In this document: positions 1-64,000 of the stretch, piece after piece
Layout of the letters: the number at the start of each line of letters is the position of its first letter
Numbering within the stretch: the first letter of the stretch is position 1
IMG/VR virus record: IMGVR_UViG_3300045988_136394
Coordinates: 1 to 64,000 of that record
DNA from: a virus
Length of the DNA: 64,000 bases
Strand: one strand, 5' to 3'
The notes under the pieces: model-generated
Told to the model about the DNA's origin: nothing
What the model saw: only the letters and a program-made list of their open reading frames with translations
The model's database searches: none
Translations under genes and position numbers: made by a program

Positions 1-9
1 CTTGTCTAT

Positions 10-38
10 ATTATAGCCCCCCTTTATCCTGTTGTCAA
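10..38 (-). promoter_or_regulatory. sigmaA-type promoter on the minus strand (TTGACA-17-TATAAT, with a G6 run directly before the -10); it fires leftwards out of the window
   Basis: The reverse complement of 10-38 reads TTGACAACAGGATAAAGGGGGGCTATAAT. A near-identical 40-bp copy lies at 3216-3256. Confidence 0.5.
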
Positions 39-57
39 GTATTTTTTTGAAAAATCG

Positions 58-92
58 CAAAATAAAAAAGCAGGGTATTTGCCCTGCTTTTT
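58..92 (-). terminator. Rho-independent terminator hairpin (GCAGGGT/ACCCTGC stem) with flanking A and T runs, possibly bidirectional
   Basis: Stem-loop aagcagggtatttgccctgctt followed by a T-run on the minus strand, just downstream of gene 117..530. Confidence 0.5.
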
Positions 93-116
93 GACGTAAA
101 TGTTAAGTATTGTTTT

Positions 117-530
117 TTATGGTACTACGGTTAAAACAACGTTGTTTCCTGCTGCGATAATCATTCTGCTTAATTCTTCGCCGTCGATATTCTGCATACG
201 CAGACAGCCGTAAGTCGGTACCCAGCCTTGACGTCCTGCAAACGGATTAGGCAAGCCGCTGCCGCCACCGTGAATATCTCTTGCTCGTGGGTCGTGGGTA
301 GTGATATAGAATGTGCCATAAGCTGCGCCATATGCGCCGTTAGTAACTTCTGCGCTTACGTTTGTATAAACGCCGTCCGGTAAGCTTCCACGGGGGTCGC
401 CTGCTTCGTTGTAGCCCGGAACAAAATCGTCACGACATTCCCAATCACCAATGACATTATAGCTTTCATCCATTGCGAAAATGCGCTGTTTACTACGCTG
501 AAACTGGATTTCTTTGACCATGTTTATCAC
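117..530 (-). CDS. L,D-transpeptidase (YkuD) catalytic-domain protein
   Basis: HGGGSG...TYGCLRM motif, the conserved His...Gly...Cys catalytic pattern of L,D-transpeptidases. Confidence 0.55.
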   Translation of the reverse strand: MINMVKEIQFQRSKQRIFAMDESYNVIGDWECRDDFVPGYNEAGDPRGSLPDGVYTNVSAEVTNGAYGAAYGTFYITTHDPRARDIHGGGSGLPNPFAGRQGWVPTYGCLRMQNIDGEELSRMIIAAGNNVVLTVVP

Positions 531-552
531 TCCTTTTTACCATTTTAGCACG

Positions 553-1143
553 TTATTTCGTGGTAGGCAAAAATTTATTAACTACATAATCAATAACCCT
601 TTTTACTGCGTTAGCAATACTGCTATATCCTAGTTCTATCAGATTCTCGTTTATGCTGGACAGTTCTACTACTAATATACATACTGTGATAATACCCGGC
701 AAAAAGTCGTTTAAAATTAAATTTGTTGAAAATAATTTAATATTCGGAACTACTTGCCCAGCATAAAATGCAATGACTAAACTAGCATTGTAAACCAGCA
801 ATTTTTCTATAACCCTTGAAAGGGCGGCACTGTTTAAATAATTCTTTTTCCATGTTTCGGCTTTAAAGCAGTAATACAAGGCTTTACGAAGTGAGATAAA
901 TTCAATCGGTGTATCAGGCGTTAAATTTTCATGGATGTATTTTTTGCTAATATAAACGACTTTAAGAAATGTATCATAAAGGACTAATCCGAATGATAAA
1001 AACACTACACCCCAAAAGCCTTCTCCAAACGTCTTATATCCAAAAGTCCATATAGCCACAGCATATGCCCATACATCAATATTCGCAAACCTGTTAATTA
1101 TATATTTAAGTTTTTCATATAAATTTGTCCACATAAAATACAC
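553..1143 (-). CDS. hypothetical integral membrane protein
   Basis: 196-aa ORF with several hydrophobic segments. No recognisable motif. Confidence 0.4.
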   Translation of the reverse strand: MYFMWTNLYEKLKYIINRFANIDVWAYAVAIWTFGYKTFGEGFWGVVFLSFGLVLYDTFLKVVYISKKYIHENLTPDTPIEFISLRKALYYCFKAETWKKNYLNSAALSRVIEKLLVYNASLVIAFYAGQVVPNIKLFSTNLILNDFLPGIITVCILVVELSSINENLIELGYSSIANAVKRVIDYVVNKFLPTTK

Positions 1144-1188
1144 CCCTTGTTTTTACTATATTATATCACAGTAAAAACAAGGGGTGTT
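1141..1188. repeat. perfect 15-bp inverted repeat hairpin (CCCCTTGTTTTTACT...AGTAAAAACAAGGGG) between cistrons, overlapping the start codon of 553..1143
   Basis: Seen directly. Stem 15 bp, loop 12 nt. Confidence 0.6.
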
Positions 1189-1191
1189 CCC

Positions 1192-1611
1192 TTATTTCTT
1201 TTTAAAGTAATCGTCTATGCCGTGCGCCTGTACGCTGCTTATGCTTTCATAAAAATCGGGCTTTAAGCTATGTTTTTCAAGCCACTTCATAACGGCTGCT
1301 GTTAATGTTTTTTCTAGTTCGGAACAGGCTTCTTCTGATATATCTTCTAGTTTTAGCCAATCAGCAGCAGCAATTCCTGCTATCTCGTCAGCTTCAATTT
1401 TTAGAATATCCAATACTGTTTCTGATTTTAAAGCTGGCGTGTACAGCTTTGCACTCCCTGTATATACTACTAGACATCCTTTGTTGTGTTCGTCGTTCAT
1501 AGCCGCCTGCATTGCTTCCTCACGGCTGTTAAAATCACCCTGCCATGTTTCCCTATCAAAAGAATAGGCGTATAGCTGTGCTGTCTTTGCGGATTGCTTT
1601 TTTACTACCAT
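1192..1611 (-). CDS. hypothetical protein
   Basis: 139-aa ORF that fits the minus-strand operon context. Confidence 0.4.
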   Translation of the reverse strand: MVVKKQSAKTAQLYAYSFDRETWQGDFNSREEAMQAAMNDEHNKGCLVVYTGSAKLYTPALKSETVLDILKIEADEIAGIAAADWLKLEDISEEACSELEKTLTAAVMKWLEKHSLKPDFYESISSVQAHGIDDYFKKK

Positions 1612-1648
1612 TTTTCACCTTCTTTACCTGGGCTTTTGCCCTGCTTTT

Positions 1649-1972
1649 TCAAAATTTAATTAATGTCGGATTATGTTTGAGCTTTCTCGAAACTTTACGT
1701 TTTATGGCAGCGTTTAAATCGTCGTCCCGTATCGGTAAAGTTATCAATAGCTGCGATAATGATATATATACATCTGCCATTTTTTCTACAATCTTACTGT
1801 ATTGCGGCTCGCTTTTTACTAACTGTTCAACTAATTTAGTGCTAGAAATGCAGCAGCTTTCTATGATTTTTTCTTTCGTTGCAGCTTTAGCAATACATTC
1901 TATGCTCAATCTGTCTAATATCATAGCAGACGGTAGCACACGATTTTTATTTAAGGTTTGGTTTTCAAACAT
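1649..1972 (-). CDS. hypothetical protein; start moved to the ATG at 1972, which has a GAGGA ribosome-binding site (RBS) and an ATGTTTGA overlap with the upstream stop
   Basis: The ORF-track frame is 1649..2068. The internal ATG with an RBS overlaps the stop of 1965..2162. Confidence 0.35.
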   Translation of the reverse strand: MFENQTLNKNRVLPSAMILDRLSIECIAKAATKEKIIESCCISSTKLVEQLVKSEPQYSKIVEKMADVYISLSQLLITLPIRDDDLNAAIKRKVSRKLKHNPTLIKF

Positions 1973-2162
1973 TTTTGTCCTCGCGTTGGGCTTCGTTCCA
2001 TTTTCTAGTCGTTTCAAGAATTCCGTCACCATATGCGCCTGATATAGACTGTCCGCAGTTACATTCAAAGTAAAAGGATAGTCCCAATTTTAGTCTTGGC
2101 TGACTTTTGCATTTTTTACAAGCTGCAATTTTTAATTTTAAGCTGCCGTTTTTCTTTGCCAT
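1965..2162 (-). CDS. Lar-family-like zinc-ribbon protein (putative restriction alleviation)
   Basis: CKKC...ECNCG zinc ribbon and a C-terminal ...TTRKWNEAQRE that resembles the Lar-family C-terminus (…EAI.AWNRR). Confidence 0.4.
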   Translation of the reverse strand: MAKKNGSLKLKIAACKKCKSQPRLKLGLSFYFECNCGQSISGAYGDGILETTRKWNEAQREDKNV

Positions 2163-2164
2163 AG

Positions 2165-2437
2165 CTATAAGCCCCTTTCTGTTTTTTCATCTAACGGAAT
2201 ACCCACATCAACTAACTGCTTGACGCCTTTCAATATGTGGTCTATAGAGTTTTTCCTCTTTTGAATTTTTAAAATGTATCCTACTAAATTCGCGCACACT
2301 ACGGCTGCATGAAATTCGTCTAAATTTAAAAAACATTCGTCGCTGATTAAATCGCCTGACGCTTCCCGTGTTATTCCCACAACGACTACGCTGTCGTTTT
2401 CTTTAGCTAATATCCTAGCTGCTTCTTTCGCGTTCAT
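2165..2437 (-). CDS. hypothetical protein
   Basis: 90-aa ORF. Confidence 0.35.
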   Translation of the reverse strand: MNAKEAARILAKENDSVVVVGITREASGDLISDECFLNLDEFHAAVVCANLVGYILKIQKRKNSIDHILKGVKQLVDVGIPLDEKTERGL

Positions 2438-2447
2438 ATTATCCCCC

Positions 2448-2771
2448 CTAAATCAATTCTAAAATCGCTTGTAATTCGACTTCTGTATTATATTTTTTTA
2501 CGTCATCTTTAATGGTAAAACGGTCTTTAAACCATAAAGTTAAAAAGCAACTCATTGTAAAAAAGCGAACGAAAAACGCGCCATAATTTTTTAAATAAAG
2601 TTGATGAAAACCAAACCAGCCGAAAAATGACCATAGATATAAAGCTCTATCTAAATCAATGCTTTTTTTTGCAACTTTCATCCTGAATTTTGTTTTCCCT
2701 GTTTCTGAAAGTTTTTCATACTGTTCGTTAATAAAGTCCTCTTTTGTTGAAAAATCCATAGTGTGTAGCAT
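2448..2771 (-). CDS. TM2-domain membrane protein
   Basis: GWFGFHQLYLKNYG...FF matches the TM2-domain signature (G..G.H.FYLG). Confidence 0.5.
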   Translation of the reverse strand: MLHTMDFSTKEDFINEQYEKLSETGKTKFRMKVAKKSIDLDRALYLWSFFGWFGFHQLYLKNYGAFFVRFFTMSCFLTLWFKDRFTIKDDVKKYNTEVELQAILELI

Positions 2772-2790
2772 AGTTTTTACCCCTTTCTTT

Positions 2791-3075
2791 TTACAAAAAC
2801 TCTGAAACTAATTCGTATCCCTCGTGGCTCTCGTTGAAGCATACCTTGTTATTCAATTCTTTAGGTACATCCTTTAATACGATACTTGCCCTAATGCCTA
2901 AATATCTTACTGCCGGGTTAACCTCTTTGAATACTCCTTTAGCTAGATTCCTAGCCTCACTGTAGTTGTAGGCAAAGGCTATAACTATTCCCAGCTCAGG
3001 AAACTCTTTGCTAGAACACTTGAAAGCCCTAACTTTTTCATACTGCTTTATCATGTTAGCCATTCTACAGTCCAC
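2791..3075 (-). CDS. hypothetical protein, first gene of the leftward operon
   Basis: 94-aa ORF. The true start may be the internal Met (MANMIKQ...). Confidence 0.35.
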   Translation of the reverse strand: MDCRMANMIKQYEKVRAFKCSSKEFPELGIVIAFAYNYSEARNLAKGVFKEVNPAVRYLGIRASIVLKDVPKELNNKVCFNESHEGYELVSEFL

Positions 3076-3224
3076 CTAACCAGCCGCGCCATATAGGATA
3101 TTCTATCAACACTTCGGCAAGTCCGGCACTTAATTTAACCGCAAAACTCACTAATCCAGCGGCGGCAGCAACTTTAATTATTGTTTTCCACTCAAACAAA
3201 TTATCAACTCCTATCTTTACTTAT

Positions 3225-3254
3225 ATTATAGCCCCCCTCTGTTCTGTTTGTCAA
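3225..3254 (-). promoter_or_regulatory. sigmaA-type promoter on the minus strand (TTGACA-18-TATAAT, G6 run before the -10) driving the 3075 to 117 operon
   Basis: Reverse complement reads TTGACAAACAGAACAGAGGGGGGCTATAAT. It is a direct-repeat copy of 1-40. Confidence 0.55.
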
Positions 3255-3299
3255 TAGGGTAATAAAAAATATAGTCCCTGTTAGAAGCTGGTAGGCAGA

Positions 3300-3620
3300 A
3301 AAACCCCTAACAGCACACAGTATTACTACTGTCTACTGAAAAGAGGTTTTTGCGATTGCGTCCCCGCCGTCGCTGTATAGTTGAATTGCTAGCCATTTCA
3401 TAGCGTCCCCAACGTCCCACGCTCCATGACTTACCCCCGCGCACTCTGCGCCCGTTGCCGCCAGCCGTATATTTTATAGACTATGCCTGTCTAAAGGTAT
3501 ATACACCATACCAGAGTAGGTTGACCTCTGCCAACTTCCCCCCCGCATAAAGCCCACTACAGCTAAAGCGGCTACTGATTTTTGCAATTAGAAAATCAGT
3601 AGGGGCAACGACTTTATAAA
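3300..3620. other. GC-rich ORF-free island between divergent promoters, with several hairpins; possible structured RNA or protein-binding region
   Basis: Local GC is far above the phage average (runs such as gcgtccccgccgtcgc and cccccgcgcactctgcgcccgttgccgcc). No ORF longer than 22 codons. An 11-bp stem ctactgatttt/aaaatcagtag is present. Confidence 0.3.
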
Positions 3621-3745
3621 CTTGGCTCGTTGCAGCACCAACCATTTTTTATACACAGGTGGGGTTATTCTGTGTCATTCCTATAGAGGTAAGGAATTTT
3701 TTCTATATTTAGTTAAAATCTAGTGTCAGCATTTACTTTTTTATA

Positions 3746-3774
3746 TTGACATTACTTTAAAATTTAGATATAAT
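3746..3774 (+). promoter_or_regulatory. consensus sigmaA promoter TTGACA-17-TATAAT
   Basis: ttgaca ttactttaaaatttaga tataat, a perfect consensus. Confidence 0.6.
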
Positions 3775-3780
3775 TTCTAT

Positions 3781-3928
3781 ATAGGCGTAACAAAAGGGGA
3801 CCTATAACTTCTAAAAGTTATAAGTTGATAATTAGTGTCGGCAAACATTTTTTATTGACATTGTTTTTTTTTGTTGCGTTTGCGTATGAGGTAGCAGCTC
3901 TGAAAAGAGTTGCTACTTTTTTATTTTA
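3781..3928 (+). ncRNA. candidate small RNA, about 150 nt, from the consensus promoter to an intrinsic terminator; no plausible ORF
   Basis: Promoter at 3746-3774. Terminator hairpin gtagcagctct-gaaa-agagttgctac followed by TTTTTTATTTT. Internal hairpin ataactt/aagttat. Confidence 0.35.
3891..3928 (+). terminator. Rho-independent terminator
   Basis: 11-bp stem with one G.U pair, GAAA loop, then T6AT4. Nested inside an outer 7-bp stem atgaggt/acctcat. Confidence 0.55.
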
Positions 3929-3953
3929 ACCTCATTTGATAAATTTGTCTAGT

Positions 3954-3983
3954 TGTGGATAATGTGGATAACTCTGTGTATAA
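3954..3983. promoter_or_regulatory. tandem DnaA-box cluster (TGTGGATAA-TGTGGATAA plus TGTGTATAA) followed by an AT-rich stretch
   Basis: Two contiguous perfect 9-mers matching the Firmicute DnaA-box consensus TTATCCACA/TGTGGATAA and a third copy with one mismatch. Confidence 0.55.
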
Positions 3984-4065
3984 ACTATATATAGTATTTA
4001 AACCGGAGTATTAGCCTATAAAAACACAAGATATAGTAAAAATAAAAGTTGTAAAAATTTTTAGC

Positions 4066-4094
4066 TTGATTTTTTTAGCCGTGCCGTTTATAAT
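4066..4094 (+). promoter_or_regulatory. sigmaA-type promoter TTGATT-17-TATAAT
   Basis: ttgatt tttttagccgtgccgtt tataat. Confidence 0.45.
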
Positions 4095-4128
4095 AATTCT
4101 GTAATTACAAATGCGTTAGGGGGGGGCA

Positions 4129-4251
4129 ATGCCTGTTCTCGAACGAATCAAAAGCCGCTCCCCGATAGTTCCTAACGTCGTGAATAACAAGAACATCACA
4201 AGCGCATATTTTCTTTTTCAAAATAAGTATCCTTTCTGTATGATTTATTAA
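4129..4251 (+). CDS. possible 40-aa small ORF (MPVLERIKSRSPIVPNVVNN...) within a roughly 210-nt promoter-to-terminator unit; may instead be a small RNA
   Basis: ATG preceded by a G8 run (RBS-like). The unit is bounded by the promoter at 4066-4094 and the terminator at 4271-4310. Confidence 0.25.
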   Translation: MPVLERIKSRSPIVPNVVNNKNITSAYFLFQNKYPFCMIY

Positions 4252-4270
4252 AAAAATCTTAGTAGGTTAT

Positions 4271-4310
4271 CCCTAGAATGCAGCTATACATTCTAGGGAT
4301 TTTTTCTTTT
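4271..4310 (+). terminator. Rho-independent terminator
   Basis: 10-bp stem ccctagaatg/cattctaggg followed by a T-run. Confidence 0.55.
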
Positions 4311-4329
4311 TATTTTTTTCAAAATTCAC

Positions 4330-4358
4330 TTGACACCTTCTTGTATTCGCTTTATAAT
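4330..4358 (+). promoter_or_regulatory. consensus sigmaA promoter TTGACA-17-TATAAT for the plus-strand operon
   Basis: ttgaca ccttcttgtattcgctt tataat, then RBS AAAGGGGGG before the ATG at 4380. Confidence 0.6.
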
Positions 4359-4379
4359 GAGAATAAAGGGGGGCTACAA

Positions 4380-4556
4380 ATGAGGTTTGTGTTAATGGCG
4401 TTAGGGACTGGTGTCGTTGCCGCAACAGCGGTATTCGACACGTTTAGTCAGATATTAAATTTACTTTTTATCACGGTCAGCAATCAGCGACATTGCTTAC
4501 TGAATTTACTTTACTTTATAAGCGCAGTTCTTGCGCTGCTGGTGATTTTGAAATGA
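4380..4556 (+). CDS. small hydrophobic membrane protein (58 aa)
   Basis: ATG with a strong RBS directly downstream of the consensus promoter. Two hydrophobic helices. Confidence 0.45.
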   Translation: MRFVLMALGTGVVAATAVFDTFSQILNLLFITVSNQRHCLLNLLYFISAVLALLVILK

Positions 4557-4816
4557 GGGTCATATTAAATCCTTTAATGCCGAATAAAGACGGTTACTTG
4601 ATGCCTGTAAAGCCGTCACAAGTCTATCATTGCGATAACATAAATCAATTTGTTACGCAAGTTGTTAAATCCGGCTCGCTCAATACTGAATATGTTGATT
4701 TGTGCAACATAGTTGGCTATTCAGAAGAAAAGGCGGATGTTAAAACATTAGTCGAGATTTTGAAAGACTTATTTTTTGAAAAACATCTAGCTTTAACAGC
4801 GGATTTTGACGAATAA
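4554..4816 (+). CDS. hypothetical protein (87 aa)
   Basis: ATG overlaps the upstream stop (ATGA), suggesting translational coupling. Confidence 0.4.
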
Positions 4817-4938
4817 AAAAACGCCTGCACAAGACGCACAGACGTAAAAAAGGAGTAAGCCGCTACACATAAATAATATAACTAAATATGTGCTTAATCA
4901 AACTTAAAGGATTACTAATGAGAAAGAAGGGCAAAGCT

Positions 4939-5814
4939 ATGCAGATTAAATTCCCATTACTAAACGCAGAAGATATAGAGATACGCGTTAACCGTATCAT
5001 TAAGTGCTATGCCGAGAATGCACAAGGCGAACGTGTTGAATACTACAAGGCAGATTTACTGCTTTATAAAGACGCTCGTGTTGATATGTATTATTTAGAT
5101 AGATACGTCGGGGCGGATAGCTGGCAAAGAACGCACAGGGCAGAAGGAAACGACTTCATCTGCGGAATATCCATAAAAAATGAAGCTGGAGAATGGATAA
5201 CTAAAGAAGATGTAGGCGAATTATCCAACGTTTCGGCGAATAAGGGGCGCGCTTCCGACGCCTTTAAACGTGCTGCTACTAATTGGGGTATAGGGCGGGA
5301 ATTATACAGTTCCCCCAAAATTCAGCTCATACTAAAAAAATATGAAACGTATATCAACAATCGAACGAAAAATGTAGCCTTAAGCAATGATGTTTCTTTT
5401 TTCGTTTCAGAAATTGAATACGACGAAAAAAAGCGTATCATTAAAGCTCTTGTGATTAAAGACGGGAACGGTAACTATCGTTTCGCCTACCCAGACGGCA
5501 AGCGCAACGAGATACAGAAACGAATTGAAGCAGCGCAGCAGGTCGGCGCATTAGTTGCCGCCAGCGTCGAAAAAGGCAAAGAAAAGCCTTTGCCTGAAAT
5601 CATCCCAGTTAAGCGGGAACGGGCAGAGGAAGCACCGCCCGCTATTAAGCCCAAAAATACGCCGCCACCTAAAGATGATGATACACGTAACATGTGTATC
5701 ATGTGCGGTGTCGGAATAAGCAAAGCTGTAGCAGCTATATCCAATCGTAAAGTACAGCAGGCAGTTTGTCTGCAATGTCGAGAAAAAATATTGAAAGGCA
5801 GGTATAAAAAGTGA
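4939..5814 (+). CDS. Rad52-like single-strand annealing protein (Sak-type recombinase)
   Basis: N-terminal FPLLNAEDIEIRVNRI and the RASDAFKRAATNWGIGRELY motif, typical of the Rad52/Sak family. Start chosen at the ATG that has a GAAGGG RBS. Confidence 0.65.
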   Translation: MQIKFPLLNAEDIEIRVNRIIKCYAENAQGERVEYYKADLLLYKDARVDMYYLDRYVGADSWQRTHRAEGNDFICGISIKNEAGEWITKEDVGELSNVSANKGRASDAFKRAATNWGIGRELYSSPKIQLILKKYETYINNRTKNVALSNDVSFFVSEIEYDEKKRIIKALVIKDGNGNYRFAYPDGKRNEIQKRIEAAQQVGALVAASVEKGKEKPLPEIIPVKRERAEEAPPAIKPKNTPPPKDDDTRNMCIMCGVGISKAVAAISNRKVQQAVCLQCREKILKGRYKK

Positions 5815-6002
5815 ATTTAAAAGGTATCGTTTCAGGTGTAGTGTGCGAAAAATGCGGGGCAGTGAAGCTGTTTCCTTTTTCAACAAAAGGTCAGACAAAA
5901 ATCAAAGCCCGGTCTTTAGGCTGGACTATATCTAAGCAAAAGCAGGTAGGCACTGAATGGCGTTGTGTGTGCAAGTGTCCCGATTGCGTGAATAACGGTT
6001 AA
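5811..6002 (+). CDS. zinc-ribbon protein (63 aa)
   Basis: CEKCG...CVCKCPDC cysteine pairs. GTG start overlaps the upstream stop. Confidence 0.35.
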   Translation: MNLKGIVSGVVCEKCGAVKLFPFSTKGQTKIKARSLGWTISKQKQVGTEWRCVCKCPDCVNNG

Positions 6003-6006
6003 GAAA

Positions 6007-6053
6007 AAGCCCCTAGCGTGTCACACAATCGACGCTAGGGGCTTTTAATTTTA
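6007..6053 (+). terminator. Rho-independent terminator ending the plus-strand operon
   Basis: Perfect 11-bp stem gcccctagcgt/acgctaggggc followed by TTTTAATTTT. Confidence 0.65.
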
Positions 6054-6098
6054 TCTTGCTTATGTTTCCTTGTGTTGATGATTTAAACGGCTTATAAC

Positions 6099-6767
6099 TT
6101 AAATTTGACGTTCTCGCACTTTAAAACCTTTACATTCTACTATTGCCGCCGAATTTACTTTCTTATTGCTGACGCTGCTATTAATATACCGCCCTTTCAC
6201 TGCTGACCACGCCAGCATATATTTATCAACAGCAGGTGTAACCTTCGTTGCTGCCTTTTTGGTAATCAGCCTTAATTTACTGTAGCGTCCTTCGTGTGCA
6301 GTGATAAAGCCGATATGCGGCGGTACTTCGTCGAGTAGCCCCAGCTTTTCAAGCTGCTTGAACGTGTCTGACGGCATAACGTAGTAGTTAATATCACCCA
6401 CCAAGTTATGTCCGTTAGGGCTTTTAAAATCGCTTACAGTACTTTTTATCTCGAAACAAATAGTAATTAATTCAGTAGGTAAATCAAAAGTCTTAAAGGT
6501 CTTTATAACGTCGCCTCTGTAGTTCTTTTTTTTACAAGTTATATAATGTTCTTCCGGATTAGTTATACCGTAGGTTATAGGCGGCAGCAGAAAGCTTTCA
6601 CAAACTTTTATACAATCTACCTTCCCAGCTTCACTCAATCCGTTTAAAACGGCTATTTCATACGCGGTTAATATTCCGCGTGCTGTAGCAATTCTAACCC
6701 CGTCAATCTTTGACGGGGTATATTCTTTTAACGCTTTTTCTATTCTTAATACTATATCACTTTTCAT
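6099..6767 (-). CDS. hypothetical protein, possibly a PD-(D/E)xK-type nuclease
   Basis: An FDLPTE...ICFEIK arrangement resembles a D...ExK nuclease motif. The assignment is weak. Confidence 0.3.
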   Translation of the reverse strand: MKSDIVLRIEKALKEYTPSKIDGVRIATARGILTAYEIAVLNGLSEAGKVDCIKVCESFLLPPITYGITNPEEHYITCKKKNYRGDVIKTFKTFDLPTELITICFEIKSTVSDFKSPNGHNLVGDINYYVMPSDTFKQLEKLGLLDEVPPHIGFITAHEGRYSKLRLITKKAATKVTPAVDKYMLAWSAVKGRYINSSVSNKKVNSAAIVECKGFKVRERQI

Positions 6768-6984
6768 TGTTTATATCCTTTTTTCTATAGTCTATAGTTA
6801 AAAGATATCGCCCAGTAGCAAGCAAAGTTTTAACCCGCCGCCTATAGAATATATAAGCCTTTTTTATTTGTCGTTCACGTTCTTTTTTTATCATAGTTCT
6901 AACTATTTCCTTATTTTTCAAAATTGTTAGGAAGTTTTTTCTTCCGAACGTCGCGGATAAAATATAACTTCCACCTGTAAGCAA
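6757..6984 (-). CDS. hypothetical basic protein (start uncertain, TTG)
   Basis: ORF in the minus-strand operon. An alternative 46-aa ORF in another frame reaches about 7049. Confidence 0.3.
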   Translation of the reverse strand: MLTGGSYILSATFGRKNFLTILKNKEIVRTMIKKERERQIKKAYIFYRRRVKTLLATGRYLLTIDYRKKDINNEK

Positions 6985-7053
6985 GGCTATAGCCCCCGCG
7001 ACGGTAGAGGGTAAAGGCTTTTTTAAACTGCTGTATTCGTTCTGTTTTCATTT

Positions 7054-7182
7054 TTACCTCAAATAAATAATAGGTTCACTGTCAGGCTCGTTAACGACTA
7101 TAACGCCAAGCAAAGGGCAGCCGTCCGTTTGTGTTTCAGCAGGCAAGCCCGTTATAGCACTCATAAGTTCTTCTTTAGTCAT
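7054..7182 (-). CDS. small ORF (42 aa, MTKEELMSAITGLPAETQTDG...)
   Basis: Below the ORF-track cut-off. Start overlaps the stop of the next small ORF (ATGA). Confidence 0.3.
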   Translation of the reverse strand: MTKEELMSAITGLPAETQTDGCPLLGVIVVNEPDSEPIIYLR

Positions 7183-7336
7183 TCTTTTTCTCCGTTTCCA
7201 ATTCCAATGTTGCCCAAAAGTTACCATTACCTTTTACTATGCTGATGATTCGCCAACCGCGGCGCGTATAGTATCTGTTGATGAATTCTATCAATTTCTC
7301 GTGGCTTGGGTCGAATATTGACATATATTTTCTCAT
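7179..7336 (-). CDS. small ORF (52 aa, MRKYMSIFDPSHEK...)
   Basis: Strong RBS GGAGGTG 7 nt upstream of the ATG. Confidence 0.4.
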
Positions 7337-7348
7337 TTTGCACACCTC

Positions 7349-7639
7349 CTATATTTTTACCCGTGTAAAGTCAAATGGATTTTTATATGGATTTTTTAAA
7401 CTGTATCCGCTAATTAATCCACCCTGATAACCAAAATTGTCAAGCCATTGCCCATTTTTTCTAAATCTTATGGCGTCCTTGCAATTTGTGCTTCTTAAAT
7501 AAATCGTCCCGCTTTTGGTAATTTTTAAAATTTTTTCTATTGTCTGCCTATCGCCAGCCATTGAATGATATTCTATAGTAACTTCATCACCGACTTTCAA
7601 GGTCGCTGCATATTTTTCTAAAGTCATATATGTTGACAT
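7349..7639 (-). CDS. hypothetical protein
   Basis: 96-aa ORF whose stop abuts the next gene. Confidence 0.4.
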   Translation of the reverse strand: MSTYMTLEKYAATLKVGDEVTIEYHSMAGDRQTIEKILKITKSGTIYLRSTNCKDAIRFRKNGQWLDNFGYQGGLISGYSLKNPYKNPFDFTRVKI

Positions 7640-8004
7640 TATTCTTTTTCCCTATCAAATATACTTTCATAATCCATTTGTAAATAACGCACTGCTTCTT
7701 CACATATTGCTGTATTCCAATAATTTATCAAATTTTGTTTATGATTAAAAAGCCCAGTTGTCAAGTCACAAACACGACAAACAATTTTATATCCGCCATT
7801 TGGAAGTTCACGAATTATTGGTTGATAGCCACATTTAGGGCAAGGTTGTAAGGATTTAATTTCAAATTCATTCAAAATATGACAAATTTCTTCGGCTACC
7901 TGCAAAGGTACATTAACGGCCATGGCTAAAATTCTATAATTCTTATGAACTTCATATACATTATAAAGGTCTGATTTTTCATCTGTTAAAACTGGTTCAT
8001 ACAT
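7639..8004 (-). CDS. zinc-ribbon protein with a Lar-like C-terminal half (putative restriction alleviation)
   Basis: LQPCPKCGY...VCRVCD cysteine pairs in a Lar-like arrangement (CPxCG...C..C). Confidence 0.35.
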   Translation of the reverse strand: MYEPVLTDEKSDLYNVYEVHKNYRILAMAVNVPLQVAEEICHILNEFEIKSLQPCPKCGYQPIIRELPNGGYKIVCRVCDLTTGLFNHKQNLINYWNTAICEEAVRYLQMDYESIFDREKE

Positions 8005-8234
8005 ATTAACATCCTCCTATTTTCATAAGTAATTAAGTAAACACAAGAAAAGTGTAATGGAAATATTAGCAGTAACTAATATAAAAAGCTTTACCCATGC
8101 ACTCTCCGCCACGGATAATAAATCACAAAGTACATATAAATAATATACAAATACACTAATAATAATAGTTAAGCCCAACATTGATAAGAATGTCATAATT
8201 TAGCCTCCTAGGGATATCTCTTTCATTCATTGTC

Positions 8235-8615
8235 TTATTCATCGTCCTCAATTATCCTCAAGTCCTTTTTAAATTTTTCTACTGGAGAAAGGTCGAGAGT
8301 CTGCCCACAATATCTACAATGTTTACCTAAATAATATGATGGATCTTTTAAAACATCTAAAAATTCTTTCTCGTCATAAATTGGTAATTTCTTCAACATA
8401 CTTGAACAATGTGAACAAACAATATCATAACCAAATAGACCACGATCAACTCTAACAGGCGCTGGCCTTTCTTTAGATATGCAATTCAATATCAATTTTA
8501 ATTCTGACTTATTAAAATTTATCGCTATTTTTTCATTATCCGGCAATTCATTTATCCATGAATCCTGTAAAATTGCCCTTAACCTGTTGATAATCTCTAC
8601 AGACTCTTTGTTCAT
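8235..8615 (-). CDS. zinc-finger protein (126 aa)
   Basis: CSHCSS and HCRYCG pairs. Confidence 0.4.
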   Translation of the reverse strand: MNKESVEIINRLRAILQDSWINELPDNEKIAINFNKSELKLILNCISKERPAPVRVDRGLFGYDIVCSHCSSMLKKLPIYDEKEFLDVLKDPSYYLGKHCRYCGQTLDLSPVEKFKKDLRIIEDDE

Positions 8616-8750
8616 TGTTTTTAAACTCCTTTCATATAATTACATTAAAAAATTTTTTACGGCCGTTTACGGACTGTTTTCATTAAGGCATTTTCCCAAC
8701 TCCTAACATTTTATTTACAGTTTTTAGCCCTATTTTGTGGCTATGCGTTT

Positions 8751-8779
8751 ATTATAATGCTATCTAGTATATTTGTCAA
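8751..8779 (-). promoter_or_regulatory. consensus sigmaA promoter (minus strand) TTGACA-17-TATAAT for the 8615 to 6099 operon
   Basis: Reverse complement reads TTGACAAATATACTAGATAGCATTATAAT. Confidence 0.55.
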
Positions 8780-8875
8780 CAATTATTTTTAACGACATAA
8801 ATCGTCCATTAAGGGTCTGTATTTTTGCTTTTAGATTTTATGATTTAACTCCTTAAATGGTTTTACGTGGCTTGT

Positions 8876-8936
8876 GTTTTTGATTATGGAAAATCACTCT
8901 ATAGGAGGGTATATTTTTTGATTATGGAAAATCATC
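8876..8936. repeat. two 21-bp direct repeats (TTTTTGATTATGGAAAATCA) with a 39-bp period; iteron-like
   Basis: Seen directly at 8876-8897 and 8915-8936. A G-rich motif ggtaggggtgggtggtagg follows at about 8948-8968. Confidence 0.6.
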
Positions 8937-8949
8937 CATTAATGGAGAT

Positions 8950-10060
8950 GTATTATGGTAGGGGTGGGTGGTAGGCCACATCTTCAAAACGGACTCCTGG
9001 GGGTATTAATTATGAAGATTAATAACATGGTAAGGGCATCTAGTTGCTTATGCTTATCAATAGCTATTGCTATTAGCTTATTATGCTAATTAATAATAAG
9101 GTATTATTTTGTATATATACTAATAATACACTTTTACTATTTATCTATACTTCATAATCATCTATATTACTAATAATATTCATTTATTATTTACCGCCAA
9201 ATGGCATAAACACTGGCTTTTTAATTAATAATGGCTATTGCTTATAATATATTGCTTGTTTGCATGGCTTGTATTATGGTATATATTGTATATATACATA
9301 TATTATATATTAATAAGGCTTCATAAGCATTAATTGTTACTAATAATGAGCTTGTGCTTATCATGCAGCGGCAAAAATAGTATTAAATCCTTATATGTAT
9401 ATGTTGTTTGTAGCCCTTAAACACTATATTTCCCATATTACCACATTGTTTATATTACTATATTTCACACTATATTTCTACTATTACTTGCATATAACAA
9501 TGGTAAATAGCTACCTAATATAACATAATATACAATATAACATGGTAACATATACTAAAAGCTAAATGGTAATATATTTCACCCTATACTATATGTTATA
9601 TTGTATATATTTCTATACTCTACTATGTAGTAACCTATAGTATATTTCACCTATTACTAATTATTAAAAGCTTTCTATATGTATATTATTATTAGTGTTA
9701 TATGTTGTTATATTTTAGTATTTTCTATATTGTATATATTATTAAAACCTAATAATTTTTACACAGCGCGGCGGCTTAAATTTTATATGGTATTATTAGA
9801 GTTCATTATCTTTACTAATATTTGTTATTAAACAGCATTATTATTACTATTAATATTAATTCCTATTACTCTTATTTTACTAGCTAATTACCTTTGCTTA
9901 TTTACCTGCAATCTGCATAAATATTGGCTTTTTAATCTTTTTTATTGCTTATTAATAATTGTTGCTAATTATATTGTTTGCTAATTATTCTGTGTTATTG
10001 TTTGTTGTATTATTACTATTATTGTTATTTATTATTTAATATTTTCAATAGTCACTAAAA
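8950..10060. repeat. 1.1-kb ORF-free, extremely AT-rich low-complexity tract with degenerate repeats (TTGCT/ATTGC/GCTTAT words; roughly 40-bp related copies at 9186 and 9900; isolated GC islands at 9365, 9765 and 10075)
   Basis: No ORF of 60 aa or more on either strand. Repeated ttatttacc(g/t)..gcataaa..tggctttttaat elements. Confidence 0.5.
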
Positions 10061-10358
10061 TACGTTTGTACTTACTACGCCGCCGCCAAATTTTGCCTAC
10101 ATTAATACTTTTTACCCTGCCCTATTACTTATACCTTTGCACGCAAAAACCTTTTATAGCCAATTTATATGCCTATAAAGCCTATTGCCAATTTACTAAT
10201 TTGCCAAAATACGCTATTTTTATTATATTTTTTATTACTTTTACATCATTTTATAAAATATGTTTACATATTTTGCTTGTAATTTTTTAATATTGTATAT
10301 TGTAATTTACAAGCAATTATGTTATAATAAAACCATAATAAACAAGGGGGTATTTAAT

Positions 10359-10625
10359 ATGCAAGTTAGTAAATATTTGTACAAACATTTTGCGCAATTA
10401 AATTGCCACAATTTAAATTATGGCGTTAAAATTACAAGTGCCGTATTGTTACAGTATGTTAAAGCACTTGGTTTTAGGGTTTTAACATTAAAATTTTATG
10501 GCAAACCAAAACGCAACAATTTTAGTATAACGGTAAAACACCATAATTATAATAATTGTTATTGTTTAAATTGGCGTACTAATAAAAATGGCTATATTGT
10601 TTTTGTTGGGGTTTGCATTGTTTAA
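10359..10625 (+). CDS. hypothetical Cys/Asn/Tyr-rich small protein (89 aa)
   Basis: ATG with RBS AAGGGGG. An intrinsic terminator follows directly. Confidence 0.4.
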   Translation: MQVSKYLYKHFAQLNCHNLNYGVKITSAVLLQYVKALGFRVLTLKFYGKPKRNNFSITVKHHNYNNCYCLNWRTNKNGYIVFVGVCIV

Positions 10626-10634
10626 AAAATTAAT

Positions 10635-10664
10635 AACCTGCAATTTTGCAGGTTATTTTTTTTG
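10635..10664 (+). terminator. Rho-independent terminator
   Basis: aacctgcaa-ttt-tgcaggtt followed by a T9 run. Confidence 0.6.
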
Positions 10665-10677
10665 CCTGTTTTTAGCC

Positions 10678-10704
10678 AAAAAAAAATACCCCTTTTGCAA
10701 GGGG
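10678..10704 (-). terminator. Rho-independent terminator for 10719..11039
   Basis: cccctt-ttgc-aagggg hairpin with a T-run on the minus strand. Confidence 0.5.
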
Positions 10705-10718
10705 CAAATTTTTATATA

Positions 10719-11039
10719 TTAAAAATTATATGTATCGGTATAGCATAAATTAGCAGTGCCACAAATACCAACACTGCAATTAATATAAGCGCCGTCGGGC
10801 ATAACACTTATAAAGCAGTTACCGTTATTAGTATATGTTGTTAGTGTAAATTTGTTATTAGCCATAAACTCGAGCTCGCAATCGTTACCGTTTGCATTTA
10901 ACTCCTCGGTAATATTATCGAGTAATTGGTAAATATTACTAATTTCGTTAGGGTTATTAATAGTATCGAGTATTGTTTGGTAAATTGGTACAAATTGGTT
11001 AACTAAATTGCTTAAATTGTTTACATAATTGGTTAGCAT
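10719..11039 (-). CDS. Asn/Thr-rich protein with a Cys-rich C-terminus (bacteriocin-like or adhesin-like; function unknown)
   Basis: C-terminal ...GNCFISVMPDGAYINCSVGICGTANLCYTDTY. Low-complexity N-rich N-terminus. Own terminator. Confidence 0.4.
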   Translation of the reverse strand: MLTNYVNNLSNLVNQFVPIYQTILDTINNPNEISNIYQLLDNITEELNANGNDCELEFMANNKFTLTTYTNNGNCFISVMPDGAYINCSVGICGTANLCYTDTYNF

Positions 11040-11110
11040 AGGTATTTACCCCCTTTATTTATTGTAAGTACATTATAACATATTTTTGCAGTAAATGCAA
11101 GCACTTTTAC

Positions 11111-11142
11111 AAAAAAAAATAAGGTAGGTTTTTGCCTACCTT
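11111..11142 (-). terminator. terminator hairpin aaggtagg-ttttt-gcctacctt with an A9 run (T-run on the minus strand)
   Basis: Seen directly downstream of 11157..11672. Confidence 0.5.
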
Positions 11143-11156
11143 ATTAATAATTATTT

Positions 11157-11672
11157 TTAATTGTTACCAATGCCTATTTGCCAAAAGCCCTCGCTAGCAT
11201 AATTTACTATTTGCACTGGTGCATTATTAAAAGTAGTATTTAAATAGCCACCATATGGTATTTGCAACACATTACTAATAAATGCTGGTGCATAACTGCA
11301 CTCGTATACCATTTGCAACTGGTTTACATTTACTACACCGTTGTTATTAATAACTATTACTATATCGGTAGTAATACTAATATCGATAAGTAACTGCGGG
11401 TACATTTGCCACTGTATGTAGTTAAAAGTGTACTGTGTACCATTACTTGTTTGGGTAACTATTGGGTTGTATTGCAAGGCCGCCGGGTTAGTGTTGTAGG
11501 TTGCAGTATTTACTGCATTTAATACATATTGCACATTGTTAACTTGGTTAACAGGCACTTGCAAATTTTGCAGGTTTTGCAAAACTGCCTTGTAGTAATT
11601 GGTTGCCCCTACTAAATTTTTGTAAGTACCACTATGTTTTGTTTTTGCCACTTTTGCCATAAATAAACACAC
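11157..11672 (-). CDS. Asn/Gln/Tyr/Val-rich low-complexity protein (171 aa), function unknown
   Basis: Strongly biased composition (N, Q, V, Y, T). Conserved early-gene leader and RBS upstream. Confidence 0.4.
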   Translation of the reverse strand: MCLFMAKVAKTKHSGTYKNLVGATNYYKAVLQNLQNLQVPVNQVNNVQYVLNAVNTATYNTNPAALQYNPIVTQTSNGTQYTFNYIQWQMYPQLLIDISITTDIVIVINNNGVVNVNQLQMVYECSYAPAFISNVLQIPYGGYLNTTFNNAPVQIVNYASEGFWQIGIGNN

Positions 11673-12347
11673 CCTTTTTTATTTATTTGTAGGTAACTTT
11701 TTACCTTAACTATATTATACACCTTTGCTTGTAAAATTGCAATACTTTTTTATAAAAAATTTTAGCATCTTTTTTTATTGTAACCTATTTACAAATTTAA
11801 ATCGAAGTGGTATAGTTTAAGTATGCCAATGTATAAAGCAAATTAGTAATAATTACTAATAATAAACTATTAATATTAATACGCAATATTTATGCGCATT
11901 TTTAAATAATTAATAAATGTTGCTAGTAACAAATATTTGCTATTAGTACAAGTTACTAATAGGGTAAAGCTGCTGTTAAGTGCAAATATACGATGCTGCC
12001 CTAAACCGTTTGCTGCCCAAAATGCAATGCTACCTTCTTTGATAATGATTTCAAATTAAGAGTTATTCCTATATTCTTAATATTGTTATTTTAGTTATTT
12101 TCTTAATTGCTAATGATTTTTAAATTTAAAATTTTGCCGAATTTTACATTCTGCAGATAACTAATATATAGCCCTTGCAATTAGGGCTATTTTTTATACG
12201 AATAACCATTTTAACGCCAACGAAAATGTACCTACATTAATAATAAATAGGCTGGTAAAGGGTTTATATATACCCCTTGCCAGCCTAAAAATTTCAACAA
12301 TTTAAAAATTTGTATATTTTAAAAACGTACTTAATTTAAAAACGGAC

Positions 12348-12659
12348 TTAATCATATTCAACTGCATAAGTAATTCGACGGTCGCCGAAAAGTGTATTGA
12401 TTACTGCTAACTTTAATAGTTTATGTTTAGTAATATGATATTCAACTTCAAAACTGTAACCATAGCCAACGGCAGTGACTTCAATATGATTACCCCCAGT
12501 TTTATAAACAGTGTCAAGGCTATATACATCACCTAAAATTTGTTCACTCAGTTTGCCGACGAAAAGTTCGAAGTCAAGCTCTGTTTTAATTTTTTCGTGG
12601 CCTGCCAAAAATTCAGTTTCAAATTTTTTAAATAATTCGTATAAGTTCATAATGTACAC
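12348..12659 (-). CDS. hypothetical protein
   Basis: 103-aa ORF with a consensus promoter and leader upstream. Confidence 0.45.
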   Translation of the reverse strand: MYIMNLYELFKKFETEFLAGHEKIKTELDFELFVGKLSEQILGDVYSLDTVYKTGGNHIEVTAVGYGYSFEVEYHITKHKLLKLAVINTLFGDRRITYAVEYD

Positions 12660-12677
12660 CCCTTTTTTGTTTTTAAC

Positions 12678-12742
12678 AAGTATTGACTTTGCTTTACCTG
12701 TTAAATAAATTATAACATAGTTTTATAGCAAAGTCAATACTT
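12678..12742. repeat. 15/16-bp perfect inverted repeat AGTATTGACTTTGCT...AGCAAAGTCAATACT (33-bp spacer); each arm carries a TTGACT -35 box
   Basis: Seen directly. The promoter 12709-12737 sits inside it. Confidence 0.55.
12709..12737 (-). promoter_or_regulatory. consensus promoter TTGACT-17-TATAAT (minus strand) for 12348..12659
   Basis: Reverse complement reads TTGACTTTGCTATAAAACTATGTTATAAT. Confidence 0.55.
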
Positions 12743-12755
12743 TTTTTAAACTTTT

Positions 12756-13016
12756 TTAAAATTGTTGGGTATAAATATAACACTTTTTAATGCCATTATA
12801 TTTATAATCAATAAATATTCCTTTTTCGGTTTTTTTCGTATATAGTTTTAATATTACAATACCATATTGTGCTATATAATCACAAAAATACTCTTCAAGT
12901 AATTGGGCTATTTCATCATATGAAAGGTCGGCATAAGGAGCAAACAGTAAATAACTATTAATCATCGCTCCTAAAAAGTCCTCAACATTTAATACTATAT
13001 CATTTCCAATAATCAT
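12756..13016 (-). CDS. hypothetical protein
   Basis: 86-aa ORF. Confidence 0.4.
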   Translation of the reverse strand: MIIGNDIVLNVEDFLGAMINSYLLFAPYADLSYDEIAQLLEEYFCDYIAQYGIVILKLYTKKTEKGIFIDYKYNGIKKCYIYTQQF

Positions 13017-13027
13017 AATTAAACCTC

Positions 13028-13306
13028 CTATAATGGCATTAATGGATTAGTGACTAATAAAGTATTGATGTTATATCGATTTCGACGTAACATATCGTAT
13101 TCAACATTACCATGAATTGTTCTAGTAAATGGCTGTGTAATTAAATAAACACTTTTACCTGAAGGTGATATTTCTTTACTAATAACTTTGCTTAATAATC
13201 CATAATTCCAAACTAATACATCGCCAACTTTAATATCAATTGCTTTAGTACCTTCAAAATAGCCCTTAAAACCTTGTAAATGTACACCATTTTTCATATT
13301 AGTCAT
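13028..13306 (-). CDS. hypothetical protein
   Basis: 92-aa ORF. Confidence 0.4.
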   Translation of the reverse strand: MTNMKNGVHLQGFKGYFEGTKAIDIKVGDVLVWNYGLLSKVISKEISPSGKSVYLITQPFTRTIHGNVEYDMLRRNRYNINTLLVTNPLMPL

Positions 13307-13496
13307 CCTTCCTAAATGTGTTATTAAACCTTTTTAACATTTTATACCAATTGAGCAGCATGAAAATAGGGAAACCTGCAATATAAATAATTGTTACTAC
13401 AATAAAACCACATAATTTTGTAAAAGCGTATTCGTTATTAATTAAGTACCATGCGCCAAACACAATGACGCATGATACTAGCAACATAGTTAACAT
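13299..13496 (-). CDS. small membrane protein (65 aa)
   Basis: Two hydrophobic segments. Overlaps its neighbours by a few nt. Confidence 0.4.
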   Translation of the reverse strand: MLTMLLVSCVIVFGAWYLINNEYAFTKLCGFIVVTIIYIAGFPIFMLLNWYKMLKRFNNTFRKDD

Positions 13497-14152
13497 TATT
13501 TAGCCTCCACTTGTTTACGTTGCATAATAGTCGAACCTTCAACTACTCCTTGCAAAAATGCACATGTATCAACAGGAGCGTTACGCTTTTTAGTTTTAAA
13601 AGTGCCTGCCCCTTTTTCGGCCATAAATTTGTCGAACTCGGTATTTACTTCCTCGGCAACTGTAATTTTTAAAGCCGTGCAGTTTTTGTCAAGCTCCTTT
13701 TTTAAACCTACTAAAAAACCATCGACAAAACTGTTATACACGCCTTTAACTCCGTTACCCTGTTTCCAAATTTTCGTTTGGTAACTATCGGCCATACGGT
13801 GAATGGCCTGCCATAACCATTCGTAAATTTTGGTAACCGTTTTAGCGTTATTTTCGTAACCATAAAATACTGGAATCATTTTTTCAGCCCATATTAATTT
13901 TACACCATAATTATTAGCTAAAATTGTTGCCAGCGCAAAACGGTAACTTTTACCCCTTGCATTCACTGCAAATTCAGCCACGATATTTGCAGGTTTTTTG
14001 CTAATGTTTTGTAATTTAATGTTGTACTTTGCCATTAATTCCTGGGCTTTAGCGGCCGCTGCAATGGCCTCGGCTTGGTTGGTATTTTTGTTCGCCAACT
14101 CCAGTAATTTAATAATTTGTTGTTCTAGTTTGTTTAATTTTTGTTCAGTCAT
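13496..14152 (-). CDS. DUF2786-like N-terminal domain protein (218 aa)
   Basis: N-terminal KLLELANKNTNQAEAIAAAAKAQELMAKYNI resembles the DUF2786 helical motif found in phage proteins. Confidence 0.4.
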   Translation of the reverse strand: MTEQKLNKLEQQIIKLLELANKNTNQAEAIAAAAKAQELMAKYNIKLQNISKKPANIVAEFAVNARGKSYRFALATILANNYGVKLIWAEKMIPVFYGYENNAKTVTKIYEWLWQAIHRMADSYQTKIWKQGNGVKGVYNSFVDGFLVGLKKELDKNCTALKITVAEEVNTEFDKFMAEKGAGTFKTKKRNAPVDTCAFLQGVVEGSTIMQRKQVEAK

Positions 14153-14184
14153 TTTTATGACCCCCTTGTTTATTTGTTATACTT

Positions 14185-14213
14185 ATTATAAACGATTTTG
14201 CTTATAAAGTCAA
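14185..14213 (-). promoter_or_regulatory. consensus promoter TTGACT-17-TATAAT (minus strand) for 13496..14152
   Basis: Reverse complement reads TTGACTTTATAAGCAAAATCGTTTATAAT. Shares the leader ...CAAATAAACAAGGGGG. Confidence 0.55.
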
Positions 14214-14220
14214 GCACTTT

Positions 14221-14514
14221 TTAAAAATTTTTATCATTTTTAATTTGTAACATTAAATCGCTATAAACTTTAATTTGTTGCTCGGTTAGCCATTCTGGCT
14301 TAATTTTTAAACTATCATATATAATGTACATATATTCGATGTGCATTTCAACAGTTTCGCCCCACAAGTGGCGTTCATTGCCGTTGCCATAACCTAAATA
14401 GTATTTGCAATCTGTTTGCAGTCGGTTTAGCAACATATATTTAAATTGTTCATCATGGCTTTCGATATACAATGCAAACCGACCTAATTCAATATTTTGT
14501 TTTTTAGTTAACAT
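14221..14514 (-). CDS. hypothetical protein
   Basis: 97-aa ORF with RBS AAGGGGG. Confidence 0.45.
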   Translation of the reverse strand: MLTKKQNIELGRFALYIESHDEQFKYMLLNRLQTDCKYYLGYGNGNERHLWGETVEMHIEYMYIIYDSLKIKPEWLTEQQIKVYSDLMLQIKNDKNF

Positions 14515-14553
14515 ATTTTTGCCCCCTTTATTATTTGTTTACCTTGTAACTAC

Positions 14554-14582
14554 ATTATAAACGATTGTGATTTAAAAGTCAA
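14554..14582 (-). promoter_or_regulatory. consensus promoter TTGACT-17-TATAAT (minus strand) for 14221..14514
   Basis: Reverse complement reads TTGACTTTTAAATCACAATCGTTTATAAT. Confidence 0.55.
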
Positions 14583-14610
14583 CACTTTTTATGAAAAAAT
14601 TTTCAAAAAA

Positions 14611-14651
14611 AAAGTTATCCACAACTTTATTCACAGCCTGTGGATAACTTT
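14611..14651. promoter_or_regulatory. inverted pair of DnaA boxes (AAAGTTATCCACA...TGTGGATAACTTT, 13-bp perfect inverted repeat, 15-bp spacer) just upstream of the promoter at 14554-14582
   Basis: Perfect TTATCCACA and TGTGGATAA 9-mers seen directly. Confidence 0.5.
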
Positions 14652-14795
14652 CGTCTTCATAAATGGCCTGTATTAAGTTTTTTAGCGTGACCACATATAT
14701 TTATACCTATAAAGCCTAAAAACCGTTAAAACTAAAATATGAAGAAATTTAGGGTGATTGGCAAAAATGCAAAAAAAATAACCTGCAAATGCAGG

Positions 14796-15017
14796 CTATT
14801 TAAATAATTGTTCACGAGTTTTTTGCAGGTCGACTGCCTCTCCAGTACGCTTGTTAACCTTAATTATAGTGTGTGTTTGTGGCTCTTCGTAAAATTCGTG
14901 TGTTTCGTTTTGGGTAATTAGCCTTGGTTTTGGCTTAAAACCTTCAGGCGAATCGACTGGCCGAGTTGTTAAAAAGGTAACGGCCAATATAAATAATATT
15001 ACTGTTAACTTTTTCAT
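14796..15017 (-). CDS. small secreted or membrane-anchored protein (N-terminal signal/TM)
   Basis: MKKLTVILFILAVTFLTT hydrophobic N-terminus. Confidence 0.4.
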   Translation of the reverse strand: MKKLTVILFILAVTFLTTRPVDSPEGFKPKPRLITQNETHEFYEEPQTHTIIKVNKRTGEAVDLQKTREQLFK

Positions 15018-15020
15018 TTT

Positions 15021-15344
15021 TTATTCCTCCTCCGGGTAACGAATATCCAGATATTCACATTCTACAACATCGCCGTCTTCGTCTACTTCAACTTCCTGCA
15101 ACATAAGGCAGTCAACATTGGCGAACTTTAAACCGCAGTGGTTAAAAATATGAATGCAAAGCAATTCGCTTTCTTTTTCTAAATAATTATAGGCTTCGCT
15201 TTCGGACTCAGTTTCGAATATTACAGTGGGGTTAGAGTCGTCTAACAAATCAACGCTATGGCCATTAAAAAACAGAAATTGCAGTTCTTTTTCCCTAACC
15301 TCGGCAGTCCATTTTAATAATTGAAATTTTTTCATGATATACAC
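15021..15344 (-). CDS. hypothetical acidic protein
   Basis: 107-aa ORF with a consensus promoter upstream. Confidence 0.4.
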   Translation of the reverse strand: MYIMKKFQLLKWTAEVREKELQFLFFNGHSVDLLDDSNPTVIFETESESEAYNYLEKESELLCIHIFNHCGLKFANVDCLMLQEVEVDEDGDVVECEYLDIRYPEEE

Positions 15345-15365
15345 CCCTTTTTTATTTGTAACTAA

Positions 15366-15394
15366 AGTATACCATGAAATTAAATACTAGTCAA
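15366..15394 (-). promoter_or_regulatory. promoter TTGACT-17-TATACT (minus strand) for 15021..15344
   Basis: Reverse complement reads TTGACTAGTATTTAATTTCATGGTATACT. Confidence 0.45.
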
Positions 15395-15744
15395 GCATTT
15401 TCGACTGGTATTGTATAAAGTTTTTTTTGTTGTAGCATTACCAAAAACCGCAAAAGAATCTCTCTTCTTATTAAGTAAACGTGACTAATATTAATACTGT
15501 ATTTATCAGCAAATTGTTTTAATTTTTGGTCACGATTAATAGTAAAAGGAGTTTCGTAATATTCAACTATTAGGTTATAATGTAAATCGCTGTGTTGTTG
15601 ACAATAACTCTTTAATGCTTGTACACATTTAAAAATATTATTTGCTTTTTGATTTACATTATTAGGAACTTTATTATTTCTAATAAGAATATTTTCAATT
15701 TCCCTGTAAATCCTTTTTGCCACTATTTCCATTTTGTTCACCAA
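15391..15744 (-). CDS. hypothetical protein
   Basis: 117-aa ORF. Confidence 0.35.
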   Translation of the reverse strand: MVNKMEIVAKRIYREIENILIRNNKVPNNVNQKANNIFKCVQALKSYCQQHSDLHYNLIVEYYETPFTINRDQKLKQFADKYSINISHVYLIRREILLRFLVMLQQKKLYTIPVENA

Positions 15745-16000
15745 TCCTCAATAAATTATAATTCTTATAGGAACGATTCCTAGTTATGATTTTATAACAT
15801 TCAGCACCGTATCCTCTTTGTCTTGAAATGCTATCCTTCAATGGTTTACCACACCGCAAGCAGTGAGTGATATTTTTAATCATGATGCTGCCCCCAAAAA
15901 TCAATTGCTGCCCTCGTGGATATAATGCTGCCCTTTTGCACTTACAAAATTTACAACACATTCTTTTCGATTGAACATCAGGAAAACAATTCGCAATCAA
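15695..16000 (-). CDS. Cys-rich zinc-binding protein
   Basis: CCKFCKC...HCLRCGK...C cysteine clusters. Confidence 0.35.
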   Translation of the reverse strand: MIANCFPDVQSKRMCCKFCKCKRAALYPRGQQLIFGGSIMIKNITHCLRCGKPLKDSISRQRGYGAECYKIITRNRSYKNYNLLRIGEQNGNSGKKDLQGN

Positions 16001-16014
16001 ATTTCACAAATGCT

Positions 16015-16992
16015 TTATTTAGAATTTCGAATTTCTAATCCTAATTGTATTGTCATAAATAGAACGGCTAAATTATCCATGGCTGTTTCGGCGAATACAA
16101 TGCCCATCTTTATTCCACTTTCAACACTTTGAATATAATCCATAACACCTCGAACCTCGGCAATTTGCCATTTAAAACTAAAAATTTCAGCATTTTTCAC
16201 AGCCCAAAAATTCACACCGGACTCATTTTTTTTGAAACTATAACCGGACTCATATGCTACAACGGAGAATAGTGCTTCAAAAGTATTGTATAAAAAGGCT
16301 AATACTTTTAGAGGTGGATCTGTCTTTTCGTCTAACATTTTAGAAATTTCAATAGCCTTGGCAAAATCACGTTCTAAAACTGCATTAATATATAATTGTA
16401 GCTCGGCTGTAGGTAGTGCAATTAATACCCCATCATTAACAGCTTTATTATATAGCTTACTAATTGTTGTATTATTTACTTGTGCCAGCATTTTTAATTT
16501 ATCTAGTTCTAATAAACATAATGTATAGTTTGAAGAACATCTTTTAATTAAATCTTTTGCCTGTGCTGTATCTAAATCGGAATCTTTTTGAATATACTTA
16601 ATTAAAATAGGCTCCGATAATTTTTCAAAATTAACTATAGTATCTTCATAATGTTTATAAAATTTACTTCGTTTATCTAATGTGTTATAAACGAGTATTA
16701 CTTTACAGGCTCCGGAAGTACACAAAGCCTCTAACCGTTGCCATACAACAATATCCTGTTTTATAAAGTCCGTATCATCTCTAATAACATATAATACAGG
16801 CTTGTTTATTAGTTTATTAGCCCCTAATTTTTTAAAAACATCTGCCACTGTTGGCATTTCCTGTTTTAAATAACCTAAATCTGCAATATTATCTATATAA
16901 ACATTTCGAATATAAATTTCTTCACCAATAAAAATATACACATTATCTAATTCATTCGATTTGATTTGTGTTTTTAATTCAGCTATATTCAT
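16015..16992 (-). CDS. clamp-loader delta subunit (HolA-like)
   Basis: N-terminal ...NVYIFIGEEIY resembles the HolA motif (LYGEE). 325 aa. Adjacent to the delta-prime-like and gamma/tau-like genes. Confidence 0.5.
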   Translation of the reverse strand: MNIAELKTQIKSNELDNVYIFIGEEIYIRNVYIDNIADLGYLKQEMPTVADVFKKLGANKLINKPVLYVIRDDTDFIKQDIVVWQRLEALCTSGACKVILVYNTLDKRSKFYKHYEDTIVNFEKLSEPILIKYIQKDSDLDTAQAKDLIKRCSSNYTLCLLELDKLKMLAQVNNTTISKLYNKAVNDGVLIALPTAELQLYINAVLERDFAKAIEISKMLDEKTDPPLKVLAFLYNTFEALFSVVAYESGYSFKKNESGVNFWAVKNAEIFSFKWQIAEVRGVMDYIQSVESGIKMGIVFAETAMDNLAVLFMTIQLGLEIRNSK

Positions 16993-17204
16993 TTCTTATC
17001 GTACCTCACTTGATATATTAATCCGCATTTATGACATACATATTGACGATATTTTACATTCCCAATAAATATTATTTGCAGGCGTGTCAATTTCCCACAC
17101 CTGCAAATGCGAATATTTTTCTTAATAATGTCCCGATATATCTGACGTATTTTATTCTTTTTCATAATAATTTTCATCTGCGAATATAGTGATTCCCTGA
17201 ACAC
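16989..17204 (-). CDS. small zinc-ribbon protein
   Basis: CRCG...CHKCG pairs. Confidence 0.35.
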   Translation of the reverse strand: MFRESLYSQMKIIMKKNKIRQIYRDIIKKNIRICRCGKLTRLQIIFIGNVKYRQYVCHKCGLIYQVRYDKK

Positions 17205-17430
17205 CTAATAAAACGATTTTATCTAAAGGAAATTTATGTTCTATATTACAAATTAACTTTCCTGTATTTTTATTACGTTTATTACCTAGTGCTTTTAAAA
17301 TTCTTGTTTCTGGATCATAACTAAGAAATTTTGCATGACGATATAATATTCGTTGCTTATAAATAACTCCAACATAAAGCTCGTCGCCAACATTTAATAA
17401 TGCAATTTTTTCTTCATTCAACATTTTCAC
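17152..17430 (-). CDS. hypothetical protein
   Basis: 92-aa ORF. Confidence 0.3.
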   Translation of the reverse strand: MKMLNEEKIALLNVGDELYVGVIYKQRILYRHAKFLSYDPETRILKALGNKRNKNTGKLICNIEHKFPLDKIVLLGVQGITIFADENYYEKE

Positions 17431-18286
17431 CCCCTAAAATTTCCCATTGCTGAATTAACCATTTTTTAAAAGCCATGGCTTTATTAATACCGCTATACTG
17501 CAAAATGGATTTTAATTTCAAAGTAGATTGAGTTGAAAAATCTAATTGTTCTTTATCATAATCCCCATCAATAAAACATTCTAAAAGATAATTCGTATAA
17601 GTATTTAAAAATAATTCCAAATCATATTTATCTTCCTCTTCTTTAAAGTTTATCTGATTTGCTATTTTTAAACAATTTGTAATTGTAACTTCTGGAATAT
17701 TTTCAACAACCTTACGAACATAATCACAAAAATCATGAACACCATAATTTAATAACATTTTTACCTGTTCCGGAGTTTCACAGACTTTTGCAATTTTCGT
17801 CAATTCTTCATTCTTTAGTTTTGGCTGAATTTGTAGAGCATATTCTTTAAGTTCTGAAGGTGGAAATGGTAATAAAGAAATTAACATACCACGACTTAAT
17901 ATAGTTGCCAATGTATTTGATGTACTTTTCAATAACATTACAAAGTAAGCCTGTTGTGGAGGTTCTTCAATAACTTTTAGTAAAGCATTTTTAGCTGCAT
18001 TACTCATATTATCGCAATCTTTAAAAACATACATAATAGGTTTTGTTTGTTTATATGCCATTGAAATAATATTACGAACATCATCAACTTTATTACCACA
18101 ATGAATATAAACTGTTTGCAATCTAGTGCTAATACACTCTGCAATATCTTCGGAGGCTATAGAACTAGCCCCCGAAATAATCATAAATCTTGCAAATGTT
18201 AAATTATCTAAAGTATTTTTTAATTCTTCTTGCATCATAATGTCAACAACCCTGCAATAATAAATTGCTTTGGATTCTGCTCCCAT
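17414..18286 (-). CDS. clamp-loader delta-prime subunit (HolB-like AAA+)
   Basis: NALLKVIEEPP and TILSR motifs, characteristic of clamp-loader subunits. Confidence 0.6.
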   Translation of the reverse strand: MGAESKAIYYCRVVDIMMQEELKNTLDNLTFARFMIISGASSIASEDIAECISTRLQTVYIHCGNKVDDVRNIISMAYKQTKPIMYVFKDCDNMSNAAKNALLKVIEEPPQQAYFVMLLKSTSNTLATILSRGMLISLLPFPPSELKEYALQIQPKLKNEELTKIAKVCETPEQVKMLLNYGVHDFCDYVRKVVENIPEVTITNCLKIANQINFKEEEDKYDLELFLNTYTNYLLECFIDGDYDKEQLDFSTQSTLKLKSILQYSGINKAMAFKKWLIQQWEILGGENVE

Positions 18287-19260
18287 TTAATACGATTAAG
18301 TAGTTCTTGCAATTCACCAGTTAAAACAATTATAAATTGCTTCTTGCCAGTTTCTAATTTACACTCTTTGCTGTAAGAACTAGGAATTTGAACATAATCA
18401 AAATTATGACAAATATTATATTTAACTAAATCAAGTACAAAGAAAAAGAATTGGCGTGTAAATTGTTTTAAATCTTTGCCATCCATATATATATTTTCAA
18501 TGGTTTCTATAATGTTAAACTCGTCTTTTTCATATATATATTCCAGTAATTCAAACATTACACCATAATCTGTTGCCCCTAATGCGTTAACTACATTTTC
18601 AACGGTAATATCCCCACTATAAGATAAACATTTATCTAATAATGTAATGGCATCTCTCATTCCGCCATCTGCAATTTTAGCGATGTACTCTAATGCCTCT
18701 TTATCCCATTCATAACAAATCCCTGCATTAACTTCAAGATCATAATTTTCCTTTTGAAGAATTAAATCTAATCTTTCCACAATTTGATTTGTTGGGATAC
18801 GATGAAAATCAAATCGTTGAACTCGACTTAATATTGTAGCCGGGATTTTTTGTGGGTCTGTAGTACACATTAAAAAGATTGTTTTTAGTGGAGGTTCTTC
18901 TAAAAGTTTTAACATGGCATTCCATGCGCCTGTACTTAACATATGAACTTCGTCTAAAATATAAATTTTAAATTCACCGTCTAAAGATTTGTGTTTAGAG
19001 TCATCAATAATGTTACGAACATTTTCAACGCCATTATTGGAAGCGGCATCAATTTCAATGGCTTTACCTTTACCACCATTTAATTCATTGGCAAAAATGC
19101 GAGCACAGGTTGTTTTACCTGTGCCAGCACCGCCAGTAAATAAGTAACAATTTTTATGATTTTTTGTAACAATTTGCTGTTCAAGAATAGCTTTAATATT
19201 CTCTTGAGCTACTACGTCATTAAAAGTTGTTGGTCTATATTTAACAGCGAGTGAAATCAT
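18235..19260 (-). CDS. clamp-loader ATPase (DnaX gamma/tau-like AAA+)
   Basis: Walker A GGAGTGKTT, Walker B ILDEVHML, LLEEPP motif and a sensor TILSRVQ motif. Confidence 0.75.
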   Translation of the reverse strand: MISLAVKYRPTTFNDVVAQENIKAILEQQIVTKNHKNCYLFTGGAGTGKTTCARIFANELNGGKGKAIEIDAASNNGVENVRNIIDDSKHKSLDGEFKIYILDEVHMLSTGAWNAMLKLLEEPPLKTIFLMCTTDPQKIPATILSRVQRFDFHRIPTNQIVERLDLILQKENYDLEVNAGICYEWDKEALEYIAKIADGGMRDAITLLDKCLSYSGDITVENVVNALGATDYGVMFELLEYIYEKDEFNIIETIENIYMDGKDLKQFTRQFFFFVLDLVKYNICHNFDYVQIPSSYSKECKLETGKKQFIIVLTGELQELLNRIKWEQNPKQFIIAGLLTL

Positions 19261-19261
19261 T

Positions 19262-19684
19262 TTAATTCATAAACTCCTTGTTCATCTTCTTCAAAATTTC
19301 AAATAAAGAATCTTCTTTATTATCTTTTAAATCCTTGGTCATCTTTTCATCATTAAGTAATATTGACATTAAACCCATACATAAAGCCAAAGGTGAAATT
19401 TTATGACGTCTTGCAACATCAATAACAATTCCCATAATAGCATATAAAATGCTAAGTTCACATCCATTAGCCTCCACATCAGATGAAAAACCAGTTTCAT
19501 GCGCTGTAAAAACAGCTGATATATTACAATCAATGATCTTTTCTTTTTCAACAAAATCACCAAAATCTGGAACACTACTTAAAAATTCAATAATTTCTTT
19601 TTGGTTACTTTCGCTATCTCCAAAAACTCCCTCATTCACCTGATTCATAAATGTTAAAACTCGCATTACAGTATTATTATTCAT
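19262..19684 (-). CDS. hypothetical protein
   Basis: 140-aa ORF. Confidence 0.35.
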   Translation of the reverse strand: MNNNTVMRVLTFMNQVNEGVFGDSESNQKEIIEFLSSVPDFGDFVEKEKIIDCNISAVFTAHETGFSSDVEANGCELSILYAIMGIVIDVARRHKISPLALCMGLMSILLNDEKMTKDLKDNKEDSLFEILKKMNKEFMN

Positions 19685-20000
19685 CTTGTAAACCCTCCAT
19701 TAATTGTTTAAATAGTTTTTCATTAATAATAAAGTAATCTTCATTATCTCCGAAATTAAATGTTATTGCCCAATAAGGACGACGCATTGCAAATGCTTCT
19801 TCCTTTAACTTTTCAATCCAATCTTTTTGAATTGAAATAGATTTAGATTCTTTAACTTTAGTTTTACATTCAATTAATATCTTATCAGTAATTACATCTC
19901 CTTTCTGAAACATAGTAGCTCCACTGTTTAACTGCTTTCTTCCGTGAAGCTTTTTAGCAATTCTTTTTTCTTGTAAATTGCTATATTTTCTTGTGTCCAT
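19677..20000 (-). CDS. putative PD-(D/E)xK nuclease (resolvase-like)
   Basis: GDVITDKILIECKTK resembles a D...ExK motif. Weak. Confidence 0.3.
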   Translation of the reverse strand: MDTRKYSNLQEKRIAKKLHGRKQLNSGATMFQKGDVITDKILIECKTKVKESKSISIQKDWIEKLKEEAFAMRRPYWAITFNFGDNEDYFIINEKLFKQLMEGLQDE

Positions 20001-20340
20001 TAGAATTAAACTCCTTTATCAAGTCCTGTGCTAAAGTTACAATTTCATAATTATTAATAGGTAATTGAAATCCAGAATATGTTTTTCCTAGTGCGTATAC
20101 CCAATCACTAAAAAATTCATCGTAACAACTTATCTTTATTACACCATATTTCTGATGAAGTTTTGCCAACTCCCTCGCCCATTTATCATAAGTTGCATCA
20201 GAAATTAAATTATCATTTAATCTGTAATAAATGCAACTATGAACTATTAATTGTAACCTTCGACGCTTAATCAGTATTTTAATATCTTCTGGAATAGTAG
20301 GTTCTTTTTTAGCTAACTTTTTAATATCAAATAGTGGCAT
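19981..20340 (-). CDS. hypothetical protein
   Basis: 119-aa ORF. Confidence 0.35.
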   Translation of the reverse strand: MPLFDIKKLAKKEPTIPEDIKILIKRRRLQLIVHSCIYYRLNDNLISDATYDKWARELAKLHQKYGVIKISCYDEFFSDWVYALGKTYSGFQLPINNYEIVTLAQDLIKEFNSNGHKKI

Positions 20341-20403
20341 TTACCGCCCCCCCCTGTATGATACTATTATACTATCATACAGGGTCATTGTCAATGATTA
20401 TTT

Positions 20404-21558
20404 TCAACGAACATTAGAGGAAATAGCTTTTGCAATGTCATCATCCAAATCTTGAAGGAAATCCAAGTTTTCTTCTGCTTCTAAAAATTCAACAACAGAT
20501 TGCCTACCTTGTAATTTAATTTCTTCACCATCTACATCAGTTAAAATTTCGCCATCTTTTGATACAAATCTAAACCATGCTCCGGATTGGTCAATGTAAC
20601 CTAATTTAATTGCAAGGTCTACTAAATCTGATACCCAATCAATTCCAAAAGTATAGTTAAGTGTATAACTACCAACACGACGGTCAGGTCTACATGCTTT
20701 TGTTTTTGGCATATTTATCAACACATAATTACCTGCGGGGGATTCTGTATTTCTTGTTAAATCTTTACCATTTTCATCAAAGAAATTACCCTTACTAAAA
20801 AATAAACGAATTATTGCATTATGTTTCCATGCACGTCCACCAGTAGTATCCTTGCCACCCATAGGACTATTAATCTTATCCCTTAATTGATTAATACCAA
20901 TAAAAGTAGTATTAAATCTTGAACAAATTTGAACTAACTGTTTAGTAAATCTTGTTAATGGAATTGAAATGCCACCATAACTTCTTTTTTCATTGGATTC
21001 TTCATAAACATCCTGTGAAATCAATACTGCAAGACTATCTAACACAGCGAGTCCAAATTCCCCTGTTTCTAAAAGGTTTTGTACAATGTCGAAAACTTGT
21101 TCTGCCGTTTGGTTAGTTGGTTTTACTACCCACAACTCGTCTACATTTACTCCTAATAATTCAGCCCAATCTTCGTCCAATGTATTCTCACAATCCACAA
21201 ATAAGCATTTTAAAGGTCCTCTTGCTTTTAAATGTTTATATGCTTCTTCTTGTGATTTATTTCTCTTTGGAATTTCTTCAAAAGCTTTTAATTCATCTTC
21301 ATATTCTTGTGCAAATAATACCTGTGCATTACCAACAGCGTCAAGGGCTGTAGTTGTTTTTCCGGAGTTTTCTTCCCCTGCAAATTCAATCAGTTTACCT
21401 CGAGGTAAACCTCCATAAAGCATATAGTTTAATCTGCAACTTGTAAATTTTAATTTATTCTTACTTTGCTCATATTTTACTCGACCCTGAAATATAACTT
21501 CAGATTTAAATTTCTTGTTCACTTCCTGCACTACTGTTAATATAGACATCAGGATCAC
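20404..21558 (-). CDS. RecA-family recombinase (RecA/UvsX-like)
   Basis: GGLPRGKLIEFAGEENSGKTT closely matches the RecA Walker A region ([21 protein letters not shown]). Confidence 0.7.
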   Translation of the reverse strand: MILMSILTVVQEVNKKFKSEVIFQGRVKYEQSKNKLKFTSCRLNYMLYGGLPRGKLIEFAGEENSGKTTTALDAVGNAQVLFAQEYEDELKAFEEIPKRNKSQEEAYKHLKARGPLKCLFVDCENTLDEDWAELLGVNVDELWVVKPTNQTAEQVFDIVQNLLETGEFGLAVLDSLAVLISQDVYEESNEKRSYGGISIPLTRFTKQLVQICSRFNTTFIGINQLRDKINSPMGGKDTTGGRAWKHNAIIRLFFSKGNFFDENGKDLTRNTESPAGNYVLINMPKTKACRPDRRVGSYTLNYTFGIDWVSDLVDLAIKLGYIDQSGAWFRFVSKDGEILTDVDGEEIKLQGRQSVVEFLEAEENLDFLQDLDDDIAKAISSNVR

Positions 21559-22108
21559 CCTTTCTGCTTGCTAAATAATCACATAAATGAACAAATTGTT
21601 GTATGTCTGATTTTGGTTTTGGTAAAGTCACATTACTGTTAAAAGCCCTATTCCACTGCCCCATATGGGAAGCAATTAAACGACTAATAATTGCACCACA
21701 TTCAATATATCTTCTAGAACCATTAGTTTCAGCTAATTCTTCACAAACATTTGTCACAAGTTCCGCTGCATAAATAGGATGTTCGAAAACAGTATATTTT
21801 GATTTTCCAAAACCCTTTTTAACGCTATCATGCAAAATCAAAGCGGCTAGAATATAATCTGCTTTTGGCAATAAAATGGAATATTGCTCTAACTGCAATA
21901 AATCTTTAGCCCAGCAACAAGCTGCTAATGTGTGACGAACTAATCCACCTTCACCAAGAGCAAAAGGCGGGTGATATTTACCTGTAGTTGAGGCTGGCAT
22001 TGTATAAAATTCTTTAGGGCATTTTTGCAAACATTCTTCAACAATTTCTTGAATTTTAGGATCTCCAATTTCATTAATATAACGGTTAAAAATTGTGCTA
22101 TCGTACAT
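21506..22108 (-). CDS. HD-domain phosphohydrolase
   Basis: H...HD (ALILHDSVK) metal-binding motifs. Confidence 0.55.
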   Translation of the reverse strand: MYDSTIFNRYINEIGDPKIQEIVEECLQKCPKEFYTMPASTTGKYHPPFALGEGGLVRHTLAACCWAKDLLQLEQYSILLPKADYILAALILHDSVKKGFGKSKYTVFEHPIYAAELVTNVCEELAETNGSRRYIECGAIISRLIASHMGQWNRAFNSNVTLPKPKSDIQQFVHLCDYLASRKGDPDVYINSSAGSEQEI

Positions 22109-22632
22109 TATAAATTCTCCTTATATCCCATATTATTAAGGTTATTAAAATCATTTTCACTAATACGTCTTGTGGCGACCTTTTTCAAGCTTTGTAGCAT
22201 TTCTGTCGCTAAATCTAATTTATTCTGAATTTGCTTTCTTGCACGACTATAAATACTTATAACCAACACATCATAAACAATATCAGATTCAGCTAATTGT
22301 TTACGTTCTATGGCAGTACCTTCATAACTTGAATAACTGTCATTATAACGTTGTAATTTTTCTTGTTTAGCAATATCTTCACGCATGCCTACAAGTTCTT
22401 GCTTTTCATAAGCATAATACATTAAGGCAGGTAAATTTAAAATAAAATAATCAAGTTGTTCATTTGTTAATGTTACATTAGGATTTGAAATTGTTTCTCG
22501 AATTGTATTCATTAAATTATCTAAAGAACCACAACACTCTTTTACAATCGAATTAATATGACGTGTTAAAGCTCTTTGATTAGTATTAATAGAATTTAAT
22601 CTGTCTGTAACTAAAGATTGTTCAATTTCCAT
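22108..22632 (-). CDS. hypothetical protein
   Basis: 174-aa ORF. Confidence 0.35.
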   Translation of the reverse strand: MEIEQSLVTDRLNSINTNQRALTRHINSIVKECCGSLDNLMNTIRETISNPNVTLTNEQLDYFILNLPALMYYAYEKQELVGMREDIAKQEKLQRYNDSYSSYEGTAIERKQLAESDIVYDVLVISIYSRARKQIQNKLDLATEMLQSLKKVATRRISENDFNNLNNMGYKENL

Positions 22633-23173
22633 ATTTCATCCTGTCCTCTATTATTTTTTGTAAATTATGCTTAATATCATATTCAAAAAATGTTCTTTTC
22701 TTTTTACCTTTAAAAACAATACAGCCACCAGGAAGATCATTTATTTTGATAGATTTTTGTTCATCTACCTCTTTTAACATATATAAAACTCTTGCAGGTA
22801 CAAATATCGTTAAATCCTCGTCGACAAACCATAACAGGATACCAGCAATAACTGAATTATAAGAACTCTTATTTTGCAGGCCATTATATTGATTATCAGT
22901 TAAATTTTTAAAATTAAAACTTTTACCATGAATAGTTTTACATTCAATATAAATCAAATAGCCATTAAAAAATACAACAAAATCACAAATATTACGAATA
23001 CCTTTATACCCGGCTGTATCATCTTTAAAACGGTCAAAACATACACCGCAATCATCAAGCTGGGAAGCGATTAAAGCTTCAAACTTTTTTCCTAATGAAA
23101 CAGGCATTTTCCTAATCCTTTCTACATTGTGAACGATATATACAGTATTGACAAATTTTAGCTTTAATACCAA
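22622..23173 (-). CDS. RecU-like Holliday-junction resolvase
   Basis: CDFVVFFNGYLIYIECKTIHGKSF resembles the RecU D...ECK catalytic region. Confidence 0.55.
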   Translation of the reverse strand: MVLKLKFVNTVYIVHNVERIRKMPVSLGKKFEALIASQLDDCGVCFDRFKDDTAGYKGIRNICDFVVFFNGYLIYIECKTIHGKSFNFKNLTDNQYNGLQNKSSYNSVIAGILLWFVDEDLTIFVPARVLYMLKEVDEQKSIKINDLPGGCIVFKGKKKRTFFEYDIKHNLQKIIEDRMKYGN

Positions 23174-23900
23174 CAGGTTTTGGCGGTACTATATTCGCAT
23201 CCACATAATCATCACAATCCTGTATTAATTGTATTAAATCTTTTTTCATTTTTTCTGTTATTTCAAGCAAATAACATTTCTTTTCGCAAGTATCCCTATT
23301 TTCATAAACGAATATAATTTTATCAAGTCCTAAAGATAAGGAATATGCAATGGCCTGTCTTTTATGGTCTTCATCTACATCATTACGAGTAACAAACTTG
23401 CGGGAAACTTCTGTCTTAAACTCTATAATGTATAACTCACCTCTATATTTAATAATACCATCGCATAAAAAACTAATATTCCAAGTTTCATTAAAAAGCT
23501 GTGTTTCAATACCTCGTTTACCTTTTACAATAATTCCGGGTAATTCTTTTTGTTCAACATATTTAGCCACATCTAAATATTCACAAGCAAAGCCATTCTT
23601 TTTCATTTCAATAACAGCATTTTGTAAATGTTCATGCCTATCAGTTCCAGACTCCCCTATACCGATAAGGGGAGCCTCTTTAATAGAACTGTCAGGTTCT
23701 TGCTCAACAATTTGATAAAACATATTACGAATACAATTCAAACTGCTGGGCTTATAATGAGCACTAGGTTTACGTTTATTACTATTTGCTGTTCTTTCAA
23801 TGGACTGCAAATAATCTTGTAAAAAAGATTGTGCTACTGGACTTTGCTTCTTTGCCTCATTTACTAAAGTAAGTAAATTTTTTAAAGAAGATTTAGCCAT
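23112..23900 (-). CDS. Cas4/RecB-like PD-(D/E)xK exonuclease with a C-terminal Cys cluster
   Basis: IIEFKT (ExK) motif plus C-terminal CQYC...C cysteines, typical of Cas4-like Fe-S nucleases. Confidence 0.5.
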   Translation of the reverse strand: MAKSSLKNLLTLVNEAKKQSPVAQSFLQDYLQSIERTANSNKRKPSAHYKPSSLNCIRNMFYQIVEQEPDSSIKEAPLIGIGESGTDRHEHLQNAVIEMKKNGFACEYLDVAKYVEQKELPGIIVKGKRGIETQLFNETWNISFLCDGIIKYRGELYIIEFKTEVSRKFVTRNDVDEDHKRQAIAYSLSLGLDKIIFVYENRDTCEKKCYLLEITEKMKKDLIQLIQDCDDYVDANIVPPKPVGIKAKICQYCIYRSQCRKD

Positions 23901-24981
23901 CGATATCCTCGTCTAAAGAAGATAAAATTTGAACGACTTTACCTTCTACCATTTTAATAGCTGTTGGTGTGCCATAGGATAAAGTGATAATATCTGTGGA
24001 TAAAGTATTTACAAGTTCTTTAAATTGAACAATGTCCAATAAGCACTCAAATTCTTTAAAATCATCACTTTCATCATATGGAATAATTTCTTCTGCTTTT
24101 GTTCTTGAAGAAATCATTTTAAGGCCTGTTTTAGTAAACAACAATTTAATAGTATTTTTATCATATTCAGATACGAAAATACTTAAACGGTCTAATGCCG
24201 CTTGCACTAAAGATTTTTTAATTGTACAAGTAGAAGGAAATTTTGTTTCTAAAAAACCATCAAGAGCTTCTACAGGATACGATTCAATATCTTCTAATTG
24301 TGTGCCTGCAATTTCAATCGTTTTGGATTTAATGATAACATCATTATCTACGAAATATACCTGTACATCTTCCTCTGTAATTAGAGTTGACAATTTCAAT
24401 AATTCGATTGGCAATAATGCAGGTCTTTTAAAAACATTTACTGAATATACGCAAAGCCTCAAGCTATCCGTGGTCATTACCCTGTCATTGAAATAATATC
24501 CAGTTATTACAGGATTTTCAATGGTTTTAGCTAAGCTTGCTGTGCAAATATCATAAACCGCCTGAAGAATTGGCTGTTTAACACGTACGGGTTTAACATC
24601 CTCAGGTATTTCTATGGAAACGTCCGGAAATTGCAATATATCCCCATTTTCGTCCAGTACAAGCTCAATATGATAATATCCATTACCTTTAAAAGTTAAA
24701 ACACCTTCCTCAATGGTAAGAATAATATGCTCACTTGTTGTTTTACTTACAAGCTTAGCAAAACTTGCAACAGGCAATACACAAGAAATATTTGGAGCTT
24801 TTACTTTATCTTTGTAAATACTTAAAAAATTAGCTCCATCTGTAGTTCTTAAACACAATACATTATCTTTTACTTCAAAACCAATATAATTCGTTAAAGG
24901 AATAAGTTTATCACAACTTGCACCTTTAACAACTCTGGATACCATATCTTTTAACTCTGATGTAATAATATCAATTTTCAT
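23893..24981 (-). CDS. DNA polymerase sliding clamp (DnaN-like beta subunit)
   Basis: 362 aa. N-terminal MKIDIIT...L...V pattern and clamp-loader context. Confidence 0.5.
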   Translation of the reverse strand: MKIDIITSELKDMVSRVVKGASCDKLIPLTNYIGFEVKDNVLCLRTTDGANFLSIYKDKVKAPNISCVLPVASFAKLVSKTTSEHIILTIEEGVLTFKGNGYYHIELVLDENGDILQFPDVSIEIPEDVKPVRVKQPILQAVYDICTASLAKTIENPVITGYYFNDRVMTTDSLRLCVYSVNVFKRPALLPIELLKLSTLITEEDVQVYFVDNDVIIKSKTIEIAGTQLEDIESYPVEALDGFLETKFPSTCTIKKSLVQAALDRLSIFVSEYDKNTIKLLFTKTGLKMISSRTKAEEIIPYDESDDFKEFECLLDIVQFKELVNTLSTDIITLSYGTPTAIKMVEGKVVQILSSLDEDIDG

Positions 24982-25559
24982 TATTTACTACTCCTTACTA
25001 AATTAATAAAAGATTGTTGTTCATCAAGATTTTCAAAAACGCCACTAGTATGCAAAGTTCTTGTAACCGCTCCTGGCTTTTTAATACCTCTTGCAGTCAT
25101 ACAAGAATGTTCTCCTTCAATCATTACAATTACATTGTCAGTCGATAAAATAGCAGACATAATACGATGAATACTAAATCCCATTCTTTCCTGAATTTGA
25201 AATCTTTTTGCAACCATATCAGCAATACGTGCCATCTTCGAAAGTCCAATTACTTTCGTTCTTGGATAATATCCAATACTTACATTCATATTATACATCA
25301 ATGCAAGATGATGTTCACAGTGACTAAAAACAGGAATATTTGTACAGGTTACAATACCGTGACCAGTTGTTTCAAAACACTTGCCAAACTTACTAACAAG
25401 ATCGGAATCAGAATAGAACTCACCCTCAAGTTGCTCTAACATCATTTTTGCAAATCTTTTAGGAGTTTCCTTTAATGAAGGATCTTGAAGATCTTTTCCA
25501 AAAGCCTGTAAAATAAGCTCTCCTGCGGATATAAGCATTTGTTCTTTAGTATTTTCCAT
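24981..25559 (-). CDS. folE: GTP cyclohydrolase I (FolE); start moved to the internal Met (MENTKEQ...) that abuts the queE stop
   Basis: HCEHH and GHG motifs of FolE. The ORF track extends to 25697 and overlaps queE. Confidence 0.75.
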   Translation of the reverse strand: MENTKEQMLISAGELILQAFGKDLQDPSLKETPKRFAKMMLEQLEGEFYSDSDLVSKFGKCFETTGHGIVTCTNIPVFSHCEHHLALMYNMNVSIGYYPRTKVIGLSKMARIADMVAKRFQIQERMGFSIHRIMSAILSTDNVIVMIEGEHSCMTARGIKKPGAVTRTLHTSGVFENLDEQQSFINLVRSSK

Positions 25560-25560
25560 T

Positions 25561-26214
25561 TTATACTCCTCTTTCATCCGGATTCCATATAATTTTATGA
25601 AGTTGAACTTGTACCATTGTATTTTCAAACATATTATCTTTAACAAATTGAACAAGTTCTTTCGGTTCAATCTGCCCATACACTGGGCTAAGAACATAGG
25701 TACAAATCAAATCCATATTATAAATTCGTTTAAATTCTTCTAAATCTTCTTTAGTAGCAACAACGAATTTCAATACATCATTATAAGTGAGCTTTTTAAG
25801 ATTACTTTCAAGCATTGAACCTAGCATACCACTACTCGGACATTTCCAATCCATTGTAACAAATACTCCGGGCAAACTACAACATGGTTCAATCGGCACA
25901 GAACCATTTGTTTCAATATTTACATGATACCCACCCCAAGATAAAGCTTCAATAAGATCGTTCATACCCGCTCTAAATAATGGTTCTCCACCTGTTAAAG
26001 TTACACGGCAACAACCAATTTTAGCAATGCTTTCAAGAATTTCCTGTAAAGACATATTTGGTTCTTGAACATCTTGTGCGTAAAGGGTATCACAATAACT
26101 ACAACATAAGTTACAGCCATTAAAGCGTACAAAAGTTGAAAGAAATCCAGTTCTAATTCCTTCACCTTCCACACTTAAAAACATTTCATTTACACTATAT
26201 ATCTTCTTGTTCAT
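25561..26214 (-). CDS. queE: 7-carboxy-7-deazaguanine synthase (QueE, radical SAM)
   Basis: CNLCCSYC (CxxxCxxC) radical-SAM cluster motif, about 217 aa. Confidence 0.75.
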   Translation of the reverse strand: MNKKIYSVNEMFLSVEGEGIRTGFLSTFVRFNGCNLCCSYCDTLYAQDVQEPNMSLQEILESIAKIGCCRVTLTGGEPLFRAGMNDLIEALSWGGYHVNIETNGSVPIEPCCSLPGVFVTMDWKCPSSGMLGSMLESNLKKLTYNDVLKFVVATKEDLEEFKRIYNMDLICTYVLSPVYGQIEPKELVQFVKDNMFENTMVQVQLHKIIWNPDERGV

Positions 26215-26533
26215 AAATTGCTAAATTCCCTTCGCTTTCTTGTACTTCTACTCTGTAACACGTTGGAATAATATCACAAATATATTTTGCAATATTTTCA
26301 GCTGTTGGATTAAAAGGAACAACTTGATTAATACTTTGATGATCGAATACATCCATTACACATTTTTTAATATGTGTAAAATCCTCAACCATGCCATAAT
26401 CCGAAAGTTCTCTAGCTTTGCAATAAATTTTAACTTTCCAATTATGACCGTGAAGATTAGCGCATTTACTCTCATAAGGCAGATTTAAATAATGAGATGC
26501 AGATATTTCTAATTCTTTGATAACTGTGTACAT
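26195..26533 (-). CDS. queD: 6-carboxy-5,6,7,8-tetrahydropterin synthase (QueD)
   Basis: CANLHGHNW (CxxxHGH) zinc motif, about 112 aa. Confidence 0.75.
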   Translation of the reverse strand: MYTVIKELEISASHYLNLPYESKCANLHGHNWKVKIYCKARELSDYGMVEDFTHIKKCVMDVFDHQSINQVVPFNPTAENIAKYICDIIPTCYRVEVQESEGNLAIYEQEDI

Positions 26534-26712
26534 TTTCTTCCTCCTGGTTTAATACGATTATGATATCTTTTTACTTTTACTTCGTGAATAAGATTTAATA
26601 ATACTTCAGCAGAAACTAATAAATTACCATTAGTATATTCATTTGCATATAAAGCAGTCTTTGCTCTTGTTTCTAGTTCTTTGATGGTTTTACCGTCTAC
26701 CATTTTTGCCAT
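26509..26712 (-). CDS. hypothetical 67-aa protein embedded in the deazaguanine operon
   Basis: ORF between queC and queD. No motif. Confidence 0.3.
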   Translation of the reverse strand: MAKMVDGKTIKELETRAKTALYANEYTNGNLLVSAEVLLNLIHEVKVKRYHNRIKPGGRKCTQLSKN

Positions 26713-26714
26713 AA

Positions 26715-27401
26715 TTAACCTCGCAAAGCTGGATCTTTTACACCATTAACTTCAAAAGCATGAGCTCTATCTCTACATGTACCACATACTCCACAAGGTT
26801 TTTCTCCACCCTCATAACAAGACCATGTAAATTTATAAGGGACTTTCAATGACAATCCAGCTTTAACAACTTCGCCTTTATTAAACATAATCAAAGGAGC
26901 TCTTAATGTAAGTTGGCCGCCAGTACCTTCTAAAATTGCTTTACGCATGGCATCCACAAATTCAGGAGTACAGTCCGGATATGCCCTACCAGCCGCATCA
27001 TCTGCATGAGCGCCATACCACACTTCACAGCCCCCGAGGGAATAAGCCAAAGACGCCGCTGAAGATAACATTAAGCCGTTACGAAATGGTACATAGGTAC
27101 TAACAGTCCCTTCACCACCTAATTCCTTTAATTGTTCGGCATAGGTAGTATGTTTAATTTCATTTTTACTATTTTTTAATAAACAGCAATCACTCAATTC
27201 CATAATACTACTAATATCCCGAACAATATGTTGAACACCATAATGTTCCGCTAACTTTTTAGCACAAGCTAATTCTTTCTCATGCTTTTGGCCGTAGTAA
27301 ATAGATAACGCTGTTACCTCTTTATTGCCATAACAATCAACTGCCATACCTAAACAAGTAGCGCTATCAACACCACCGCTCAACAATACAACTGCTTTCA
27401 A
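26715..27401 (-). CDS. queC: 7-cyano-7-deazaguanine synthase (QueC)
   Basis: SGGVDS PP-loop and C-terminal CGVCGTCRDR zinc motif. Confidence 0.85.
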   Translation of the reverse strand: MKAVVLLSGGVDSATCLGMAVDCYGNKEVTALSIYYGQKHEKELACAKKLAEHYGVQHIVRDISSIMELSDCCLLKNSKNEIKHTTYAEQLKELGGEGTVSTYVPFRNGLMLSSAASLAYSLGGCEVWYGAHADDAAGRAYPDCTPEFVDAMRKAILEGTGGQLTLRAPLIMFNKGEVVKAGLSLKVPYKFTWSCYEGGEKPCGVCGTCRDRAHAFEVNGVKDPALRG

Positions 27402-28321
27402 AATAATCGCCTCCTAATAATTTTTCCACCATGATAAGTATATTCTTTTGCCCAATCCATCAAAAATGTTACATTCCACAAATCGCGCTGAACATAATCT
27501 TCCATTAACTGCTCAAAATCGAAATTCTTGCTTTTAATGTAAGATTTTAAATCTTCCAAAGCTACAGCACTACCATTTAAAGGGTGAGCCATTTTATCCT
27601 TTTGCTGAGCACTAATAATAATAGTACCCCATGGAGTATAAATTGCTCCATTATGCCCGCTTTGAATCCACGAAGAACTATCCGCAGAAGTAACTGGATA
27701 TTGGACTAAAGTTTTTCTTACAGTCATTCCAAAAGCATGGACTTTAACATTGGGATTACTCGAACTTTTTATAATATCAAAACATAACGATAAAAAGTTC
27801 TTTTGTACATCTTTAGGCTTGCCCACCATACCACCAAGAGCGATATATTTTAATGGTTGGCCATTTTCATCTCGCCATTCTAAGGCTCTACGCAAACACC
27901 ATATCGGTTCACCCACATGGAACGTATATAGTAAGCCATCCTTATTTAAAACAGCATCCCTCATATACAAATAATTTTTCCATGTTTTTACAGCTGCATC
28001 TAATACTTGTGCTTGTGTAGGCTTTTGCCTGATGTTTCCTGGAATACAGTCCAATTGACCAAATAAATCAATATACTGCACTCTGTCGTTTAAAAAGTAA
28101 ACATAATCATCAACATTAATATATGTACCTTTAGTCCATGCAGTAAAAGCACCACTGTCAATAAATAGTTTACCTTTTCGACCGTATTGATTAATCCAGC
28201 CAATCCATCTATCAATATTTTTCCTTTCGTTCAAATAACTGAATAGATGATTGGCTCCCATATCGAACAAGCACTTATCTACATGATCTGTAACTTGTCC
28301 CGCAAAATATAAATCTAACAT
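27398..28321 (-). CDS. dpdA: DpdA-like tRNA-guanine-transglycosylase-family protein (putative 7-deazaguanine DNA transglycosylase)
   Basis: ALGGMVGK resembles the TGT AIGGL(A/S)VGE motif. Operon context with folE, queD, queE and queC. Confidence 0.55.
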   Translation of the reverse strand: MLDLYFAGQVTDHVDKCLFDMGANHLFSYLNERKNIDRWIGWINQYGRKGKLFIDSGAFTAWTKGTYINVDDYVYFLNDRVQYIDLFGQLDCIPGNIRQKPTQAQVLDAAVKTWKNYLYMRDAVLNKDGLLYTFHVGEPIWCLRRALEWRDENGQPLKYIALGGMVGKPKDVQKNFLSLCFDIIKSSSNPNVKVHAFGMTVRKTLVQYPVTSADSSSWIQSGHNGAIYTPWGTIIISAQQKDKMAHPLNGSAVALEDLKSYIKSKNFDFEQLMEDYVQRDLWNVTFLMDWAKEYTYHGGKIIRRRLF

Positions 28322-28349
28322 TACAAACCCCCTTTCTGTTTATATTACT

Positions 28350-28378
28350 ATTATACCTTACTATTATAATAATGTCAA
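28350..28378 (-). promoter_or_regulatory. consensus promoter TTGACA-17-TATAAT (minus strand) for the dpdA-queC-queD-queE-folE operon
   Basis: Reverse complement reads TTGACATTATTATAATAGTAAGGTATAAT. Confidence 0.55.
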
Positions 28379-28415
28379 TAAAAATAACCATTACGATTCA
28401 GTCGTAATGGTTATT
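28379..28415 (-). terminator. Rho-independent terminator after the DNA polymerase gene
   Basis: aataaccattacg-attcagt-cgtaatggttatt hairpin with a T-run on the minus strand. Confidence 0.55.
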
Positions 28416-28422
28416 AATAGTC

Positions 28423-30705
28423 TTATTCGTTTTCATACCAACACTTTGTGATTTCAACATCACATTTTAAAGGCACAGAGAGTGAGGCTGCATTTATCAT
28501 ACATTCAGAAAGTAATTCAGCACATCTTATTTTATTCTCCTCTGGACATTCCCCAATAATTTCATCATGTACCTGAATAAGTAGTCGGAAGCCAAGCTGT
28601 TTTAACTCTTCACAACGACTAATAGATAACATGGCGAATTTTGTTAGGTCAGCCGCACTTCCTTGTACCCTAGCATTTACACACATACGAGTTGCATCAG
28701 CAATTTTCATCCGATTATCAACTACCTTTATACCCTCGTTATTCGCCTCTTCAATTACGGCTTGATGTTGCTTAAAGCTCTTACATCCAGCTAATTTATT
28801 CCAATAATATGTTACGATTTCTTCAGGTACTTCAGTATTTTGATCTTCATCATCGGCAAGTGGGTCATAGTCTTTCGACACACCATCTTTCCAATAAAAT
28901 TCGTAGGTGTCTAATTGCATATCAGGAAGTCTTCTTTTTCTTCCCCATGCAGTAGTTACATAACCTAGATCTCTTGCCATTTGCCGACTCTCTTCTCTAA
29001 ATGTTTTTAATTTAGGAAAAGCGTTTAAAACTGCATCGTATATTTCCTGAGCTAATTTTTTAGAAATATGTAAATCATCTGCAATAGCCGGGATTCCTTT
29101 ATCATAGTTAATACCTAAAAGAATAGCCTTTGCTCGACTACGTCTTTCCTTTCCTTCAGGATTGTGTGTGCCATCGGGTCTAAATTCCAAACAGTCATCA
29201 TACGGAACATTGAAAGCTAATGAAGCGATTTCGGCGTACAAATCTTTTCCATCGATATAAGCCTGAATACCTTTTTCGTCCTGCGCTAAATGCACAGTCA
29301 ATCGAGGTTCCTGAGCTGAGTAATCGCAGGATAACATTACATAGCCGTCACTAGCCTTGAACATTTTTCGTATGTCTTTTGCATGGCTTGGAATATTTTG
29401 CAAATTAGGGTCATCACTCGAGAAACGACCTGTAATTGTTCCAAGTTGATTAAATCTCGCATGAATCCTCCCTGTTTTTGCATTTATAATTTTTGGGAAT
29501 TTATCTACATATGTAGATACTAATTTTGAAGCCTTACGAAATTTCAATAAGGCCGTTACCAATGGATTATCAAACTGCTCAAGAATTTCTTCTCCTGTGC
29601 CACGAGGTTTCTTCTTGCTTACTGGAGGCAGTTTCATAATATCATACAACAGGATAGATAGTTGCTCTGGACTGGCTGGATTAATCTTCTCAGGCAGTTT
29701 ACAAGAAGAACCTTGTTTGATTCTATATTCTTCGATTTCAGATTCATAGAGTGAAAGAGTTTCTTCGAACTCTACCGCAGCTTCACTCATAAGCTTGTTA
29801 TACTTTTCAGATAACTTTTGCTGAACCTCTAAATCAAGAAATACTCCTGTATCTTCCATTTCAGAAACGATTGGAACCAATGGCATTTCTAATTCATGGA
29901 ATATTTTAGCAACATCTTGCAACTCATACTCTCTGCATACTTCAGTATCGGTTAAAAACGGACGTTGAAATTCGGCTAATTCATATGTAATCATAGGGTC
30001 ATTAGCCGCATATAAATACGCAACATCAACAGGAATCATTGTAAACGGAATACCCGCAAACAACTCTGAAAATGTATGCGATTTATCCTTGCCTTTATTA
30101 ACGTACTTATCCCATAAACCCTTTAAACTATTATTTTTATTATTTTCATCGAGCAGTCGTTGTGCAATATAGCCATCCCACCAACAAAACATTTTAATGC
30201 CTAAAGTATGTTTTAATACCCTACAGTCAAAATCGCTATTAAACATATCAATTTTCACTTTTGCATCTATTAAACGCTGTAATTCACGTTTAACAATTTC
30301 AGCTGAAATTTGCCCTTTAATCGGCATACCTGTCATATAACTAACATGATTTACAGGTACATAAGCAGCTTTATATCCTGGAGTATATAAACAAACACCT
30401 GCTAAAGTTGTAGTGATGGGATCTAAACTTGTTGTTTCTGTATCGATTGCCCCAATACCATTTTCAATAAATTTATCAATTAAATCTATTAAAATAGCTT
30501 CGTCCATAACATTTAAGTACATATCTTTTTTATCAGCAAAATACCTATTTGTCATGGCTTTAATTGAAGTAATTCGACTAGATAAATTACCTGCCTTCAA
30601 CTTTACGTTTCCGGCAGATAATATAGGTAATTTTGATTTAGCTTTATTGACAACTTGTGCATCCGTTATTTTTGATGAACGAGGTTTAAAATCAAATAGA
30701 GCCAT
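28423..30705 (-). CDS. family-A DNA polymerase (PolA-like) with a 3'-5' exonuclease domain
   Basis: Exo I motif AIDTETTSL. Motif A LSCDYSAQEPRL, motif B RRSRAKAILLGINYDKG, motif C QVHDEII. Confidence 0.9.
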   Translation of the reverse strand: MALFDFKPRSSKITDAQVVNKAKSKLPILSAGNVKLKAGNLSSRITSIKAMTNRYFADKKDMYLNVMDEAILIDLIDKFIENGIGAIDTETTSLDPITTTLAGVCLYTPGYKAAYVPVNHVSYMTGMPIKGQISAEIVKRELQRLIDAKVKIDMFNSDFDCRVLKHTLGIKMFCWWDGYIAQRLLDENNKNNSLKGLWDKYVNKGKDKSHTFSELFAGIPFTMIPVDVAYLYAANDPMITYELAEFQRPFLTDTEVCREYELQDVAKIFHELEMPLVPIVSEMEDTGVFLDLEVQQKLSEKYNKLMSEAAVEFEETLSLYESEIEEYRIKQGSSCKLPEKINPASPEQLSILLYDIMKLPPVSKKKPRGTGEEILEQFDNPLVTALLKFRKASKLVSTYVDKFPKIINAKTGRIHARFNQLGTITGRFSSDDPNLQNIPSHAKDIRKMFKASDGYVMLSCDYSAQEPRLTVHLAQDEKGIQAYIDGKDLYAEIASLAFNVPYDDCLEFRPDGTHNPEGKERRSRAKAILLGINYDKGIPAIADDLHISKKLAQEIYDAVLNAFPKLKTFREESRQMARDLGYVTTAWGRKRRLPDMQLDTYEFYWKDGVSKDYDPLADDEDQNTEVPEEIVTYYWNKLAGCKSFKQHQAVIEEANNEGIKVVDNRMKIADATRMCVNARVQGSAADLTKFAMLSISRCEELKQLGFRLLIQVHDEIIGECPEENKIRCAELLSECMINAASLSVPLKCDVEITKCWYENE

Positions 30706-31361
30706 TAGAAGCTTTCTCTACGATTACGTCGAGCTTTAGGTTCTGCAGGTGTACGTCTTTTAACCCCTTCATCTGTGGCAGGATTTCTTCTTTGGGATTG
30801 TTCTTCCAATCCTGGCATTTTACCAGTATCTAAAAATTCATCCAATTCTTCGGCTGTTTTATTTAATAAGAATGTTTCCGGAACTTCTGGAACTTCTGGA
30901 AAATCTTCCAATGTTTTATCGTCACCTTTTATTGGAAACAAAAGATATTCAGTAGTTTGTTCTCCTTTTGCTCCATTACGTTCAATTTCAATTGATTGTG
31001 AGCATAAAGGATTATAACGCGCACATAAACTTGTGAGCTTATCGATAAACTTTTTACCACGTTCCCATAATTTAACAGAACCATCATCTTCTATATATAA
31101 TGGAACAAAAACCCGTAATTGAATTTTATTTCCAGAAGCACATAACGGACAAACTTCTATAGAATCATTAATCTGTCTTAGGCATTCAACCCATTTATCT
31201 CGGCCATTAATTTTGACACGATGAAGTGAATGAGCTTCAATATCGTCAACATTATTATACAAAATTCTTACTGTAGCAACATCGCGATCTTCTTTAAGTT
31301 GAAAAAAATTAGTTGTACTTGTAGTATATTGGTCTACTTCATCATATCGAACTCGTGCCAT
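30705..31361 (-). CDS. putative gp32-like single-stranded-DNA-binding protein (zinc-binding)
   Basis: H-x12-C-x10-C-x2-C spacing (LHRVKINGRDKWVEC...CPLC) matches the T4 gp32 zinc-site architecture. Confidence 0.45.
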   Translation of the reverse strand: MARVRYDEVDQYTTSTTNFFQLKEDRDVATVRILYNNVDDIEAHSLHRVKINGRDKWVECLRQINDSIEVCPLCASGNKIQLRVFVPLYIEDDGSVKLWERGKKFIDKLTSLCARYNPLCSQSIEIERNGAKGEQTTEYLLFPIKGDDKTLEDFPEVPEVPETFLLNKTAEELDEFLDTGKMPGLEEQSQRRNPATDEGVKRRTPAEPKARRNRRESF

Positions 31362-31364
31362 GTT

Positions 31365-32273
31365 TTATTCCTCCTCGTCCTCTAATGCCTCTGCCTCAAC
31401 TTCTGGAGTTTCTACTTTTTTAGATGCTTTTTTTGCAGCCTTTTTAGGTTTTACACCCAATTTTTCAGCAATTGCTTCTTTTTTCTTTTGTTCTTCTTTT
31501 TCCAATTTTTTCTGGCGTGCGGCCTCTAATGCCTCTGCCTTTTGAGCCTTACGAGTATTTACACCTTTTTGATATTCAACAGAAGCGGCTACACATTTAC
31601 GGATAAGATTTGCAGTTTTCTCATTATCCTCTGTTAAAGAAATACGAGCATCAAACATATGCTTCATAGTTTTATATTCAATATTCAGGCCATCAAGAGC
31701 TTTAGTACGAAGCCACAATACAATTCCTTTAGTGCTAAAAGTAAAGGCCATGCACATATGACCATCAAGTTTAATGGTGTGGAAACCTTTAACACGAGTT
31801 ACAAAAATTGTGCAACCAGCGGCTTTAACAATAGTTTCAACAACATCTTTCAAAGGAGAAATTTGACGTGGAGCTTTAGGCTCTTTTACTTTTTTCTCTT
31901 TTTTAGGTTTTGGTTCTTTTTTAGCTTCAGCTTTCTTAGTACCACGTTTTACAGGTTTTACTGGTTCAGGTTCTTCCTCAGATTCTTCATCCTCTTCTTC
32001 GCAGTCCTCAACAGCGTCTTCATCCGCATCTTCGACTTCTTCTTCCTCAGAATCCTCAGAAGCTTCCTCGTCAACTTCCTCTTCAGTTTCTTCTTCTTCA
32101 AGATCTTCGACTTCCTCAACTACTTCTTCCTCAACTTCCTTGTAAAAGCGTTCATAAGATTTGCGATTAACAATTCTTTCTTTACCGGAGTTCAAATCTT
32201 TTAAAGTGATGTCATCTCCATCTTTGCTAACCAATTCAAATTCTGCGTTGTTTCTTGTGCAAATTACTTTCAT
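31365..32273 (-). CDS. bipartite acidic/basic low-complexity protein (poly-E/D stretch followed by K-rich segments); start moved to the first ATG
   Basis: About 55-aa E/D run and then KKEPKPKKEKKVKEPK. The TTG at 32321 is too close to the promoter to be the start. Confidence 0.4.
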   Translation of the reverse strand: MKVICTRNNAEFELVSKDGDDITLKDLNSGKERIVNRKSYERFYKEVEEEVVEEVEDLEEEETEEEVDEEASEDSEEEEVEDADEDAVEDCEEEDEESEEEPEPVKPVKRGTKKAEAKKEPKPKKEKKVKEPKAPRQISPLKDVVETIVKAAGCTIFVTRVKGFHTIKLDGHMCMAFTFSTKGIVLWLRTKALDGLNIEYKTMKHMFDARISLTEDNEKTANLIRKCVAASVEYQKGVNTRKAQKAEALEAARQKKLEKEEQKKKEAIAEKLGVKPKKAAKKASKKVETPEVEAEALEDEEE

Positions 32274-32325
32274 AATACTACCACACTTTCTAAATAAATT
32301 TTGTAAGGTTTTCACCTTCAATTAC

Positions 32326-32354
32326 ATTATACCCTTCGTAAATTCAAAAGTCAA
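32326..32354 (-). promoter_or_regulatory. consensus promoter TTGACT-17-TATAAT (minus strand)
   Basis: Reverse complement reads TTGACTTTTGAATTTACGAAGGGTATAAT. Confidence 0.55.
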
Positions 32355-33361
32355 TACTTTTTGGATAAAAAAATTTCAGGGCAATTTTTAAATTCCTGCT
32401 CAGATAAATCATTAATATCTTTACCTCTTGGAACTACTAAAGATTTAACCAATTTATTATCAATAACTTTAATTAATCTCTTAGCGCCTTTATCTCCAGC
32501 TTCATCTCCATCAAAAGCGGCTACTATTTTTCTAAAAGGAAGTTTTTTAATTAAATTAAATTGTTCTGGCGTGCCTGTACCTAATAATGCTATAGCAGCT
32601 ACACCATATTTAACAGCCGTTATAGCATTTATTATACTCTCACACACATATAATGTATCTTGACTATAATCCAATTCATACACACCATATAATGGTTTAA
32701 ACACGTTTTCCGGATAATGGTAAAGCTTGAAATGTATTGCCCTTCGTGCAATAAACAGAGTTCTGCCCTGCATATCCCTCACAGGGAATGTTATGCAGGG
32801 AAAGGTATTTTCATTTTTCTTTAACTTAAATTTAGGGTCATAACCAATATCGTATTTTTCAATAAGTTCTTCAGTAAGACCTCGTTTAAACATATAATCA
32901 TGATAATAACGATATCTATCTAATTGTTTTTCCGGAACATATTGTTGTTCTGAATGATTACTATTTCTACTCAATTTTAAATCTAAAGGTTTTCTATCTT
33001 CTATATCTATAGATAAAAAATTCTTTATTAGCCACTTTGTACCATATGCACCCGAATCATCATATCCATAAATATAACTAATCATTTCAGGTAGTGTTGC
33101 AGTATAGCCACATGTAAAACAATGTACAGTCCCGGCTGGAATTTTTTTACCATTTATTATTTTATCAACTCTTGATATACCACAAGAAGGCCTTTTTTCT
33201 TGCCCATTATTATGCACCGGACAACAAATTTGTATATTTGAATCTGTTACTATAAACCGACCAAACAAACTAATACCTAATTGTTCTTCTATCTGTGATT
33301 GTAAAAATTGCAAAATAGAAACATCGTCTTCTAATAAAGCTTTGCCCCGAATTGTAAACAT
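32351..33361 (-). CDS. DnaG-type DNA primase
   Basis: Zinc finger CCPVH...CGI and CFTCG. TOPRIM aspartates AAFDGDEAGDKG. Confidence 0.75.
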   Translation of the reverse strand: MFTIRGKALLEDDVSILQFLQSQIEEQLGISLFGRFIVTDSNIQICCPVHNNGQEKRPSCGISRVDKIINGKKIPAGTVHCFTCGYTATLPEMISYIYGYDDSGAYGTKWLIKNFLSIDIEDRKPLDLKLSRNSNHSEQQYVPEKQLDRYRYYHDYMFKRGLTEELIEKYDIGYDPKFKLKKNENTFPCITFPVRDMQGRTLFIARRAIHFKLYHYPENVFKPLYGVYELDYSQDTLYVCESIINAITAVKYGVAAIALLGTGTPEQFNLIKKLPFRKIVAAFDGDEAGDKGAKRLIKVIDNKLVKSLVVPRGKDINDLSEQEFKNCPEIFLSKKY

Positions 33362-34686
33362 TAAAAGACCTCTTTTCTATCTTTATATTTTTTACGTTGT
33401 GTTTCTTCGACTTTTTGCCGTTCTTGTGGGGCTACTGAATCCGTTGCACTTGGCACATAAACAAAACGCCCTTTATCGATATCCCAAAAATAAATCAGGT
33501 TTACTCCTACAGCACCAGTTCTATTTTTAGTCAACGATAATTTTAAGCCAGCCCCTGTTTGCCTAATAAACAATACCTTTGAACTATTTTGACCGATACT
33601 ATCGCTATCGGCTAAATTAGTTAAGTCTGGATCGTCTTGAACATTATCTTTACGAATATCACCATCACGATTTAATTGAGATAATCCGATTATTGGAATA
33701 TCATATCTTTCGGATAAACGCATTAAACCTTCAGTTATACTAAATAATTGTTCTGTTTTACTTTTTCCTCGACGATATGTTTCATCGTCCATTAAACTGT
33801 ATTGGTCAATACCAATAATATCAGCCTTACAAGCCGTTATCATTGATTGTATAGAGGATACGGTTGCCCTACCGCCAAAACTTTTAGGTGTAAAAACATA
33901 AAAAGGCAGCATATTTTTCTGTGTTTTATCAATAAAATCTTCATAACCTGAAACATTTTCACCAATAACAAGAGCTTTGTTCGAAAAATTGGCTAATAAA
34001 GTATCAAAACGATACCCAATTTGCATATCATTCATTTCGCCACTGTACATAGCAATACGCTTGCCCTGTTTCCATGCCTCTACTAACATTTTCAATAATA
34101 TCCACGTTTTACCCTGATTAGGTCTTCCTGCTACAGTCAATAATTCGTTTCCTGGCTCTAATCCATATATTACTTCGTCGAGTTCAGGAAATCCGGTTTT
34201 GATATAATTTGTTCCAAATTCCTTTTTTTGTTGGTGTAATTCTAATCTTTCTTTTGCTTTTTTAACTATATTAGAGCCACCAACAATATTTTGACTATTT
34301 AATGCAACTACCTGTGCAGATAAATAATTCAAAGCTTCCCTTGAATCGTCCCGCATTTTATCTGCGGTTTCCTGCACTACAGAAACCATCTGTGAATATA
34401 AATATTCTTCTCTTAGAGTGCTAATTAAAAAGTCGTCAGTTTCTTTAACTTCTGTAATTGGGAAATCTGGAAAATTTTGAAGCATTGTTTCTTTATCCGG
34501 AACTTTGCCATAAAGACTAACATGTCTACGAATAAAATTAAACTCTTCTTCGTATTCTAAAAAATAATCTTCCGTTAGGTTGTTTTGTGTAACAATATCA
34601 AAACTTCCTGTATTTAAACATTTGCTTAAAATTTGAAGTTTAACCACGACGTCTATCCTTTCCACGCAAAGCAACAATATCTCCAC
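33361..34686 (-). CDS. DnaB-family replicative helicase
   Basis: Walker A AGRPNQGKTW and C-terminal IIGLSQLNRD, typical of DnaB-family helicases. Confidence 0.8.
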   Translation of the reverse strand: MEILLLCVERIDVVVKLQILSKCLNTGSFDIVTQNNLTEDYFLEYEEEFNFIRRHVSLYGKVPDKETMLQNFPDFPITEVKETDDFLISTLREEYLYSQMVSVVQETADKMRDDSREALNYLSAQVVALNSQNIVGGSNIVKKAKERLELHQQKKEFGTNYIKTGFPELDEVIYGLEPGNELLTVAGRPNQGKTWILLKMLVEAWKQGKRIAMYSGEMNDMQIGYRFDTLLANFSNKALVIGENVSGYEDFIDKTQKNMLPFYVFTPKSFGGRATVSSIQSMITACKADIIGIDQYSLMDDETYRRGKSKTEQLFSITEGLMRLSERYDIPIIGLSQLNRDGDIRKDNVQDDPDLTNLADSDSIGQNSSKVLFIRQTGAGLKLSLTKNRTGAVGVNLIYFWDIDKGRFVYVPSATDSVAPQERQKVEETQRKKYKDRKEVF

Positions 34687-35326
34687 TCAAAATTCGACTG
34701 GATAAGCGTTTACCAACCTGTTTTTCTAAATCTTTATCAGAAACATTACTTGTAAAAATATTAGCAAGTCCCATATTCATTCTTGAATTAATAAAATCAT
34801 ATAAAGTATTTTGTTCAAAAGCGCTTAATCCTGAAACTGCAACATCATCCCAAACTACTAAATCAACAACAGGAATTAAATCTAATAAATCTTGTACATT
34901 ATTTGCTGAATTAAAGGATTGTTTTATGGAAAACAATAAATTTTGTGTAGAAAGGAACAGTCCCCGAGGTTTAAATCCGTTACCTAGCCAGATTTCACTA
35001 AAGTATCGCAGGAGAAATTTGGTTGCCCATGTAGTTTTCCCATTACCTGTAAAACAACTGTGAATAAATAAATTTTCACCCGCCGCCACAAAATTAATAA
35101 TATCCTGTTTTAAATCATTAAGATATTCAAAACTATCATAATCACAACTATCAGGTTTTAAATTTACAGATTTCTGATATACTTTTGGAATACGGCTAGT
35201 ATAAATTAAAAAATCAAATTCCATAAATCTTAAACAACTAGCACAACAGTCAGTTGTTTTGTACTTGCCACAAACATCTTTAAACCAGCATTTTTCACGA
35301 TCAAATTTATACTCATACATAATCAA
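34640..35326 (-). CDS. DnaI/DnaC-like helicase loader (N-terminal Cys-rich zinc module plus P-loop ATPase)
   Basis: CGKYKTTDCCASC zinc cluster and GNGKTT P-loop. Confidence 0.45.
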   Translation of the reverse strand: MIMYEYKFDREKCWFKDVCGKYKTTDCCASCLRFMEFDFLIYTSRIPKVYQKSVNLKPDSCDYDSFEYLNDLKQDIINFVAAGENLFIHSCFTGNGKTTWATKFLLRYFSEIWLGNGFKPRGLFLSTQNLLFSIKQSFNSANNVQDLLDLIPVVDLVVWDDVAVSGLSAFEQNTLYDFINSRMNMGLANIFTSNVSDKDLEKQVGKRLSSRILSGDIVALRGKDRRRG

Positions 35327-36102
35327 TACACCTTGTCAATAATAGTGTGATCTAATCCATCATCTTCCGGAGTTTGTTGGATATTATCAATAGGCTTATC
35401 TTTACGTTGCAATTCCCACACAGGCACTAAAACTTTATATCCTGCCGCAAGGGCTGTTTGAACTCTTGAATATACTTCTGTAAAAGATCTGCCTTTAAGG
35501 CTATTTAAAATTGCTTGCCATTGTTCTGGCTCTAATTTAAATTTTAATCGATATTTTAGATATGAACTCAAACAAGCTTTTAATACAGTCCTGTCATTCT
35601 TTATTAAAAAATTTTCTAAAAGAAAAGCGTCCAACTGCTTATCAAACCGCGAAAAATTATTTTCTTTGCTTGTTTTAGCACGTACCCCCCTTATACCCCC
35701 TAGTTTATTATCTATATTGCTATTTGGTATATTATTCTTATTGTCTAATTGTCTAGTATTATTATATTTATTATTTTCTTGTGTTCTACTTTCTGGAACA
35801 CGTTGTTCTACTTTCTGGAACACGTCAAAATTAATAGCATACGCATTTTTTAGTCCAATACCATTTTCGTGCATTGACTGTTTTTTTAGAATCAAATCTT
35901 TCTCGACTAAAGAATTTATACATTTCTGAACTGTTGCATTTGATAAATTTAAATGTTCAGCAAGACTTCTAATAGTCATTGTAAAATACTGATTTTCAAC
36001 ATTTGCATATCTATAAATTACAGCATAAATTGTTAGCTCCGAACCACTTAATTTAAGGTCTTTAAACATCCATTCGTGTACTGTATAGTAGAAATCTTTC
36101 AT
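35323..36102 (-). CDS. DnaD-like replication initiation / replisome organiser protein
   Basis: N-terminal winged-helix-like region and a C-terminal DnaD-like domain (YLKYRLKFKLEPEQWQAILN). Confidence 0.5.
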   Translation of the reverse strand: MKDFYYTVHEWMFKDLKLSGSELTIYAVIYRYANVENQYFTMTIRSLAEHLNLSNATVQKCINSLVEKDLILKKQSMHENGIGLKNAYAINFDVFQKVEQRVPESRTQENNKYNNTRQLDNKNNIPNSNIDNKLGGIRGVRAKTSKENNFSRFDKQLDAFLLENFLIKNDRTVLKACLSSYLKYRLKFKLEPEQWQAILNSLKGRSFTEVYSRVQTALAAGYKVLVPVWELQRKDKPIDNIQQTPEDDGLDHTIIDKVY

Positions 36103-36120
36103 AATTTTTCCTCAATTCTT

Positions 36121-36420
36121 TTATTTGTATACAATTTTTGTCGGTTTATCAATTCTTCTAGTATTAGCTTTTATAAAATCCTGTCTAGCTGCTTTTGTAG
36201 CAACTTGTTCATCAGACATTTTTTCTTGCAATTCAATTTCAATAATAATCTCTAACTCTCTATATTTTTTATAAATTGGGCAACTATCTTGCATACAGGG
36301 CTTGAAGTCTGTAATGATCTCCCCTTTATTATTAGCCCCTTTGTGTTCTACCTCGCAGGCATTAACGGTGTTGATACCCACTAATAAAGCCATACTCATT
36401 AACAATACTTTTTTCAACAT
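36121..36420 (-). CDS. small secreted protein (signal peptide)
   Basis: MLKKVLLMSMALLVGINTVNA signal-like N-terminus. Confidence 0.4.
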   Translation of the reverse strand: MLKKVLLMSMALLVGINTVNACEVEHKGANNKGEIITDFKPCMQDSCPIYKKYRELEIIIEIELQEKMSDEQVATKAARQDFIKANTRRIDKPTKIVYK

Positions 36421-36636
36421 AATAAATCCTCCTTATAACAGGAAAAGCCCCCTATATGATTGGCGGTCATAGGGGGCTTTAGCCTGACAAATAAACAAAA
36501 ATGAGGGTTAAAAAGCGGCAAATACTTTTTGGAGTTACTCCTGAACATATCCGGGAACCGACCGCCAAGCTATTTCCCGCTTCTGTTATTATAATACCAC
36601 AACCATTACAAGCTGTCAATACTTCGTAAAAAATTT

Positions 36637-36849
36637 TTATCTGCCACCGAACATCTTACTTGTTTCAATAATTTGATTATCTACTTCATCATTTACACGA
36701 CTCCAGGCTTTCTGCCTTACTTCATCTATATTGTCGTCAGTTTCTAGGCTAATCAACTCACTGGCTTCAAAAGTAAAAAATTCACCCTGTATCTGACAAC
36801 TTCTTTTACTGGAAACTGTGATTTCTTTAATCTTTGACATATTTAACAT
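36637..36849 (-). CDS. hypothetical protein
   Basis: 70-aa ORF. Confidence 0.3.
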   Translation of the reverse strand: MLNMSKIKEITVSSKRSCQIQGEFFTFEASELISLETDDNIDEVRQKAWSRVNDEVDNQIIETSKMFGGR

Positions 36850-37186
36850 CCATCCTTTGTGATTTTTTAACTACTTGAAAAGCAATTAATTCTTGTGGAA
36901 GTTTTTTATCCTCAAAAGCTACTTTATCTAACATATCATAATCAATAACTGTTTTAACTGTTAGACATTCTGGATGATTTTCTTCAAGCCATGTTATTAA
37001 TCTATCTTCATTGAAACTTGTTTGTTCAACTTCTTTAATTATTACTTCGCCATCATCAACAGTTATTGAAGATACATTATTTTTTTGCATATAAGCACGA
37101 ACATCTTCTTTTAACTTTTTAAGTTTTTTACTAAGAATGCTTTCTTCTTTATGTACACTAATTAATTCTTTTATTATTTTGTTCAT
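36827..37186 (-). CDS. hypothetical protein
   Basis: 119-aa ORF. Confidence 0.35.
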   Translation of the reverse strand: MNKIIKELISVHKEESILSKKLKKLKEDVRAYMQKNNVSSITVDDGEVIIKEVEQTSFNEDRLITWLEENHPECLTVKTVIDYDMLDKVAFEDKKLPQELIAFQVVKKSQRMDVKYVKD

Positions 37187-37190
37187 TTTA

Positions 37191-37475
37191 TTACCTCCAA
37201 ACTAAATAAGCACAGCCAACAATTAATAATACAGCAAAAATAATAAACGCTACGTATTCACTTGAAGATACAGGAGCTCCAATATCATTACACAAATAAT
37301 TGTTTACCGTAGAATTTTCAGATTCTTTAGCTTTTGGTAAAGAATTATCGGCTGGAACAAAAGAATTGCAAACTTTAGCTGTTTTTTGATTGCATGTATC
37401 TTCAAAAAAGCATAAATTGCAATCTGTGCTTTTAGGTTTAAAACCTCTTCTTTTCTTTCTACGACTTCTTGACAC
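37191..37475 (-). CDS. small Cys-containing membrane protein
   Basis: C-terminal TM segment and several Cys residues. Confidence 0.35.
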   Translation of the reverse strand: MSRSRRKKRRGFKPKSTDCNLCFFEDTCNQKTAKVCNSFVPADNSLPKAKESENSTVNNYLCNDIGAPVSSSEYVAFIIFAVLLIVGCAYLVWR

Positions 37476-37486
37476 ATTATCCCTCC

Positions 37487-39157
37487 TTAATAAAGTAACA
37501 TATTAATGATTTCCTGCATACGAATAATATTACCACTATCAATAATACCTTGTGATAATAATTCTTTACGCCGAACAATCATCTCGACCTTTTCATCTAT
37601 TGAATTGGCACAAACAAGAGAATAAATATTCAAATCATTTGTTTGACCAATACGATGACATCTATCAATACATTGCTGTTTATCTGCACCAGTCCAAGGA
37701 CTATCAAAAAATATTACATTATTTGAATTATTGAAAGTTAAGCCAGTACCCATTAATTTTATAGTACCAACTAAAGCAACTTTGTTTTTGTCTGACTTAA
37801 AGGCATTTTCTGTGTCCTTTAGGTTTTTATTTTTGGCAAGATACCCCATAGCATTGTAAGGTTTTAGGATATCAACTATTATCTGCACTACCTCAGCCCA
37901 ATTACTAAATATAAGGCATTGTTCCCCTCTACTGGCAATTTCGTCCACCAGTTCTACTAATTTATCTAATTTAGCAGATTTTTGAACTGTAGAGCTTACT
38001 AGCTGCGGAGTTCCAACGACCTGTCTTAATCTTGTAAATTGTGCTAATGGATTTGGACTTAACATTATTAAATCAATTTTATCTTGCAATCCAGCTAATA
38101 CTTCTTTGTATAAAGGTTCTTGCTCTTTATACATATCAACATAAACTGTTTGTGGAAATTTTTGTGGTAATTCTAAAACATCTTCTTTTAATCGTCTTAA
38201 TTGAATATTTTTCAATCTTGTTTTTAATTCTTGCAAATTTCGATATCCAACTATTTCACGATCCATATACCCACCAAAAATACAATAATGATTTTTAAAG
38301 GCTGTATAACTATTTTCTTCATAACCTAATGATTTAAAGATAATAAATAAATCCATAGGTTGATTAACTAATGGTGTACCACTCATTGTTACACGATAAT
38401 CATTTTTGTTTTTGGTATTCATCACCTTAATGAATCCTTTTCCCTGTGCAGAGAGTGGATTCTTAACCTTATGAACTTCATCAATGAAAATAGCTCCTAT
38501 AGTTCCATTCTCATGATATTTTTTTAGTAATTTAACAATAGCTTCTTCCCGAAATGCTTCTATATTTATAATCCAGAAAAATTCTTCCGGAACTTCTTCT
38601 AAATCTTCTAATTTAGCTTTTGTTCCACCATCATATAATTTATTACTTCTTTTTCTAGAACGAAAACCTAATAATTTATAAGTTTCATCACTATGTGTTT
38701 CAATTTCATCACGCCAGTTCCAACGTAGTGAAGCTACACCACAAATAACAAGGCAATGCTCTACACCTTGTATTTCCTTCAGATATCTGGCTAAATCAAT
38801 TATTTGCTTTGTTTTACCAAGACCTTGTTCATCACCTAAATGCCAATGTCTTTTATCAATACCATATTTAACACCTTCTATCTGATATTGATAAGGCTTT
38901 GTTTTAAATGTAAAATCTCCAAGATCATTTTGCAATAATTCTTCACCAATTATTTGGTATTCTTGATTAATTAAAATATTTTTCACTGCTTGTAAATGTA
39001 TAGGAGCAATTTCCCAACAATCAGAATTTACATGAAAATATCTAAATTCTAATTTTCTAAATTTACTTACAATATCAATATCAAAACTGCATTTAATAAA
39101 TAAACAGTATTGAAAATCTTTAAATTTTTTAGATTCTTTCACATTAATTCTAATCAC
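37487..39157 (-). CDS. SNF2-family helicase / ATPase
   Basis: GLGKTKQ Walker A, DEVHKVKN DExH box and C-terminal helicase-C motifs. Confidence 0.8.
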   Translation of the reverse strand: MIRINVKESKKFKDFQYCLFIKCSFDIDIVSKFRKLEFRYFHVNSDCWEIAPIHLQAVKNILINQEYQIIGEELLQNDLGDFTFKTKPYQYQIEGVKYGIDKRHWHLGDEQGLGKTKQIIDLARYLKEIQGVEHCLVICGVASLRWNWRDEIETHSDETYKLLGFRSRKRSNKLYDGGTKAKLEDLEEVPEEFFWIINIEAFREEAIVKLLKKYHENGTIGAIFIDEVHKVKNPLSAQGKGFIKVMNTKNKNDYRVTMSGTPLVNQPMDLFIIFKSLGYEENSYTAFKNHYCIFGGYMDREIVGYRNLQELKTRLKNIQLRRLKEDVLELPQKFPQTVYVDMYKEQEPLYKEVLAGLQDKIDLIMLSPNPLAQFTRLRQVVGTPQLVSSTVQKSAKLDKLVELVDEIASRGEQCLIFSNWAEVVQIIVDILKPYNAMGYLAKNKNLKDTENAFKSDKNKVALVGTIKLMGTGLTFNNSNNVIFFDSPWTGADKQQCIDRCHRIGQTNDLNIYSLVCANSIDEKVEMIVRRKELLSQGIIDSGNIIRMQEIINMLLY

Positions 39158-39247
39158 AATTATTGGCCTCCTTATATACTAATTATACCGCAATGATTTT
39201 AAAATGTCAATAAAAAAGAGTACATTCCGAAGAATGTACTCTTTAAA

Positions 39248-39712
39248 TTAAGCTTTGGCGACTTGCATATAGTAGCGATAAGCTTTGCCTTCGCTAACAT
39301 CGGGATCTTCAAACCAAGCCTTGCTCATTTTAACGTAGGTCGCTGTATCAGAACCTAATACGTTGTAATAATCGCTATAAAGCATATTCATTACAAAATA
39401 TAAATCCCAACGGTTAAATCCGATACATTTAATACCATACTGGCGGATTACATCATCAATCTGTTCAACAGACCAGTGAGCTCCTTCCGTACCATCTACG
39501 TTCTTGAAATTTTCAACAGCTTTTTCAGCTAACCAATCACTAAAATGCTCACCATAACACTCTTTATACAATTTGTCAACGACTTCGTCATAAACTTCTT
39601 TATCCGAATATTTTAATGGTTTAATAGCACTTTTAAAAGTTTCCATTAAAATATCATTAGTAAGACCTAAATCTTTCTGCTCTTTAAGATGTTTTAATAA
39701 TGTTTCTAACAT
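39248..39712 (-). CDS. hypothetical protein
   Basis: 154-aa ORF. Confidence 0.4.
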   Translation of the reverse strand: MLETLLKHLKEQKDLGLTNDILMETFKSAIKPLKYSDKEVYDEVVDKLYKECYGEHFSDWLAEKAVENFKNVDGTEGAHWSVEQIDDVIRQYGIKCIGFNRWDLYFVMNMLYSDYYNVLGSDTATYVKMSKAWFEDPDVSEGKAYRYYMQVAKA

Positions 39713-39713
39713 A

Positions 39714-40091
39714 TTAATCTTCCAATACTTCTACCGTAGGTACAGTAGGTGCTGTTGGAGTATAAACAGTATTAGGCACACAACACAACATAGAGAAATG
39801 ATTCGGGTCACTACCAAAGATAATTGGATAAACTCTACGGCAACGAATTTGATCTGCTCTTAACAGATTACCTGTGCGGGTATAAACCGGATAAACAGTA
39901 GTTCCGATTTGAATCTGCACTGGAAGCGTATTCGCCCCTGAAGGAAGACTCTGTGCAAGCACAAGACAAAATCTTTTTAAATTGGTGAGTGTAGGTGTAG
40001 TGCTAAGAGTGATAACTAGATTAGTTGAAGTAGTTGTGATGCTGGAACTTTTAATAAATCTATCACAGCGGTTACAGGCCACAATAATCAC
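39714..40091 (-). CDS. Thr/Pro-rich Cys-containing protein (possibly spore-surface-like)
   Basis: TTTSTNLVITLSTTPTLTN and TPTAPTVPTV low-complexity stretches plus CC/CxxC. Confidence 0.35.
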   Translation of the reverse strand: MIIVACNRCDRFIKSSSITTTSTNLVITLSTTPTLTNLKRFCLVLAQSLPSGANTLPVQIQIGTTVYPVYTRTGNLLRADQIRCRRVYPIIFGSDPNHFSMLCCVPNTVYTPTAPTVPTVEVLED

Positions 40092-40098
40092 TTCCTAA

Positions 40099-40764
40099 TT
40101 AGATGCAGCCACAGCCATTGTTGCAACCGAATCCATTAGCGGAAGTATAGGGGCTGCAAGTAATGTATGCGGGCTGCGGGAATGGACGAACTGCGTTAAT
40201 AATGTTTTGAGTTTGGGACAAGTTGCCAAGTTGCAGTTGAGCAGCTTGCAGTTGATCACGAAGCTCTTGCATTACGTTTGCAGTCATCAGAGCACGAGTT
40301 GCTTCAGCTTCTGCATGAATTGCAGTAGTGATTTCACAAGTGTTCTTGTAGTTTTCTGCACGAACAGCATCAATATTGCGATTAGTTTCGCAGCAGCATT
40401 GCTGTGCGGCAAAGCGACTTTCTGCGATTGCAGCATTAGTCTGGTTGAATCCTTGACACAGACCCATTTGTAAAGCGCCAGTAGATTCACAGATATCTTT
40501 TTGGATACCGAAATTCTGATTAGCAAGCTGATTAAAGCCACGATCCAAAGTATTATTAAGGTTGGTATAAAGAAATTCATTAGTCAAGGTATTTACAGCA
40601 CCATTAGCGCCGTTACCACCAAAACCGCCGAAGCCACCGCCCCATGCGAGTAAGAAAAATAACATTACTACCCACATCCAGCCAGCTCCACCACCCATGA
40701 AGCCATCGCCATCAGATTTGTTCATGTCATAGACAGGAACCATTTGAGCACCTTCGAATGCCAT
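40099..40764 (-). CDS. YjcZ-like Gly-rich membrane segment fused to a Gln/Cys-rich domain
   Basis: GGGAGWMWVVMLFFLLAWGGGFGGFGG resembles the YjcZ sporulation-protein family. C-terminal ...CNNGCGCI. Confidence 0.4.
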   Translation of the reverse strand: MAFEGAQMVPVYDMNKSDGDGFMGGGAGWMWVVMLFFLLAWGGGFGGFGGNGANGAVNTLTNEFLYTNLNNTLDRGFNQLANQNFGIQKDICESTGALQMGLCQGFNQTNAAIAESRFAAQQCCCETNRNIDAVRAENYKNTCEITTAIHAEAEATRALMTANVMQELRDQLQAAQLQLGNLSQTQNIINAVRPFPQPAYITCSPYTSANGFGCNNGCGCI

Positions 40765-40817
40765 GATAAAACACTTCCTTTAATTTATTAAATCAAAATC
40801 TTTAGGTGCGCACCTTT

Positions 40818-41051
40818 TTAGATTTTAATTCCAAAATTACTTAAAACTCCCATAATTTGTTTAGGATCAATACCTTGAGTTTTAGCTAAATTAAAAGCCG
40901 TTTCTTTTAATTGATCCGGAGTTTTGCCTTGTGCCATTTTCATGGCCTGTTGAAATTTAGGGTCATTTCCGAACATGTGCTGCATTGCCGTTTGAGGATT
41001 TTGCATTTGCCGGAGTTGGTTGAATGCTTGCATCATTTGCATTAGATTCAT
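40818..41051 (-). CDS. small Met/Gln-rich protein (77 aa)
   Basis: Strong RBS AGGAGGT 7 nt upstream. Overlaps the 3' end of 40963..41481 in another frame. Confidence 0.4.
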   Translation of the reverse strand: MNLMQMMQAFNQLRQMQNPQTAMQHMFGNDPKFQQAMKMAQGKTPDQLKETAFNLAKTQGIDPKQIMGVLSNFGIKI

Positions 41052-41481
41052 TTTGCTGACCTCCTAACTGATTTAAGAAATTTTCTATATTCTGTACCCG
41101 CTGATTTAAACCATTAAAATCATTAGATGTTACATATTCAATCTTATTTTCTTGTGGATTTACTAACTTATAAGTTTTTAATTCGGCTAAACCATTCATA
41201 CTCAATTGTTTTGTATAAATTTCACCATCTTGAATATTCACAAATACACTCATAGAGCCATCTAAAGCAATTCTAGCAGCTTTAGCTTCTTCTAAACAGG
41301 TAACAGGAACTGCTGATATAAATGATTGCATTTGTTGTGGCTGTTCTACTTGTCCGAACATATTTGGAACTTGAGGATTTATGGCTCTCTGCATTTGCTG
41401 AACTTGTTGCATACGATTATAACCATAATTAGGATTTGTCATTGGATTATTCATAGGATTCATATAATTATCGGGATACAT
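40963..41481 (-). CDS. Gln/Asn/Met/Pro-rich N-terminus with a globular C-terminal domain (GerQ-like spore-coat flavour)
   Basis: Strong RBS GGTAGGAGGAC. Composition resembles Q-rich spore-coat proteins. No firm motif. Confidence 0.35.
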   Translation of the reverse strand: MYPDNYMNPMNNPMTNPNYGYNRMQQVQQMQRAINPQVPNMFGQVEQPQQMQSFISAVPVTCLEEAKAARIALDGSMSVFVNIQDGEIYTKQLSMNGLAELKTYKLVNPQENKIEYVTSNDFNGLNQRVQNIENFLNQLGGQQNESNANDASIQPTPANAKSSNGNAAHVRK

Positions 41482-41570
41482 ACATTTGTCCTCCTACCGC
41501 CGCCACCATATTTGGTTGATATTAAACTTTTTTGTAGTGGCGCATGGTTTATTACCTGTAATTATTGTAA

Positions 41571-41612
41571 CAAAAATAAACCGCCCACACATATCCTAAA
41601 TTGTGTAGACGG
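41571..41612 (-). terminator. probable intrinsic terminator after the sigma-like gene
   Basis: Imperfect hairpin ccgtctacaca/tgtgtgggcgg with a T-run on the minus strand. Confidence 0.35.
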
Positions 41613-41632
41613 TTTGTCTGTTTATTCCCTTG

Positions 41633-41932
41633 CTATTGTTTTTGCAATAGGAGCTCAATATATGGTTTTACTTCGTCCGGAATTAATTCCTTTTCATTAC
41701 TAATAATGGTTTGTAATTCCTTTTTGGCATTCCATAAGGCTTTGCCTACTGAAGAACTTTCAATTCCTAAGTCATCGGCTATCTCATAATATGATTTACC
41801 CTCAATATAAAACTTCCATAAAAGTAATTCACTTTTTGTTTTCAAGCCAGTCCCTTTTATAATCACCTTTAGTGCAATTAAAGATAATGTTTTAAGTCTT
41901 TTATTGAAATCTGATTCAGTCATTAGCTCCAA
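41633..41932 (-). CDS. ArpU/sigma-70-region-4-like transcriptional regulator (putative late-gene activator)
   Basis: SYYEIADDLGIESSSVGKALWNAKKEL is a classic sigma region-4.2 helix-turn-helix (HTH). Confidence 0.5.
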   Translation of the reverse strand: MELMTESDFNKRLKTLSLIALKVIIKGTGLKTKSELLLWKFYIEGKSYYEIADDLGIESSSVGKALWNAKKELQTIISNEKELIPDEVKPYIELLLQKQ

Positions 41933-42296
41933 ATACCCGCCAAGCTGTTATAATTCCTCCAACTAGACCACCTATAATTAAAGTTAGTATTGTATTGACA
42001 ATTACTCTCTTATAATTATAGTAGTCCTTTAAATCTTTCATTTGATATTCTTCAAAATCTCGCTTTAAAGAACCTATACGTCCATGGAGAATTTCTTGAT
42101 CTTTATTTAATCTAGATTCTAATTTATCAAATAATTTTAAAATAGTAACGACATTAAAGTTTATCTCTTGCACATCTTTACAGGTTTGACGGAATTGTTC
42201 TTCAAATAATTCTGACCGTTTTTCGTATCTATCACAACGGCTTTCTAAAGTTTTAATCCTTTGTAATAGTTCTGCAATTACCTTTTCATTTTCCAT
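41916..42296 (-). CDS. XhlA-like protein (coiled coil plus C-terminal TM)
   Basis: Heptad-rich N-terminus and C-terminal TM (ILTLIIGGLVGGIITAW), as in the PBSX XhlA family. Confidence 0.4.
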   Translation of the reverse strand: MENEKVIAELLQRIKTLESRCDRYEKRSELFEEQFRQTCKDVQEINFNVVTILKLFDKLESRLNKDQEILHGRIGSLKRDFEEYQMKDLKDYYNYKRVIVNTILTLIIGGLVGGIITAWRVFGAND

Positions 42297-42630
42297 TTAT
42301 TGTTGCTCCGTTACTTCTGTTCATAATAACACTGTTTCCAGCATCGGAAATAGTATCAGATTCTTCCGTAACAGTTCTTACAATACCTTGTTCATAAGTA
42401 AAATATTCTTTAGCAATAAGCACCGACGAAATACCCAATGCACAGGCACAAAAAAAGATGCAACAGAGAAAACCAATGACTAAAATTTTTAAAAGTCCTA
42501 ATAATTTTACATTATAGTCCCGATAAATTTGAGCGTCTTTTGCTTTTTTATCTATTTCATCTTGTCTTTGCATTAACCTCTCTAGATACTTATCTAGGTG
42601 CTGCAAATCTTTATCATTTGGATTTTCCAT
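42286..42630 (-). CDS. membrane protein (coiled coil plus TM), lysis-associated
   Basis: Central TM LKILVIGFLCCIFFCACALGI. Confidence 0.4.
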   Translation of the reverse strand: MENPNDKDLQHLDKYLERLMQRQDEIDKKAKDAQIYRDYNVKLLGLLKILVIGFLCCIFFCACALGISSVLIAKEYFTYEQGIVRTVTEESDTISDAGNSVIMNRSNGATINGK

Positions 42631-42639
42631 TACATCCTC

Positions 42640-43059
42640 CTAGGATATCGCAATTAATAAAACAGTACCAAGTCCAATATACAATAAAGTTTTTTCAGCT
42701 TTTAATTGTTTAATCTTCTTTTTGTATTCTTTGGACTCCTGTTCTAAAGTCTGATTGCAACTCTCTAAGTATTTGATTTTGTTGTCGTAAGATGTCTTCA
42801 ACATCGTTTGCTGTTTTTCCAATGTTATTACTGACTGATTGGCTTTCTGTAAGTTGTTGTTTAATTCCGTCCGTTGTTTTTTCAACGTCAGAATTTTGTT
42901 TATCGATTGTTCGTTTAGGGATATCGCTTGCGCTATTTGTTGTTCTTGCATTTCGAATTTCTTCGCTGGAACTAAATAATAATCCTGTGCATAAGCCTGC
43001 TGACATAAACCCAATGATAAACCAAACAACAAAAGCATGAAAAATATTTTTCTTTTCAT
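42640..43059 (-). CDS. secreted coiled-coil protein with a C-terminal membrane anchor
   Basis: Signal peptide with an AYA|Q cleavage-like site, long coiled coil, C-terminal TM. An overlapping alternative-frame ORF (42710..43075) was judged less likely. Confidence 0.4.
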   Translation of the reverse strand: MKRKIFFMLLLFGLSLGLCQQAYAQDYYLVPAKKFEMQEQQIAQAISLNEQSINKILTLKKQRTELNNNLQKANQSVITLEKQQTMLKTSYDNKIKYLESCNQTLEQESKEYKKKIKQLKAEKTLLYIGLGTVLLIAIS

Positions 43060-43192
43060 TTACCATTGCTTCCAAGTAAAGTAAACTCCGATTGCAAATC
43101 CAAGTCCAAAGGAAATCAGTTTTGGATAACGATTAAAAGTAGCTTTTATTTTATCAAAAAATTCTTTAATTTCTTCCATTTTAGATTCCTCC

Positions 43193-43735
43193 TCAGTTAT
43201 TCTGTTTCCAGATTGCCAATCCACGAATTACATCACCGCCGGGCTGGTTTTTCTTACCTGTTCCGGGGTCGTCTAAAAGAAGTAAATCCCATCTCATATC
43301 GGGATCGTTACCATAAAGACCATAACCATCAATATCAGCGATTTCTGCATGAGTCATAACATGCTCTGAGTCTATTGGAATTTCTAGAACAGTTGCTATA
43401 AAACAAATTACCTCGGCTAACCGTTCGACTTGAATTGGTGTTGGTGGATAACCGTTCCAATTAATTCTTTCAGGATTTTTATAAACAGTCGCCCCATAAG
43501 CACAACATAAAGCGATTCCAATAGCATTACTGTTTCGATGCCATGTATGCTCTTTGTAGTCTGTAAGTTCACCATTAATACGAACAGTTCCATCACTTTC
43601 AATACAAATATGATAATGTTCTTTTTCAACACTATTCATTTTGTATAATCCACCTGTATGGTGACAATAGATTCGATTAATACCACTATTTTTAGCCCTT
43701 TCGGCAAGTGCAATGATCTCATTTATAGTTACCAT
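43193..43735 (-). CDS. N-acetylmuramoyl-L-alanine amidase endolysin (Amidase_2/PGRP fold)
   Basis: HHTGG...NSNAIGIAL...HVMTHAEIA zinc-amidase motifs. Start moved to the Met with RBS AAGGAGG. Confidence 0.7.
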   Translation of the reverse strand: MVTINEIIALAERAKNSGINRIYCHHTGGLYKMNSVEKEHYHICIESDGTVRINGELTDYKEHTWHRNSNAIGIALCCAYGATVYKNPERINWNGYPPTPIQVERLAEVICFIATVLEIPIDSEHVMTHAEIADIDGYGLYGNDPDMRWDLLLLDDPGTGKKNQPGGDVIRGLAIWKQNN

Positions 43736-44048
43736 TGTCTTTTTCCTCCTTTCCTTCAAGAATATCTGATATGCCATTATTATTTTTATCAATAAATAAT
43801 TTAGCTAAAAATGTAATGGCATAAACAGTTGACCCACTTACAAAGAAAGTCAAAAATGAAATAATTATCGGCAAGTCCGCTTCGTTTGTTACATTTAGGT
43901 TATGTATCCATCCGTAAACAAACATTACAGTAAAGCCGAGATACACCAATATAAGGTAGAAAGCTATATACTTAATGTATTTGTTACCTATTAATTGTGG
44001 TGTATTTTCAACCAATTTTTTAAACCAGTTAAGTATTTTATCTTTCAT
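43719..44048 (-). CDS. holin-like membrane protein
   Basis: Two TM helices, 109 aa, immediately upstream of the endolysin. Confidence 0.45.
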   Translation of the reverse strand: MKDKILNWFKKLVENTPQLIGNKYIKYIAFYLILVYLGFTVMFVYGWIHNLNVTNEADLPIIISFLTFFVSGSTVYAITFLAKLFIDKNNNGISDILEGKEEKDNGNYK

Positions 44049-44096
44049 CTTATACTCCTTAATTATAGTATATTATTTTTATTTTGTCAAGCTTTA

Positions 44097-44825
44097 TTAA
44101 GATACTAATACTTGCAATTCATTTATTTTATCTTCAAAATATCCAACAGGAGCTTGTGTTTGACCAGTAGTCCCATCCTCACAGGTTACTTCAACATTAA
44201 GTGATTCTGCTGTTTTTAATACATTATAACCAGCATATGATAGTAAATATCTACCATCAGCGAGAGTCTTTCCTGTTTCTGTATATTCAGAACCTATTGA
44301 TATGTTAACAGTAGCTCCTCTAACTATACCTTGAGAATTAACAACTTGAATATAAATTCTTACATCTTCACCATAAACAGATGAATTAGCATTTAAAGCT
44401 GGATAAAAATATACTCTACAATCATTACTCCAATTAAAATAAACAGTCTGACCTTTTCGTACAGCTAAATTACCACATAAATTAATATATGGTTGACCAT
44501 AATCACAATAAATTAAAGTGCCATAATTAGTTGTATCTGCATTAGTAGAGTCCCAAACATTTAACCAACTATTTACAACATTACTACCTCCAACCTTCAT
44601 TCCCCATATATAACCATCACAGGGGGCTGTCCAGGAATCTCCCTGATTTTTTAAATTAATAATTATCTTGTTATTAGACGGCATACTCAATTTATTATTT
44701 TTTGCTAATAATTCCCAAGTTGGATCATGATAAAATTCATCACGATGATCAAAAGCCATTTGCCATTGTTTGTTAGGTGTTATACTATTAAAAAAACATC
44801 TACAAAATGTTATTGCTTTTTCCAT
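44097..44825 (-). CDS. hypothetical beta-rich tail/lysis-associated protein
   Basis: 242-aa ORF between the fibre and lysis genes. Confidence 0.35.
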   Translation of the reverse strand: MEKAITFCRCFFNSITPNKQWQMAFDHRDEFYHDPTWELLAKNNKLSMPSNNKIIINLKNQGDSWTAPCDGYIWGMKVGGSNVVNSWLNVWDSTNADTTNYGTLIYCDYGQPYINLCGNLAVRKGQTVYFNWSNDCRVYFYPALNANSSVYGEDVRIYIQVVNSQGIVRGATVNISIGSEYTETGKTLADGRYLLSYAGYNVLKTAESLNVEVTCEDGTTGQTQAPVGYFEDKINELQVLVS

Positions 44826-44850
44826 TGTAAATATTCCACTTCTGCACCGC

Positions 44851-45450
44851 CTAATCTAAAATAATCGCATCCAATTCCTCTTTGCTTTGAGCTGCATTTA
44901 CTTCAGCCTGTTTATTCCAACCTGCCTGCTTACACGTACCTATATGGGTAGAAAGGTCAGCGCACCATTCAAGCACCTGTTCCGGCGTAAGATAGAATAT
45001 CGTTTTGTCAGTGCTTCCGTCTGCGTAACCACGTACAGGGCAGCCTGTAGGATACTCTACAGCAAAGCGATCAGTATTTACGTTCAAGGCTATACCCTGC
45101 ATTGTAAGTTGTGTATCCTTGTCGCTGTCGTATCTGATCAGTTCTCCACTACATTCAGACGTAAAACCGCCGGTGATTTTTCCTTCTGTCCAAGCGTCTA
45201 CCTCTGCCAGTTTATTTGCCTTCAGTTCTTCTAAGTCAGGCGTAGGAGGTTCATATATACTATAACTTCCATCAGATTTACGTATATACTCATGCCCATC
45301 AATATTTCCTAACAATAATTGATAATCTTCTTCTGATACTTCTTCAAATCCATTATCTAATAAATTTTGTATTTCTTCACTTGTTTTTTCTTCGTAGACG
45401 TAAGTCTCCCCACGTCTACCATTATTATCAAATTTAATTAAATATTTCAT
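44851..45450 (-). CDS. putative tail-fibre-associated protein
   Basis: 199-aa ORF downstream of the large fibre gene. Confidence 0.35.
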   Translation of the reverse strand: MKYLIKFDNNGRRGETYVYEEKTSEEIQNLLDNGFEEVSEEDYQLLLGNIDGHEYIRKSDGSYSIYEPPTPDLEELKANKLAEVDAWTEGKITGGFTSECSGELIRYDSDKDTQLTMQGIALNVNTDRFAVEYPTGCPVRGYADGSTDKTIFYLTPEQVLEWCADLSTHIGTCKQAGWNKQAEVNAAQSKEELDAIILD

Positions 45451-45477
45451 TTGTTACTCCTCTCTTATTTGCAATAA

Positions 45478-47796
45478 TTAGCTAACCCCTATTGCAAATA
45501 TATAACAATCGCCCCAGTTTTGAATATCATCGTTATAGCCATTGTTGGTATTAAATGTAATGCTTGTATTAGACCTTGCTATAATATAAGGCACTAAGTT
45601 GGAGCTACACATTACATTTGAATAATAGCAAGTGGTAAAAGTGCGTGGAAATGTAAGTGTTCCACTGATGATATTACTTCTATTTACATATTCCCATTGT
45701 ACAGTTAAACCTGTACTGTTTTCTCTTGCCCAACCATTAGTACCTTTGGAGATTGTCCATGAACTATCTCCTGCTAATGCACTTATAGCTTGTTTAACTC
45801 TTAAAGGGGACATAAACTTTGTGTTATTAGTACCAGCCTCGGCTTCCGCTTCACTGGCAATAACAGGTTTGGGTATATCAATAGTTACATTACCATTTGT
45901 CGGTTTTATTCCATTAACACTTTTAACTACACTATTACTTAAATTAGTTAAGTCAGATTGTTTAGCTATTTGAGTCCAAGAAGGATTAGTATTATTAGTA
46001 ACATGGTAATGAGTGACATACATTGTTTGATTCGTGCCTGTAAAATGAAATATAGTAATATCTCCTGTAAGTCGAGTAGCTATAAAGTTACCATAACTTG
46101 CAGGATATATATCCGCAAAATTTTGTGCTTCAGAAGCATAATACTCCAATACACTGTTTATTGGTAATGCGGAGTGAATAGAAGCGAATGTTTCTTCCCC
46201 TGGAGTTATTCCGATTTGTTCTAAAGAAGTATATGTTGTTAAATTAGAACCACTTCCTGCATCACAGTTAATGGTAATATCTTGCGTGCCGTCAAAAGCC
46301 ACACCATTTATTGTGCGTGCGGTTTGTAACTTTGTTGCTGTATTAGCATTACCTAACCATTTTGCAACACCATCATGTGTGACCGTTGCAAAGGGATTAT
46401 TATTGCTAGAAAAAGTTACTTTTGTATTATCGTCACGTATGACAAACACATTATTATTCGTTCCAACTCTAAATACATGAGGTTGATTTGTGCTTGTGTG
46501 ATAAAATAATCCACCTAAATTATCCGTCCCAATTCTTGCTTGTACTGTTTCATTTGTTGGAGGAATACCAAAATTTATACTACCACTGCTACCTGCCGCA
46601 CTGCCATTTGATACTTTAATGTTTGCTCTGAAAGTATTTAAAGCTGTAAAGGTATTTGCTTGATTTAATAAGCCTACTTCATCAGTACAAGCAATTTCTC
46701 GCCATGCAGTCCAACTACTATTTTCATGGTAAAAACAGCGTTGATACGTTCTTGAAGCTACATAACTACTCCCATAAGTTCGATAAATCTGGACTAAACT
46801 TGTTCTAGGGGCATTAAATCCAATCAATACACTTAATACACCGCCCCTTGGCGTTGCATCATTATAGCTAGTGGGGAGATTTGCTATTGTGTTTGCTTCT
46901 GTATTGCTTTGTACTTGATATTCTCCAGGAGTTTTGTAATCATTAAAATCGCTATTTGAAGGGATAAAATTCGTTATGTTTAAATATTTAGCCGAATTTA
47001 CATCTCCGTTAGCTATACTATCATCTACATATTTTTTGTTCGGCACATCATTATTTACTGTAGGAGTTTTGTGTACTGTCAGTTCCAGCCCATTTGCATT
47101 AGTATATTTACCCCACGGAGTATTATTTAACGAGCTAAATTCTACTGTGCCATCAGAATTATACACGCTAGCAAAGGATGTTTGAATACCGCTTTGTAAA
47201 AAACAATGTCTATAATCAGCGGCACGCATTATTAATTCGCCTGTTTTATTTCTGACTATACTAGGTGTTTGTTCACTACCTTCAGGTTTTAGTCCGAGCC
47301 ATAAATAAGTTGATGCATCACCAGGAGTGGTAGCACTGCCCCGTATGTTTAAATTTGCATTAAATATAGCACTACCATTCCAATAGTTATTGCCTGTCCA
47401 TGTGTTATTGCCTGCTAATTTGCCATAGGTCGTATGAATATTATTGCCATTAATATCAGCTAATGCTTTTGTTGCTGTACCCGCTGCATATTCTTGAAAT
47501 GCGTCCATTGTGCCTAATTTAGTATCATCTACGACTTGATATTGTACTGGAGGAGTAACTCCTATTATCATTACAGTATCGCCATTTTGAACATCATCAA
47601 CAGTTAAAGCAAGCATATCTGTAACAGTATCAACCTTTATAACATTATCCAAGCCTGCTGGAGGAATATTAGAAATATCTAATTGTCCTTTTATACGAGT
47701 GGCATCAATATCACTGGTATTTACATAATCAATTAAACTATTTATATATTTGATAAATGCCAGTCCGGATAATGTTTTCGTTATTTTCTCAAACAT
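45478..47796 (-). CDS. large tail fibre / receptor-binding protein (772 aa)
   Basis: Size, Gly/Asn/Thr-rich beta-repeat composition and position after the baseplate genes. Confidence 0.55.
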   Translation of the reverse strand: MFEKITKTLSGLAFIKYINSLIDYVNTSDIDATRIKGQLDISNIPPAGLDNVIKVDTVTDMLALTVDDVQNGDTVMIIGVTPPVQYQVVDDTKLGTMDAFQEYAAGTATKALADINGNNIHTTYGKLAGNNTWTGNNYWNGSAIFNANLNIRGSATTPGDASTYLWLGLKPEGSEQTPSIVRNKTGELIMRAADYRHCFLQSGIQTSFASVYNSDGTVEFSSLNNTPWGKYTNANGLELTVHKTPTVNNDVPNKKYVDDSIANGDVNSAKYLNITNFIPSNSDFNDYKTPGEYQVQSNTEANTIANLPTSYNDATPRGGVLSVLIGFNAPRTSLVQIYRTYGSSYVASRTYQRCFYHENSSWTAWREIACTDEVGLLNQANTFTALNTFRANIKVSNGSAAGSSGSINFGIPPTNETVQARIGTDNLGGLFYHTSTNQPHVFRVGTNNNVFVIRDDNTKVTFSSNNNPFATVTHDGVAKWLGNANTATKLQTARTINGVAFDGTQDITINCDAGSGSNLTTYTSLEQIGITPGEETFASIHSALPINSVLEYYASEAQNFADIYPASYGNFIATRLTGDITIFHFTGTNQTMYVTHYHVTNNTNPSWTQIAKQSDLTNLSNSVVKSVNGIKPTNGNVTIDIPKPVIASEAEAEAGTNNTKFMSPLRVKQAISALAGDSSWTISKGTNGWARENSTGLTVQWEYVNRSNIISGTLTFPRTFTTCYYSNVMCSSNLVPYIIARSNTSITFNTNNGYNDDIQNWGDCYIFAIGVS

Positions 47797-48976
47797 TTTC
47801 AGTAACTCCTTCCACTAAATCATAAATACATAATCTACCTGCAAAAGGATAAATTGCTCTTAATGTAACTGATTTATCAGTCATAGTATTAAATTCCATA
47901 TCCACGAAAGGCACTCTAATATATTGATTATTAGCTTCGTCCTTCATTTGAATATTTAAAATTGCTTTACCACTTGTATCAATTTCGATTGTATATGTAT
48001 CCCCATCAGCGACCCATAAATCTTCCGAAATCTCATCTGTAAATTCGAGGTAACTTGCAGCCTGATGAAATTTTTCATACCATTCCTGAATTTGCAAATA
48101 TTGCATATTTACATTTTCAGCTTTATTCGTAAGATCTTTTTCAATTTCTTGAATATTTTCATGTCTTGTTTGAATATCGGCATAAATGGTATCAATTTGT
48201 TCTTTTGCTTCTGTTACAATCTCTTGATTAGCCTGCGCTCTATCTGCATCTAATTTAGCGGATTCTGCACTTTCTGCGGCATTGGATTCTGAATTAGCGG
48301 CATTTAATTCAGATTGTTTAGCATTTTGTGAATATATTTTAGATTCACCAGCATAACGTCCAGCTTCTGTTTCTGACTTACTAGCCGCCTCTGCAGAAGT
48401 TTTAGCCGCTTCTGCATATTGATAAGCTGTATTTGTTGATTCCTGAACTTGATGAAGTAAATCTTCTATATCTGATTTAACATCTTTAACATTTTGATAA
48501 ATTACATCAATTTGGTTTTTAATATTTTGGGAGGCTTCTTGTGCCTTTTTAGCTTCATCAGCCGCTTTAACAGCTTTATCTGCATTTTCCTGAACTTGTT
48601 GAACATATTGTTCAAATATATCTGGAGTAGGATCTTCAGGAAGTAGACTATCCTCATTAAACCCACTATCAATAATTTCTATATCGATTTCATTAGTTGT
48701 TGCTCTTTTGTTATCCATAGATACGGCAAAAGCATTTACCTGCATTATTCCTGCACCAACTAAAACTTCCCACGGTACTGGATATTCTACGCCATCTGAA
48801 ATGTTGGTTACATTGTAAGTTTTTCCATTCTTGGTAAATTGTACTGTCTTACCTACATAATTAGCCCAATCTTCAGAGGTTTCAAGTGTAAATGTTAAAT
48901 AACCCTTACTATCTGCAACAACTTCAGAATCTCCATAATAACTCAATCTTTGTTTAAATATTCTAAATTTTATCAT
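47789..48976 (-). CDS. tail structural protein with a long coiled coil (395 aa)
   Basis: Ala/Glu/Gln-rich heptad region. The 37-bp inverted repeat lies directly upstream of its start. Confidence 0.45.
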   Translation of the reverse strand: MIKFRIFKQRLSYYGDSEVVADSKGYLTFTLETSEDWANYVGKTVQFTKNGKTYNVTNISDGVEYPVPWEVLVGAGIMQVNAFAVSMDNKRATTNEIDIEIIDSGFNEDSLLPEDPTPDIFEQYVQQVQENADKAVKAADEAKKAQEASQNIKNQIDVIYQNVKDVKSDIEDLLHQVQESTNTAYQYAEAAKTSAEAASKSETEAGRYAGESKIYSQNAKQSELNAANSESNAAESAESAKLDADRAQANQEIVTEAKEQIDTIYADIQTRHENIQEIEKDLTNKAENVNMQYLQIQEWYEKFHQAASYLEFTDEISEDLWVADGDTYTIEIDTSGKAILNIQMKDEANNQYIRVPFVDMEFNTMTDKSVTLRAIYPFAGRLCIYDLVEGVTENV

Positions 48977-48981
48977 TTTTA

Positions 48982-49278
48982 ATTCCTTTCTTTAAAGATC
49001 AGAATAAGCTCCATAACCATACGGCTAATATAAATACTACTCCAGCGCAAGGTTCTTTCCGTACTTGGAAGTTTGATCCAGTAGCTTCCGGAGTGTTTTC
49101 ATCTACCTATTTAGGACGATGGGCAAATAGCAAAAATGGCGGAGATGATGCCATGTGGCAAGTTAACTTTAATTTAGCAAATACATTAAATAATATTACT
49201 ATTGGAAATTCTGGAGAATCTGAAGGATTTCCAAAACACGTTATAATGCCTTATTACCTGAGAGTTTTAAATATTTAA
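48982..49278 (+). other. silent alternative tail-fibre C-terminal cassette (no start or RBS; homologous to the last roughly 95 aa of 49267..50205)
   Basis: Translation ...NTTPAQGSFRTWKFDPVASGVFSS...FPKHVIMPYYLRVLNI aligns with ...NKTGTTQLRGTFIAGN...TGVFSG...YPKHIIMPYYLRILNI of the fibre gene. Confidence 0.6.
48985..49021. repeat. left copy of the 37-bp perfect inverted repeat (CTTTCTTTAAAGATCAGAATAAGCTCCATAACCATAA)
   Basis: Exact reverse-complement match to 49550-49586. Confidence 0.85.
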
Positions 49279-50205
49279 TATTCTTAAATAATATGGCATA
49301 ATTATATGCTTTGGATAAGCTTCTTCTCCACCTGTATTCACGCCTGTAGATTCAATTTTAATATCATGATTATGGTCGCCATTAAATTGTATAACTTCAC
49401 GAGTATCACTTTTATGAGCACATTCGCCAGCCCATGTACCAGTTCCGGAAAATACGCCAGTTGTTCGACCCCAACTGCCTCCAACCTGATTTCCTGCAAT
49501 GAAAGTTCCTCGAAGTTGTGTAGTTCCAGTCTTATTTCCAGTGGCCAAATTATGGTTATGGAGCTTATTCTGATCTTTAAAGAAAGAACCAGCATTTTCT
49601 CCACCACGACCAAAATCTAATATAAATGGAGTTCTAAAAGTTGTACTGTCATCACCAGTTGAAAAATAGCCAACAGAAGTTTTATTTAATGTTAACATTT
49701 TTTGCCATTCAACTTCAGAAGTTAAAGGATAATATTTTTGAACAAAATCCCACAATTCTGGATATTCTGATCTATTTAATACATGACTTTGTGTCATTTT
49801 TAAGTATCCTGGAGGAGCGCTATTCCATAATTGCTGTTTAATCGTTCCTATTGGTGTAGTATCTGCAGATACTTGAATTGGTTGTTCTTCCCAAATAATA
49901 TCATTATCTGTTATCGTTCTGGAACCTTCTTGTCCACTTGCTTCCGACCATGTTGGTTCATTACTTCCACTTGTACCAGCATTTTTAGATACTAATTTAG
50001 TATGCAATCCAAAAGGATAAAGTAATACAGAATTTTTAGGATATGCTGTATTCGGTTGCCAAGAAAATCTTTTTAAAAATTCTGCATGCTGTTGCAATGT
50101 ATTTTCCCAACCATTAATATTTTTAGCCATTACAATGTCGTTATCTGTGTCATGCCATAAATGAGCGATGTAATCAGTAATTTTCATAACAATATTATTA
50201 GCCAT
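49267..50205 (-). CDS. tail fibre protein with a switchable C-terminal domain
   Basis: 313 aa from the ATG overlapping the upstream stop. The C-terminal roughly 95 aa is homologous to the opposite-strand cassette. The right inverted repeat lies in-frame within codons FFKDQNKLHNHN. Confidence 0.55.
   Translation of the reverse strand: MANNIVMKITDYIAHLWHDTDNDIVMAKNINGWENTLQQHAEFLKRFSWQPNTAYPKNSVLLYPFGLHTKLVSKNAGTSGSNEPTWSEASGQEGSRTITDNDIIWEEQPIQVSADTTPIGTIKQQLWNSAPPGYLKMTQSHVLNRSEYPELWDFVQKYYPLTSEVEWQKMLTLNKTSVGYFSTGDDSTTFRTPFILDFGRGGENAGSFFKDQNKLHNHNLATGNKTGTTQLRGTFIAGNQVGGSWGRTTGVFSGTGTWAGECAHKSDTREVIQFNGDHNHDIKIESTGVNTGGEEAYPKHIIMPYYLRILNI
49550..49586. repeat. right copy of the 37-bp perfect inverted repeat (inside the tail fibre gene)
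   Basis: Exact reverse complement of 48985-49021. Confidence 0.85.
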
Positions 50206-51115
50206 TTGTTCCAACCTCCCGAATATTAATTCGATGTTCAATCATAGTATCTAAAGCAATAGGAATATAAACAGGATCATTAGAAAGAATTAAATCTTTC
50301 CCATCTAAAAATTTAATATTAGTGATTAATTTTATTTCTTCCCAATTTTCAATATTATATTGGATTCTTAAATACCCACCAGTAATAATTTTTTGAACAA
50401 AATTTGTTATCTTATAAGTATCATTTATAAGAACTGCCTGTATTTCTTCCCCTGTAAATGTTTTTAATTTATTAAGCATTAATGGAGTCAAGGATTGCAC
50501 CTCCTCAGATTTTAATTTTGCTAATTCTTGAACACTTATAATAGGTTTTTGACCTACTTTCCATTTACCACCTAAAATATAATTCCACCACCATTTTTGT
50601 TGATAAATTTCTTCGCCAACTTCAATCGTATTTGGAATAAATGGAACATTGATAAATACAATGTTTGCAGGTTTTATTTTATTTATAGTAGCAATACTTT
50701 CCTTATAAATAAAAGAATTAGAAGCATTACTTTTAATGTATAAGGTATAATTCGGATAATCCATTTCTATTTCATAATTATTTTTTCCAAATAAAGAGTC
50801 TAATTTTTGACGAAGATAAATCATTGTATAATAGGATAATGTTTGTATCCTATTTAATAATCTAAATCTTCTTTCCTCCAATGTTTCTGTTTCCGGATCT
50901 GCAACTATTTGGAATAATTGTTCATAAGCATAAATACCATCTTCATCTGCGTATGCAATAAATTGATTATTTTTTGCTTTATTTAATAACAAGTATAAGT
51001 TATTCCAAATATCATTTTCAACTTTAATTAATTCATCTGTTTCTAAAATACCTTCATAATAACGAGGAAAATAACGACCAATTCTAGTTCTGTATAAACC
51101 ATACCTATTGTTCAT
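50198..51115 (-). CDS. XkdU/YmfQ-like tail protein (DUF2313-like)
   Basis: Position after the baseplate J-like gene, 305 aa, N-terminal RYFPRYY...LE.DE motif flavour. Confidence 0.4.
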   Translation of the reverse strand: MNNRYGLYRTRIGRYFPRYYEGILETDELIKVENDIWNNLYLLLNKAKNNQFIAYADEDGIYAYEQLFQIVADPETETLEERRFRLLNRIQTLSYYTMIYLRQKLDSLFGKNNYEIEMDYPNYTLYIKSNASNSFIYKESIATINKIKPANIVFINVPFIPNTIEVGEEIYQQKWWWNYILGGKWKVGQKPIISVQELAKLKSEEVQSLTPLMLNKLKTFTGEEIQAVLINDTYKITNFVQKIITGGYLRIQYNIENWEEIKLITNIKFLDGKDLILSNDPVYIPIALDTMIEHRINIREVGTNG

Positions 51116-52271
51116 CTAGACTCACCGTACCTAATACAGGAATTTCTTGTAATGAACTTGTTTCTGTTAATTTAATATCTGTGTCTGTTTCATTTAATTT
51201 TAATTCATAGGCACTAGATACACCTTTAACATTTAGAATAGCAAAATTAATTCTACCTAAATAAACAGTTACAGAATAATTATTTTCATCGTCACTATTT
51301 TCCCAAGCTTCTCTTAAAGACAAAAGATAATTTTCTAAAGCAGCTTTAATATCAGGCATCAAAGTTTCTAATTTATATCCTGGCAATAAAGTGATTTTTC
51401 CAGACACATTAATTGTTCTAGGTAATGGAGTGCTTACTGTTACTTTATGCCCAATGGGAGCAATACCTAACCCTAAACCAGTTTCCCCGCCAGAATTTTC
51501 CGGATCGAATTTTTCTAAAATAGTTTGACAAAATTCTGAAGAACAAGAATTGTAATCTGTATCAATAATACTTAACTTTACAGTTCCTCCGCCTGCCCAT
51601 ACAGGATAAACTTGAACGCCACCAATGCCCGGAATTTCTTTAGCCCATTGCCGATACTGTGCAATATTACCACCAAACGCTGTTTTCATTAAATTAGCTA
51701 AAAATCTTTCTCTTAGAGAATCATCTGATTCTTCTTCTTCTCCCGGATAAAGTAAAGTAGTAATTTCAGCACTTGCCAACTTTTCAATATAATCATTAGG
51801 AACGATTCTACCTATATAACTATTTCCCACGCTACCAACAGTATTGCATTGCATAACATAACTTCCGGGTACTACATCACCATCTTCATTTGCGTATACC
51901 TGTACTGCGGTATAATTTAAGATAGTATCTCCAACGGTTGAAAAAGATTGTCCAATAGAAATTTGACAAGGTTCATCCAGCTGTGTTTTAAATACTCCTA
52001 ATTTTTTAGCGTATGTTGCGGGATCTCGAGTTATACCCCCCTCTATTACACGCCCATCAAGCCATAATCCATTTGCAGTTTCGATATATGTTTGTTCGAT
52101 AATATCAGCTAAATATAATATGTGTTTTGCGGCTTCATAACAACATGGTGATAAAGCATCCCGAATAATCGAACCTTCTCGTTTATCAACATTATCTGGA
52201 ACTTTGCTTAATGCTTCCGTTAAAATATACTCATAGGTATACTTTTGCAGGTATTCACTTAAAACATTCAT
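51105..52271 (-). CDS. baseplate J-like protein (XkdT-like)
   Basis: 388 aa. Composition and synteny match baseplate J. Confidence 0.55.
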   Translation of the reverse strand: MNVLSEYLQKYTYEYILTEALSKVPDNVDKREGSIIRDALSPCCYEAAKHILYLADIIEQTYIETANGLWLDGRVIEGGITRDPATYAKKLGVFKTQLDEPCQISIGQSFSTVGDTILNYTAVQVYANEDGDVVPGSYVMQCNTVGSVGNSYIGRIVPNDYIEKLASAEITTLLYPGEEEESDDSLRERFLANLMKTAFGGNIAQYRQWAKEIPGIGGVQVYPVWAGGGTVKLSIIDTDYNSCSSEFCQTILEKFDPENSGGETGLGLGIAPIGHKVTVSTPLPRTINVSGKITLLPGYKLETLMPDIKAALENYLLSLREAWENSDDENNYSVTVYLGRINFAILNVKGVSSAYELKLNETDTDIKLTETSSLQEIPVLGTVSLDEQ

Positions 52272-52669
52272 TTTTTCACCTCCAAAGTTATTGGCAATAC
52301 GCCAGATTCAGTTTGTAAATCTAAAGTAATTGACATATAGTCAAGTCCTTCTTGTGTAAACTGTAAATTACTAATAGCGTAAATTCGAGAATCTGCTAAT
52401 AAACAATCTTCCAAAGCTCTCTGTAAGTCTGCTTGAATATAATCAAAATCTTTACCGATATACTTTTCTAATTCAATTCCATAATTTTTAGAATAAATAA
52501 CATAAGCATATCTTTCAGTATCGAAATTTTTCATTATTGCTTGTTCAATAGCAGACTGTCCATCTGTTGTACCTATAATTCGTTTATTATAATTATCAAC
52601 CTTATAGGTTCTTGTAACTTCATTTTGCCCTATTTGATTTACAATAATATTGCGATTTGTGGGTATCAT
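52268..52669 (-). CDS. XkdS-like baseplate protein (DUF2634-like)
   Basis: 133 aa, synteny. Confidence 0.4.
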   Translation of the reverse strand: MIPTNRNIIVNQIGQNEVTRTYKVDNYNKRIIGTTDGQSAIEQAIMKNFDTERYAYVIYSKNYGIELEKYIGKDFDYIQADLQRALEDCLLADSRIYAISNLQFTQEGLDYMSITLDLQTESGVLPITLEVKK

Positions 52670-53067
52670 GGTATTCCCTCCACCCTTTGCTGAATTAAAA
52701 ATTTCTGTCCATTATTAAATCTAATTAAAATAACTCTGTCGCCGGGATTCAAGCCACGCCATAATTGTATCTCAGGAAGCTCTTCTGTGGTATTGTGCAT
52801 ACCATTATGAATAGCTTGATGTTTATGCTTTACTTGTCCTTTTTCCGGAAAAGGAATCTTAATTATTGTTTCCTTACATAAAGCTCCGACAACTAATTGA
52901 TTTTCACCTAATGTCGTTCTCGAATCTAATTGTACACTTAAAGGAGAAACAGAAAGCACTGTTCCGTATACACAATCAGACATATCGGAACTTTGAGCTC
53001 TCTGTTTTACCATTTTTCGCGTTATACTTAGAATCCGAACAACTCCAGAATCTTCCATATTAAACAC
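52666..53067 (-). CDS. XkdR-like baseplate protein (DUF2577-like)
   Basis: 133 aa, synteny. Confidence 0.4.
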   Translation of the reverse strand: MFNMEDSGVVRILSITRKMVKQRAQSSDMSDCVYGTVLSVSPLSVQLDSRTTLGENQLVVGALCKETIIKIPFPEKGQVKHKHQAIHNGMHNTTEELPEIQLWRGLNPGDRVILIRFNNGQKFLIQQRVEGIP

Positions 53068-54049
53068 CTACATCCAAACTATATTGACTTAAATTTAATT
53101 TAACTATGTGCTCATTATTTTTCCAAGTGTGCGAACAATCTGTTGCAATATATTCCTGCATATTAACAAATCCAGCTTTAGTTAGAGGGTCTAATTTAAC
53201 GGTTAACCAATTTCCAGCTCTAAAAGAATAGGGTAAACCAACACACTCAACTCTTAAAGATTTTAATTCCCTATTTTTAACCTTCAAAAGAGCATCGCCT
53301 CTTTGTTTGATTTGATTTTCAGTTGCTGTTTTATCTACTTTTTCGTAATATTGCAATATGCCCCATTTACGCTGATTTTCATCATCCTGAGCCACATAAA
53401 CTTTACGAACTCCTTCTTTCGTATTGTCTTGTACTAATTTTACACGATTATATGAATCCCTGTCAATGTTTTTCTTAAAATTGTAACCTGTAATATTTAA
53501 ATCGTCTGAAATGTAGTAGTTTGTTTTTGTTGATAATAAACTGATTTGTTCTAATGTACCATAATTATCTCTTAGAATAAACCAATTTTGTATATTCACT
53601 AACGCTTCGTCATAGCCATAATTAATTATTGAATACAAGGATTTTCCATCATGAACTCGTGGAGAAACTTCCCATGAACAATCATCAACTATTTTGTAAG
53701 TAAATTTCCAGTCTTCACAAATAGCTTTAAAAATCTGAGTTGCTGTCTTTCCGGAAAAGACATAGGATTCTTTATTTTTTAAATAAAAAACTTGATCAAC
53801 AGCTTCATAAGTAATAGTATCTTCAGAAGCTGTCATATTAACAACATATCCATAGAAAATTGGTATATCGTCAATTCTTAAATTAACTGTGGTTGCAAAT
53901 TCTAAAATTAATTCAATATTATTAGGTACGGAGAATCTTAATTTTCCAGGCTGTTCTAGCAATGTCGTTGTCCAAGATATATCAAAGACAACTTGAGAAA
54001 TTTCAAAAACTTTAGTATTCGGAAGTTGTACAGCTAATAAAATATTCAT
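53060..54049 (-). CDS. XkdQ / late-control-D-like tail protein
   Basis: 329 aa, synteny between the tape measure and baseplate genes. Confidence 0.4.
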   Translation of the reverse strand: MNILLAVQLPNTKVFEISQVVFDISWTTTLLEQPGKLRFSVPNNIELILEFATTVNLRIDDIPIFYGYVVNMTASEDTITYEAVDQVFYLKNKESYVFSGKTATQIFKAICEDWKFTYKIVDDCSWEVSPRVHDGKSLYSIINYGYDEALVNIQNWFILRDNYGTLEQISLLSTKTNYYISDDLNITGYNFKKNIDRDSYNRVKLVQDNTKEGVRKVYVAQDDENQRKWGILQYYEKVDKTATENQIKQRGDALLKVKNRELKSLRVECVGLPYSFRAGNWLTVKLDPLTKAGFVNMQEYIATDCSHTWKNNEHIVKLNLSQYSLDVGV

Positions 54050-54906
54050 TACAGTATACCCGATATTTTATTTACCGCTGTTTCGGATACCCAACCAATC
54101 CAACGGTCTTCATTATCAGTTATATGGATTGCTCCATTATTATCGAAATCTAAAAGATTTACGTAACAGCCAGTTTTATTCTTAACATACCTATCTACAA
54201 ACTGCATAGCTGGATCTTTATAAATTGTACCTGTTACACTTACTTCATCCCCCATTGTTAAGGCCTCGGATTCATCTGTTCTTAATCCACCAGTATCAAC
54301 AGTTATTGTACCATCTTCATCAACGGTAGCGTTATTAACTGCATAAATCTGATAAACCTTAAATTCGATATCATAATATGGATCTGGATCTGCTTCCTTC
54401 CAATCATAATCGAATTTTTCAATAGATACAAGCTTATTAAATCCAACAGCAAGTCCAGTAATAATTAACCTTACAGGTTCTTTGCTATCTCTAATCTTAC
54501 TAAATAAACTTACATAAAATGAAGGTTCATGAAATTGTGCTTTATTTTGCCTATCTAAAATTTGCTTAATTAATGCAGTATAAAAAGTTTGTTCTGAATT
54601 GCCTGTTAGCACATATGGATAGTTCTGTGTTTCTATTGTTGGGAAAAAACAACTAAATCCAATCGTGCTTAATTTAGGATTTTTTAAAACATTTATTTCT
54701 CCTAATGATACAATAGGGTATGTTTTATTATTTCCCGGAGTAGCGATTTTTAAGTCTGAAGGATTTACAGGAATTTGCACTGTATCTCCTTTATACACAA
54801 TAAATATCTTTACATCGCCTCTAGCCCTACTTATAGAATCCGAATTTGGAGAAAGGCTCTCAAGAAGTGTGGTAGTATCACTTATTTTTCCGGATTGTGC
54901 AACCAT
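54049..54906 (-). CDS. tail protein following the tape measure (XkdP position)
   Basis: 285 aa, synteny. No LysM motif seen. Confidence 0.35.
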   Translation of the reverse strand: MVAQSGKISDTTTLLESLSPNSDSISRARGDVKIFIVYKGDTVQIPVNPSDLKIATPGNNKTYPIVSLGEINVLKNPKLSTIGFSCFFPTIETQNYPYVLTGNSEQTFYTALIKQILDRQNKAQFHEPSFYVSLFSKIRDSKEPVRLIITGLAVGFNKLVSIEKFDYDWKEADPDPYYDIEFKVYQIYAVNNATVDEDGTITVDTGGLRTDESEALTMGDEVSVTGTIYKDPAMQFVDRYVKNKTGCYVNLLDFDNNGAIHITDNEDRWIGWVSETAVNKISGIL

Positions 54907-54912
54907 TTTATC

Positions 54913-56628
54913 CTACTCCTCTCCAACACTTAAATTATAGGCATTTTCAAACATATCCGCCAAATCATCTGCAATTTGTCCTACATCTGCATTTTGATGC
55001 ACATCTCCAAACACAACTCTCATAATTGGACGCATTGTAGTATACCTATTCACAAATTCTATTGCCTGAGATTCTTTGATCCACTTAATACTATCTTCAT
55101 CAAGACTAATTTTACCACCTTTAACATTTTTTACTTCTCCAACAGTATCAAGATCCGTAATAGGTTTAGCTTTAACTCCACCAGTAGCTCCAACACCATT
55201 TGGATTAAATGTATTTTTCATGGTATTTAAAAAACTGTCTATTTTAGTGTTAGTATCTTTAGCAAAATTAGTTCCCCAATCATAACCTGATTTATAACTA
55301 GCTCCTACATCTTCCATCGCAAACATACTTACATAACCAATTTTTTCTTTACCTAATTTATCTAAAACAAAATTCATTCCTCGAAGAATTATGTTATTAA
55401 ATAGTAAGATAAAATAATCGGCAACCATTTTTACTAAATTCATAAAGGCTGTTTTCATTGCATTAATACCACCCATAATAACTCCAAAAGCTTCCGGAAA
55501 AGCTAAAAATAATTTCATTAACATTCCGACGGCGGCTACTACGAGCAATACTTGCCAATTCATAGCAATAAAACTTAATGCCAACGCAGCGGCTCCAGGA
55601 AGCGCTGCTGCAATATTACGAACTAATATAACAAGAGAAACGCCTGCAATGTAGCCTAAAATTCCAGCTAATATATCAAAATTTTCTACAAGTGTTTGAA
55701 TCATTCCTACGCCGCTGGTACTAATGCCAGTAAATATTTCATCCATTCCAATTAGCAGACTATTTCCAGCCATCGTCATAGCTTGACCGAATGTTATAGG
55801 AAGTTCATTAAATTTATTTTCAATTTCTGTAGCTTTTTGAAAAACTGCATTCTTAATTACTTCAGCAGTTATTTCCCCATTTTTTTGTGCTTCTTTAAAA
55901 GCTGCATCATCAAGTCCCATATAATTTTGTATAGCTTTTTTAATTAAAGGAGCAGATTCGCGAATAGTACGCATTTCATCGCCTTGCAATCTTCCAGAGG
56001 CCATAGCTTGTGTGAGCTGATACATGGCCGCTTTTTGTTCTTGTGGTGTACTACCACCAACAAGGAAAGCCTTATTTACTAACTCAGTAAAAGCTATTAA
56101 TTCATTGTTATTTGCAAAAGCGTGTCCTGCAAGAATACCCATACGACCAATAACTCGGCTTGTAGCTAAATAGTCAGCTCTTGATCTTTGTGCAGAATCA
56201 TAAATATCTCTGGATAGTTGATCTTGTGTTCTTAAACCATCATTAATAATATTTAATCTCGCTGCATTTAACATTAAGGCATCGCCTATATCTGTTACAC
56301 GTCCAATTTCTGAAATGGTACTTTTCAACAAATACACACCAGCTAATAATTCTGTTAAAGGATTCATTGCATTTGAAAATACGTTTCCAATAGGATTTTC
56401 ATCTTTAAAGCCAAGCCCCTTAATTAAATTCTGAGAACGATTAACATCAGAATTAAAATCTTTAAGTAAAGCATTAGCTTTTGATATATCCCGCGAAGCT
56501 GCTTTAAATAGACTCGCTTCGCCCGGCGTTTGATTTAATGCCGTTAAAGTAAGACGAAGCGAGGCTAAAACCTTATTTAGCACAGGGGACATTTGATCGT
56601 TTAAATATAATGTATTCCTGACTTCCAT
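54913..56628 (-). CDS. tail tape measure protein
   Basis: 571 aa, mostly helical with internal hydrophobic segments, downstream of the frameshifted chaperone pair. Confidence 0.65.
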   Translation of the reverse strand: MEVRNTLYLNDQMSPVLNKVLASLRLTLTALNQTPGEASLFKAASRDISKANALLKDFNSDVNRSQNLIKGLGFKDENPIGNVFSNAMNPLTELLAGVYLLKSTISEIGRVTDIGDALMLNAARLNIINDGLRTQDQLSRDIYDSAQRSRADYLATSRVIGRMGILAGHAFANNNELIAFTELVNKAFLVGGSTPQEQKAAMYQLTQAMASGRLQGDEMRTIRESAPLIKKAIQNYMGLDDAAFKEAQKNGEITAEVIKNAVFQKATEIENKFNELPITFGQAMTMAGNSLLIGMDEIFTGISTSGVGMIQTLVENFDILAGILGYIAGVSLVILVRNIAAALPGAAALALSFIAMNWQVLLVVAAVGMLMKLFLAFPEAFGVIMGGINAMKTAFMNLVKMVADYFILLFNNIILRGMNFVLDKLGKEKIGYVSMFAMEDVGASYKSGYDWGTNFAKDTNTKIDSFLNTMKNTFNPNGVGATGGVKAKPITDLDTVGEVKNVKGGKISLDEDSIKWIKESQAIEFVNRYTTMRPIMRVVFGDVHQNADVGQIADDLADMFENAYNLSVGEE

Positions 56629-56650
56629 AGGCTAACCTCGCTATCTTTTA

Positions 56651-57216
56651 TGTTTTCGTTTTCTTTTGTAATTCAGCATCTTGTTTAGCGGCGATTTCAA
56701 TAAATGCCAGCACACAGGCTTTTTCTGAAATTGGCAAATTTAGATATTCAGAAGGCTTCCAATGAAGTCTTCTGAAACACCAAAATGCTGCCACTGTATC
56801 GGAATCTCCTTCTTTAAAGAGCTGTTTTACTTTTTTGCTGTGTCAACAGCCTCTTCACCATAGCCAGAATGTTGCATGATTTTATTTGCAATAAATTCAA
56901 TTTCGCCGGGTTTAAATTTAGCTTTAACAAATTCCGTTGGAACTGTAACACCACCTAAAACAGCCGGGTCACGGAAATTAGGGTTTACACAGCCAATAGC
57001 CATTAAGCTACTGGATAATGCCATGTTATCAACTGTTGGTTCACCTTTTGCATTAATTTTAATTGCCTTAGCTCTAGCTTCTTGCCATTCATCGGCATCA
57101 ATAGCTCTAATAGTAATTGTTATTCCTGCAAGCTCACCCTTTAAAGCAATTTCTTTTGTATCACGTATATCACGATTTCGAATAAGATCTAAAAGTTCCA
57201 TTATAATAACCTCCAA
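56651..57216 (-). CDS. tail assembly chaperone (XkdN-like) with a -1 frameshift site (A AAA AAG); the coordinates span both the short form (56827..57216) and the frameshift-extended form
   Basis: Slippery heptamer (gca aaa aag taa) at the end of the 129-codon ORF. The -1 frame stays open for 60 further codons and ends 20 nt before the tape measure start. Confidence 0.55.
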
Positions 57217-57696
57217 TTAAATTTCCGGATTAGGGCTTGAAAAGTAATCTAAATATTCAAAGTCGGAGAATGTGCAAGTCATAGACTCTTCCAAAACTTC
57301 GCTTTCAACATCTAATTTTGCCAAGACCCCTTCATCAATATTGCAGTAATAGAATGCAGACACCTGTTTTCCGATTGTGGTAGTTGGGTCATTATTCTTG
57401 ATAGTAATAGTGAAATATAAATCTTTACCTGTTTTAGCGTATTCACGCATAAGTTTACGAAATACAGAAGAAACATAGTAAAGAGTAAATTCACCTTTAC
57501 CAGACCAGCCAGAAGATTTATGTTGCGCCCCACGAAAACCAAGAGAACGAAATTCTTTCTTGCGTTTTGTGAAAGTCATTGTACAATCCTTAATCATAAA
57601 CAATTCTGTAAGAACACCGTCAACAACCATAGTTGCCCAACCTTCTTGACCGGAAACGGCATCGCCAGCTCGTAAATAATCATACTCCTGTGACAT
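57217..57696 (-). CDS. tail tube protein (XkdM-like)
   Basis: 159 aa, directly downstream of the sheath gene. Confidence 0.55.
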   Translation of the reverse strand: MSQEYDYLRAGDAVSGQEGWATMVVDGVLTELFMIKDCTMTFTKRKKEFRSLGFRGAQHKSSGWSGKGEFTLYYVSSVFRKLMREYAKTGKDLYFTITIKNNDPTTTIGKQVSAFYYCNIDEGVLAKLDVESEVLEESMTCTFSDFEYLDYFSSPNPEI

Positions 57697-57713
57697 TATT
57701 TAATCCTCCCTTC

Positions 57714-59048
57714 TTAACGACGAATAGTTACTGTCATATACAATTTTTCCATTGAATCAACAGGCTGTAAATACAATTCAACTACAACTTCGTCAAGGTT
57801 AGCACCTTGTCTGATTGTAATGTCTGTAGAGCCGTCAAAATTCTGAATAGCGCCCATTTTTTGAAGTTTATTTAAGTAATCAACGATATCAGCTTTAAAT
57901 ATTTCTCGACCATCATCATTATTATTCTGTTTACCTAAATAACTCTTTTCAAATAATAAACGAATATCATTATTAATTTGATCAATGGTACGAATTACTC
58001 TGTTTTTACTAAAAGAATAATCTTTTAGTGCAGTAAACGTATGCAATGTATTAATATCCTGTTCAACAACAACAACGCCATCTTGGCGAGAAGAAAGAAT
58101 AAATTTACCCCTTCTTAAAGCATCAATAATTTGTTCATGTGTCAATTGATTAATGATTTCTGTTGCATCTTCAAAAGCATAATAAGTTAAAGATTTATTA
58201 ATTGCACAACCTGCACTCATACCAGTTACACGAGCCACAAAAATAGGAACTGTAATCTCATACTGAGCGGATATATAACCTTGATTAAGAGTAGAAATAA
58301 TACCCTCTGTATCTGCATCAATATTATTTAAAACGGCCTGAACTTTCGTTCCGGTTGTTTCTCTCATATAACTGATAAAGGATTTTACTTGAGCGTGTAT
58401 TTCAGTTGATGTTTCGAGTGGGATACCCATTGTATTCCATTTTGCAGTTTTCAGTAATTCAAAATAACGAGTATAATTAGAATTAACTACAGTCCCATTT
58501 GTGCCATCTTCCAATTCCCCGCCCGCATCAGCTGTTAAAGATGCTGAACTTGTACCACTAAAATCAACAAAATCATTATTTTCGATATCGCCTACAGTAG
58601 TCCCTGTCTGTGTATCCTTAACAATTCCATTAAAAGTAGTAATAACATCGAATGCAGACCCATTTTCAACCACGGAAACGGCAATTTTATTTCCGCCAAC
58701 ACCTGCATATTTCGCAGTAGCCGTAAGATTGTTTAAAATAAGCTTTGCTTTAGTGCCTCCAGTATCCATACGGAAAAGCAAAACTTTAGAACAATCTGTC
58801 AAAACTTGCTGATATATTAAAGATTCTTCATCCATAATATTACAGCCAATAATACTTTCACAGGAGCCATCTAAAAGTTGTTCTGGAGTTAAACTAATTA
58901 ATACATCATTAGCGCCAAAGTTCATTTGAATTGGTAATGTAGCAATTCCACGATCGCCTACCATATTCAAAGGCTGAGATGCACTTTGAAAATTAATATA
59001 AGCACCCGGACGAACTTTATTCATAGCTTCAAAAGTTCCACCTGCCAT
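57714..59048 (-). CDS. contractile tail sheath protein
   Basis: 444 aa, N-terminal MAGGTFEAMNKVRPGAYINF sheath-like start, synteny. Confidence 0.65.
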   Translation of the reverse strand: MAGGTFEAMNKVRPGAYINFQSASQPLNMVGDRGIATLPIQMNFGANDVLISLTPEQLLDGSCESIIGCNIMDEESLIYQQVLTDCSKVLLFRMDTGGTKAKLILNNLTATAKYAGVGGNKIAVSVVENGSAFDVITTFNGIVKDTQTGTTVGDIENNDFVDFSGTSSASLTADAGGELEDGTNGTVVNSNYTRYFELLKTAKWNTMGIPLETSTEIHAQVKSFISYMRETTGTKVQAVLNNIDADTEGIISTLNQGYISAQYEITVPIFVARVTGMSAGCAINKSLTYYAFEDATEIINQLTHEQIIDALRRGKFILSSRQDGVVVVEQDINTLHTFTALKDYSFSKNRVIRTIDQINNDIRLLFEKSYLGKQNNNDDGREIFKADIVDYLNKLQKMGAIQNFDGSTDITIRQGANLDEVVVELYLQPVDSMEKLYMTVTIRR

Positions 59049-59545
59049 TATTCTTCATCCTCCATTCGTTGAATTTCCAAAACTTGCATTTTAGGTTCTT
59101 CAGGCAAAATAAGTTTTGCCTTAATTTTATAATTAACAAAGAACTGTAAGACATTTTCAATAATTTGATAATTCATCTTACTTGCCTTTGCTTTTCTTGT
59201 TACTACTTCATCGCCATCTTGTTTATCTGGAATGTCGATTATTCTTAGAATACCAAACAATTTTTCAGCCATATCACGATATTCACTATGCCTACCATAA
59301 TCAGATTCTTCTAAATAATATTCGACTTTCATTCGATATGTTCTCCAAGCCGAAGCAGTCATCCCATTTTCTTGTGTTACATCAATTACAGATAATACGA
59401 AAAAGGGCTCTACTGCACCTTCCATTATCTTATTTTTAAAAATAGTTGGAATTATGGGTGGGTCTACAGAATCATTTTTTAACCGATTTGCAATATTTTT
59501 TGCCATTGCACTAATAATGAAATCGCCTTTAATTGGTATAATCAT
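59048..59545 (-). CDS. tail-associated protein (sheath stabiliser / terminator position)
   Basis: 165 aa, synteny. Confidence 0.35.
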   Translation of the reverse strand: MIIPIKGDFIISAMAKNIANRLKNDSVDPPIIPTIFKNKIMEGAVEPFFVLSVIDVTQENGMTASAWRTYRMKVEYYLEESDYGRHSEYRDMAEKLFGILRIIDIPDKQDGDEVVTRKAKASKMNYQIIENVLQFFVNYKIKAKLILPEEPKMQVLEIQRMEDEE

Positions 59546-60012
59546 AATCCTTTTCCTTTATAAAATGCTTTAAATGCAGCTTCAAAGTTGGCTTTAATTG
59601 TATCATCATATCTATCAATTGCGATCCGGCACATATGAAAACCATTTACAAAAGGCTTTTTTAATACTATTCCTGATTTAGCTCCTTTTGTATAAACAAA
59701 CTTCCCACCAACAAAAATTCCAGGAACAAATCTACCGACTTGTTGCCTATGCCCATCTTCCACATATGACGCATATTCTAGTGAATTGAAAATTTGAATA
59801 TAATAACCTTTAGCAGTTTTAAAAACTTGAGTTAATTCCCAGCGATTTCTTAAATCCCCTGTCTTAACTGGAGTTAGTGCTTTTGTGTCAGCTAATACCT
59901 TCATGGCCTCTTTTAAAAGAAACTGACGACAAAATAAATCATAATCTTTTTCTAGGTTCTCAAAATTTTTTAAAAACTTGTCAAAATCTTTATGATCAAA
60001 TTTTATAGACAT
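59542..60012 (-). CDS. HK97-gp10-like tail completion protein
   Basis: 156 aa, synteny. Confidence 0.35.
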   Translation of the reverse strand: MSIKFDHKDFDKFLKNFENLEKDYDLFCRQFLLKEAMKVLADTKALTPVKTGDLRNRWELTQVFKTAKGYYIQIFNSLEYASYVEDGHRQQVGRFVPGIFVGGKFVYTKGAKSGIVLKKPFVNGFHMCRIAIDRYDDTIKANFEAAFKAFYKGKGL

Positions 60013-60404
60013 TAGGCAAACTCCCTATTTACAAGAGCGAATTGCTGATGGGAAGTATGCTTTTCAGGTCTACCAGCATAATCTGTATATGTATCTAATA
60101 CATTTCCATGATCGTCTAGTACATAAGCTTTAATCTTATCACCTTTACGAATATCATAGGAAGGATCACAAAAAATTCCAATATGCTGATTTGTTGGGTT
60201 TATTAATAATGAATCTTCTTCCGGTAAATCTTGATAATTCAAACTAATTTTACAAGGAATTTTTGTATAAATAGGCTGAACGGATTGTTCATTTGATACA
60301 GTAAAGTCCTCCCCCATAGTTAAACCTAACCGATAAACTTCCATTCTGTCTTTATACATTAATGATTTAAAGAGTTTTCTTGTAAAACCAATTTTTATCA
60401 CCAT
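60012..60404 (-). CDS. head-tail adaptor / head closure protein
   Basis: 130 aa, synteny. Confidence 0.35.
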   Translation of the reverse strand: MVIKIGFTRKLFKSLMYKDRMEVYRLGLTMGEDFTVSNEQSVQPIYTKIPCKISLNYQDLPEEDSLLINPTNQHIGIFCDPSYDIRKGDKIKAYVLDDHGNVLDTYTDYAGRPEKHTSHQQFALVNREFA

Positions 60405-60832
60405 ACTAACCTCCGAAATTTCTTCAGTTGGGATTCATAATCTAAAACAACAGTATCTAAATTAGCTTGATGACTTCTTAAATTCTTGTTATATATAGAG
60501 GTATCGCTACCACTTCCAAAGGTTATAGTAGTATCCCCTACTCTTATAGAGTTGATATTGCCTGTATTCACATCTGGCTCGGCTTCTTCCTCCTCACCTT
60601 CTACAGAAACAGTTGTTGCCTTTATAAACTCATCTTCATACCTAAATAAGTCAACTACCATATTCGCAAAAGTATAAGTTAATTCTTTAGGAATCTCATT
60701 AATATTACAATAATTTAAAATAGTCTGTTCTATTTCATCTACTGTTATTTTTAGTAAAGGCTCGGAGGGTGTATCCGCTCCGAGCTTTACTTTTACAATG
60801 TCCGTAACTAAAGATTTATCAACAGTTTTCAT
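60398..60832 (-). CDS. gp6-like head-tail connector protein
   Basis: 144 aa, N-terminal ...VKVKLG...DEIEQTIL.YC pattern typical of the gp6-like family. Confidence 0.4.
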   Translation of the reverse strand: MKTVDKSLVTDIVKVKLGADTPSEPLLKITVDEIEQTILNYCNINEIPKELTYTFANMVVDLFRYEDEFIKATTVSVEGEEEEAEPDVNTGNINSIRVGDTTITFGSGSDTSIYNKNLRSHQANLDTVVLDYESQLKKFRRLVW

Positions 60833-61038
60833 TCCGTTAATCTTCCAGATTTAGATTTTTTTCTTTTTGGAGTTGCAACAGGTTTTTCTTCCTGTTCTAC
60901 TTGTTCTTCAAAAACAACAGCTCCAGATTTTTTCATTTCCGGAAGATCAGATTCATCGGCGATAATATCAGTATAGGGAGGATATACTTTACGATTATAT
61001 TTTACAGTTATGGGAAACTGTACTTTAACCTTAGACAT
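60829..61038 (-). CDS. small hypothetical head-module protein
   Basis: 69-aa ORF. Confidence 0.3.
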   Translation of the reverse strand: MSKVKVQFPITVKYNRKVYPPYTDIIADESDLPEMKKSGAVVFEEQVEQEEKPVATPKRKKSKSGRLTE

Positions 61039-61052
61039 ATTAGCCTCCTAAA

Positions 61053-62132
61053 TTATTGAACTTTCATTACATAAATGTCATCCATTCTTTCGAAGGAAGG
61101 CAGCATAATAGCATCTACAACAGTAAATACATTTACTGGATGCGGTTCTTTAACTGTGGTAATGGCAACACCATTAGCTACAACAGAAACAGAAGCGGAA
61201 GAATTACCGCTCATTAAATCATATTCTTCAGGAGTAGTGCCAAACCAAGTATTACCTAAAGAATAACTCGGTAACAAAGTTACATATCCATCAGGATAGA
61301 ATTTATGGTCAACACCTTGTTCATCTTTGAACATCTTATCATATGTAATGATTTCAAGTTGAGTTTCTTGACTTACAAAGGATTTAGCCTGAGCGCTAGA
61401 AACCAACATATTCGGAGCTGCTAATGGATTCATAAATTTCTTAATGGATTCAGAAGCCAACATATCTCGCAATGTTTTAGTTGTCATCAATGCTCGAGTA
61501 AGAGTGACACCATATTGATCAGCCATTGTAGTTGTTGCGTCAAGTAAGTCACCAATCGGATCATTTACAGCTTTCTTTTCTTGAGTCCAAACACCATCAC
61601 CAGTCAAAGTGATTTTATGGTCGGAAGCCCAATCGCCGTCAGGATCATAATTATATTGATAACTAATATCACGACCAGTGCCTGCGGTTGCAGTAACAGA
61701 GATAGTACCATCTACCAGCAAGCTCATACGCATACGTTCTGCTTGTACCAATGCACCATCTACAAGACGAGTAATATCGTCATATACACGTGCAATAGTA
61801 GGCTGTGCAAAAGGAATGCCTTTAGCCAACAGATTTTGAATATCCTGACGTTCTTTTTCACCAATACGAGTTGCTTCACGGAAGAACGGCATTTCCGTAG
61901 AAACTTCAGTAACACCAATACGATCTCTTAAAGTCGCTTTGGTATCAAAAGCAGACGGTTGCAATGCAACAGGAAGTTGATTACGACCTTTAATCCATGC
62001 AAGCTCAAGACCATTATTTTTATTATTAGGGAAAAATTGACTACCAATCATAGGATTTTTCATGGCTGTATTAACATCAGTCCAATAAGCTGCAATGGCC
62101 TTTGAATCAAAAATTTCAAAAATAGATTTCAT
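61053..62132 (-). CDS. major capsid protein (HK97-fold family)
   Basis: 359 aa, downstream of the scaffold gene. Confidence 0.6.
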   Translation of the reverse strand: MKSIFEIFDSKAIAAYWTDVNTAMKNPMIGSQFFPNNKNNGLELAWIKGRNQLPVALQPSAFDTKATLRDRIGVTEVSTEMPFFREATRIGEKERQDIQNLLAKGIPFAQPTIARVYDDITRLVDGALVQAERMRMSLLVDGTISVTATAGTGRDISYQYNYDPDGDWASDHKITLTGDGVWTQEKKAVNDPIGDLLDATTTMADQYGVTLTRALMTTKTLRDMLASESIKKFMNPLAAPNMLVSSAQAKSFVSQETQLEIITYDKMFKDEQGVDHKFYPDGYVTLLPSYSLGNTWFGTTPEEYDLMSGNSSASVSVVANGVAITTVKEPHPVNVFTVVDAIMLPSFERMDDIYVMKVQ

Positions 62133-62157
62133 TTCTATTATTCTCCTTTACTAATAA

Positions 62158-62538
62158 TTAACTACCAACAGACGCATCCGCAGGTTGTAAGATGGTCATA
62201 TCATCTTTTAAGAAATAAATCATTCTTAAATTTTTAAGTGCTGCATCTGATGGCTGAGCAGGTAAACGATCTGCTCGAATAAATCCATGTAAAACAATAG
62301 CCATGGAAGCATCACTTTCAGTTACATCATAATCTTGCAATACAACACCAATCGCTTTATTGTCATTAGACGGATAAATAGTACCCGCTTTAATAATAAA
62401 ACGATCACCTTCTTTAACTACCATACCACCAGCCTCTGTGGCTTTTGTGGCCTTTCTTGCAATAGATACATAGTGATCAGGCATTGCAAGAATATGCTTA
62501 GCAGAATCGTAAGCAATAGTTTTGTACTTCATTGTCAT
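62158..62538 (-). CDS. head-module protein (possible decoration / minor capsid)
   Basis: 126 aa between the scaffold and capsid genes. Confidence 0.35.
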   Translation of the reverse strand: MTMKYKTIAYDSAKHILAMPDHYVSIARKATKATEAGGMVVKEGDRFIIKAGTIYPSNDNKAIGVVLQDYDVTESDASMAIVLHGFIRADRLPAQPSDAALKNLRMIYFLKDDMTILQPADASVGS

Positions 62539-62540
62539 TT

Positions 62541-63152
62541 TTAATTTCCTCCTTCTGTCTGAATCCCAAGCATTTGAAGTTTTTGTTTTGCTAAAGATTT
62601 ACCGAAATCTTCACTTGTTGTAGGCTCTTTTTTATTGGTATCACTGTCCCTCGGTGTATTGCCACTAGGATTTCCAGGATTATCCGCAGGTTTAAACAAG
62701 AAAGATTTATCTTTTTGCAAAGATTCAACCTGTTCTTTCAGTCCACTAACAACCTTGTCCCCATCTAATTTAATTAGACTTAAATCGATTAACCCTTTTA
62801 CAAGTTGCAAATCGTGCGGTTTATTTTCGCCAGCTAATAAGGCTAATTCAACTGCATTAACTTTGCGTAATTTTTCGAGCTGCTCTTTATACTCAGTTTC
62901 CTTCGTAGTAGCCTCGCCCTGAAGTTTTTCGATTTTGGCGGCAAGTTCAGCATTAGTACCTTCAAATTTTTTCAATTTTTCCAGTTCTGTTTTATTGCTG
63001 TTGACTGTTGCAACAAGGTTTTCATTCTCTGCCTTTAGCACATCATAAGTCCCTTTAGGCACATAACCTTCCATAGCTGCATTATGCAGTTGTATTGCTT
63101 TTTCTGCTTGTTCTTCTGTTAAGCCAAAAGCAATCAAGGCTTCTTTTGTCAT
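62541..63152 (-). CDS. capsid scaffolding protein
   Basis: N-terminal ...LIAFGLTEEQAEKAIQLH followed by a long coiled coil. Confidence 0.55.
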   Translation of the reverse strand: MTKEALIAFGLTEEQAEKAIQLHNAAMEGYVPKGTYDVLKAENENLVATVNSNKTELEKLKKFEGTNAELAAKIEKLQGEATTKETEYKEQLEKLRKVNAVELALLAGENKPHDLQLVKGLIDLSLIKLDGDKVVSGLKEQVESLQKDKSFLFKPADNPGNPSGNTPRDSDTNKKEPTTSEDFGKSLAKQKLQMLGIQTEGGN

Positions 63153-63244
63153 ATCATTCGCTCCTTTTCATAAAAAATGTACTCGTAGAATCATCTACGA
63201 GTACATTATACAATATAAATTCTTAAAATTCAATATAAAAGTTC

Positions 63245-63898
63245 TTATTTATTTACATATTCTTTTAACCATTGTTTATAACTGATATTTTTATCAACTG
63301 TATAATAACTTTCTTCTTTAGCAATGCGTTGTGTATAAGATTGCCCATCTATAACTGGAACAGTTGTTGTTCTACAATTTGGATGAAATGGTGGAAAGTT
63401 TACCCCTCGTTCAGCTTTAGATACTTTAAAAATTCTACCGTCCATACTTATACAAATTTCTGATGTTTTAAAATCCAAAGTTGCTAAAAGTTGATATTCT
63501 TTTATGCCAGCTTGTGTATAAGCTTGTAAAGCCGCCTGATTTGCTACATTATTCATTTCAGTTCTGACTAAAGTCATTGCTACACCTTGGCGTGTATTCA
63601 TGGCACTGGCAATTTTATCCGCAACATATCTAGATGATTTTCCAGCTGCAAAAGCAAATTGCATTTCTTTTTTAAGATTATAAATTAGCATTTCTTTATT
63701 TTTCCAAAGACGATCACTAAAATCCTCTCCTAAATAATTTTGTGAGAGAACACTAATAACTAAATCTTTGGAAGGGGTAGTGAAGGACATGCCTACGCCC
63801 GAATAAGTCTGCACGTCATATAAAGTATGGTAGTACATATCTTCATAGCCTTGTAGGTATATATTCGGTTGTTGATCTTCCTGTTTTAATAATAGCAT
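63245..63898 (-). CDS. head morphogenesis protein (Mu F / SPP1 gp7 family), probably cut at the window end
   Basis: C-terminal ...GVNFPPFHPNCRTTTVPV matches the Mu F family signature. Confidence 0.75.
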   Translation of the reverse strand: MLLLKQEDQQPNIYLQGYEDMYYHTLYDVQTYSGVGMSFTTPSKDLVISVLSQNYLGEDFSDRLWKNKEMLIYNLKKEMQFAFAAGKSSRYVADKIASAMNTRQGVAMTLVRTEMNNVANQAALQAYTQAGIKEYQLLATLDFKTSEICISMDGRIFKVSKAERGVNFPPFHPNCRTTTVPVIDGQSYTQRIAKEESYYTVDKNISYKQWLKEYVNK

Positions 63899-64000
63899 TT
63901 CAATAGCATGCCTATATTCGGCTATTAATAATTCTAATCTGGATAATCTTGCACGATCTTGAAGTTCCTTTAAATTTTTAAGGTAACTTTGAGCATTTTT

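What the first reader, a model, noticed from the sequence alone, without database searches (positions are those of the whole stretch)
8616..10065. Iteron pair plus a 1.1-kb extremely AT-rich degenerate-repeat tract (candidate origin or packaging region)
There are two 21-bp direct repeats TTTTTGATTATGGAAAATCA (39-bp period). A single G-rich motif ggtaggggtgggtggtagg follows, with G-quadruplex potential in an otherwise AT-rich context. After that comes 1.1 kb with no ORF, full of TTGCT/ATTGC/GCTTAT words, and related roughly 40-bp elements lie about 715 bp apart. Short GC islands (gcggcggc / gccgccgcc) occur at 300-400-bp spacing. There is no regular repeat-spacer periodicity, so this is not a CRISPR array.
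Basis: seen in the sequence. Interest (0 to 1): 0.55.

Follow-up and report, generated by a model that had tools for sequence, protein, structure and literature searches.

The report
Repeat-rich noncoding seam in gut phage
A 1.7-kb gene-free stretch, with a copy-number-variable array of 38-base repeats, sits where a one-directional ~66-kb human-gut phage genome starts and ends; it is real and kept in a second lineage, probably a DNA-level control or replication-start zone, but most of it evolves like unconstrained DNA.

Summary
The pair is the shortest form of a 37-38-nt repeat array that has 2-5 intact units across 33 distinct arrays. A lineage only ~70% identical in its core genes keeps the array, the unique G-rich box, both GC islands and the two ~100-nt modules, although its adjacent early genes are entirely different.

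The tract is non-coding, matches no Rfam family, shows no excess RNA folding, and has no positionally conserved promoter inside it. It lies between a perfect leftward sigma-70 early promoter and a rightward promoter for a dispensable 88-aa gene. It is the least stable duplex in the window.

Its GC content (24%) equals that of 4-fold degenerate sites (21.5%). Its divergence between lineages (58%) is about that of third codon positions (56%). The interior therefore looks largely unconstrained.

Contig ends inside the tract are assembly failures, some running into Nextera adapter, not genome termini.

A textbook lambda-type origin (iterons, AT-rich stretch, G-rich box) lies inside the DnaD/O-like initiator gene at 35.7 kb. 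DnaA-box trios lie elsewhere.

Best reading (~0.4): a cis-acting, supercoil-sensitive unwinding or auxiliary origin zone. Rivals are early-promoter control, a packaging site, or a neutral spacer.

The parts
8751..8779 (-). Early promoter: perfect TTGACA-17 nt-TATAAT. It points left, away from the tract, into the early operon whose first gene starts at 8615.
   Evidence: scores it 12 of 12. An equally perfect promoter sits at the same place in lineage B. Sequence conserved with relative L001 begins at 8723, just downstream of this promoter.
8799..8952 (+). Array of 37-38-nt direct repeats. There are two degenerate units (8799-8876) and two intact units (8877-8914, 8915-8952). Each unit has a left box TTTTTGATT and a right box (C/T)C(T/C)ATTA/TATAGGGG.
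   Evidence: for this window. The distance from promoter to G box is quantised at 180, 218, 255 or 291 nt (2-5 intact units, most often 3) in 33 distinct arrays. Lineage B has units with a 37-nt period and the pattern TTTGATT-N10-GACTCTATAGGGG.
8940..9006 (+). Conserved block 1: TAATGGAgATGTATTAT, then the G-rich box GGTAGGGGTGGGTGGTAGG (8957-8975), then AAAACGGAC, then GGGGGTAT.
   Evidence: Positions 8940-8974 are 89% identical between lineages A and B. The G box is unique in the window. The pattern with the G box retrieved only these two lineages, from 10 viral and 29 metagenome contigs.
9010..10250 (.). AT-rich, ORF-free and promoter-free tract (GC 23.9%). The + strand is pyrimidine-rich (T 44%, C 14%).
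   Evidence: It is the least stable duplex of the window at 100-, 300- and 1000-bp scales. No positionally conserved sigma-70 promoter lies inside it. RNA-fold z-scores are around 0 or positive. Indels among relatives are not multiples of 3.
9160..9265 (+). Module X1: TTACTAATAAT ... TTTACCGCCAAATGGCATAAACACTGGCTTTTTAAT ... ATTGCTTAT.
   Evidence: Core repeat D1 at 9174-9225. A homologous block is present in lineage B.
9870..9985 (+). Module X2, a direct-repeat copy of X1 lying 711 nt downstream. It contains conserved block 3 (9945-9967, TTGCTTATTAATAATTGTTGCTA).
   Evidence: Block 3 is 96% identical between lineages A and B.
9379..9404 (+). Conserved block 2: AGTATTAAATCCTTATATGTATATGT.
   Evidence: 85% identical between lineages A and B. 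On its own this is of borderline significance.
9430..9660 (.). Central minisatellite zone. Different short tandem units are amplified in different strains.
   Evidence: L009 has a 17-nt unit repeated about 5 times, L011 has 24-nt units, L003 has CCTAATATAA-type units, and L023 (lineage B) has an insertion at the same place. Identity to close relatives drops to 71-96% here, against at least 98% in the flanks.
9766..9775 (.). GC island GCGCGGCGGC. Its inverted partner is at 10078-10087.
   Evidence: It is kept as a GC island in lineage B (AGCGCGCGG).
10078..10087 (.). GC island CGCCGCCGCC.
   Evidence: It is kept in lineage B as CCGCCGCCAGC.
10252..10328 (+). Promoter region of ORF88. A 43-nt block (10260-10302) is identical in both lineages and contains the dyad TTACA-N9-TGTAA. 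It is followed by TTGTAA-17 nt-TGtTATAAT.
   Evidence: Within the region aligned between lineages, this is the only positionally conserved promoter that could start a gene, the other hit lying inside ORF88; the alignment did not register the early promoter.
10359..10625 (+). ORF88, a small gene on the opposite strand to nearly all others. It is conserved in lineage B but often deleted or frameshifted among strains, so it is dispensable.
   Evidence: It has no Pfam or PHROG match. Its start codon is mutated in L013 and it carries an internal deletion in L001.
10632..10706 (.). Two hairpin terminators (10632-10657 and 10687-10706). They close both ORF88 and the long minus-strand transcription unit arriving from the right.
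   Evidence: The first hairpin is replaced by a different hairpin in lineage B.

Best explanation
The region 8751-10706 is a conserved, non-coding, cis-acting DNA seam of a ~66-kb phage genome with a circular map and nearly all genes on one strand. It lies between the terminators that end the long transcription unit and the perfect sigma-70 promoter that starts the early operon.

What is shown.
- The region encodes no protein and no detectably structured RNA.
- It carries a polymorphic array of 37-38-nt repeats, a unique G-rich box, two ~100-nt direct-repeat modules and GC islands. A lineage whose neighbouring early genes are completely different keeps all of these.
- It is the most easily melted DNA in the window.
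- It is bracketed by two promoters that fire outward.

What is inferred.
- A protein conserved between the lineages binds the repeat array. This protein is not encoded next door. It could be a phage core protein or a host protein.
- Outward transcription from the very strong early promoter, and from the ORF88 promoter, drives negative supercoils into the promoter-less AT-rich DNA between them.
- That DNA opens, and the zone serves as an auxiliary, transcription-activated start or unwinding site for phage DNA replication. The DnaB/DnaC-type helicase system and the Pol I-type polymerase are phage-encoded.
- The AT-rich interior needs only its composition and low stability, not its exact sequence. 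This would explain why it drifts at a near-neutral rate and accumulates minisatellites.

I put this reading at about 0.4.
For: Real and conserved repeat array.
- The repeat is statistically real in the window.
- Array length is quantised at 2-5 intact units in 33 distinct arrays.
- Lineage B keeps a 37-nt-period array plus the G box, modules, GC islands and the ORF88 promoter.
- No lineage-B early-operon ORF has a homologue in the window.

Non-coding.
- Indels among relatives include 1-, 2-, 14- and 40-nt events.
- The ATG of the 26-aa ORF is absent in lineage B.
- Reading frames are not preserved.

No RNA signal.
- Rfam finds nothing at threshold.
- Fold z-scores are around 0 or positive.
- No positionally conserved promoter lies inside the tract.

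Physical properties and setting.
- Six of the eight least stable 100-bp windows, and the least stable 1-kb window, fall in the tract.
- Outward-firing promoters flank it and terminators lie on its right.
- Transcription directed away from an origin can activate it through upstream negative supercoiling, and iterons next to an A+T-rich region are the basic design of lambda and plasmid origins (review PMC5043065).
- A large non-coding region with several repeat families, one of which is the functional iteron set, is a proven origin in the PLE satellite. The phage ICP1 appears to activate a second origin late in infection (PMC7145576).
- The phage encodes DnaD/O-like, DnaC-like, DnaB, primase, Pol I-type polymerase, clamp and clamp-loader proteins.
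- About 1.26 kb is retained between fixed anchors in both lineages: 1261 versus 1257 nt.
Against: A better origin candidate exists elsewhere.
- Two exact 22-nt dyad iterons, about 100 nt of AT-rich DNA and a G-rich box lie inside the DnaD/O-like initiator gene at 35700-35825.
- The same layout, with lineage-specific iterons, is found in lineage B and in a third lineage.
- DnaA-box trios lie at 3954-3983 and 14615-14647, the latter conserved in lineage B. There are none in the tract.

Features of iteron origins that are missing.
- No initiator gene is adjacent.
- The tract repeats do not resemble those inside the initiator gene.
- The 37-38-nt period is about 3.6 helical turns, so it is out of phase. 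Plasmid iterons are generally phased (PMC5043065).

The interior looks unconstrained.
- The tract's GC (23.9%) equals the GC of 4-fold degenerate sites (21.5%) and of third codon positions (22.9%).
- Identity between lineages A and B is 58%, against 56% at third codon positions and a 48% alignment baseline from shuffles.
- AT-richness therefore needs no selective explanation.

Other points.
- 1.26 kb is far longer than any known unwinding element.
- There is no A-tract phasing.
- GC3 skew shows no replichore step at the tract.
Confidence: 0.4

Rival explanations
1. Early-promoter control region plus insulator. The 38-nt repeats are operator- or enhancer-type sites for a conserved regulator. 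By forming a multi-site nucleoprotein complex, it turns the perfect-consensus early promoter off or on, and possibly the ORF88 promoter as well. The AT-rich kilobase is only a transcriptional and topological buffer between the end of the late unit and the early promoter.
For: The array starts about 20 nt upstream of the -35 box and fills all the space between the promoter and the G box in both lineages. The promoter and array are inherited as one block while the downstream early genes are swapped. Copy-number variation is easily tolerated by upstream regulatory arrays. Lack of helical phasing is less of a problem for this reading than for an origin. The ORF88 promoter carries a perfectly conserved dyad, TTACA-N9-TGTAA. 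The interior of the tract evolves near-neutrally.
Against: The repeats do not overlap the core promoter, and a 12-of-12 consensus promoter needs no activator. No regulator is encoded nearby that both lineages share: ORF88 is often broken, and the HTH gene of most lineage-A strains is absent from the window and from lineage B. The motif occurs nowhere else in the 64 kb, so it is not a regulon operator. This reading gives no reason to keep 1.26 kb of spacer in a compact phage genome.
Confidence: 0.25
2. Neutral spacer. Apart from the two promoters, the terminators and perhaps the repeat array, the tract is functionless DNA. It could be a decayed accessory cassette in a plasticity zone, drifting at the mutational equilibrium and growing or shrinking by slippage.
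For: GC equals the synonymous-site GC. Divergence is about that of third codon positions. The central zone is a minisatellite hot spot with strain-specific units. The neighbouring ORF88 and the cassettes at 10.7-11.6 kb are variably deleted. Conserved blocks 2 and 3 are individually of only borderline significance.
Against: Two lineages that have diverged to ~70% nucleotide identity both keep about 1.26 kb with the same order of modules, GC islands and blocks. Phage genomes normally purge useless DNA. The strong purine/pyrimidine strand asymmetry is shared by both lineages. Ten-nucleotide pure-GC islands would not persist at 22% equilibrium GC.
Confidence: 0.15
3. Packaging signal or genome ends. 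The repeats are small-terminase binding sites (like cosB, or pacL/pacR). The G box or a GC island is the cut site, or the edge of a terminal repeat. This would put the early promoter and a Lar-like anti-restriction gene at the first-injected end.
For: The seam position in a one-directional genome resembles the left end of T7-type genomes, with a strong host-type promoter and an early Lar-like gene just inside it. GC-rich islands in AT-rich DNA resemble cohesive-end sequences (my own knowledge). Many public contigs end in this region.
Against: Contig ends are scattered from 9034 to 10288, none falls at the G box, and three run into Nextera adapter sequence. This points to coverage or assembly failure. 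Complete 66.1-66.6-kb scaffolds cross the tract and are broken at arbitrary points elsewhere. terS and terL lie 4.5-8 kb away, beyond a swappable cassette. The large terminase is Terminase_3-type, closest to temperate Firmicutes siphoviruses, and this family is not diagnostic of cos or terminal-repeat packaging. Copy number of 2-5 is unusual for terminase-binding sites.
Confidence: 0.12
4. A long non-coding RNA, or a long 5' leader of ORF88, transcribed rightward from near the G box.
For: A 5-of-6 -10 box (TATTAT, 8951-8956) lies just upstream of the G box and is conserved in lineage B. There is no intrinsic terminator before 10632. The + strand has fewer stop codons and a T>A bias.
Against: There is no usable -35 box and no positionally conserved promoter. 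Rfam finds nothing. Folding is no better than for shuffled sequence, and is often worse. The sequence drifts near-neutrally and carries indels. ORF88 has its own conserved promoter.
Confidence: 0.05

Closest known systems
Lambda-type and plasmid iteron origins (ori-lambda inside gene O; P1, R6K, pSC101, RK2)
   Same: An array of direct repeats lies next to an A+T-rich, easily opened region. A nearby promoter has an orientation that can feed negative supercoils into that region (PMC5043065).
   Different: The repeat period of 37-38 nt is out of helical phase. No initiator gene is adjacent or co-varying. There are no DnaA boxes. The AT-rich part is about 1.26 kb rather than about 40-100 bp. The phage's own O/DnaD-like gene already holds a separate lambda-type iteron set.
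Non-coding-region origin of the Vibrio PLE satellite, and the two origins of phage ICP1 (PMC7145576)
   Same: A large non-coding region holds several repeat families, only one of which is the functional iteron set. The repeats are semi-palindromic around an A-rich centre, as in TGATT-ATGGAA-AATCA here. One phage can use more than one origin.
   Different: PLE encodes its RepA_N initiator, and binding was shown experimentally. Here no RepA_N-type gene was found. The inverted sub-repeat is not kept in lineage B.
Origins of virulent lactococcal phages (c2, sk1/936 group) and 'phage-encoded resistance' ori fragments (from my own knowledge, not checked in papers here)
   Same: These are AT-rich intergenic regions with direct and inverted repeats, lying next to early promoters at a boundary between transcription units in Firmicutes phages. 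In c2, transcription from the early promoter is part of origin function.
   Different: Those regions are a few hundred bp long and were defined functionally. There is no sequence similarity to them. Here the early promoter points away from the tract.
Transcription-primed origins: ColE1 RNA II, the T7 primary origin, pAMbeta1, and the mitochondrial control region (partly PMC5043065, otherwise my own knowledge)
   Same: Promoters, a G-rich conserved block, an AT-rich non-coding kilobase, conserved sequence blocks and copy-number-variable tandem repeats occur together. A Pol I-family polymerase is encoded by the element.
   Different: No promoter reading into the tract could be shown. The G box does not form a canonical four-run G-quadruplex motif. 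The purine-rich strand of the tract is the opposite strand to the G box.
cosB/pac terminase-binding repeat clusters, and the T5 'injection stop' repeat region (my own knowledge)
   Same: Clusters of short repeats in non-coding DNA lie at the functional start of a genome, upstream of the first-expressed genes.
   Different: The region is far from terS and terL. There are no fixed ends in assemblies, and complete scaffolds read through it.

Membership tests
Iteron-type replication origin | Array of at least 3 direct repeats that can bind an initiator | tested here: met
   There are 2 intact and 2 degenerate units in the window, and 2-5 intact units in relatives. A lineage-B array has a 37-nt period. 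Protein binding itself was not tested.
Iteron-type replication origin | Adjacent A+T-rich region of low duplex stability | tested here: met
   The tract is the least stable DNA of the window at all three scales tested. However, its GC equals the synonymous-site GC.
Iteron-type replication origin | Repeats in phase with the DNA helical repeat (PMC5043065) | tested here: not met
   Spacings are 36-38 nt, about 3.6 turns.
Iteron-type replication origin | Cognate initiator gene that is linked to the repeats and co-varies with them | tested here: not met
   Flanking early genes differ completely between lineages while the repeats are kept. ORF88 is dispensable. The DnaD/O-like initiator has its own, unrelated iterons.
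Iteron-type replication origin | DnaA boxes or other host-factor sites in the origin | tested here: not met
   No TTATCCACA match (up to 1 mismatch) falls in 8616-10358. Clusters lie at 3954-3983 and 14615-14647.
Iteron-type replication origin | Origin activity: a read-depth peak or autonomous, infection-dependent replication | not testable with these tools
   This needs infected-cell sequencing or plasmid assays. The host is unknown, and there was no hit in reference genomes.
cos/pac packaging site or terminal repeat | Defined DNA ends or a coverage step at the site | tested here: inconclusive
   Only assemblies were available. Contig ends are scattered, some end in adapter sequence, and complete scaffolds cross the site. 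No read data were available.
cos/pac packaging site or terminal repeat | Location in or next to the small-terminase gene | tested here: not met
   terS (185 aa) and terL lie 4.5-8 kb to the left, beyond a variable cassette.
CRISPR array | Regular repeat-spacer periodicity with unique spacers, usually with cas genes | tested here: not met
   The units abut with no spacers, there are only 2-5 copies, and no cas genes are present.
Known structured RNA family (Rfam) | Match at the gathering score, or folding more stable than shuffled sequence | tested here: not met
   Within the tract there is no hit with E-value of 1 or less. Fold z-scores range from -2.1 to +2.6, mostly near 0.
Canonical G-quadruplex motif | Four runs of at least 3 G separated by loops of 1-7 nt | tested here: not met
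   Only GGGG and GGG are within range, and the next G3+ run is about 30 nt away. Only a two-tetrad version is possible, and the lineage-B box has fewer runs.
Protein-coding sequence | An open frame preserved in relatives | tested here: not met
   ORFs are 50 aa or shorter. The ATG of the 26-aa ORF is missing in lineage B. Indels are not multiples of 3, and the frame differs between lineages.

The most novel reading that the evidence does not exclude
The seam works like a phage 'control region' in the mitochondrial or ColE1 sense. It would be a second origin with no initiator of its own. A conserved phage or host factor bound to the out-of-phase 38-nt repeats, together with outward transcription, would open the AT-rich kilobase. 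The G-rich box would nucleate an RNA-DNA hybrid that the phage Pol I-type enzyme extends. Repeat copy number (2-5) would tune firing, and the central minisatellite would be a by-product of frequent initiation or stalling.
Probability: 0.1. Interest if true: 0.7.

Novelty: new variant of a known kind. Interest (0 to 1): 0.4.

Why it matters
The phage is common in human-gut data: the ORF88 cluster alone stands for 695 member sequences. Its genome breaks at this tract in many public assemblies. Knowing that the tract is a hard-to-assemble, copy-number-variable, non-coding seam explains those fragmented contigs and some chimeric ones.

If the repeats and tract turn out to be an origin or a switch bound by a factor not encoded next to it, this would be an origin/control design that departs from the textbook pattern in three ways: out-of-phase repeats, a kilobase-scale unwinding zone, and a separate lambda-type origin in the same genome. 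It would also provide a handle for studying replication timing in uncultured Firmicutes phages.

If the tract is only a spacer, it is a rare example of a phage tolerating more than 1 kb of neutral DNA.

Tried and rejected
- Coding. The 44-, 26- and 74-aa ORFs at 8955, 9012 and 10066 were rejected. The ATG is missing or the frame shifted in lineage B, a 1-nt deletion occurs in L008, and indels of 1, 2, 14 and 40 nt occur among strains.
- CRISPR. Rejected.
- Rfam and RNA folding. No signal.
- A-tract or curvature periodicity. No peak near 10.5 nt.
- DnaA boxes. None in the tract.
- GC3 skew along the genome. The values track core versus accessory gene blocks and show no replichore step, so this was uninformative.
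- Genome termini from contig ends. This first looked promising: five IMG/VR contig ends fall within 9575-10885. It was then rejected because the ends are scattered, some end in Nextera adapter, and complete scaffolds cross the tract.
- A '130-kb genome or dimer' idea, prompted by a 131,915-nt contig. Dropped. L042 and L053 overlap with 100% identity over 8.1 kb, so they gave no evidence for two distinct copies, and complete scaffolds are about 66 kb.
- ORF88 as the repeat-binding protein. Rejected because it is often truncated.
- The XRE-type HTH gene of lineage-A strains as the binder. Rejected because it is absent from the window and from lineage B.
- The repeat motif elsewhere in the window or in reference bacterial genomes. 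It is absent from the rest of the window, and the genomes gave only 4 unrelated single hits.
- AAACGGACT as a dispersed motif. Not significant.
- A third lineage carrying the tract. Not found.
- Similarity to isolated phages. None at DNA level.
- Excess of promoter-like sites. None: 26 found against 26.9 expected.
Full report
**What the window is.** The window is most of the genome of an uncultured human-gut phage. Nearly all genes are on the minus strand. They include:
- the major head protein, scaffold, tail sheath, tape measure, baseplate and endolysin;
- a full replication set: DnaD/O-like initiator at 35323-36102, DnaC-like loader, DnaB-type helicase, primase, Pol I-type polymerase, sliding clamp, three clamp-loader genes and a RecA/UvsX-like recombinase.

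Shine-Dalgarno sites, TTGACA/TATAAT promoters and the closest polymerase relatives (Clostridium phage phiCTP1 and Streptococcus phage Dp-1, 45-46% identity) point to a Firmicutes host. Complete scaffolds of 66,614, 66,319 and 66,134 nt, each broken at a different arbitrary point, show a circular map of about 66 kb.

Read along the minus strand, the order is: early promoter, a variable early cassette, terS and terL, head, tail, lysis, replication, small genes, terminators. The finding sits exactly at the seam where this one-directional circle closes.

**Checking the observation.** Every item is present.
- The 20-nt repeat occurs exactly twice, at 8877 and 8915, with a 38-nt period. The chance expectation is 0.07.
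- The G-rich 19-mer at 8957-8975 is unique in 64 kb.
- From 9093 to about 10258 no ORF exceeds 50 aa, and GC is about 23-24%.
- A set of 8-mers is 16-58 times over-represented, as counted on the + strand.
- The two related elements are 52-nt repeats 711 nt apart.
- GCGCGGCGGC (9766) and CGCCGCCGCC (10078) are two of only six runs of 10 or more G/C in the window, and they share an 8-nt inverted repeat.

**Close relatives.** IMG/VR and metagenome contigs of the same species are at least 99% identical in core genes. The tract blocks are 98-99% identical, which is no better conserved than the background. The informative part is what varies.

The distance from the early promoter to the G box takes the quantised values 180, 218, 255 or 291 nt. 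The repeat pair is therefore the shortest version of a 37-38-nt array with 2-5 intact units, most often 3, in 33 distinct arrays.

A second hot spot lies at 9430-9660. It is a minisatellite zone in which each strain has amplified a different short unit.

Indels of 1, 2, 14 and 40 nt occur elsewhere in the tract, so the tract is not coding.

**A second lineage.** Contigs L023 and L025 are about 70% identical to the window in replication genes. Codon positions 1, 2 and 3 are 76%, 83% and 56% identical. These contigs have the same layout:
- a perfect TTGACA-17-TATAAT leftward promoter;
- about five repeat units (TTTGATT-N10-GACTCTATAGGGG) with a 37-nt period;
- GGGGTGGGTGGTAG, then AAAACGGAC, then GGGGGGTAT;
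- about 1.26 kb without an ORF (1257 nt against 1261 nt between the same anchors), with homologues of both ~100-nt modules, the GC islands and short conserved blocks;
- a 43-nt stretch identical to 10260-10302, followed by TGtTATAAT, a ribosome-binding site, a homologue of ORF88 and a hairpin terminator of different sequence.

The ATG of the 26-aa ORF at 9012 is absent in this lineage. No ORF of the lineage-B early operon has a homologue in the window. The window itself has a different early cassette from most lineage-A strains. The seam is therefore backbone, and its neighbours are swappable.

**How constrained is the interior?** Only weakly. Identity between lineages A and B across the tract is 58% of aligned positions. 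Shuffled controls give 47-50%, and third codon positions give 56%.

The tract's GC (23.9%) equals the GC of 4-fold degenerate sites (21.5%) and of third positions (22.9%). The 'extreme' AT-richness is therefore simply the composition that unconstrained DNA reaches in this genome.

What argues for function is:
- retention of about 1.26 kb with the same order of landmarks in both lineages;
- pure-GC islands that would not survive at that mutational equilibrium;
- a strong strand asymmetry shared by both lineages;
- the conserved repeat array and G box.

**DNA or RNA?**
- Rfam gives nothing at threshold.
- Sliding 150-nt folds on both strands are no more stable than dinucleotide shuffles, and are often less stable.
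- Sigma-70-like hits are no more frequent than in shuffled sequence (26 against 26.9).
- In the region aligned between lineages, the only positionally conserved promoter that could start a gene is that of ORF88; the alignment did not register the early promoter.

Terminators at 10632-10706 stop the incoming minus-strand transcription. The tract is therefore most likely untranscribed, and any function acts at the DNA level. This step is an inference.

**Physical properties.** The tract holds six of the eight least stable 100-bp windows and the least stable 300-bp and 1-kb windows of the 64 kb. It shows no A-tract phasing. It is bracketed by two promoters that fire outward: the 12-of-12 consensus early promoter to the left and the ORF88 promoter to the right. 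By the twin-domain principle, which the review PMC5043065 discusses for origin activation, such promoters push negative supercoils into the DNA between them.

**Origin?** The design of repeats next to easily melted DNA next to an activating promoter is that of lambda and plasmid origins. Large non-coding regions with several repeat families are proven origins in the PLE satellite, and the phage ICP1 appears to activate a second origin late in infection (PMC7145576).

Several defining features fail, however.
- The period is about 3.6 helical turns, whereas plasmid iterons are generally phased.
- No initiator gene is linked to the repeats.
- ORF88, the only conserved neighbour, carries in-frame deletions and frameshifts in many strains.
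- There are no DnaA boxes in the tract.

The genome also has a far more canonical candidate. Inside the DnaD/O-like gene lie two exact 22-nt dyad repeats (ACGTGTTCCAGAAAGTAGAACA), about 100 nt of AT-rich sequence and GGGGGTATAAGGGGGG (35700-35825). Lineage B and a third lineage have the same layout at the same place, with their own repeats (GTCCCAAAAACTGGGAC, 3-5 copies). That is the pattern expected when an initiator and its sites co-evolve. In addition, DnaA-box trios lie at 3954-3983 and 14615-14647, the latter conserved in lineage B next to a promoter.

If the seam is an origin, it is a second, different kind of origin.

**Packaging?** Many public contigs end in the region, which at first suggested termini. 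Closer inspection argues against this.
- The ends are scattered from 9034 to 10288.
- None falls at the G box.
- Three contigs end in the Nextera adapter CTGTCTCTTATACACATCT.
- Others stop in the repeat array or at a variable cassette near 10.86-10.89 kb.

These are coverage and repeat failures in AT-rich, polymorphic DNA. Complete scaffolds read through the region. terS and terL lie 4.5-8 kb away. The large terminase is of the Terminase_3 type, closest to those of temperate Firmicutes siphoviruses. Only read-level data could settle the question.

**G-quadruplex?** There is no canonical motif of four G3 runs, and the lineage-B box has fewer G runs. The phage carries FolE, QueE, QueC and a DpdA/TGT-like gene. 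If its DNA guanines are replaced by 7-deazaguanines, tetrads could not form. This last point is my own inference.

**Verdict.** This is a real, conserved, non-coding cis-acting seam. I rank the readings as follows:
- an auxiliary, supercoil- or transcription-activated unwinding/origin zone with an unidentified, unlinked binding factor: about 0.4;
- an early-promoter control array plus insulating spacer: about 0.25;
- a largely neutral spacer: about 0.15;
- a packaging site: about 0.12;
- a non-coding RNA or leader: about 0.05.

It is a variant of a known kind, not a new category. Interest is moderate.

Noticed in passing
window 35700-35825 (inside gene 35323-36102, minus strand); L083 1274-1480; L086 1267-1403: A lambda-type origin signature lies inside the DnaD/O-like initiator gene. 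It consists of two exact 22-nt dyad repeats, about 100 nt of AT-rich DNA, and GGGGGTATAAGGGGGG. Two other lineages have the same layout with their own 18-nt repeats (GTCCCAAAAACTGGGAC, 3-5 copies). This is probably the primary origin.
   Followed up: yes
window 3954-3983 and 14615-14647; L025 about 9520-9561: Five of the six perfect DnaA boxes (TTATCCACA) in the 64 kb fall in two intergenic trios. The trio at 14.6 kb is conserved in lineage B, immediately upstream of a TTGACT-17-TATAAT promoter. These could be DnaA-regulated promoters or host-DnaA-dependent sites.
   Followed up: partly
window 24981-28321: A preQ0/7-deazaguanine gene set is present: GTP cyclohydrolase I, a radical-SAM QueE-like gene, QueC and a tRNA-guanine-transglycosylase/DpdA-like gene. 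It suggests that the phage DNA carries modified guanines.
   Followed up: partly
window 10359-10625 and homologues P0001-P0044: ORF88, the lone plus-strand gene beside the tract, shows many in-frame internal deletions and frameshifts across strains. Its start codon is mutated in L013. It is a dispensable, rapidly decaying or diversifying gene with a perfectly conserved promoter/operator block.
   Followed up: yes
window 1-8615 compared with L071 1-8237 and L025 15500-20627: The early cassette between the seam and terS is a mosaic. Most lineage-A strains have HTH, dUTPase, p82, terS and terL within 6.5-8 kb. The window instead has a plus-strand Erf/Rad52 island (4278-6002) and lacks those genes within its 64 kb. 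Lineage B shares none of the window's early genes.
   Followed up: partly
L051, L061 and L064 (3' ends): Public metagenome contigs end in Nextera adapter sequence (CTGTCTCTTATACACATCTCCGAGCCCACGAGAC) inside the AT-rich tract. This is untrimmed adapter at points where coverage failed.
   Followed up: yes
IMG/VR contig 3300045988_138881 (L078, L083): This 81.5-kb contig carries both a lineage-B initiator gene (36% identity) and a lineage-A one (99% identity). It is likely a chimeric or over-extended assembly of two co-occurring phages. Contigs much longer than 66 kb in this group should be distrusted.
   Followed up: partly
window 48986-49021 and 49551-49586: A perfect 36-nt inverted repeat brackets about 530 nt between and within two tail-fibre-like genes. 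It might be an invertible host-range segment. However, the plus-strand ORF inside it (49306-49620) shows no similarity to the fibre C-terminus, and no invertase was seen.
   Followed up: partly
window 9010-10250: CTA is about twice as frequent as expected on the plus strand (47 against 24.8). TGA is almost absent on the plus strand (2 against 16.9), and GTC is nearly absent on both strands. This may reflect oriented words, or possibly Firmicutes-type primase start trinucleotides. It remains unexplained.
   Followed up: no

What the first reader, a model, noticed from the sequence alone, without database searches (positions are those of the whole stretch)
14611..14651. Inverted DnaA-box pair in a 13-bp perfect palindrome, directly upstream of an early promoter
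AAAGTTATCCACA...(15 bp)...TGTGGATAACTTT is a second DnaA-box site. It lies next to the -35 of promoter 14554-14582. It may be a DnaA-regulated promoter or a second origin element.
Basis: seen in the sequence. Interest (0 to 1): 0.55.

Follow-up and report, generated by a model that had tools for sequence, protein, structure and literature searches.

The report
Three-box host DnaA site on phage
A gut phage carries three binding sites for the host replication starter protein DnaA just upstream of one of its promoters, in the arrangement bacteria keep in front of their own dnaA gene, so the phage probably ties transcription here to the host's replication state.

Summary
AAAGTTATCCACA (14611-14623) and TGTGGATAACTTT (14639-14651) are a perfect 13-bp inverted repeat. 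The three boxes are each 3 bp apart, one facing the other two.

The window is most of a roughly 66-kb tailed phage from human-gut Bacillota. It has its own initiator, probably with an internal origin, so a second origin here is unlikely.

Relatives with about 60% protein identity keep the three boxes. Their only changes fall at the degenerate fifth position of the box consensus. The perfect palindrome, the T-run and the distance to the promoter (17-32 nt) all vary.

The same arrangement occurs in 77 viral contigs. Its mirror image occurs in none. In bacteria it lies upstream of dnaA, in the same orientation, in 75 of 81 sampled dnaA loci.

Best reading: a host-DnaA docking site that makes transcription at this operon boundary respond to DnaA. 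On the transcribed strand it also folds as a terminator-like hairpin. DnaA binding is very likely. The exact effect is inferred, not shown.

It is a new member of a known kind, of moderate interest.

The parts
14611..14651 (.). 41-bp element: 13-bp perfect inverted repeat with a 15-bp spacer. It contains all three DnaA boxes.
   Evidence: Read directly. Identical in close relatives. Relatives at about 60% protein identity differ at 2 positions only.
14639..14647 (-). Distal box (farthest from the promoter). Perfect TTATCCACA on the - strand, facing the other two boxes.
   Evidence: It becomes TTATTCACA (a change at position 5 only) in L045-type relatives.
14627..14635 (+). Middle box, TTATTCACA. 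It fits TT(A/T)TNCACA and lies 3 bp from each neighbour.
   Evidence: It becomes perfect TTATCCACA in L045-type relatives.
14615..14623 (+). Promoter-proximal box, perfect TTATCCACA. With the middle box it forms a same-orientation 'double DnaA box' with a 3-bp gap.
   Evidence: The double-box rule comes from E. coli ChIP-seq (PMC11317965). One variant contig, L006, has TTACCCACA here.
14583..14610 (-). A/T-only spacer between the repeat and the -35 hexamer. On the - strand it starts with a run of T right after the hairpin.
   Evidence: Its length and sequence vary among natural variants, so the distance from the proximal box to the -35 is 17-32 nt, and the T-run is interrupted in L251 and L258.
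14554..14582 (-). Promoter P1, TTGACT-17-TATAAT, of host sigma-A/sigma-70 type. With the transcription start predicted near 14547, the box centres lie at about -72, -84 and -96.
   Evidence: It is one of 13 consensus promoters in the window, against 0.2 expected.
14652..14775 (-). Conserved non-coding block of about 125 nt between the upstream terminator and the boxes. It holds weak promoter-like hexamers: TTGCCA-17-CATATT (14764-14736) and TTAACG-18-TATAAA, which starts 82 nt before the distal box.
   Evidence: It is better conserved than the flanking coding DNA in relatives at 60% protein identity. One search gives the first hexamer pair. The second I read from the sequence. No conserved ORF, no Rfam match and no covariation.
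14776..14801 (-). Canonical intrinsic terminator of the upstream 73-aa gene (14796-15017).
   Evidence: A change on both arms in L005 and L243 keeps the stem pairing. Fold energy -14.1 kcal/mol.
14221..14514 (-). First gene downstream of P1. It encodes a 97-aa protein with an LPD11 domain.
   Evidence: Pfam PF18824, E = 7e-27. PHROG 15551.
13496..14152 (-). Second downstream gene (DUF2786 plus DUF7168), with its own promoter P2 at 14185-14213, which is nearly identical to P1.
   Evidence: In some natural variants the LPD11 gene is missing and the boxes sit directly before this gene.
3954..3983 (-). The other DnaA-box cluster in the window: two abutting perfect boxes plus TTATACACA 3 bp away. 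It lies in a non-coding region of about 1.3 kb where the direction of transcription switches.

Best explanation
The element is a compact three-box binding site for the host replication initiator DnaA.

Read in the direction of transcription (- strand) it is AAAG-TTATCCACA-ggc-TGTGAATAA-agt-TGTGGATAA-CTTT. One box faces two tandem boxes, and all gaps are 3 bp. The tandem pair is the canonical 'double DnaA box' that binds a DnaA dimer. The facing box adds a head-to-head contact. The whole is the arrangement that Bacillota and some other bacteria keep upstream of their own dnaA gene.

On the phage it sits at an operon boundary. A terminator and a conserved 125-nt block lie upstream. A consensus host-type promoter (P1) and the LPD11/DUF2786 genes lie downstream.

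Proposed working:
- DnaA bound here acts on transcription across the boundary.
- It blocks or ends transcription that arrives from upstream. The RNA hairpin plus U-run encoded by the same DNA helps.
- It may also modulate P1.
- Expression of the downstream genes therefore follows the amount or activity of host DnaA.

Shown: the sequence, the architecture, the conservation pattern and the bacterial counterpart. Inferred: that DnaA binds in vivo, and the direction and size of the effect on transcription.
For: - Two perfect boxes and one consensus-compatible box at 3-bp gaps. Perfect boxes are five-fold enriched in the window.
- In E. coli, DnaA binds in vivo mainly to co-oriented box pairs 2-3 bp apart, often preceded by (a/g)AG as here (PMC11317965).
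- Relatives at about 60% protein identity (L045-L047, and L241, L246, L249, L253, L255, L259, L261) keep the 41 bp with two changes, both at the degenerate position 5 of a box. Meanwhile the perfect palindrome is lost, the AAAG flank mutates to AAAA in L251, the T-run is interrupted in L251 and L258, and the distance to the -35 ranges from 17 to 32 nt.
- The same layout at 3/3 gaps occurs in 77 IMG/VR contigs (56 distinct, GC 26-66%). The mirrored layout occurs in 0.
- In 120 sampled bacterial loci with this layout, 81 contain dnaA. In 75 of those 81 the three boxes lie upstream of dnaA and in the same orientation, with a median of 283 bp before the start of the DnaA alignment.
- DnaA is an established repressor, activator and transcription roadblock (PMC8203912; PMC11317965).
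- Strong outward-facing promoters within 80 bp of the boxes number 11 in 51 viral instances, against about 2.7 expected if evenly spread.
Against: - No binding or expression data exist.
- The box-to-promoter distance is not phased (17-32 nt), which does not fit a classical upstream activator. The boxes do not overlap P1, which does not fit simple occlusion.
- In low-GC bacteria, promoter-like hexamers peak 50-90 nt upstream of the boxes. There the boxes are in the transcribed leader. On the phage the only strong promoter is downstream of them, and the upstream hexamers are weak.
- In other phages the three boxes show no fixed polarity relative to neighbouring genes or promoters.
- The phage encodes a 7-deazaguanine DNA-modification pathway, including a DpdA-like enzyme. 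This could alter the G residues in the boxes and weaken DnaA binding.
Confidence: 0.45

Rival explanations
1. The element is mainly an intrinsic transcription terminator. On the - strand RNA the two arms pair and a U-run follows. This would end a short transcript made from the conserved 125-nt block, or mop up read-through from the terminator at 14776-14801, and so insulate P1. The DnaA-box sequence would be secondary.
For: - RNA fold of -21.8 to -22.4 kcal/mol, z about -6, followed by nine U. This is as stable as the phage's clear terminators (-14.1 and -16.5).
- The hairpin persists in all variants (-17.3, -19.7, -13.3). The two arm substitutions seen (L006, L045-type) both give G-U pairs on this strand.
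- The phage's usual intergenic design is a terminator hairpin directly before a consensus promoter, as at 28383-28415 and 39215-39244.
- The upstream block is conserved and has promoter-like hexamers.
Against: - A terminator does not need three consensus DnaA boxes, and the loop itself is a conserved box. Any inverted box pair folds as RNA, so the hairpin is not independent evidence.
- The stem has only 4 G-C pairs in 13, and the loop is 15 nt (8 nt with the two inner pairs of the fold). The terminator scan did not call it.
- The U-run is interrupted in L251 and L258 while the 9-mers stay intact.
- Two G-U-compatible transitions are expected by chance one time in four.
- No covariation and no Rfam family.
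- The same three-box layout recurs across GC 26-66% and upstream of dnaA.
Confidence: 0.15
2. The element is a sink or modulator for host DnaA. Replicating phage genomes add many high-affinity convergent sites that titrate DnaA and shut down host initiation. Alternatively, like the E. coli DARS core, they change the nucleotide state of DnaA through head-to-head contacts.
For: - The orientation pattern matches the DARS1 core read from E. coli: TTATCCACT-attcc-TGTGGATAA-cca-TGTGTATTA (PMC6868365).
- The layout is widespread in phages without fixed polarity towards genes. This fits a role that does not depend on neighbouring genes.
- The phage has its own replisome and initiator, so it could afford to block host initiation.
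Against: - The gap between the facing boxes is 3 bp, not the 5 bp of DARS.
- There are only six or seven good boxes per genome.
- The searched literature gave no DARS in Bacillota.
- The tight, conserved placement between a conserved block and a promoter is not needed for a sink.
Confidence: 0.15
3. The element is a DnaA-dependent replication element: a second origin, or a site where DnaA helps open DNA or load a helicase, activated by transcription from P1.
For: - DnaA boxes lie next to a 28-nt pure A/T stretch and a strong promoter.
- In Bacillota the dnaA-upstream box cluster is part of the two-part chromosomal origin (PMC4447404; PMC8203912).
- Some viral contigs carry the inverted pair in box-rich regions next to ParA or Rep3 genes.
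- Lactococcus phage AM4 has DnaA boxes in a 1.5-kb non-coding region where strand composition switches.
Against: - There are only three boxes within 400 bp.
- The position where an unwinding (DnaA-trio) array would sit is taken by the facing box (read, compared with the B. subtilis layout recalled from my own knowledge).
- The A/T stretch is variable and shrinks to 13-14 nt in relatives.
- The phage has a complete initiator/loader/helicase module with repeats and an AT-rich stretch inside the initiator gene.
- The other box cluster, at 3954-3983, is the more origin-like of the two.
Confidence: 0.1
4. The element is the operator of a phage-encoded dimeric DNA-binding protein, and the resemblance to DnaA boxes is coincidental.
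For: A perfect 13-bp inverted repeat is the classic form of an operator.
Against: - The perfect symmetry is not conserved, whereas the three 9-mers are.
- The 13-mer occurs only here in the window.
- The same boxes and layout occur in unrelated phages and upstream of bacterial dnaA.
Confidence: 0.05

Closest known systems
DnaA-box cluster upstream of the bacterial dnaA gene (autoregulated dnaA promoter region; in Bacillota also the upstream half of the two-part oriC)
   Same: Identical layout: TTATNCACA-N3-TGTGNATAA-N3-TGTGNATAA. It is co-oriented with the gene transcribed downstream. 75 of 81 sampled bacterial dnaA loci with this pattern have it upstream of dnaA in this orientation. T-rich DNA follows the last box.
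   Different: - The phage gene downstream is LPD11/DUF2786, not dnaA.
- In low-GC bacteria, promoter-like hexamers lie mostly 50-90 nt upstream of the boxes. The phage's strong promoter lies 17-32 nt downstream of them.
- No sequence similarity extends beyond the boxes.
- Bacterial sites often have further boxes nearby.
'Double DnaA box' regulatory sites of E. coli (nrdA, polA, purH, mioC and others; Stringer, Fitzgerald and Wade 2024, PMC11317965)
   Same: Two co-oriented boxes 3 bp apart, one perfect and one near-consensus, with an (a/g)AG flank, upstream of a promoter.
   Different: A third, facing box is present. The host is a Bacillota species, not E. coli. No binding data exist.
DARS1/DARS2 core of E. 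coli (DnaA-reactivating sequences)
   Same: Three boxes, with box I facing box II and box III in tandem with box II at a 3-bp gap. The CACA ends face each other.
   Different: The gap between boxes I and II is 5 bp in DARS and 3 bp here. DARS function is known only in E. coli and its relatives.
DnaA boxes on other phage genomes: lambda (DnaA-stimulated pR transcription) and the T5 injection-stop region (box pairs 3 bp apart inside inverted repeats)
   Same: Host DnaA boxes on a phage that has its own replication proteins. Pairs are 3 bp apart and associated with inverted repeats (bioRxiv 10.1101/866236). For lambda there is a link to transcription rather than to origin opening (PMC8203912).
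   Different: T5 has eight boxes in large repeats in a terminal non-coding region, and their role is only hypothesised. The lambda boxes are arranged differently. The present element is a single 33-bp three-box unit at an operon boundary.
DnaA/dnaA-box transcription roadblocks (asnC, guaB in E. coli)
   Same: A DnaA box in the path of RNA polymerase ends transcription (cited in PMC11317965). Here the boxes lie between an upstream transcription unit and the next promoter.
   Different: Those cases use single boxes inside or after genes. Here there are three boxes in both orientations plus an RNA hairpin and a U-run.

Membership tests
DnaA-box cluster / double DnaA box | At least one 9-mer matching TTATCCACA, or TT(A/T)TNCACA | tested here: met
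   Two perfect 9-mers and one TTATTCACA.
DnaA-box cluster / double DnaA box | Two co-oriented boxes separated by 2-3 bp | tested here: met
   14615-14623 and 14627-14635 have a 3-bp gap. The rule is from PMC11317965.
DnaA-box cluster / double DnaA box | Selective constraint on the 9-mers rather than on the flanks | tested here: met
   In diverged relatives the only changes are at box position 5. The flanks, the T-run and the spacing to the promoter vary. One contig (L006) has a position-4 change.
DnaA-box cluster / double DnaA box | DnaA protein binds the site | not testable with these tools
   Needs EMSA, footprinting or ChIP. Possible 7-deazaguanine modification of the phage DNA is a caveat.
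dnaA-upstream three-box unit of Bacillota and others | One box facing two tandem boxes, 3-bp gaps, CACA ends facing | tested here: met
   One search compared.
dnaA-upstream three-box unit of Bacillota and others | Located upstream of dnaA and co-oriented with it | tested here: not met
   The downstream genes are LPD11 and DUF2786/DUF7168. The Pfam/PHROG scans of the ORFs tested in the window turned up no DnaA homologue. The co-orientation with the downstream gene is kept.
dnaA-upstream three-box unit of Bacillota and others | Promoter upstream, so that the boxes lie in the early transcribed region | tested here: inconclusive
   Bacterial promoter-like hexamers peak 50-90 nt before the first box. 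The phage has only weak candidates there (TTAACG-18-TATAAA at 82 nt; TTGCCA-17-CATATT at 117 nt).
DARS core | Three boxes, box I opposite to boxes II and III | tested here: met
   One search compared with DARS1 read from NC_000913.3.
DARS core | 5-bp gap between the facing boxes I and II | tested here: not met
   3 bp here. 5 bp in DARS1 and as stated in PMC6868365.
DARS core | Promotes ADP release from DnaA | not testable with these tools
   Biochemical assay needed.
DnaA-dependent replication origin | Array of DnaA-trios or an unwinding element with the correct polarity next to the boxes | tested here: not met
   The position 3' of the tandem boxes is occupied by GCC plus the facing box. No CTA/TTA triplet array follows (read; the B. 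subtilis layout is recalled from my own knowledge).
DnaA-dependent replication origin | Multiple (more than three) boxes and a stable AT-rich unwinding stretch | tested here: not met
   Three boxes within 400 bp. The A/T stretch shrinks to 13-14 nt in relatives.
Intrinsic terminator | Stable RNA hairpin followed directly by a U-tract on the transcribed strand | tested here: met
   -21.8 kcal/mol and nine U in the window. Weaker, with an interrupted U-tract, in L251 and L258.
Intrinsic terminator | G+C-rich stem and a short (3-8 nt) loop | tested here: inconclusive
   4 G-C pairs in 13. The loop is 15 nt, or 8 nt with the two inner pairs of the fold. The consensus scan did not call it.
Intrinsic terminator | Lies at the end of a transcription unit | tested here: inconclusive
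   It lies 125 nt downstream of a canonical terminator. Only weak promoter-like hexamers lie between the two.
T5-type injection-stop DnaA boxes | Eight boxes in pairs within large inverted repeats of the terminal-repeat non-coding region | tested here: not met
   A single three-box unit inside the gene map. The T5 description is from bioRxiv 10.1101/866236.

The most novel reading that the evidence does not exclude
Phages of many bacterial phyla carry a portable copy of the cell's own dnaA-control unit (one DnaA box facing two tandem boxes). They use it to read or rewrite the host's replication-initiation state. Possible ways are sensing DnaA activity to time gene expression, or acting like DARS or datA to change the pool of active DnaA during infection. 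The element at 14611-14651 would be one example of a widespread and so far undescribed class of host-initiator decoys on phage genomes.
Probability: 0.12. Interest if true: 0.8.

Novelty: new member of a known kind. Interest (0 to 1): 0.45.

Why it matters
DnaA is the best readout a phage could have of whether its host is growing and about to replicate. A phage promoter region built like the host's own dnaA control region gives a concrete, testable case of a virus plugging into the replication-initiation circuit of gut Bacillota.

The survey made along the way is also useful beyond this phage:
- 77 viral contigs have this layout, and none has the mirror layout.
- 75 of 81 bacterial dnaA loci have it upstream and co-oriented.

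Together these suggest a rule for how DnaA boxes are arranged. The rule can be used to find real DnaA sites in phages and bacteria. Single 9-mers predict them poorly.

Tried and rejected
- Megablast of 13000-16500 against cultured phages gave no match. The phage is known only from metagenomes.
- Rfam gave nothing at gathering threshold for the whole window. At E <= 1 for 14400-14900 it gave only chance-level matches.
- A consensus RNA fold of the conserved block plus the hairpin in four relatives showed no compensatory pair. Two of my four coordinate ranges were also cut short.
- Distant LPD11 relatives (L008, L009, 53% identity) and distant DUF2786 relatives (L048-L059, 31-41% identity) have no box cluster. 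The element is therefore confined to this phage lineage and is not a property of the gene family.
- BLAST of the phage intergenic region against the 120 bacterial loci found similarity only over the boxes. Recent capture of a host dnaA upstream region is not supported.
- I looked for a fixed polarity of the three boxes towards genes or promoters in other phages and found none.
- I looked for a conserved small ORF in 14652-14775 on either strand. Candidates are not kept in L045-type relatives (read).
- The DnaA-trio origin reading was rejected from the sequence.
- One family scan failed on a wrong coordinate.
- A literature search for a description of this three-box layout, or of phage DnaA decoys, found none. 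This does not prove that none exists.

Full report
**What is in the sequence.**
- The + strand reads AAAGTTATCCACA (14611-14623), then ACTTTATTCACAGCC, then TGTGGATAACTTT (14639-14651). The 13-bp arms are perfectly complementary, and each contains the DnaA-box consensus TTATCCACA.
- The spacer contains a third box, TTATTCACA (14627-14635), which fits the accepted consensus TT(A/T)TNCACA.
- Nearly all genes here are on the - strand. Read in that direction the element is AAAG-TTATCCACA-ggc-TGTGAATAA-agt-TGTGGATAA-CTTT. One box faces two tandem boxes, and every gap is 3 bp.

**Chance.**
- Exact TTATCCACA occurs 5 times in the window against 1.0 expected. None of 100 shuffles reached 5. Boxes with one mismatch are barely enriched (34 against 23.7).
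- The three-box pattern is expected about 7e-9 times per window from base composition.
- Perfect hairpin-type repeats of at least 13 bp occur at six places, against 0.13 in simulations.

**Genomic setting.**
- The window is a tailed phage. It has a tail sheath, tape measure and major head protein at 54-62 kb.
- Its replication genes are a family-A polymerase, sliding clamp, three clamp-loader subunits, DnaB, primase, SSB, a DnaC-like loader and an O-like/DnaD-N initiator.
- The nearest cultured relatives are Clostridium, Streptococcus, Brevibacillus and Psychrobacillus phages, at 40-48% protein identity.
- All close relatives come from human-gut metagenomes. Two contigs carry the region twice and look like dimer assemblies. 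That puts the genome near 66 kb.
- The phage has 13 consensus host-type promoters, against 0.2 expected.
- The element lies in the intergenic region 14515-14795. In the direction of transcription the order is:
  - the terminator of a 73-aa gene (14801-14776);
  - about 125 nt of non-coding DNA;
  - the three boxes;
  - 28 nt of pure A/T that begins with a T-run;
  - promoter P1, TTGACT-17-TATAAT (14582-14554);
  - a Shine-Dalgarno site and the LPD11 gene;
  - a near-identical promoter P2 and the DUF2786/DUF7168 gene.
- With the transcription start predicted near 14547, the box centres are at about -72, -84 and -96.

**Conservation.**
- Near-identical contigs keep the element unchanged. Because their flanks are nearly identical too, this says little.
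- The informative relatives are L045-L047 and several metagenome contigs, whose neighbouring proteins are about 60% identical. They have the same layout: terminator, conserved block, AAAG-TTATTCACA-ggc-TGTGGATAA-agt-TGTGGATAA-CTTT, promoter.
- Only two of the 41 positions differ. Both are the degenerate fifth position of a box.
- The perfect 13-bp symmetry is therefore lost while all three boxes stay within consensus.
- Other natural variants change the AAAG flank to AAAA, interrupt the T-run (CTTTATTT), change the box-to-promoter distance (17, 18, 29, 30, 31, 32 nt), delete the LPD11 gene, or put a different gene downstream. The three 9-mers and the block upstream of them stay together.
- One contig (L006) has a position-4 change in the proximal box.
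- This pattern is what selection for DnaA binding predicts. It is not what selection for a symmetric operator, or for a fixed activator position, predicts.

**The layout is a recurring unit.**
- The 13-mer inverted pair occurs in 25 IMG/VR contigs. A control repeat of the same composition occurs in none.
- The three-box pattern at 3/3 gaps occurs in 77 contigs (56 distinct sequences, GC 26-66%).
- The mirror pattern, with the ATAA/TTAT ends facing, occurs in none. Three tandem boxes occur in at least 120, a set that includes simple tandem repeats.
- The viral consensus is (A)AG-TTATCCACA-GSC-TGTGGATAA-MCC-TGTGGATAA-CT.
- A tblastn search with E. coli DnaA found dnaA in 81 of these 8-kb loci. 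In 75 of the 81 the three boxes lie upstream of dnaA in the same orientation, with a median of 283 bp before the start of the alignment. Four are inverted and two lie elsewhere.
- The phage element thus has the form of the DnaA-box unit of the dnaA control region, and it is likewise co-oriented with the gene that follows.
- Similarity to the bacterial loci does not extend beyond the boxes.

**How it probably works.**
- The tandem pair matches the 'double DnaA box' that E. coli DnaA needs for binding in vivo (PMC11317965).
- The facing box gives the head-to-head geometry known from the DARS core. I read that core from the E. coli genome as TTATCCACT-attcc-TGTGGATAA-cca-TGTGTATTA (PMC6868365).
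- DnaA is an established repressor and activator of transcription, including of its own gene. It can also stop elongating RNA polymerase (PMC8203912; PMC11317965).
- I therefore think DnaA bound here controls transcription across this boundary. I put the probability that DnaA binds the site at about 0.8. I put the probability that its main role is control of transcription at about 0.45.
- The unphased distance to P1 argues against a precise activator contact. A block to transcription arriving from upstream, perhaps with a looser effect on P1, fits better.
- In low-GC bacteria, promoter-like hexamers peak 50-90 nt upstream of the boxes. The phage's conserved block has weak hexamers at comparable positions. 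The unit may thus include a weak upstream promoter whose transcripts run into the boxes.

**The terminator reading.**
- On the - strand RNA the arms form a hairpin of -21.8 kcal/mol followed by nine U. This is as stable as the phage's clear terminators.
- The phage's usual intergenic design is a terminator fused to a promoter.
- This function may well coexist with DnaA binding. It cannot by itself explain three conserved consensus boxes, one of them in the loop, nor the recurrence of the layout upstream of dnaA.

**The origin reading.**
- The initiator gene (35323-36102) contains two perfect 22-bp tandem repeats (35782-35825) followed by about 90 nt of AT-rich DNA. That is the classic form of a phage origin inside its initiator gene.
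- The site at 14.6 kb has only three boxes, no trio array and a variable A/T stretch.
- If DnaA takes part in replication at all, the cluster at 3954-3983 is the better candidate. It lies in a 1.3-kb non-coding region where transcription diverges.

**Sink or DARS-like reading.**
- It is not excluded. The orientation pattern matches DARS, and in phages the three boxes show no polarity towards genes (+,+ 9; -,- 10; divergent 8; 43 of 56 intergenic).
- The 3-bp gap differs from the 5 bp of DARS. I also found no report of DARS in Bacillota.

**Caveats.**
- There are no binding or expression data.
- The phage encodes FolE, QueD, QueE, QueC and a DpdA-like enzyme. Its DNA may therefore carry 7-deazaguanine, which could affect recognition of the G-containing boxes.

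**Verdict.**
- The DnaA-box interpretation is well supported. Promoter regulation is plausible. An origin is unlikely.
- This is a new member of a known kind, namely host DnaA boxes on phage genomes.
- The useful side result is that the layout copies the bacterial dnaA-upstream unit and recurs in many phages.

Noticed in passing
window 35700-35830 (inside gene 35323-36102, - strand): Two perfect 22-bp tandem repeats (35782-35825; ACGTGTTCCAGAAAGTAGAACA on the - strand) are followed by about 90 nt of very AT-rich DNA, all inside the O-like/DnaD-N initiator gene. This is probably the phage's own replication origin.
   Followed up: partly
window 24981-28321 (- strand): A 7-deazaguanine pathway: FolE, QueE (radical SAM), QueD, QueC and a DpdA-like transglycosylase. 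The phage DNA is probably modified at guanines, as in Dp-1-like phages.
   Followed up: partly
window 3954-3983: The other DnaA-box cluster: two abutting perfect boxes plus TTATACACA 3 bp away. It lies between a terminator-like hairpin (about 3890-3925) and a promoter-like site (about 4067-4095), in a 1.3-kb non-coding region where the direction of transcription switches.
   Followed up: partly
window 3255-3660 (- strand): A G+C-rich non-coding stretch in a 32% GC genome. As RNA it folds at -141.8 kcal/mol (z = -3.9) and has no Rfam match. It may be a structured RNA.
   Followed up: partly
window 8700-10260: A non-coding region of about 27% GC, full of direct and inverted copies of TATATTGTATATATAC-like units. 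Function unknown.
   Followed up: no
window 28383-28415 and 39215-39244 (- strand); 13 promoters listed: The standard intergenic design of this phage is a terminator hairpin whose U-tract runs straight into a consensus TTGACA-17-TATAAT promoter. There are 13 such consensus promoters, against 0.2 expected.
   Followed up: partly
L248, L252, L256 (metagenome); L007; L258; L261: Natural mosaics occur at this locus. The LPD11 gene is lost, apparently by recombination between the near-identical promoters P1 and P2. In L007 a deletion removes P1 and the start of LPD11 but keeps the boxes. L258 has a different downstream gene. L261 is a recombinant with L045-type boxes and window-type downstream DNA.
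   Followed up: partly
L262-L381 (bacterial genome loci): The pattern TTATNCACA-N3-TGTGNATAA-N3-TGTGNATAA lies upstream of dnaA and co-oriented with it in 75 of 81 sampled dnaA loci, mostly Bacillota and Rubrobacteraceae. Promoter-like hexamers peak 50-90 nt before it in low-GC genomes. I found no description of this rule in the papers searched.
   Followed up: partly
L383 (Lactococcus phage AM4, NC_049856.1 97.7-99.2 kb): A cultured virulent Lactococcus phage has four DnaA boxes in an unannotated 1.5-kb non-coding region that flips from G-rich to C-rich. It looks like an origin. Streptomyces, Enterococcus, Vibrio and T5-like phages also gave unannotated matches to the box cluster.
   Followed up: partly
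L012 (6534-6571) and L061 (2737-2769): In other phages the inverted pair or the three boxes sit inside the structural module: before the portal gene in L012, and between the minor capsid and scaffold genes in L061. DnaA boxes on phages are therefore not confined to replication or early regions.
   Followed up: no
window 31365-32321 (- strand): This ORF has a long acidic, repetitive stretch. The DNA repeats at 31972-32140 are on the opposite strand, and there are only weak low-complexity Pfam hits. It lies between the SSB and primase genes.
   Followed up: no

What the first reader, a model, noticed from the sequence alone, without database searches (positions are those of the whole stretch)
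24981..28415. Complete 7-deazaguanine (preQ0) DNA-modification operon with its own promoter
The genes, by motif, are folE (CEHH), queE (radical SAM CxxxCxxC), queD (CxxxHGH), queC (SGGVDS plus zinc Cys cluster) and a TGT-family DpdA-like protein (AIGGL-like motif). Together they form a preQ0 pathway plus a DNA transglycosylase. Such operons are known in phages whose DNA carries 7-deazaguanine derivatives as protection against restriction. The operon has a consensus promoter and terminator (28350-28415). It also contains an uncharacterised 67-aa ORF (26509..26712) between queC and queD, which could be an accessory factor.
Basis: partly seen in the sequence, partly recalled or inferred. Interest (0 to 1): 0.6.

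Follow-up and report, generated by a model that had tools for sequence, protein, structure and literature searches.

The report
Phage preQ0 DNA-modification operon with DpdA
A very common, uncultured gut phage carries a complete gene set for making the modified base preQ0 and swapping it into its own DNA in place of guanine; this is a known anti-restriction strategy, but the swapping enzyme ends in a short tail that may tether it to the phage's replication clamp.

Summary
On the minus strand, 24981-28415 holds dpdA, queC, a 67-aa ORF, queD, queE and folE. They sit behind a perfect sigma-70 promoter and a strong ribosome-binding site. All four preQ0 enzymes match their families and keep their catalytic motifs. 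The DpdA-like protein has no Pfam hit, but it is 39% identical to Streptococcus phage Dp-1 DpdA, matches proven DpdA1 enzymes, and its model (pLDDT 93.5) matches tRNA-guanine transglycosylases. No QueF, QueT or amidotransferase was found, so dPreQ0 is the predicted product.

Two corrections apply. The hairpin at 28383-28415 terminates the upstream polA gene. The operon has no 3' terminator and runs on into dnaN. FolE starts at 25559.

- The 67-aa ORF is a real, conserved small protein, found between queC and queD in three lineages.
- The DpdA beta6-alpha6 loop (GGMVG versus SPAND) co-varies with QueF/QueT across relatives, which supports preQ0 specificity.
- DpdA ends in a disordered RRRLF tail. 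The same [Q/K/R]xxLF tail recurs on eight other protein families in related phages, including DNA-modifying enzymes, and in DpdA1 linked to a phage dnaN. It probably binds the sliding clamp.

This is a new member of a known kind.

The parts
28383..28415 (-). Intrinsic terminator hairpin (14-bp stem, T-run) that ends the upstream polA transcription unit
   Evidence: Almost identical in the sister lineage, although synonymous sites in the flanking genes are saturated.
28350..28378 (-). Sigma-70-type promoter TTGACA-17-TATAAT, 12 of 12 matches
   Evidence: Both hexamers are unchanged in L011, L021 and L024.
28328..28336 (-). Ribosome-binding site GAAAGGGGG of dpdA
   Evidence: Conserved in the sister lineage.
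27398..28321 (-). dpdA: 307-aa DNA guanine transglycosylase of the phage DpdA1 type
   Evidence: phrog_887 1e-44. 39% identity to Dp-1 gp07. AF2 model pLDDT 93.5. Foldseek top hits are TGTs. Invariant D55, D91, H135, G164, H195 and D214.
27818..27841 (-). Codons for the beta6-alpha6 loop ALGGMVGK (residues 161-168), the probable pocket for the 7-substituent
   Evidence: Strand 159-163 and helix 170-186 in the model. The motif co-varies with QueF/QueT across 80 loci. The role of this loop in TGT and bacterial DpdA is described in PMC10164549.
27401..27415 (-). Codons for the C-terminal tail RRRLF, a putative sliding-clamp-binding motif
   Evidence: pLDDT below 50 for residues 303-307. 98 of 120 homologues end in LF. 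LF tails are enriched across families. Tails in cultured phages.
26715..27401 (-). queC: 7-cyano-7-deazaguanine (preQ0) synthase, TTG start overlapping the dpdA stop
   Evidence: PF06508 2e-59; TIGR00364 178.5 bits, above its 150.3 cutoff. 56% identity to Dp-1 QueC.
26509..26712 (-). 67-aa conserved small protein of unknown function; two-helix hairpin with a basic tail; overlaps the queD RBS and start by 25 nt
   Evidence: No family hit. Homologues occur only between queC and queD in three lineages. dN/dS 0.25. In-frame indels in P0002 and P0008. AF2 model pLDDT 72.6.
26195..26533 (-). queD: 6-carboxytetrahydropterin synthase
   Evidence: PF01242 1e-27; TIGR03367 85 bits, just under its 89.25 cutoff. 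CANLHGH motif.
25561..26214 (-). queE: radical-SAM 7-carboxy-7-deazaguanine synthase
   Evidence: TIGR03963 5e-69 (232 bits, below its 260 cutoff); PF04055. CX3CX2C motif.
24981..25559 (-). folE: GTP cyclohydrolase I, 192 aa from the ATG at 25559
   Evidence: PF01227 2e-50; NF006826 171 bits, above its 162 cutoff. Gene call of 192 aa in contigs that encode the identical DpdA.
23893..24981 (-). dnaN-like sliding clamp, translationally coupled to folE; proposed docking partner of the DpdA tail
   Evidence: phrog_947 4e-28 and TIGR00663 2e-9. 29% identity to Dp-1 DnaN, E 5e-37. Sole PDB sequence hit is the T. maritima beta subunit, E 0.002.

Best explanation
This is a phage 7-deazaguanine DNA-modification module.

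Transcription: a strong sigma-70-type promoter just after the polA terminator drives dpdA-queC-orf67-queD-queE-folE. Transcription probably continues into dnaN and the recombination genes.

Chemistry:
- FolE converts GTP to dihydroneopterin triphosphate.
- QueD makes 6-carboxytetrahydropterin.
- QueE, a radical-SAM enzyme, makes 7-carboxy-7-deazaguanine.
- QueC makes 7-cyano-7-deazaguanine (preQ0).
- DpdA is a stripped-down TGT-fold TIM barrel without the zinc subdomain. It excises guanine from double-stranded phage DNA at preferred sequence contexts and inserts preQ0, giving dPreQ0.

Outcome: because there is no QueF, ArcS, Gat-QueC or DpdL/M/N, dPreQ0 should be the final base. It probably replaces a fraction of the guanines, as in other DpdA1 phages, and should shield the genome from host restriction enzymes.

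Shown here: gene identities, motifs, fold, synteny and conservation. Inferred: the DNA substrate, the product and the protective role. More speculative: the disordered C-terminal RRRLF tail docks DpdA on the phage's own sliding clamp, so base exchange follows the replication fork.
For: Gene identities:
- HMM matches for all four pathway enzymes, with their catalytic motifs visible in the translations.
- DpdA is 39% identical to Dp-1 DpdA, whose phage carries dPreQ1 (PMC6884629).
- DpdA also matches Iggy DpdA, whose phage carries dPreQ0 (5e-20), and DpdA of Nonagvirus JenK1, a relative of phage 9g (9e-24) (PMC10484667 abstract).
- The AF2 model has pLDDT 93.5 and its top PDB hits are all tRNA-guanine transglycosylases.
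- Residues matching the bacterial DpdA active site (D95, D130, H181, G206/G207, D256; PMC10164549) are invariant here as D55, D91, H135, G163/G164 and D214. The weak NCBIfam DpdA alignment places D214 at about model position 256.

Context:
- Order and content match the Dp-1 replication module: DpdA, preQ0 genes, DnaN, Cas4-like nuclease, RecU, UvsX.

Product:
- Five diverse QueF queries, including E. coli bimodular QueF, and Dp-1 QueT find nothing in the window.
- The QueF queries also find nothing in relatives' loci covering the rest of the genome, where no QueF- or QueT-like Pfam family is listed.
- Among 80 related IMG/VR loci, GG-type loops like this one (36 distinct proteins, 26 with full QueCDE plus FolE) never co-occur with QueF or QueT.
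- All 3 bounded SPAND-type loci that carry the pathway also carry QueF, and 4 others carry QueT.
- Gene content matches group 2 of Hutinet et al. 2019 (DpdA plus preQ0 genes, giving dPreQ0).

Selection:
- DpdA dN/dS is 0.05 against the sister lineage.
- The promoter and terminator region is almost invariant while dS exceeds 1.5.
Against: - No chemistry was done, so the product and the DNA substrate are inferred from homologues.
- Pfam gives no TGT hit, and the NCBIfam DpdA score is 20 bits against a cutoff of 200. A sequence profile of the family finds no TGT in the PDB. The link to TGT therefore rests on the fold and on phage homologues.
- The zinc site conserved in TGTs and bacterial DpdA is absent.
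- The published rule for the Gly-rich loop (GGhsbb for preQ0, GGhsG for preQ1) would class GGMVGK with the preQ1 or queuine enzymes. My preQ0 call relies instead on the phage-specific co-variation and on Iggy.
- A host QueF could supply preQ1.
- QueE and QueD score slightly below their equivalog cutoffs.
Confidence: 0.8

Rival explanations
1. The module does modify DNA, but the final base is not dPreQ0. Host QueF, or an unrecognised phage enzyme such as the 67-aa protein or the HD-domain protein downstream, could convert preQ0 so that dPreQ1, dADG, dG+ or another derivative is installed.
For: - The closest cultured homologue, Dp-1, carries dPreQ1.
- DpdA2 enzymes are promiscuous between preQ0, preQ1 and CDG.
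- The loop GGMVGK fits the published GGhsG pattern for preQ1 or queuine enzymes.
- A conserved ORF of unknown function sits inside the operon.
Against: - No QueF, QueT, ArcS/DUF5591, Gat-QueC or methyl- or formyl-transferase was found in the window or in relatives' loci covering the rest of the genome.
- GG-type loops never co-occur with QueF or QueT in 36 distinct relatives. Dp-1, Flasso and every QueF-carrying locus have SPAND instead.
- Iggy, which has GGMVGK, contains dPreQ0.
Confidence: 0.13
2. The genes are auxiliary metabolic genes for tRNA. The phage boosts host queuosine or preQ-tRNA to tune translation, and the TGT-like protein acts on tRNA, as older annotations ('queuine tRNA-ribosyltransferase') imply.
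For: - PHROG and GenBank names for homologues say tRNA-ribosyltransferase.
- The fold is that of tRNA-guanine transglycosylases.
Against: - Every tested member of this phage clade modifies DNA.
- The protein lacks the zinc subdomain of TGTs: its only cysteines are C17, C92, C142 and C180.
- The phage encodes no tRNA.
- The gene is embedded between polA and dnaN and carries a clamp-binding-like tail.
Confidence: 0.04
3. The 67-aa ORF is not a gene. It is a chance ORF over a queC-queD spacer that holds the queD ribosome-binding site or an RNA element.
For: - No family hit.
- Its last ~50 nt are nearly identical at nucleotide level in the sister lineage, and it overlaps the queD RBS and start.
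- Frameshifted variants exist among metagenomic copies (P0003, P0005, P0009).
Against: - dN/dS is 0.25 with dS 0.88, similar to queD, queE and folE.
- Indels in P0002 and P0008 are in frame.
- A third, divergent homologue (P0132, E 5e-7) sits in the same queC-queD slot. It has its own GGAGG RBS, a TAATG coupled start and no overlap with queD.
- No Rfam family matches.
Confidence: 0.1

Closest known systems
Streptococcus phage Dp-1 queuosine-like cluster (gp1-gp7) and its replication module
   Same: - Best DpdA match: 39% identity over the full length.
- QueC is 56% identical.
- Same neighbourhood: DpdA and preQ0 genes, followed by DnaN, Cas4-like nuclease, RecU and UvsX-like recombinase.
- The DpdA tail is QRRLF.
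   Different: - Dp-1 also has QueF and the transporter QueT, and its DNA carries dPreQ1. The window has neither gene.
- The Dp-1 DpdA loop is GISPANDS, against ALGGMVGK here.
- Gene order differs: DpdA is last in Dp-1 and first here.
- Dp-1 has no homologue of the 67-aa ORF.
dPreQ0 phages with DpdA1 plus FolE, QueD, QueE and QueC (Escherichia phage CAjan, Mycobacterium phage Rosebush, Pseudomonas phage Iggy); group 2 of Hutinet et al. 2019
   Same: - Identical gene content, and therefore the same predicted product, dPreQ0.
- Iggy DpdA shares the GGMVGK loop and an LF C-terminus, and lies next to dnaN.
- Iggy and Vibrio phage VhaS-tm also have a small ORF between queC and queD.
   Different: - Only about 29% identity to Iggy DpdA.
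- Those are proteobacterial or mycobacterial phages with no nucleotide similarity to this window.
- Their small queC-queD ORFs show no sequence similarity to the 67-aa ORF.
- This phage has a contractile tail, is about 65 kb with 32% GC, and is known only from gut metagenomes.
Bacterial DpdA of the Dpd restriction-modification system (Salmonella Montevideo)
   Same: - TGT-like TIM barrel with the same set of active-site Asp, His and Gly residues.
- Inserts preQ0 into DNA.
   Different: - Scores 20 bits against a cutoff of 200 for NF041059.
- About 100 residues shorter.
- Lacks the CXCX2CX22H zinc site and the Ins8 subdomain.
- No DpdB or DpdC partners in the window.
- Carries a C-terminal LF tail instead.
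Beta-clamp-binding motif QL[SD]LF of bacterial clamp partners (known from my own knowledge: Dalrymple et al. 2001; the C-termini of Pol II and Pol IV)
   Same: - A short hydrophobic LF motif at a disordered C-terminus.
- Relatives read QRRLF, QGKLF, QMELF, QQGLF, KKLSLF and QRQSLF.
- It occurs in phages that encode their own DnaN.
   Different: - The window's tail is RRRLF, with no Gln.
- Binding has not been shown.
- I found no paper that links DpdA with a clamp.

Membership tests
TGT superfamily (tRNA-guanine transglycosylase fold) | (beta/alpha)8 TIM barrel of the TGT type | tested here: met
   AF2 model pLDDT 93.5 with eight strand-helix units. The top 50 Foldseek PDB hits are all TGT or ArcTGT: probability 1.00, E 6e-9, TM about 0.6.
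TGT superfamily (tRNA-guanine transglycosylase fold) | Sequence match to the curated TGT model (Pfam PF01702) | tested here: not met
   No Pfam family at E <= 0.01. A family profile finds no TGT among PDB sequences.
TGT superfamily (tRNA-guanine transglycosylase fold) | Catalytic aspartates and Gly-Gly loop (bacterial DpdA D95, D130, D256, H181, G206/G207) | tested here: met
   D55 (FIDSGAF), D91, H135, G164 and D214 (SADSS) are invariant and G163 nearly invariant in 35 homologues. D55, D91, H135, H195 and D214 are kept in all full-length DpdAs of the IMG/VR loci. The NCBIfam DpdA local alignment (residues 158-222 to model 200-263) puts D214 at about position 256. Positions were assigned by alignment, not by superposition.
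TGT superfamily (tRNA-guanine transglycosylase fold) | Structural zinc site CXCX2C...H | tested here: not met
   The only cysteines are C17, C92, C142 and C180. There are none in the C-terminal 127 residues (translation). The site is conserved in TGTs and bacterial DpdA.
Phage DpdA1 subfamily | Significant similarity to experimentally characterised DpdA1 (9g/CAjan group, Dp-1, Iggy) | tested here: met
   tblastn: Dp-1 1e-56; Nonagvirus JenK1 9e-24; Iggy 5e-20; phiSM 3e-13. The multiple alignment shows shared motifs throughout.
Phage DpdA1 subfamily | Conserved histidine (position 196 of 9g DpdA) that DpdA2 lacks | tested here: met
   H195 in KVHAFG is invariant and aligns with the His of KVHGFG in JenK1 (a 9g relative) and in Iggy. 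The feature is described in PMC6884629. The 9g protein itself was not aligned.
Phage DpdA1 subfamily | Guanine-for-preQ0 exchange in double-stranded DNA | not testable with these tools
   Needs enzyme assays or nucleoside mass spectrometry.
Bacterial DpdA (NCBIfam NF041059 equivalog) | Score above the curated cutoff, with partner genes dpdB and dpdC | tested here: not met
   20 bits against a cutoff of 200. No ParB-like DpdB or DpdC among the Pfam annotations of the genome.
preQ0 biosynthesis pathway (FolE, QueD, QueE, QueC) | All four enzymes present with catalytic motifs | tested here: met
   FolE: NF006826 171 bits, above 162. QueC: TIGR00364 178.5 bits, above 150.3. QueD: PF01242 97 bits (TIGR03367 85 bits, below 89.25). 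QueE: PF04055 plus TIGR03963 232 bits, below 260. Motifs CEHH, CxxxHGH, CX3CX2C and SGGVDS plus the Cys cluster are present.
dPreQ1 / dG+ / other derivative pathways | QueF, ArcS (DUF5591), Gat-QueC, QueT/YhhQ transporter, DpdL/M/N | tested here: not met
   No tblastn hit with five QueF queries or with QueT. QueC is 228 aa with no Gat domain. No such Pfam family appears in gene tables that cover the genome. DpdL, DpdM and DpdN were not searched with their own sequences.
Beta-clamp-binding motif proteins | Short QL[SD]LF-like peptide in a disordered terminus | tested here: inconclusive
   The tail RRRLF has pLDDT below 50 and lacks Gln. Homologues have QxxLF or KLSLF. 9 of 74 multi-member families are LF-tailed, against 0.26 expected.
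Beta-clamp-binding motif proteins | Physical binding to the hydrophobic cleft of the clamp | not testable with these tools
It needs AF-multimer, pull-down or ITC.

The most novel reading that the evidence does not exclude
The C-terminal [Q/K/R]xxLF tail is a docking peptide for the phage-encoded DnaN clamp. It is shared by DpdA and by eight other protein families in these phages, among them DNA and SAM methyltransferases, an ArcS-like DUF5591 protein, a PAPS-reductase-like protein and DUF6884 proteins; a single TET-associated-glycosyltransferase-like protein carries it too. On this reading, 7-deazaguanine base exchange and other DNA hypermodifications are physically coupled to the replication fork rather than being free-diffusing post-replicative events. 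A second, smaller reading: the beta6-alpha6 loop (GG[ML]VG versus SPAND versus AATTD) is a readable code for which 7-deazaguanine a DpdA1 inserts (preQ0, preQ1 or CDG).
Probability: 0.5. Interest if true: 0.6.

Novelty: new member of a known kind. Interest (0 to 1): 0.4.

Why it matters
On its own the operon is a textbook example of a known anti-restriction strategy.

It matters mainly because of where it is. The exact DpdA protein is indexed in more than 9,000 blocks of public assemblies, so one of the commonest uncultured gut phage lineages probably carries dPreQ0 in its DNA. That would affect how well its DNA is cut, cloned, sequenced and targeted by host defences.

The comparative by-products are testable and could be general:
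- A clamp-binding tail would explain how a base-exchange enzyme keeps up with replication, and why dpdA so often sits next to dnaN.
- The loop motif could allow the modified base to be predicted from sequence alone in metagenomes.

Tried and rejected
- Megablast of the operon and of 24 kb of structural genes against 50,697 phage genomes found no relative. The only hit was a 57-nt capsid match to Brevibacillus phages.
- Sequence searches of DpdA against the PDB, with the single sequence and with a 37-sequence profile, gave only chance hits. The fold search was needed.
- I looked for a preQ1 riboswitch or any other RNA family, in the operon at permissive threshold and in the whole window at gathering threshold. 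Nothing matched.
- No tRNA genes were found.
- I tested whether the 67-aa ORF is related to the small queC-queD ORFs of Iggy and Vibrio phage VhaS-tm, or to Dp-1 gp8/gp9. No similarity was found.
- A profile search of 1.84 billion representative proteins found only 5 relatives of the small ORF, so no function could be transferred.
- Its AF2 model is a generic two-helix hairpin of moderate confidence, so I ran no fold search on it.
- QueF was searched with unimodular and bimodular queries and is absent.
It was repeated without them.
- A look-up of the truncated MuF ORF returned only a short contig, so the capsid protein was used instead.
- Host identity was not pursued.

Full report
**Observation**

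All genes in 24981-28415 lie on the minus strand. In order of transcription they are:
- a 307-aa TGT-like protein (27398-28321);
- QueC (26715-27401, TTG start overlapping the preceding stop);
- a 67-aa ORF (26509-26712);
- QueD (26195-26533);
- QueE (25561-26214);
- FolE (24981-25559).

The longest FolE ORF (238 aa) overlaps queE. In contigs that encode the identical DpdA the gene is called from the ATG at 25559, giving 192 aa. The Pfam match begins 14 residues after that start.

HMM matches are unambiguous for the four pathway enzymes:
- QueC: PF06508, 2e-59.
- QueD: PTPS, 1e-27.
- QueE: TIGR03963, 5e-69.
- FolE: PF01227, 2e-50.

The 100-nt gap between polA (28423-30705) and dpdA holds three elements. 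There is a 14-bp hairpin with a T-run at 28415-28383. There is a 12-of-12 TTGACA-17-TATAAT promoter at 28378-28350. There is a GAAAGGGGG ribosome-binding site.

The hairpin lies upstream of the promoter, so it terminates the polA unit, not this operon. The folE stop overlaps the start of a dnaN-like gene at 24981. No convincing minus-strand terminator appears before the next perfect promoter at 20394-20366. The promoter therefore most likely drives about 8 kb: the modification genes, then dnaN, a Cas4-like nuclease, RecU, an HD-domain protein and a RecA/UvsX-like recombinase. This is an inference from consensus scans.

The intergenic region is almost identical in a sister lineage whose coding regions have dS of 1.5-1.8. 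That argues the terminator, promoter and RBS are functional.

**Is the TGT-like protein a DpdA?**

Curated models do not recognise it.
- Pfam gives no hit.
- The NCBIfam bacterial DpdA model gives 20 bits against a cutoff of 200.
- A 37-sequence profile finds no TGT among PDB sequences.

Three other lines of evidence do place it.
1. *Homologues.* It matches phrog_887 at 1e-44. It is 39% identical over its full length to Streptococcus phage Dp-1 gp07. It also hits Pseudomonas phage Iggy DpdA (5e-20), Nonagvirus JenK1 (9e-24) and Cellulophaga phiSM DpdA1 (3e-13). Dp-1 DNA carries dPreQ1, 9g DpdA1 inserts preQ0, and Iggy DNA carries dPreQ0.
2. *Fold.* An AlphaFold model built on 35 metagenomic homologues has mean pLDDT 93.5 and eight strand-helix units. 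Its top 50 PDB matches are all bacterial, archaeal or eukaryotic tRNA-guanine transglycosylases (probability 1.00, E 6e-9).
3. *Active site.* The residues that define the bacterial DpdA active site are D95, D130, H181, G206/G207 and D256. Their counterparts here are D55, D91, H135, G163/G164 and D214. All are invariant among the homologues except G163, which is nearly invariant.

H195 aligns with the histidine that distinguishes DpdA1 from DpdA2. The zinc site of TGTs and bacterial DpdA is absent, because there is no cysteine after residue 180. The protein is therefore a member of the phage DpdA1 subfamily, not of bacterial DpdA.

**Which base is inserted?**

The window has no QueF or QueT (tblastn with Dp-1 and Flasso proteins). 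Five diverse QueF queries, including E. coli bimodular QueF, find nothing in the window. They also find nothing in relatives' loci that cover the parts of the genome outside it. The gene tables list no QueF-like or other deazaguanine family there. QueC is a plain 228-aa protein without a glutamine amidotransferase domain. This gene content is group 2 of Hutinet et al. 2019, which predicts dPreQ0.

I then asked whether the enzyme itself looks like a preQ0 enzyme. In TGTs and bacterial DpdA the loop between strand 6 and helix 6 contacts the 7-substituent. In the model this loop is residues 164-169, following strand 159-163.

Across 80 related IMG/VR loci the loop is bimodal.
- GG-type (xLGG[ML]VGx): 36 distinct proteins bounded by polA and dnaN. 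Of these, 26 have the full QueC/D/E plus FolE set, and none has QueF or QueT.
- xISPANDx type: 17 distinct proteins. All 3 that have the pathway also have QueF, 4 have the transporter QueT, and 10 have neither.
- AATTD or SS loops: three loci, which have QueD, QueE and FolE but lack QueC.

The experimental anchors agree. Iggy (GGMVGK) carries dPreQ0. Dp-1 (ISPAND) carries dPreQ1.

The window's ALGGMVGK is therefore of the preQ0 type.

Caveats:
- One of the two search patterns contained the GG motif, which inflates the number of GG loci.
- Only 10 kb on each side of each match was examined.
- The published GGhsbb versus GGhsG rule for bacterial enzymes would classify this loop differently.

**The 67-aa ORF**

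It has no family match. A word-index search found only nine clusters at 65% identity or more. A full HMMER scan of 1.84 billion representatives found five relatives.

It is nevertheless a real gene.
- In the sister lineage (DpdA 90%, QueD 60% identical) a 62-aa homologue sits in the same queC-queD slot. dN/dS is 0.25 at dS 0.88, like queD, queE and folE.
- Two variants carry in-frame deletions.
- A third, more divergent 57-aa homologue (E 5e-7) again lies between a QueC C-terminus and QueD. It has its own GGAGG site, a TAATG coupled start and no overlap with queD.

The conserved core is EYTxG...VxAxxLLxLIHEV[KR]x[KR]R[YF]. AlphaFold gives a two-helix hairpin with a basic tail at moderate confidence (pLDDT 72.6).

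Small ORFs occupy the same slot in Iggy and in Vibrio phage VhaS-tm but show no similarity to this one. The function is unknown. My best guess, with low confidence, is a pathway-associated accessory protein, for example an adaptor for the QueC-QueD steps or a small nucleic-acid-binding factor.

**The C-terminal tail**

The last five residues of DpdA, RRRLF, are the only low-confidence part of the model (pLDDT below 50). Of the 120 best homologues, 98 end in LF. These include forms 350-520 aa long. Typical tails are KKLSLF, QRQSLF and KKKKLF.

In proxy gene sets from the 80 loci, 123 of 1,669 ORFs end in LF, against 5.8 expected from composition. Nine of the 74 families with three or more distinct members are majority LF-tailed, against 0.26 expected (Poisson p about 1e-11). 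No other terminal dipeptide is shared by more than two families.

Besides DpdA, the LF-tailed proteins annotated by Pfam include:
- a SAM methyltransferase;
- an N6/N4 DNA methylase;
- a DUF5591 (ArcS-like) protein;
- a PAPS-reductase-domain protein;
- two DUF6884 families;
- a protein with a weak match to TET-associated glycosyltransferases (a single sequence).

Among cultured phages, every DpdA1 that I checked with a phage dnaN nearby has the motif, apart from phiSM (below):

| Phage | DpdA1 tail |
|---|---|
| Dp-1 | QRRLF |
| Flasso | QGKLF |
| Iggy | QELF |
| JenK1 | QDLFDE |
| PSASB_03 | QMELF |
| VhaS-tm | QGLF |
| Pan1 | QQYLFGGL |
| BcepGomr | QQGLFV |
| RHph_X3_2 | ERRLF |
| ZHS | KQSLW |
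| 83AMN | KLELF |

Mycobacterium phage Rinkes has no dnaN near dpdA and no such tail. phiSM DpdA1 lacks the tail, but its two neighbours, one of them ParB-like, end in VNLF.

The motif resembles the bacterial beta-clamp-binding consensus QL[SD]LF (my own knowledge). The window phage encodes its own clamp and a DnaX/delta/delta' loader. I found no paper that links DpdA to a clamp. Binding is untested. I put the probability that the tail docks on the clamp at about 0.5.

**What phage is this?**

The window holds replication, lysis, contractile-tail and head genes. GC content is about 32%. The exact DpdA is indexed in 9,358 assembly blocks and the capsid protein in 6,649. Typical contigs are 60-66 kb, and at least one comes from a sample labelled as a gut metagenome. 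No deposited phage genome is close.

**Verdict**

It is a new member of a known kind: a DpdA1 plus preQ0-pathway phage with dPreQ0 as the predicted product.

The added value is comparative:
- a probable clamp-binding tail shared by phage DNA-modifying enzymes;
- a loop motif that tracks the substrate;
- a conserved small protein in the operon.

All functional statements remain inferences until the nucleosides of the virion DNA are measured.

Noticed in passing
L015-L094 (IMG/VR relatives), e.g. L032:10924-12314, L064:6648-7397, L045:9636-10553, L048:2601-3641, L091:11032-11898: Many unrelated proteins encoded near polA and dnaN in related phages end in the same [K/R]xLF-COOH tail as DpdA. By Pfam they include a SAM methyltransferase, a DNA N6/N4 methylase, a DUF5591/ArcS-like protein, a PAPS-reductase-like protein, DUF6884 proteins and, weakly, a TAGT-like glycosyltransferase. 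Nine of 74 families are majority LF-tailed, against 0.26 expected.
   Followed up: partly
L079:10001-13916, L094:858-4252, L091:10001-15476: Relatives whose DpdA loop reads GLAATTDS or ISSNKD have QueD, QueE and FolE but no recognisable QueC hit. This suggests that they insert CDG or a derivative of it. They also carry an LF-tailed methyltransferase next to dpdA.
   Followed up: no
L026, L028, L033-L035, L037, L038, L040, L071 (between dpdA and dnaN): Accessory genes sit inside the modification module of relatives. From motifs in the translations they look like a zinc deaminase-like protein (HAE...PCxxC), a phosphoribosyltransferase-like protein (VDDICDTGES) and YhhQ/DUF165-like membrane transporters. 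Some loci have QueC but no QueD, QueE or FolE. These identities were read by eye and not checked by HMM.
   Followed up: no
L077:10001-12581: One relative encodes three tandem DpdA paralogues in a row, with different loop motifs.
   Followed up: no
window 20366-20394 (-) and 8751-8779 (-): Two more perfect 12-of-12 TTGACA-17-TATAAT promoters, the same as the dpdA promoter. The phage seems to use a small set of consensus host-type promoters.
   Followed up: partly
window 7639-8004 (-): A 121-aa protein with a borderline match to the restriction alleviation protein Lar (PF14354, 27.4 bits against a cutoff of 28.6). It may be a second anti-restriction function in the same phage.
   Followed up: partly
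window 16015-19260 (-) and 23893-24981 (-): The phage encodes its own clamp loader (DnaX-like, delta'-like and delta-like proteins) as well as the DnaN-like clamp. It also has a family A polymerase, a DnaB helicase, a Toprim primase and a DnaD-like initiator.
   Followed up: partly
window 1-12500: This end of the window has higher GC (0.36-0.40 up to 8 kb), short or fragmentary ORFs, a plus-strand block including a Rad52-like protein (4888-5814), and a cluster of strong bidirectional hairpins at 10400-12200. It differs from the densely packed minus-strand genes elsewhere.
   Followed up: no
window 27398-28321 versus L011:3396-4319: DpdA is 90% identical between the two sister lineages (dN/dS 0.05). 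The adjacent preQ0 enzymes are only 60-73% identical and PolA is 82% identical. So DpdA is either under unusually strong constraint or was recently exchanged.
   Followed up: partly
window 30705-31361, 33361-34686; families in L015-L094: Other replisome proteins also end in a hydrophobic residue plus Phe. The helicase tails read KEVF or TDVF, some primase tails read KIIF or QELF, and the 218-aa protein after polA ends in RRESF. VF (54 ORFs) and IF (28 ORFs) endings are also frequent in the proxy gene sets.
   Followed up: no
L100:3129-4303 (Cellulophaga phage phiSM) and L099:1-2560 (Mycobacterium phage Rinkes): The two DpdA1 proteins that lack the LF tail each sit next to a ParB-like gene. This recalls the ParB-like DpdB that bacterial DpdA needs. 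phiSM DpdA1 was reported inactive when expressed alone in E. coli (PMC10516641).
   Followed up: no
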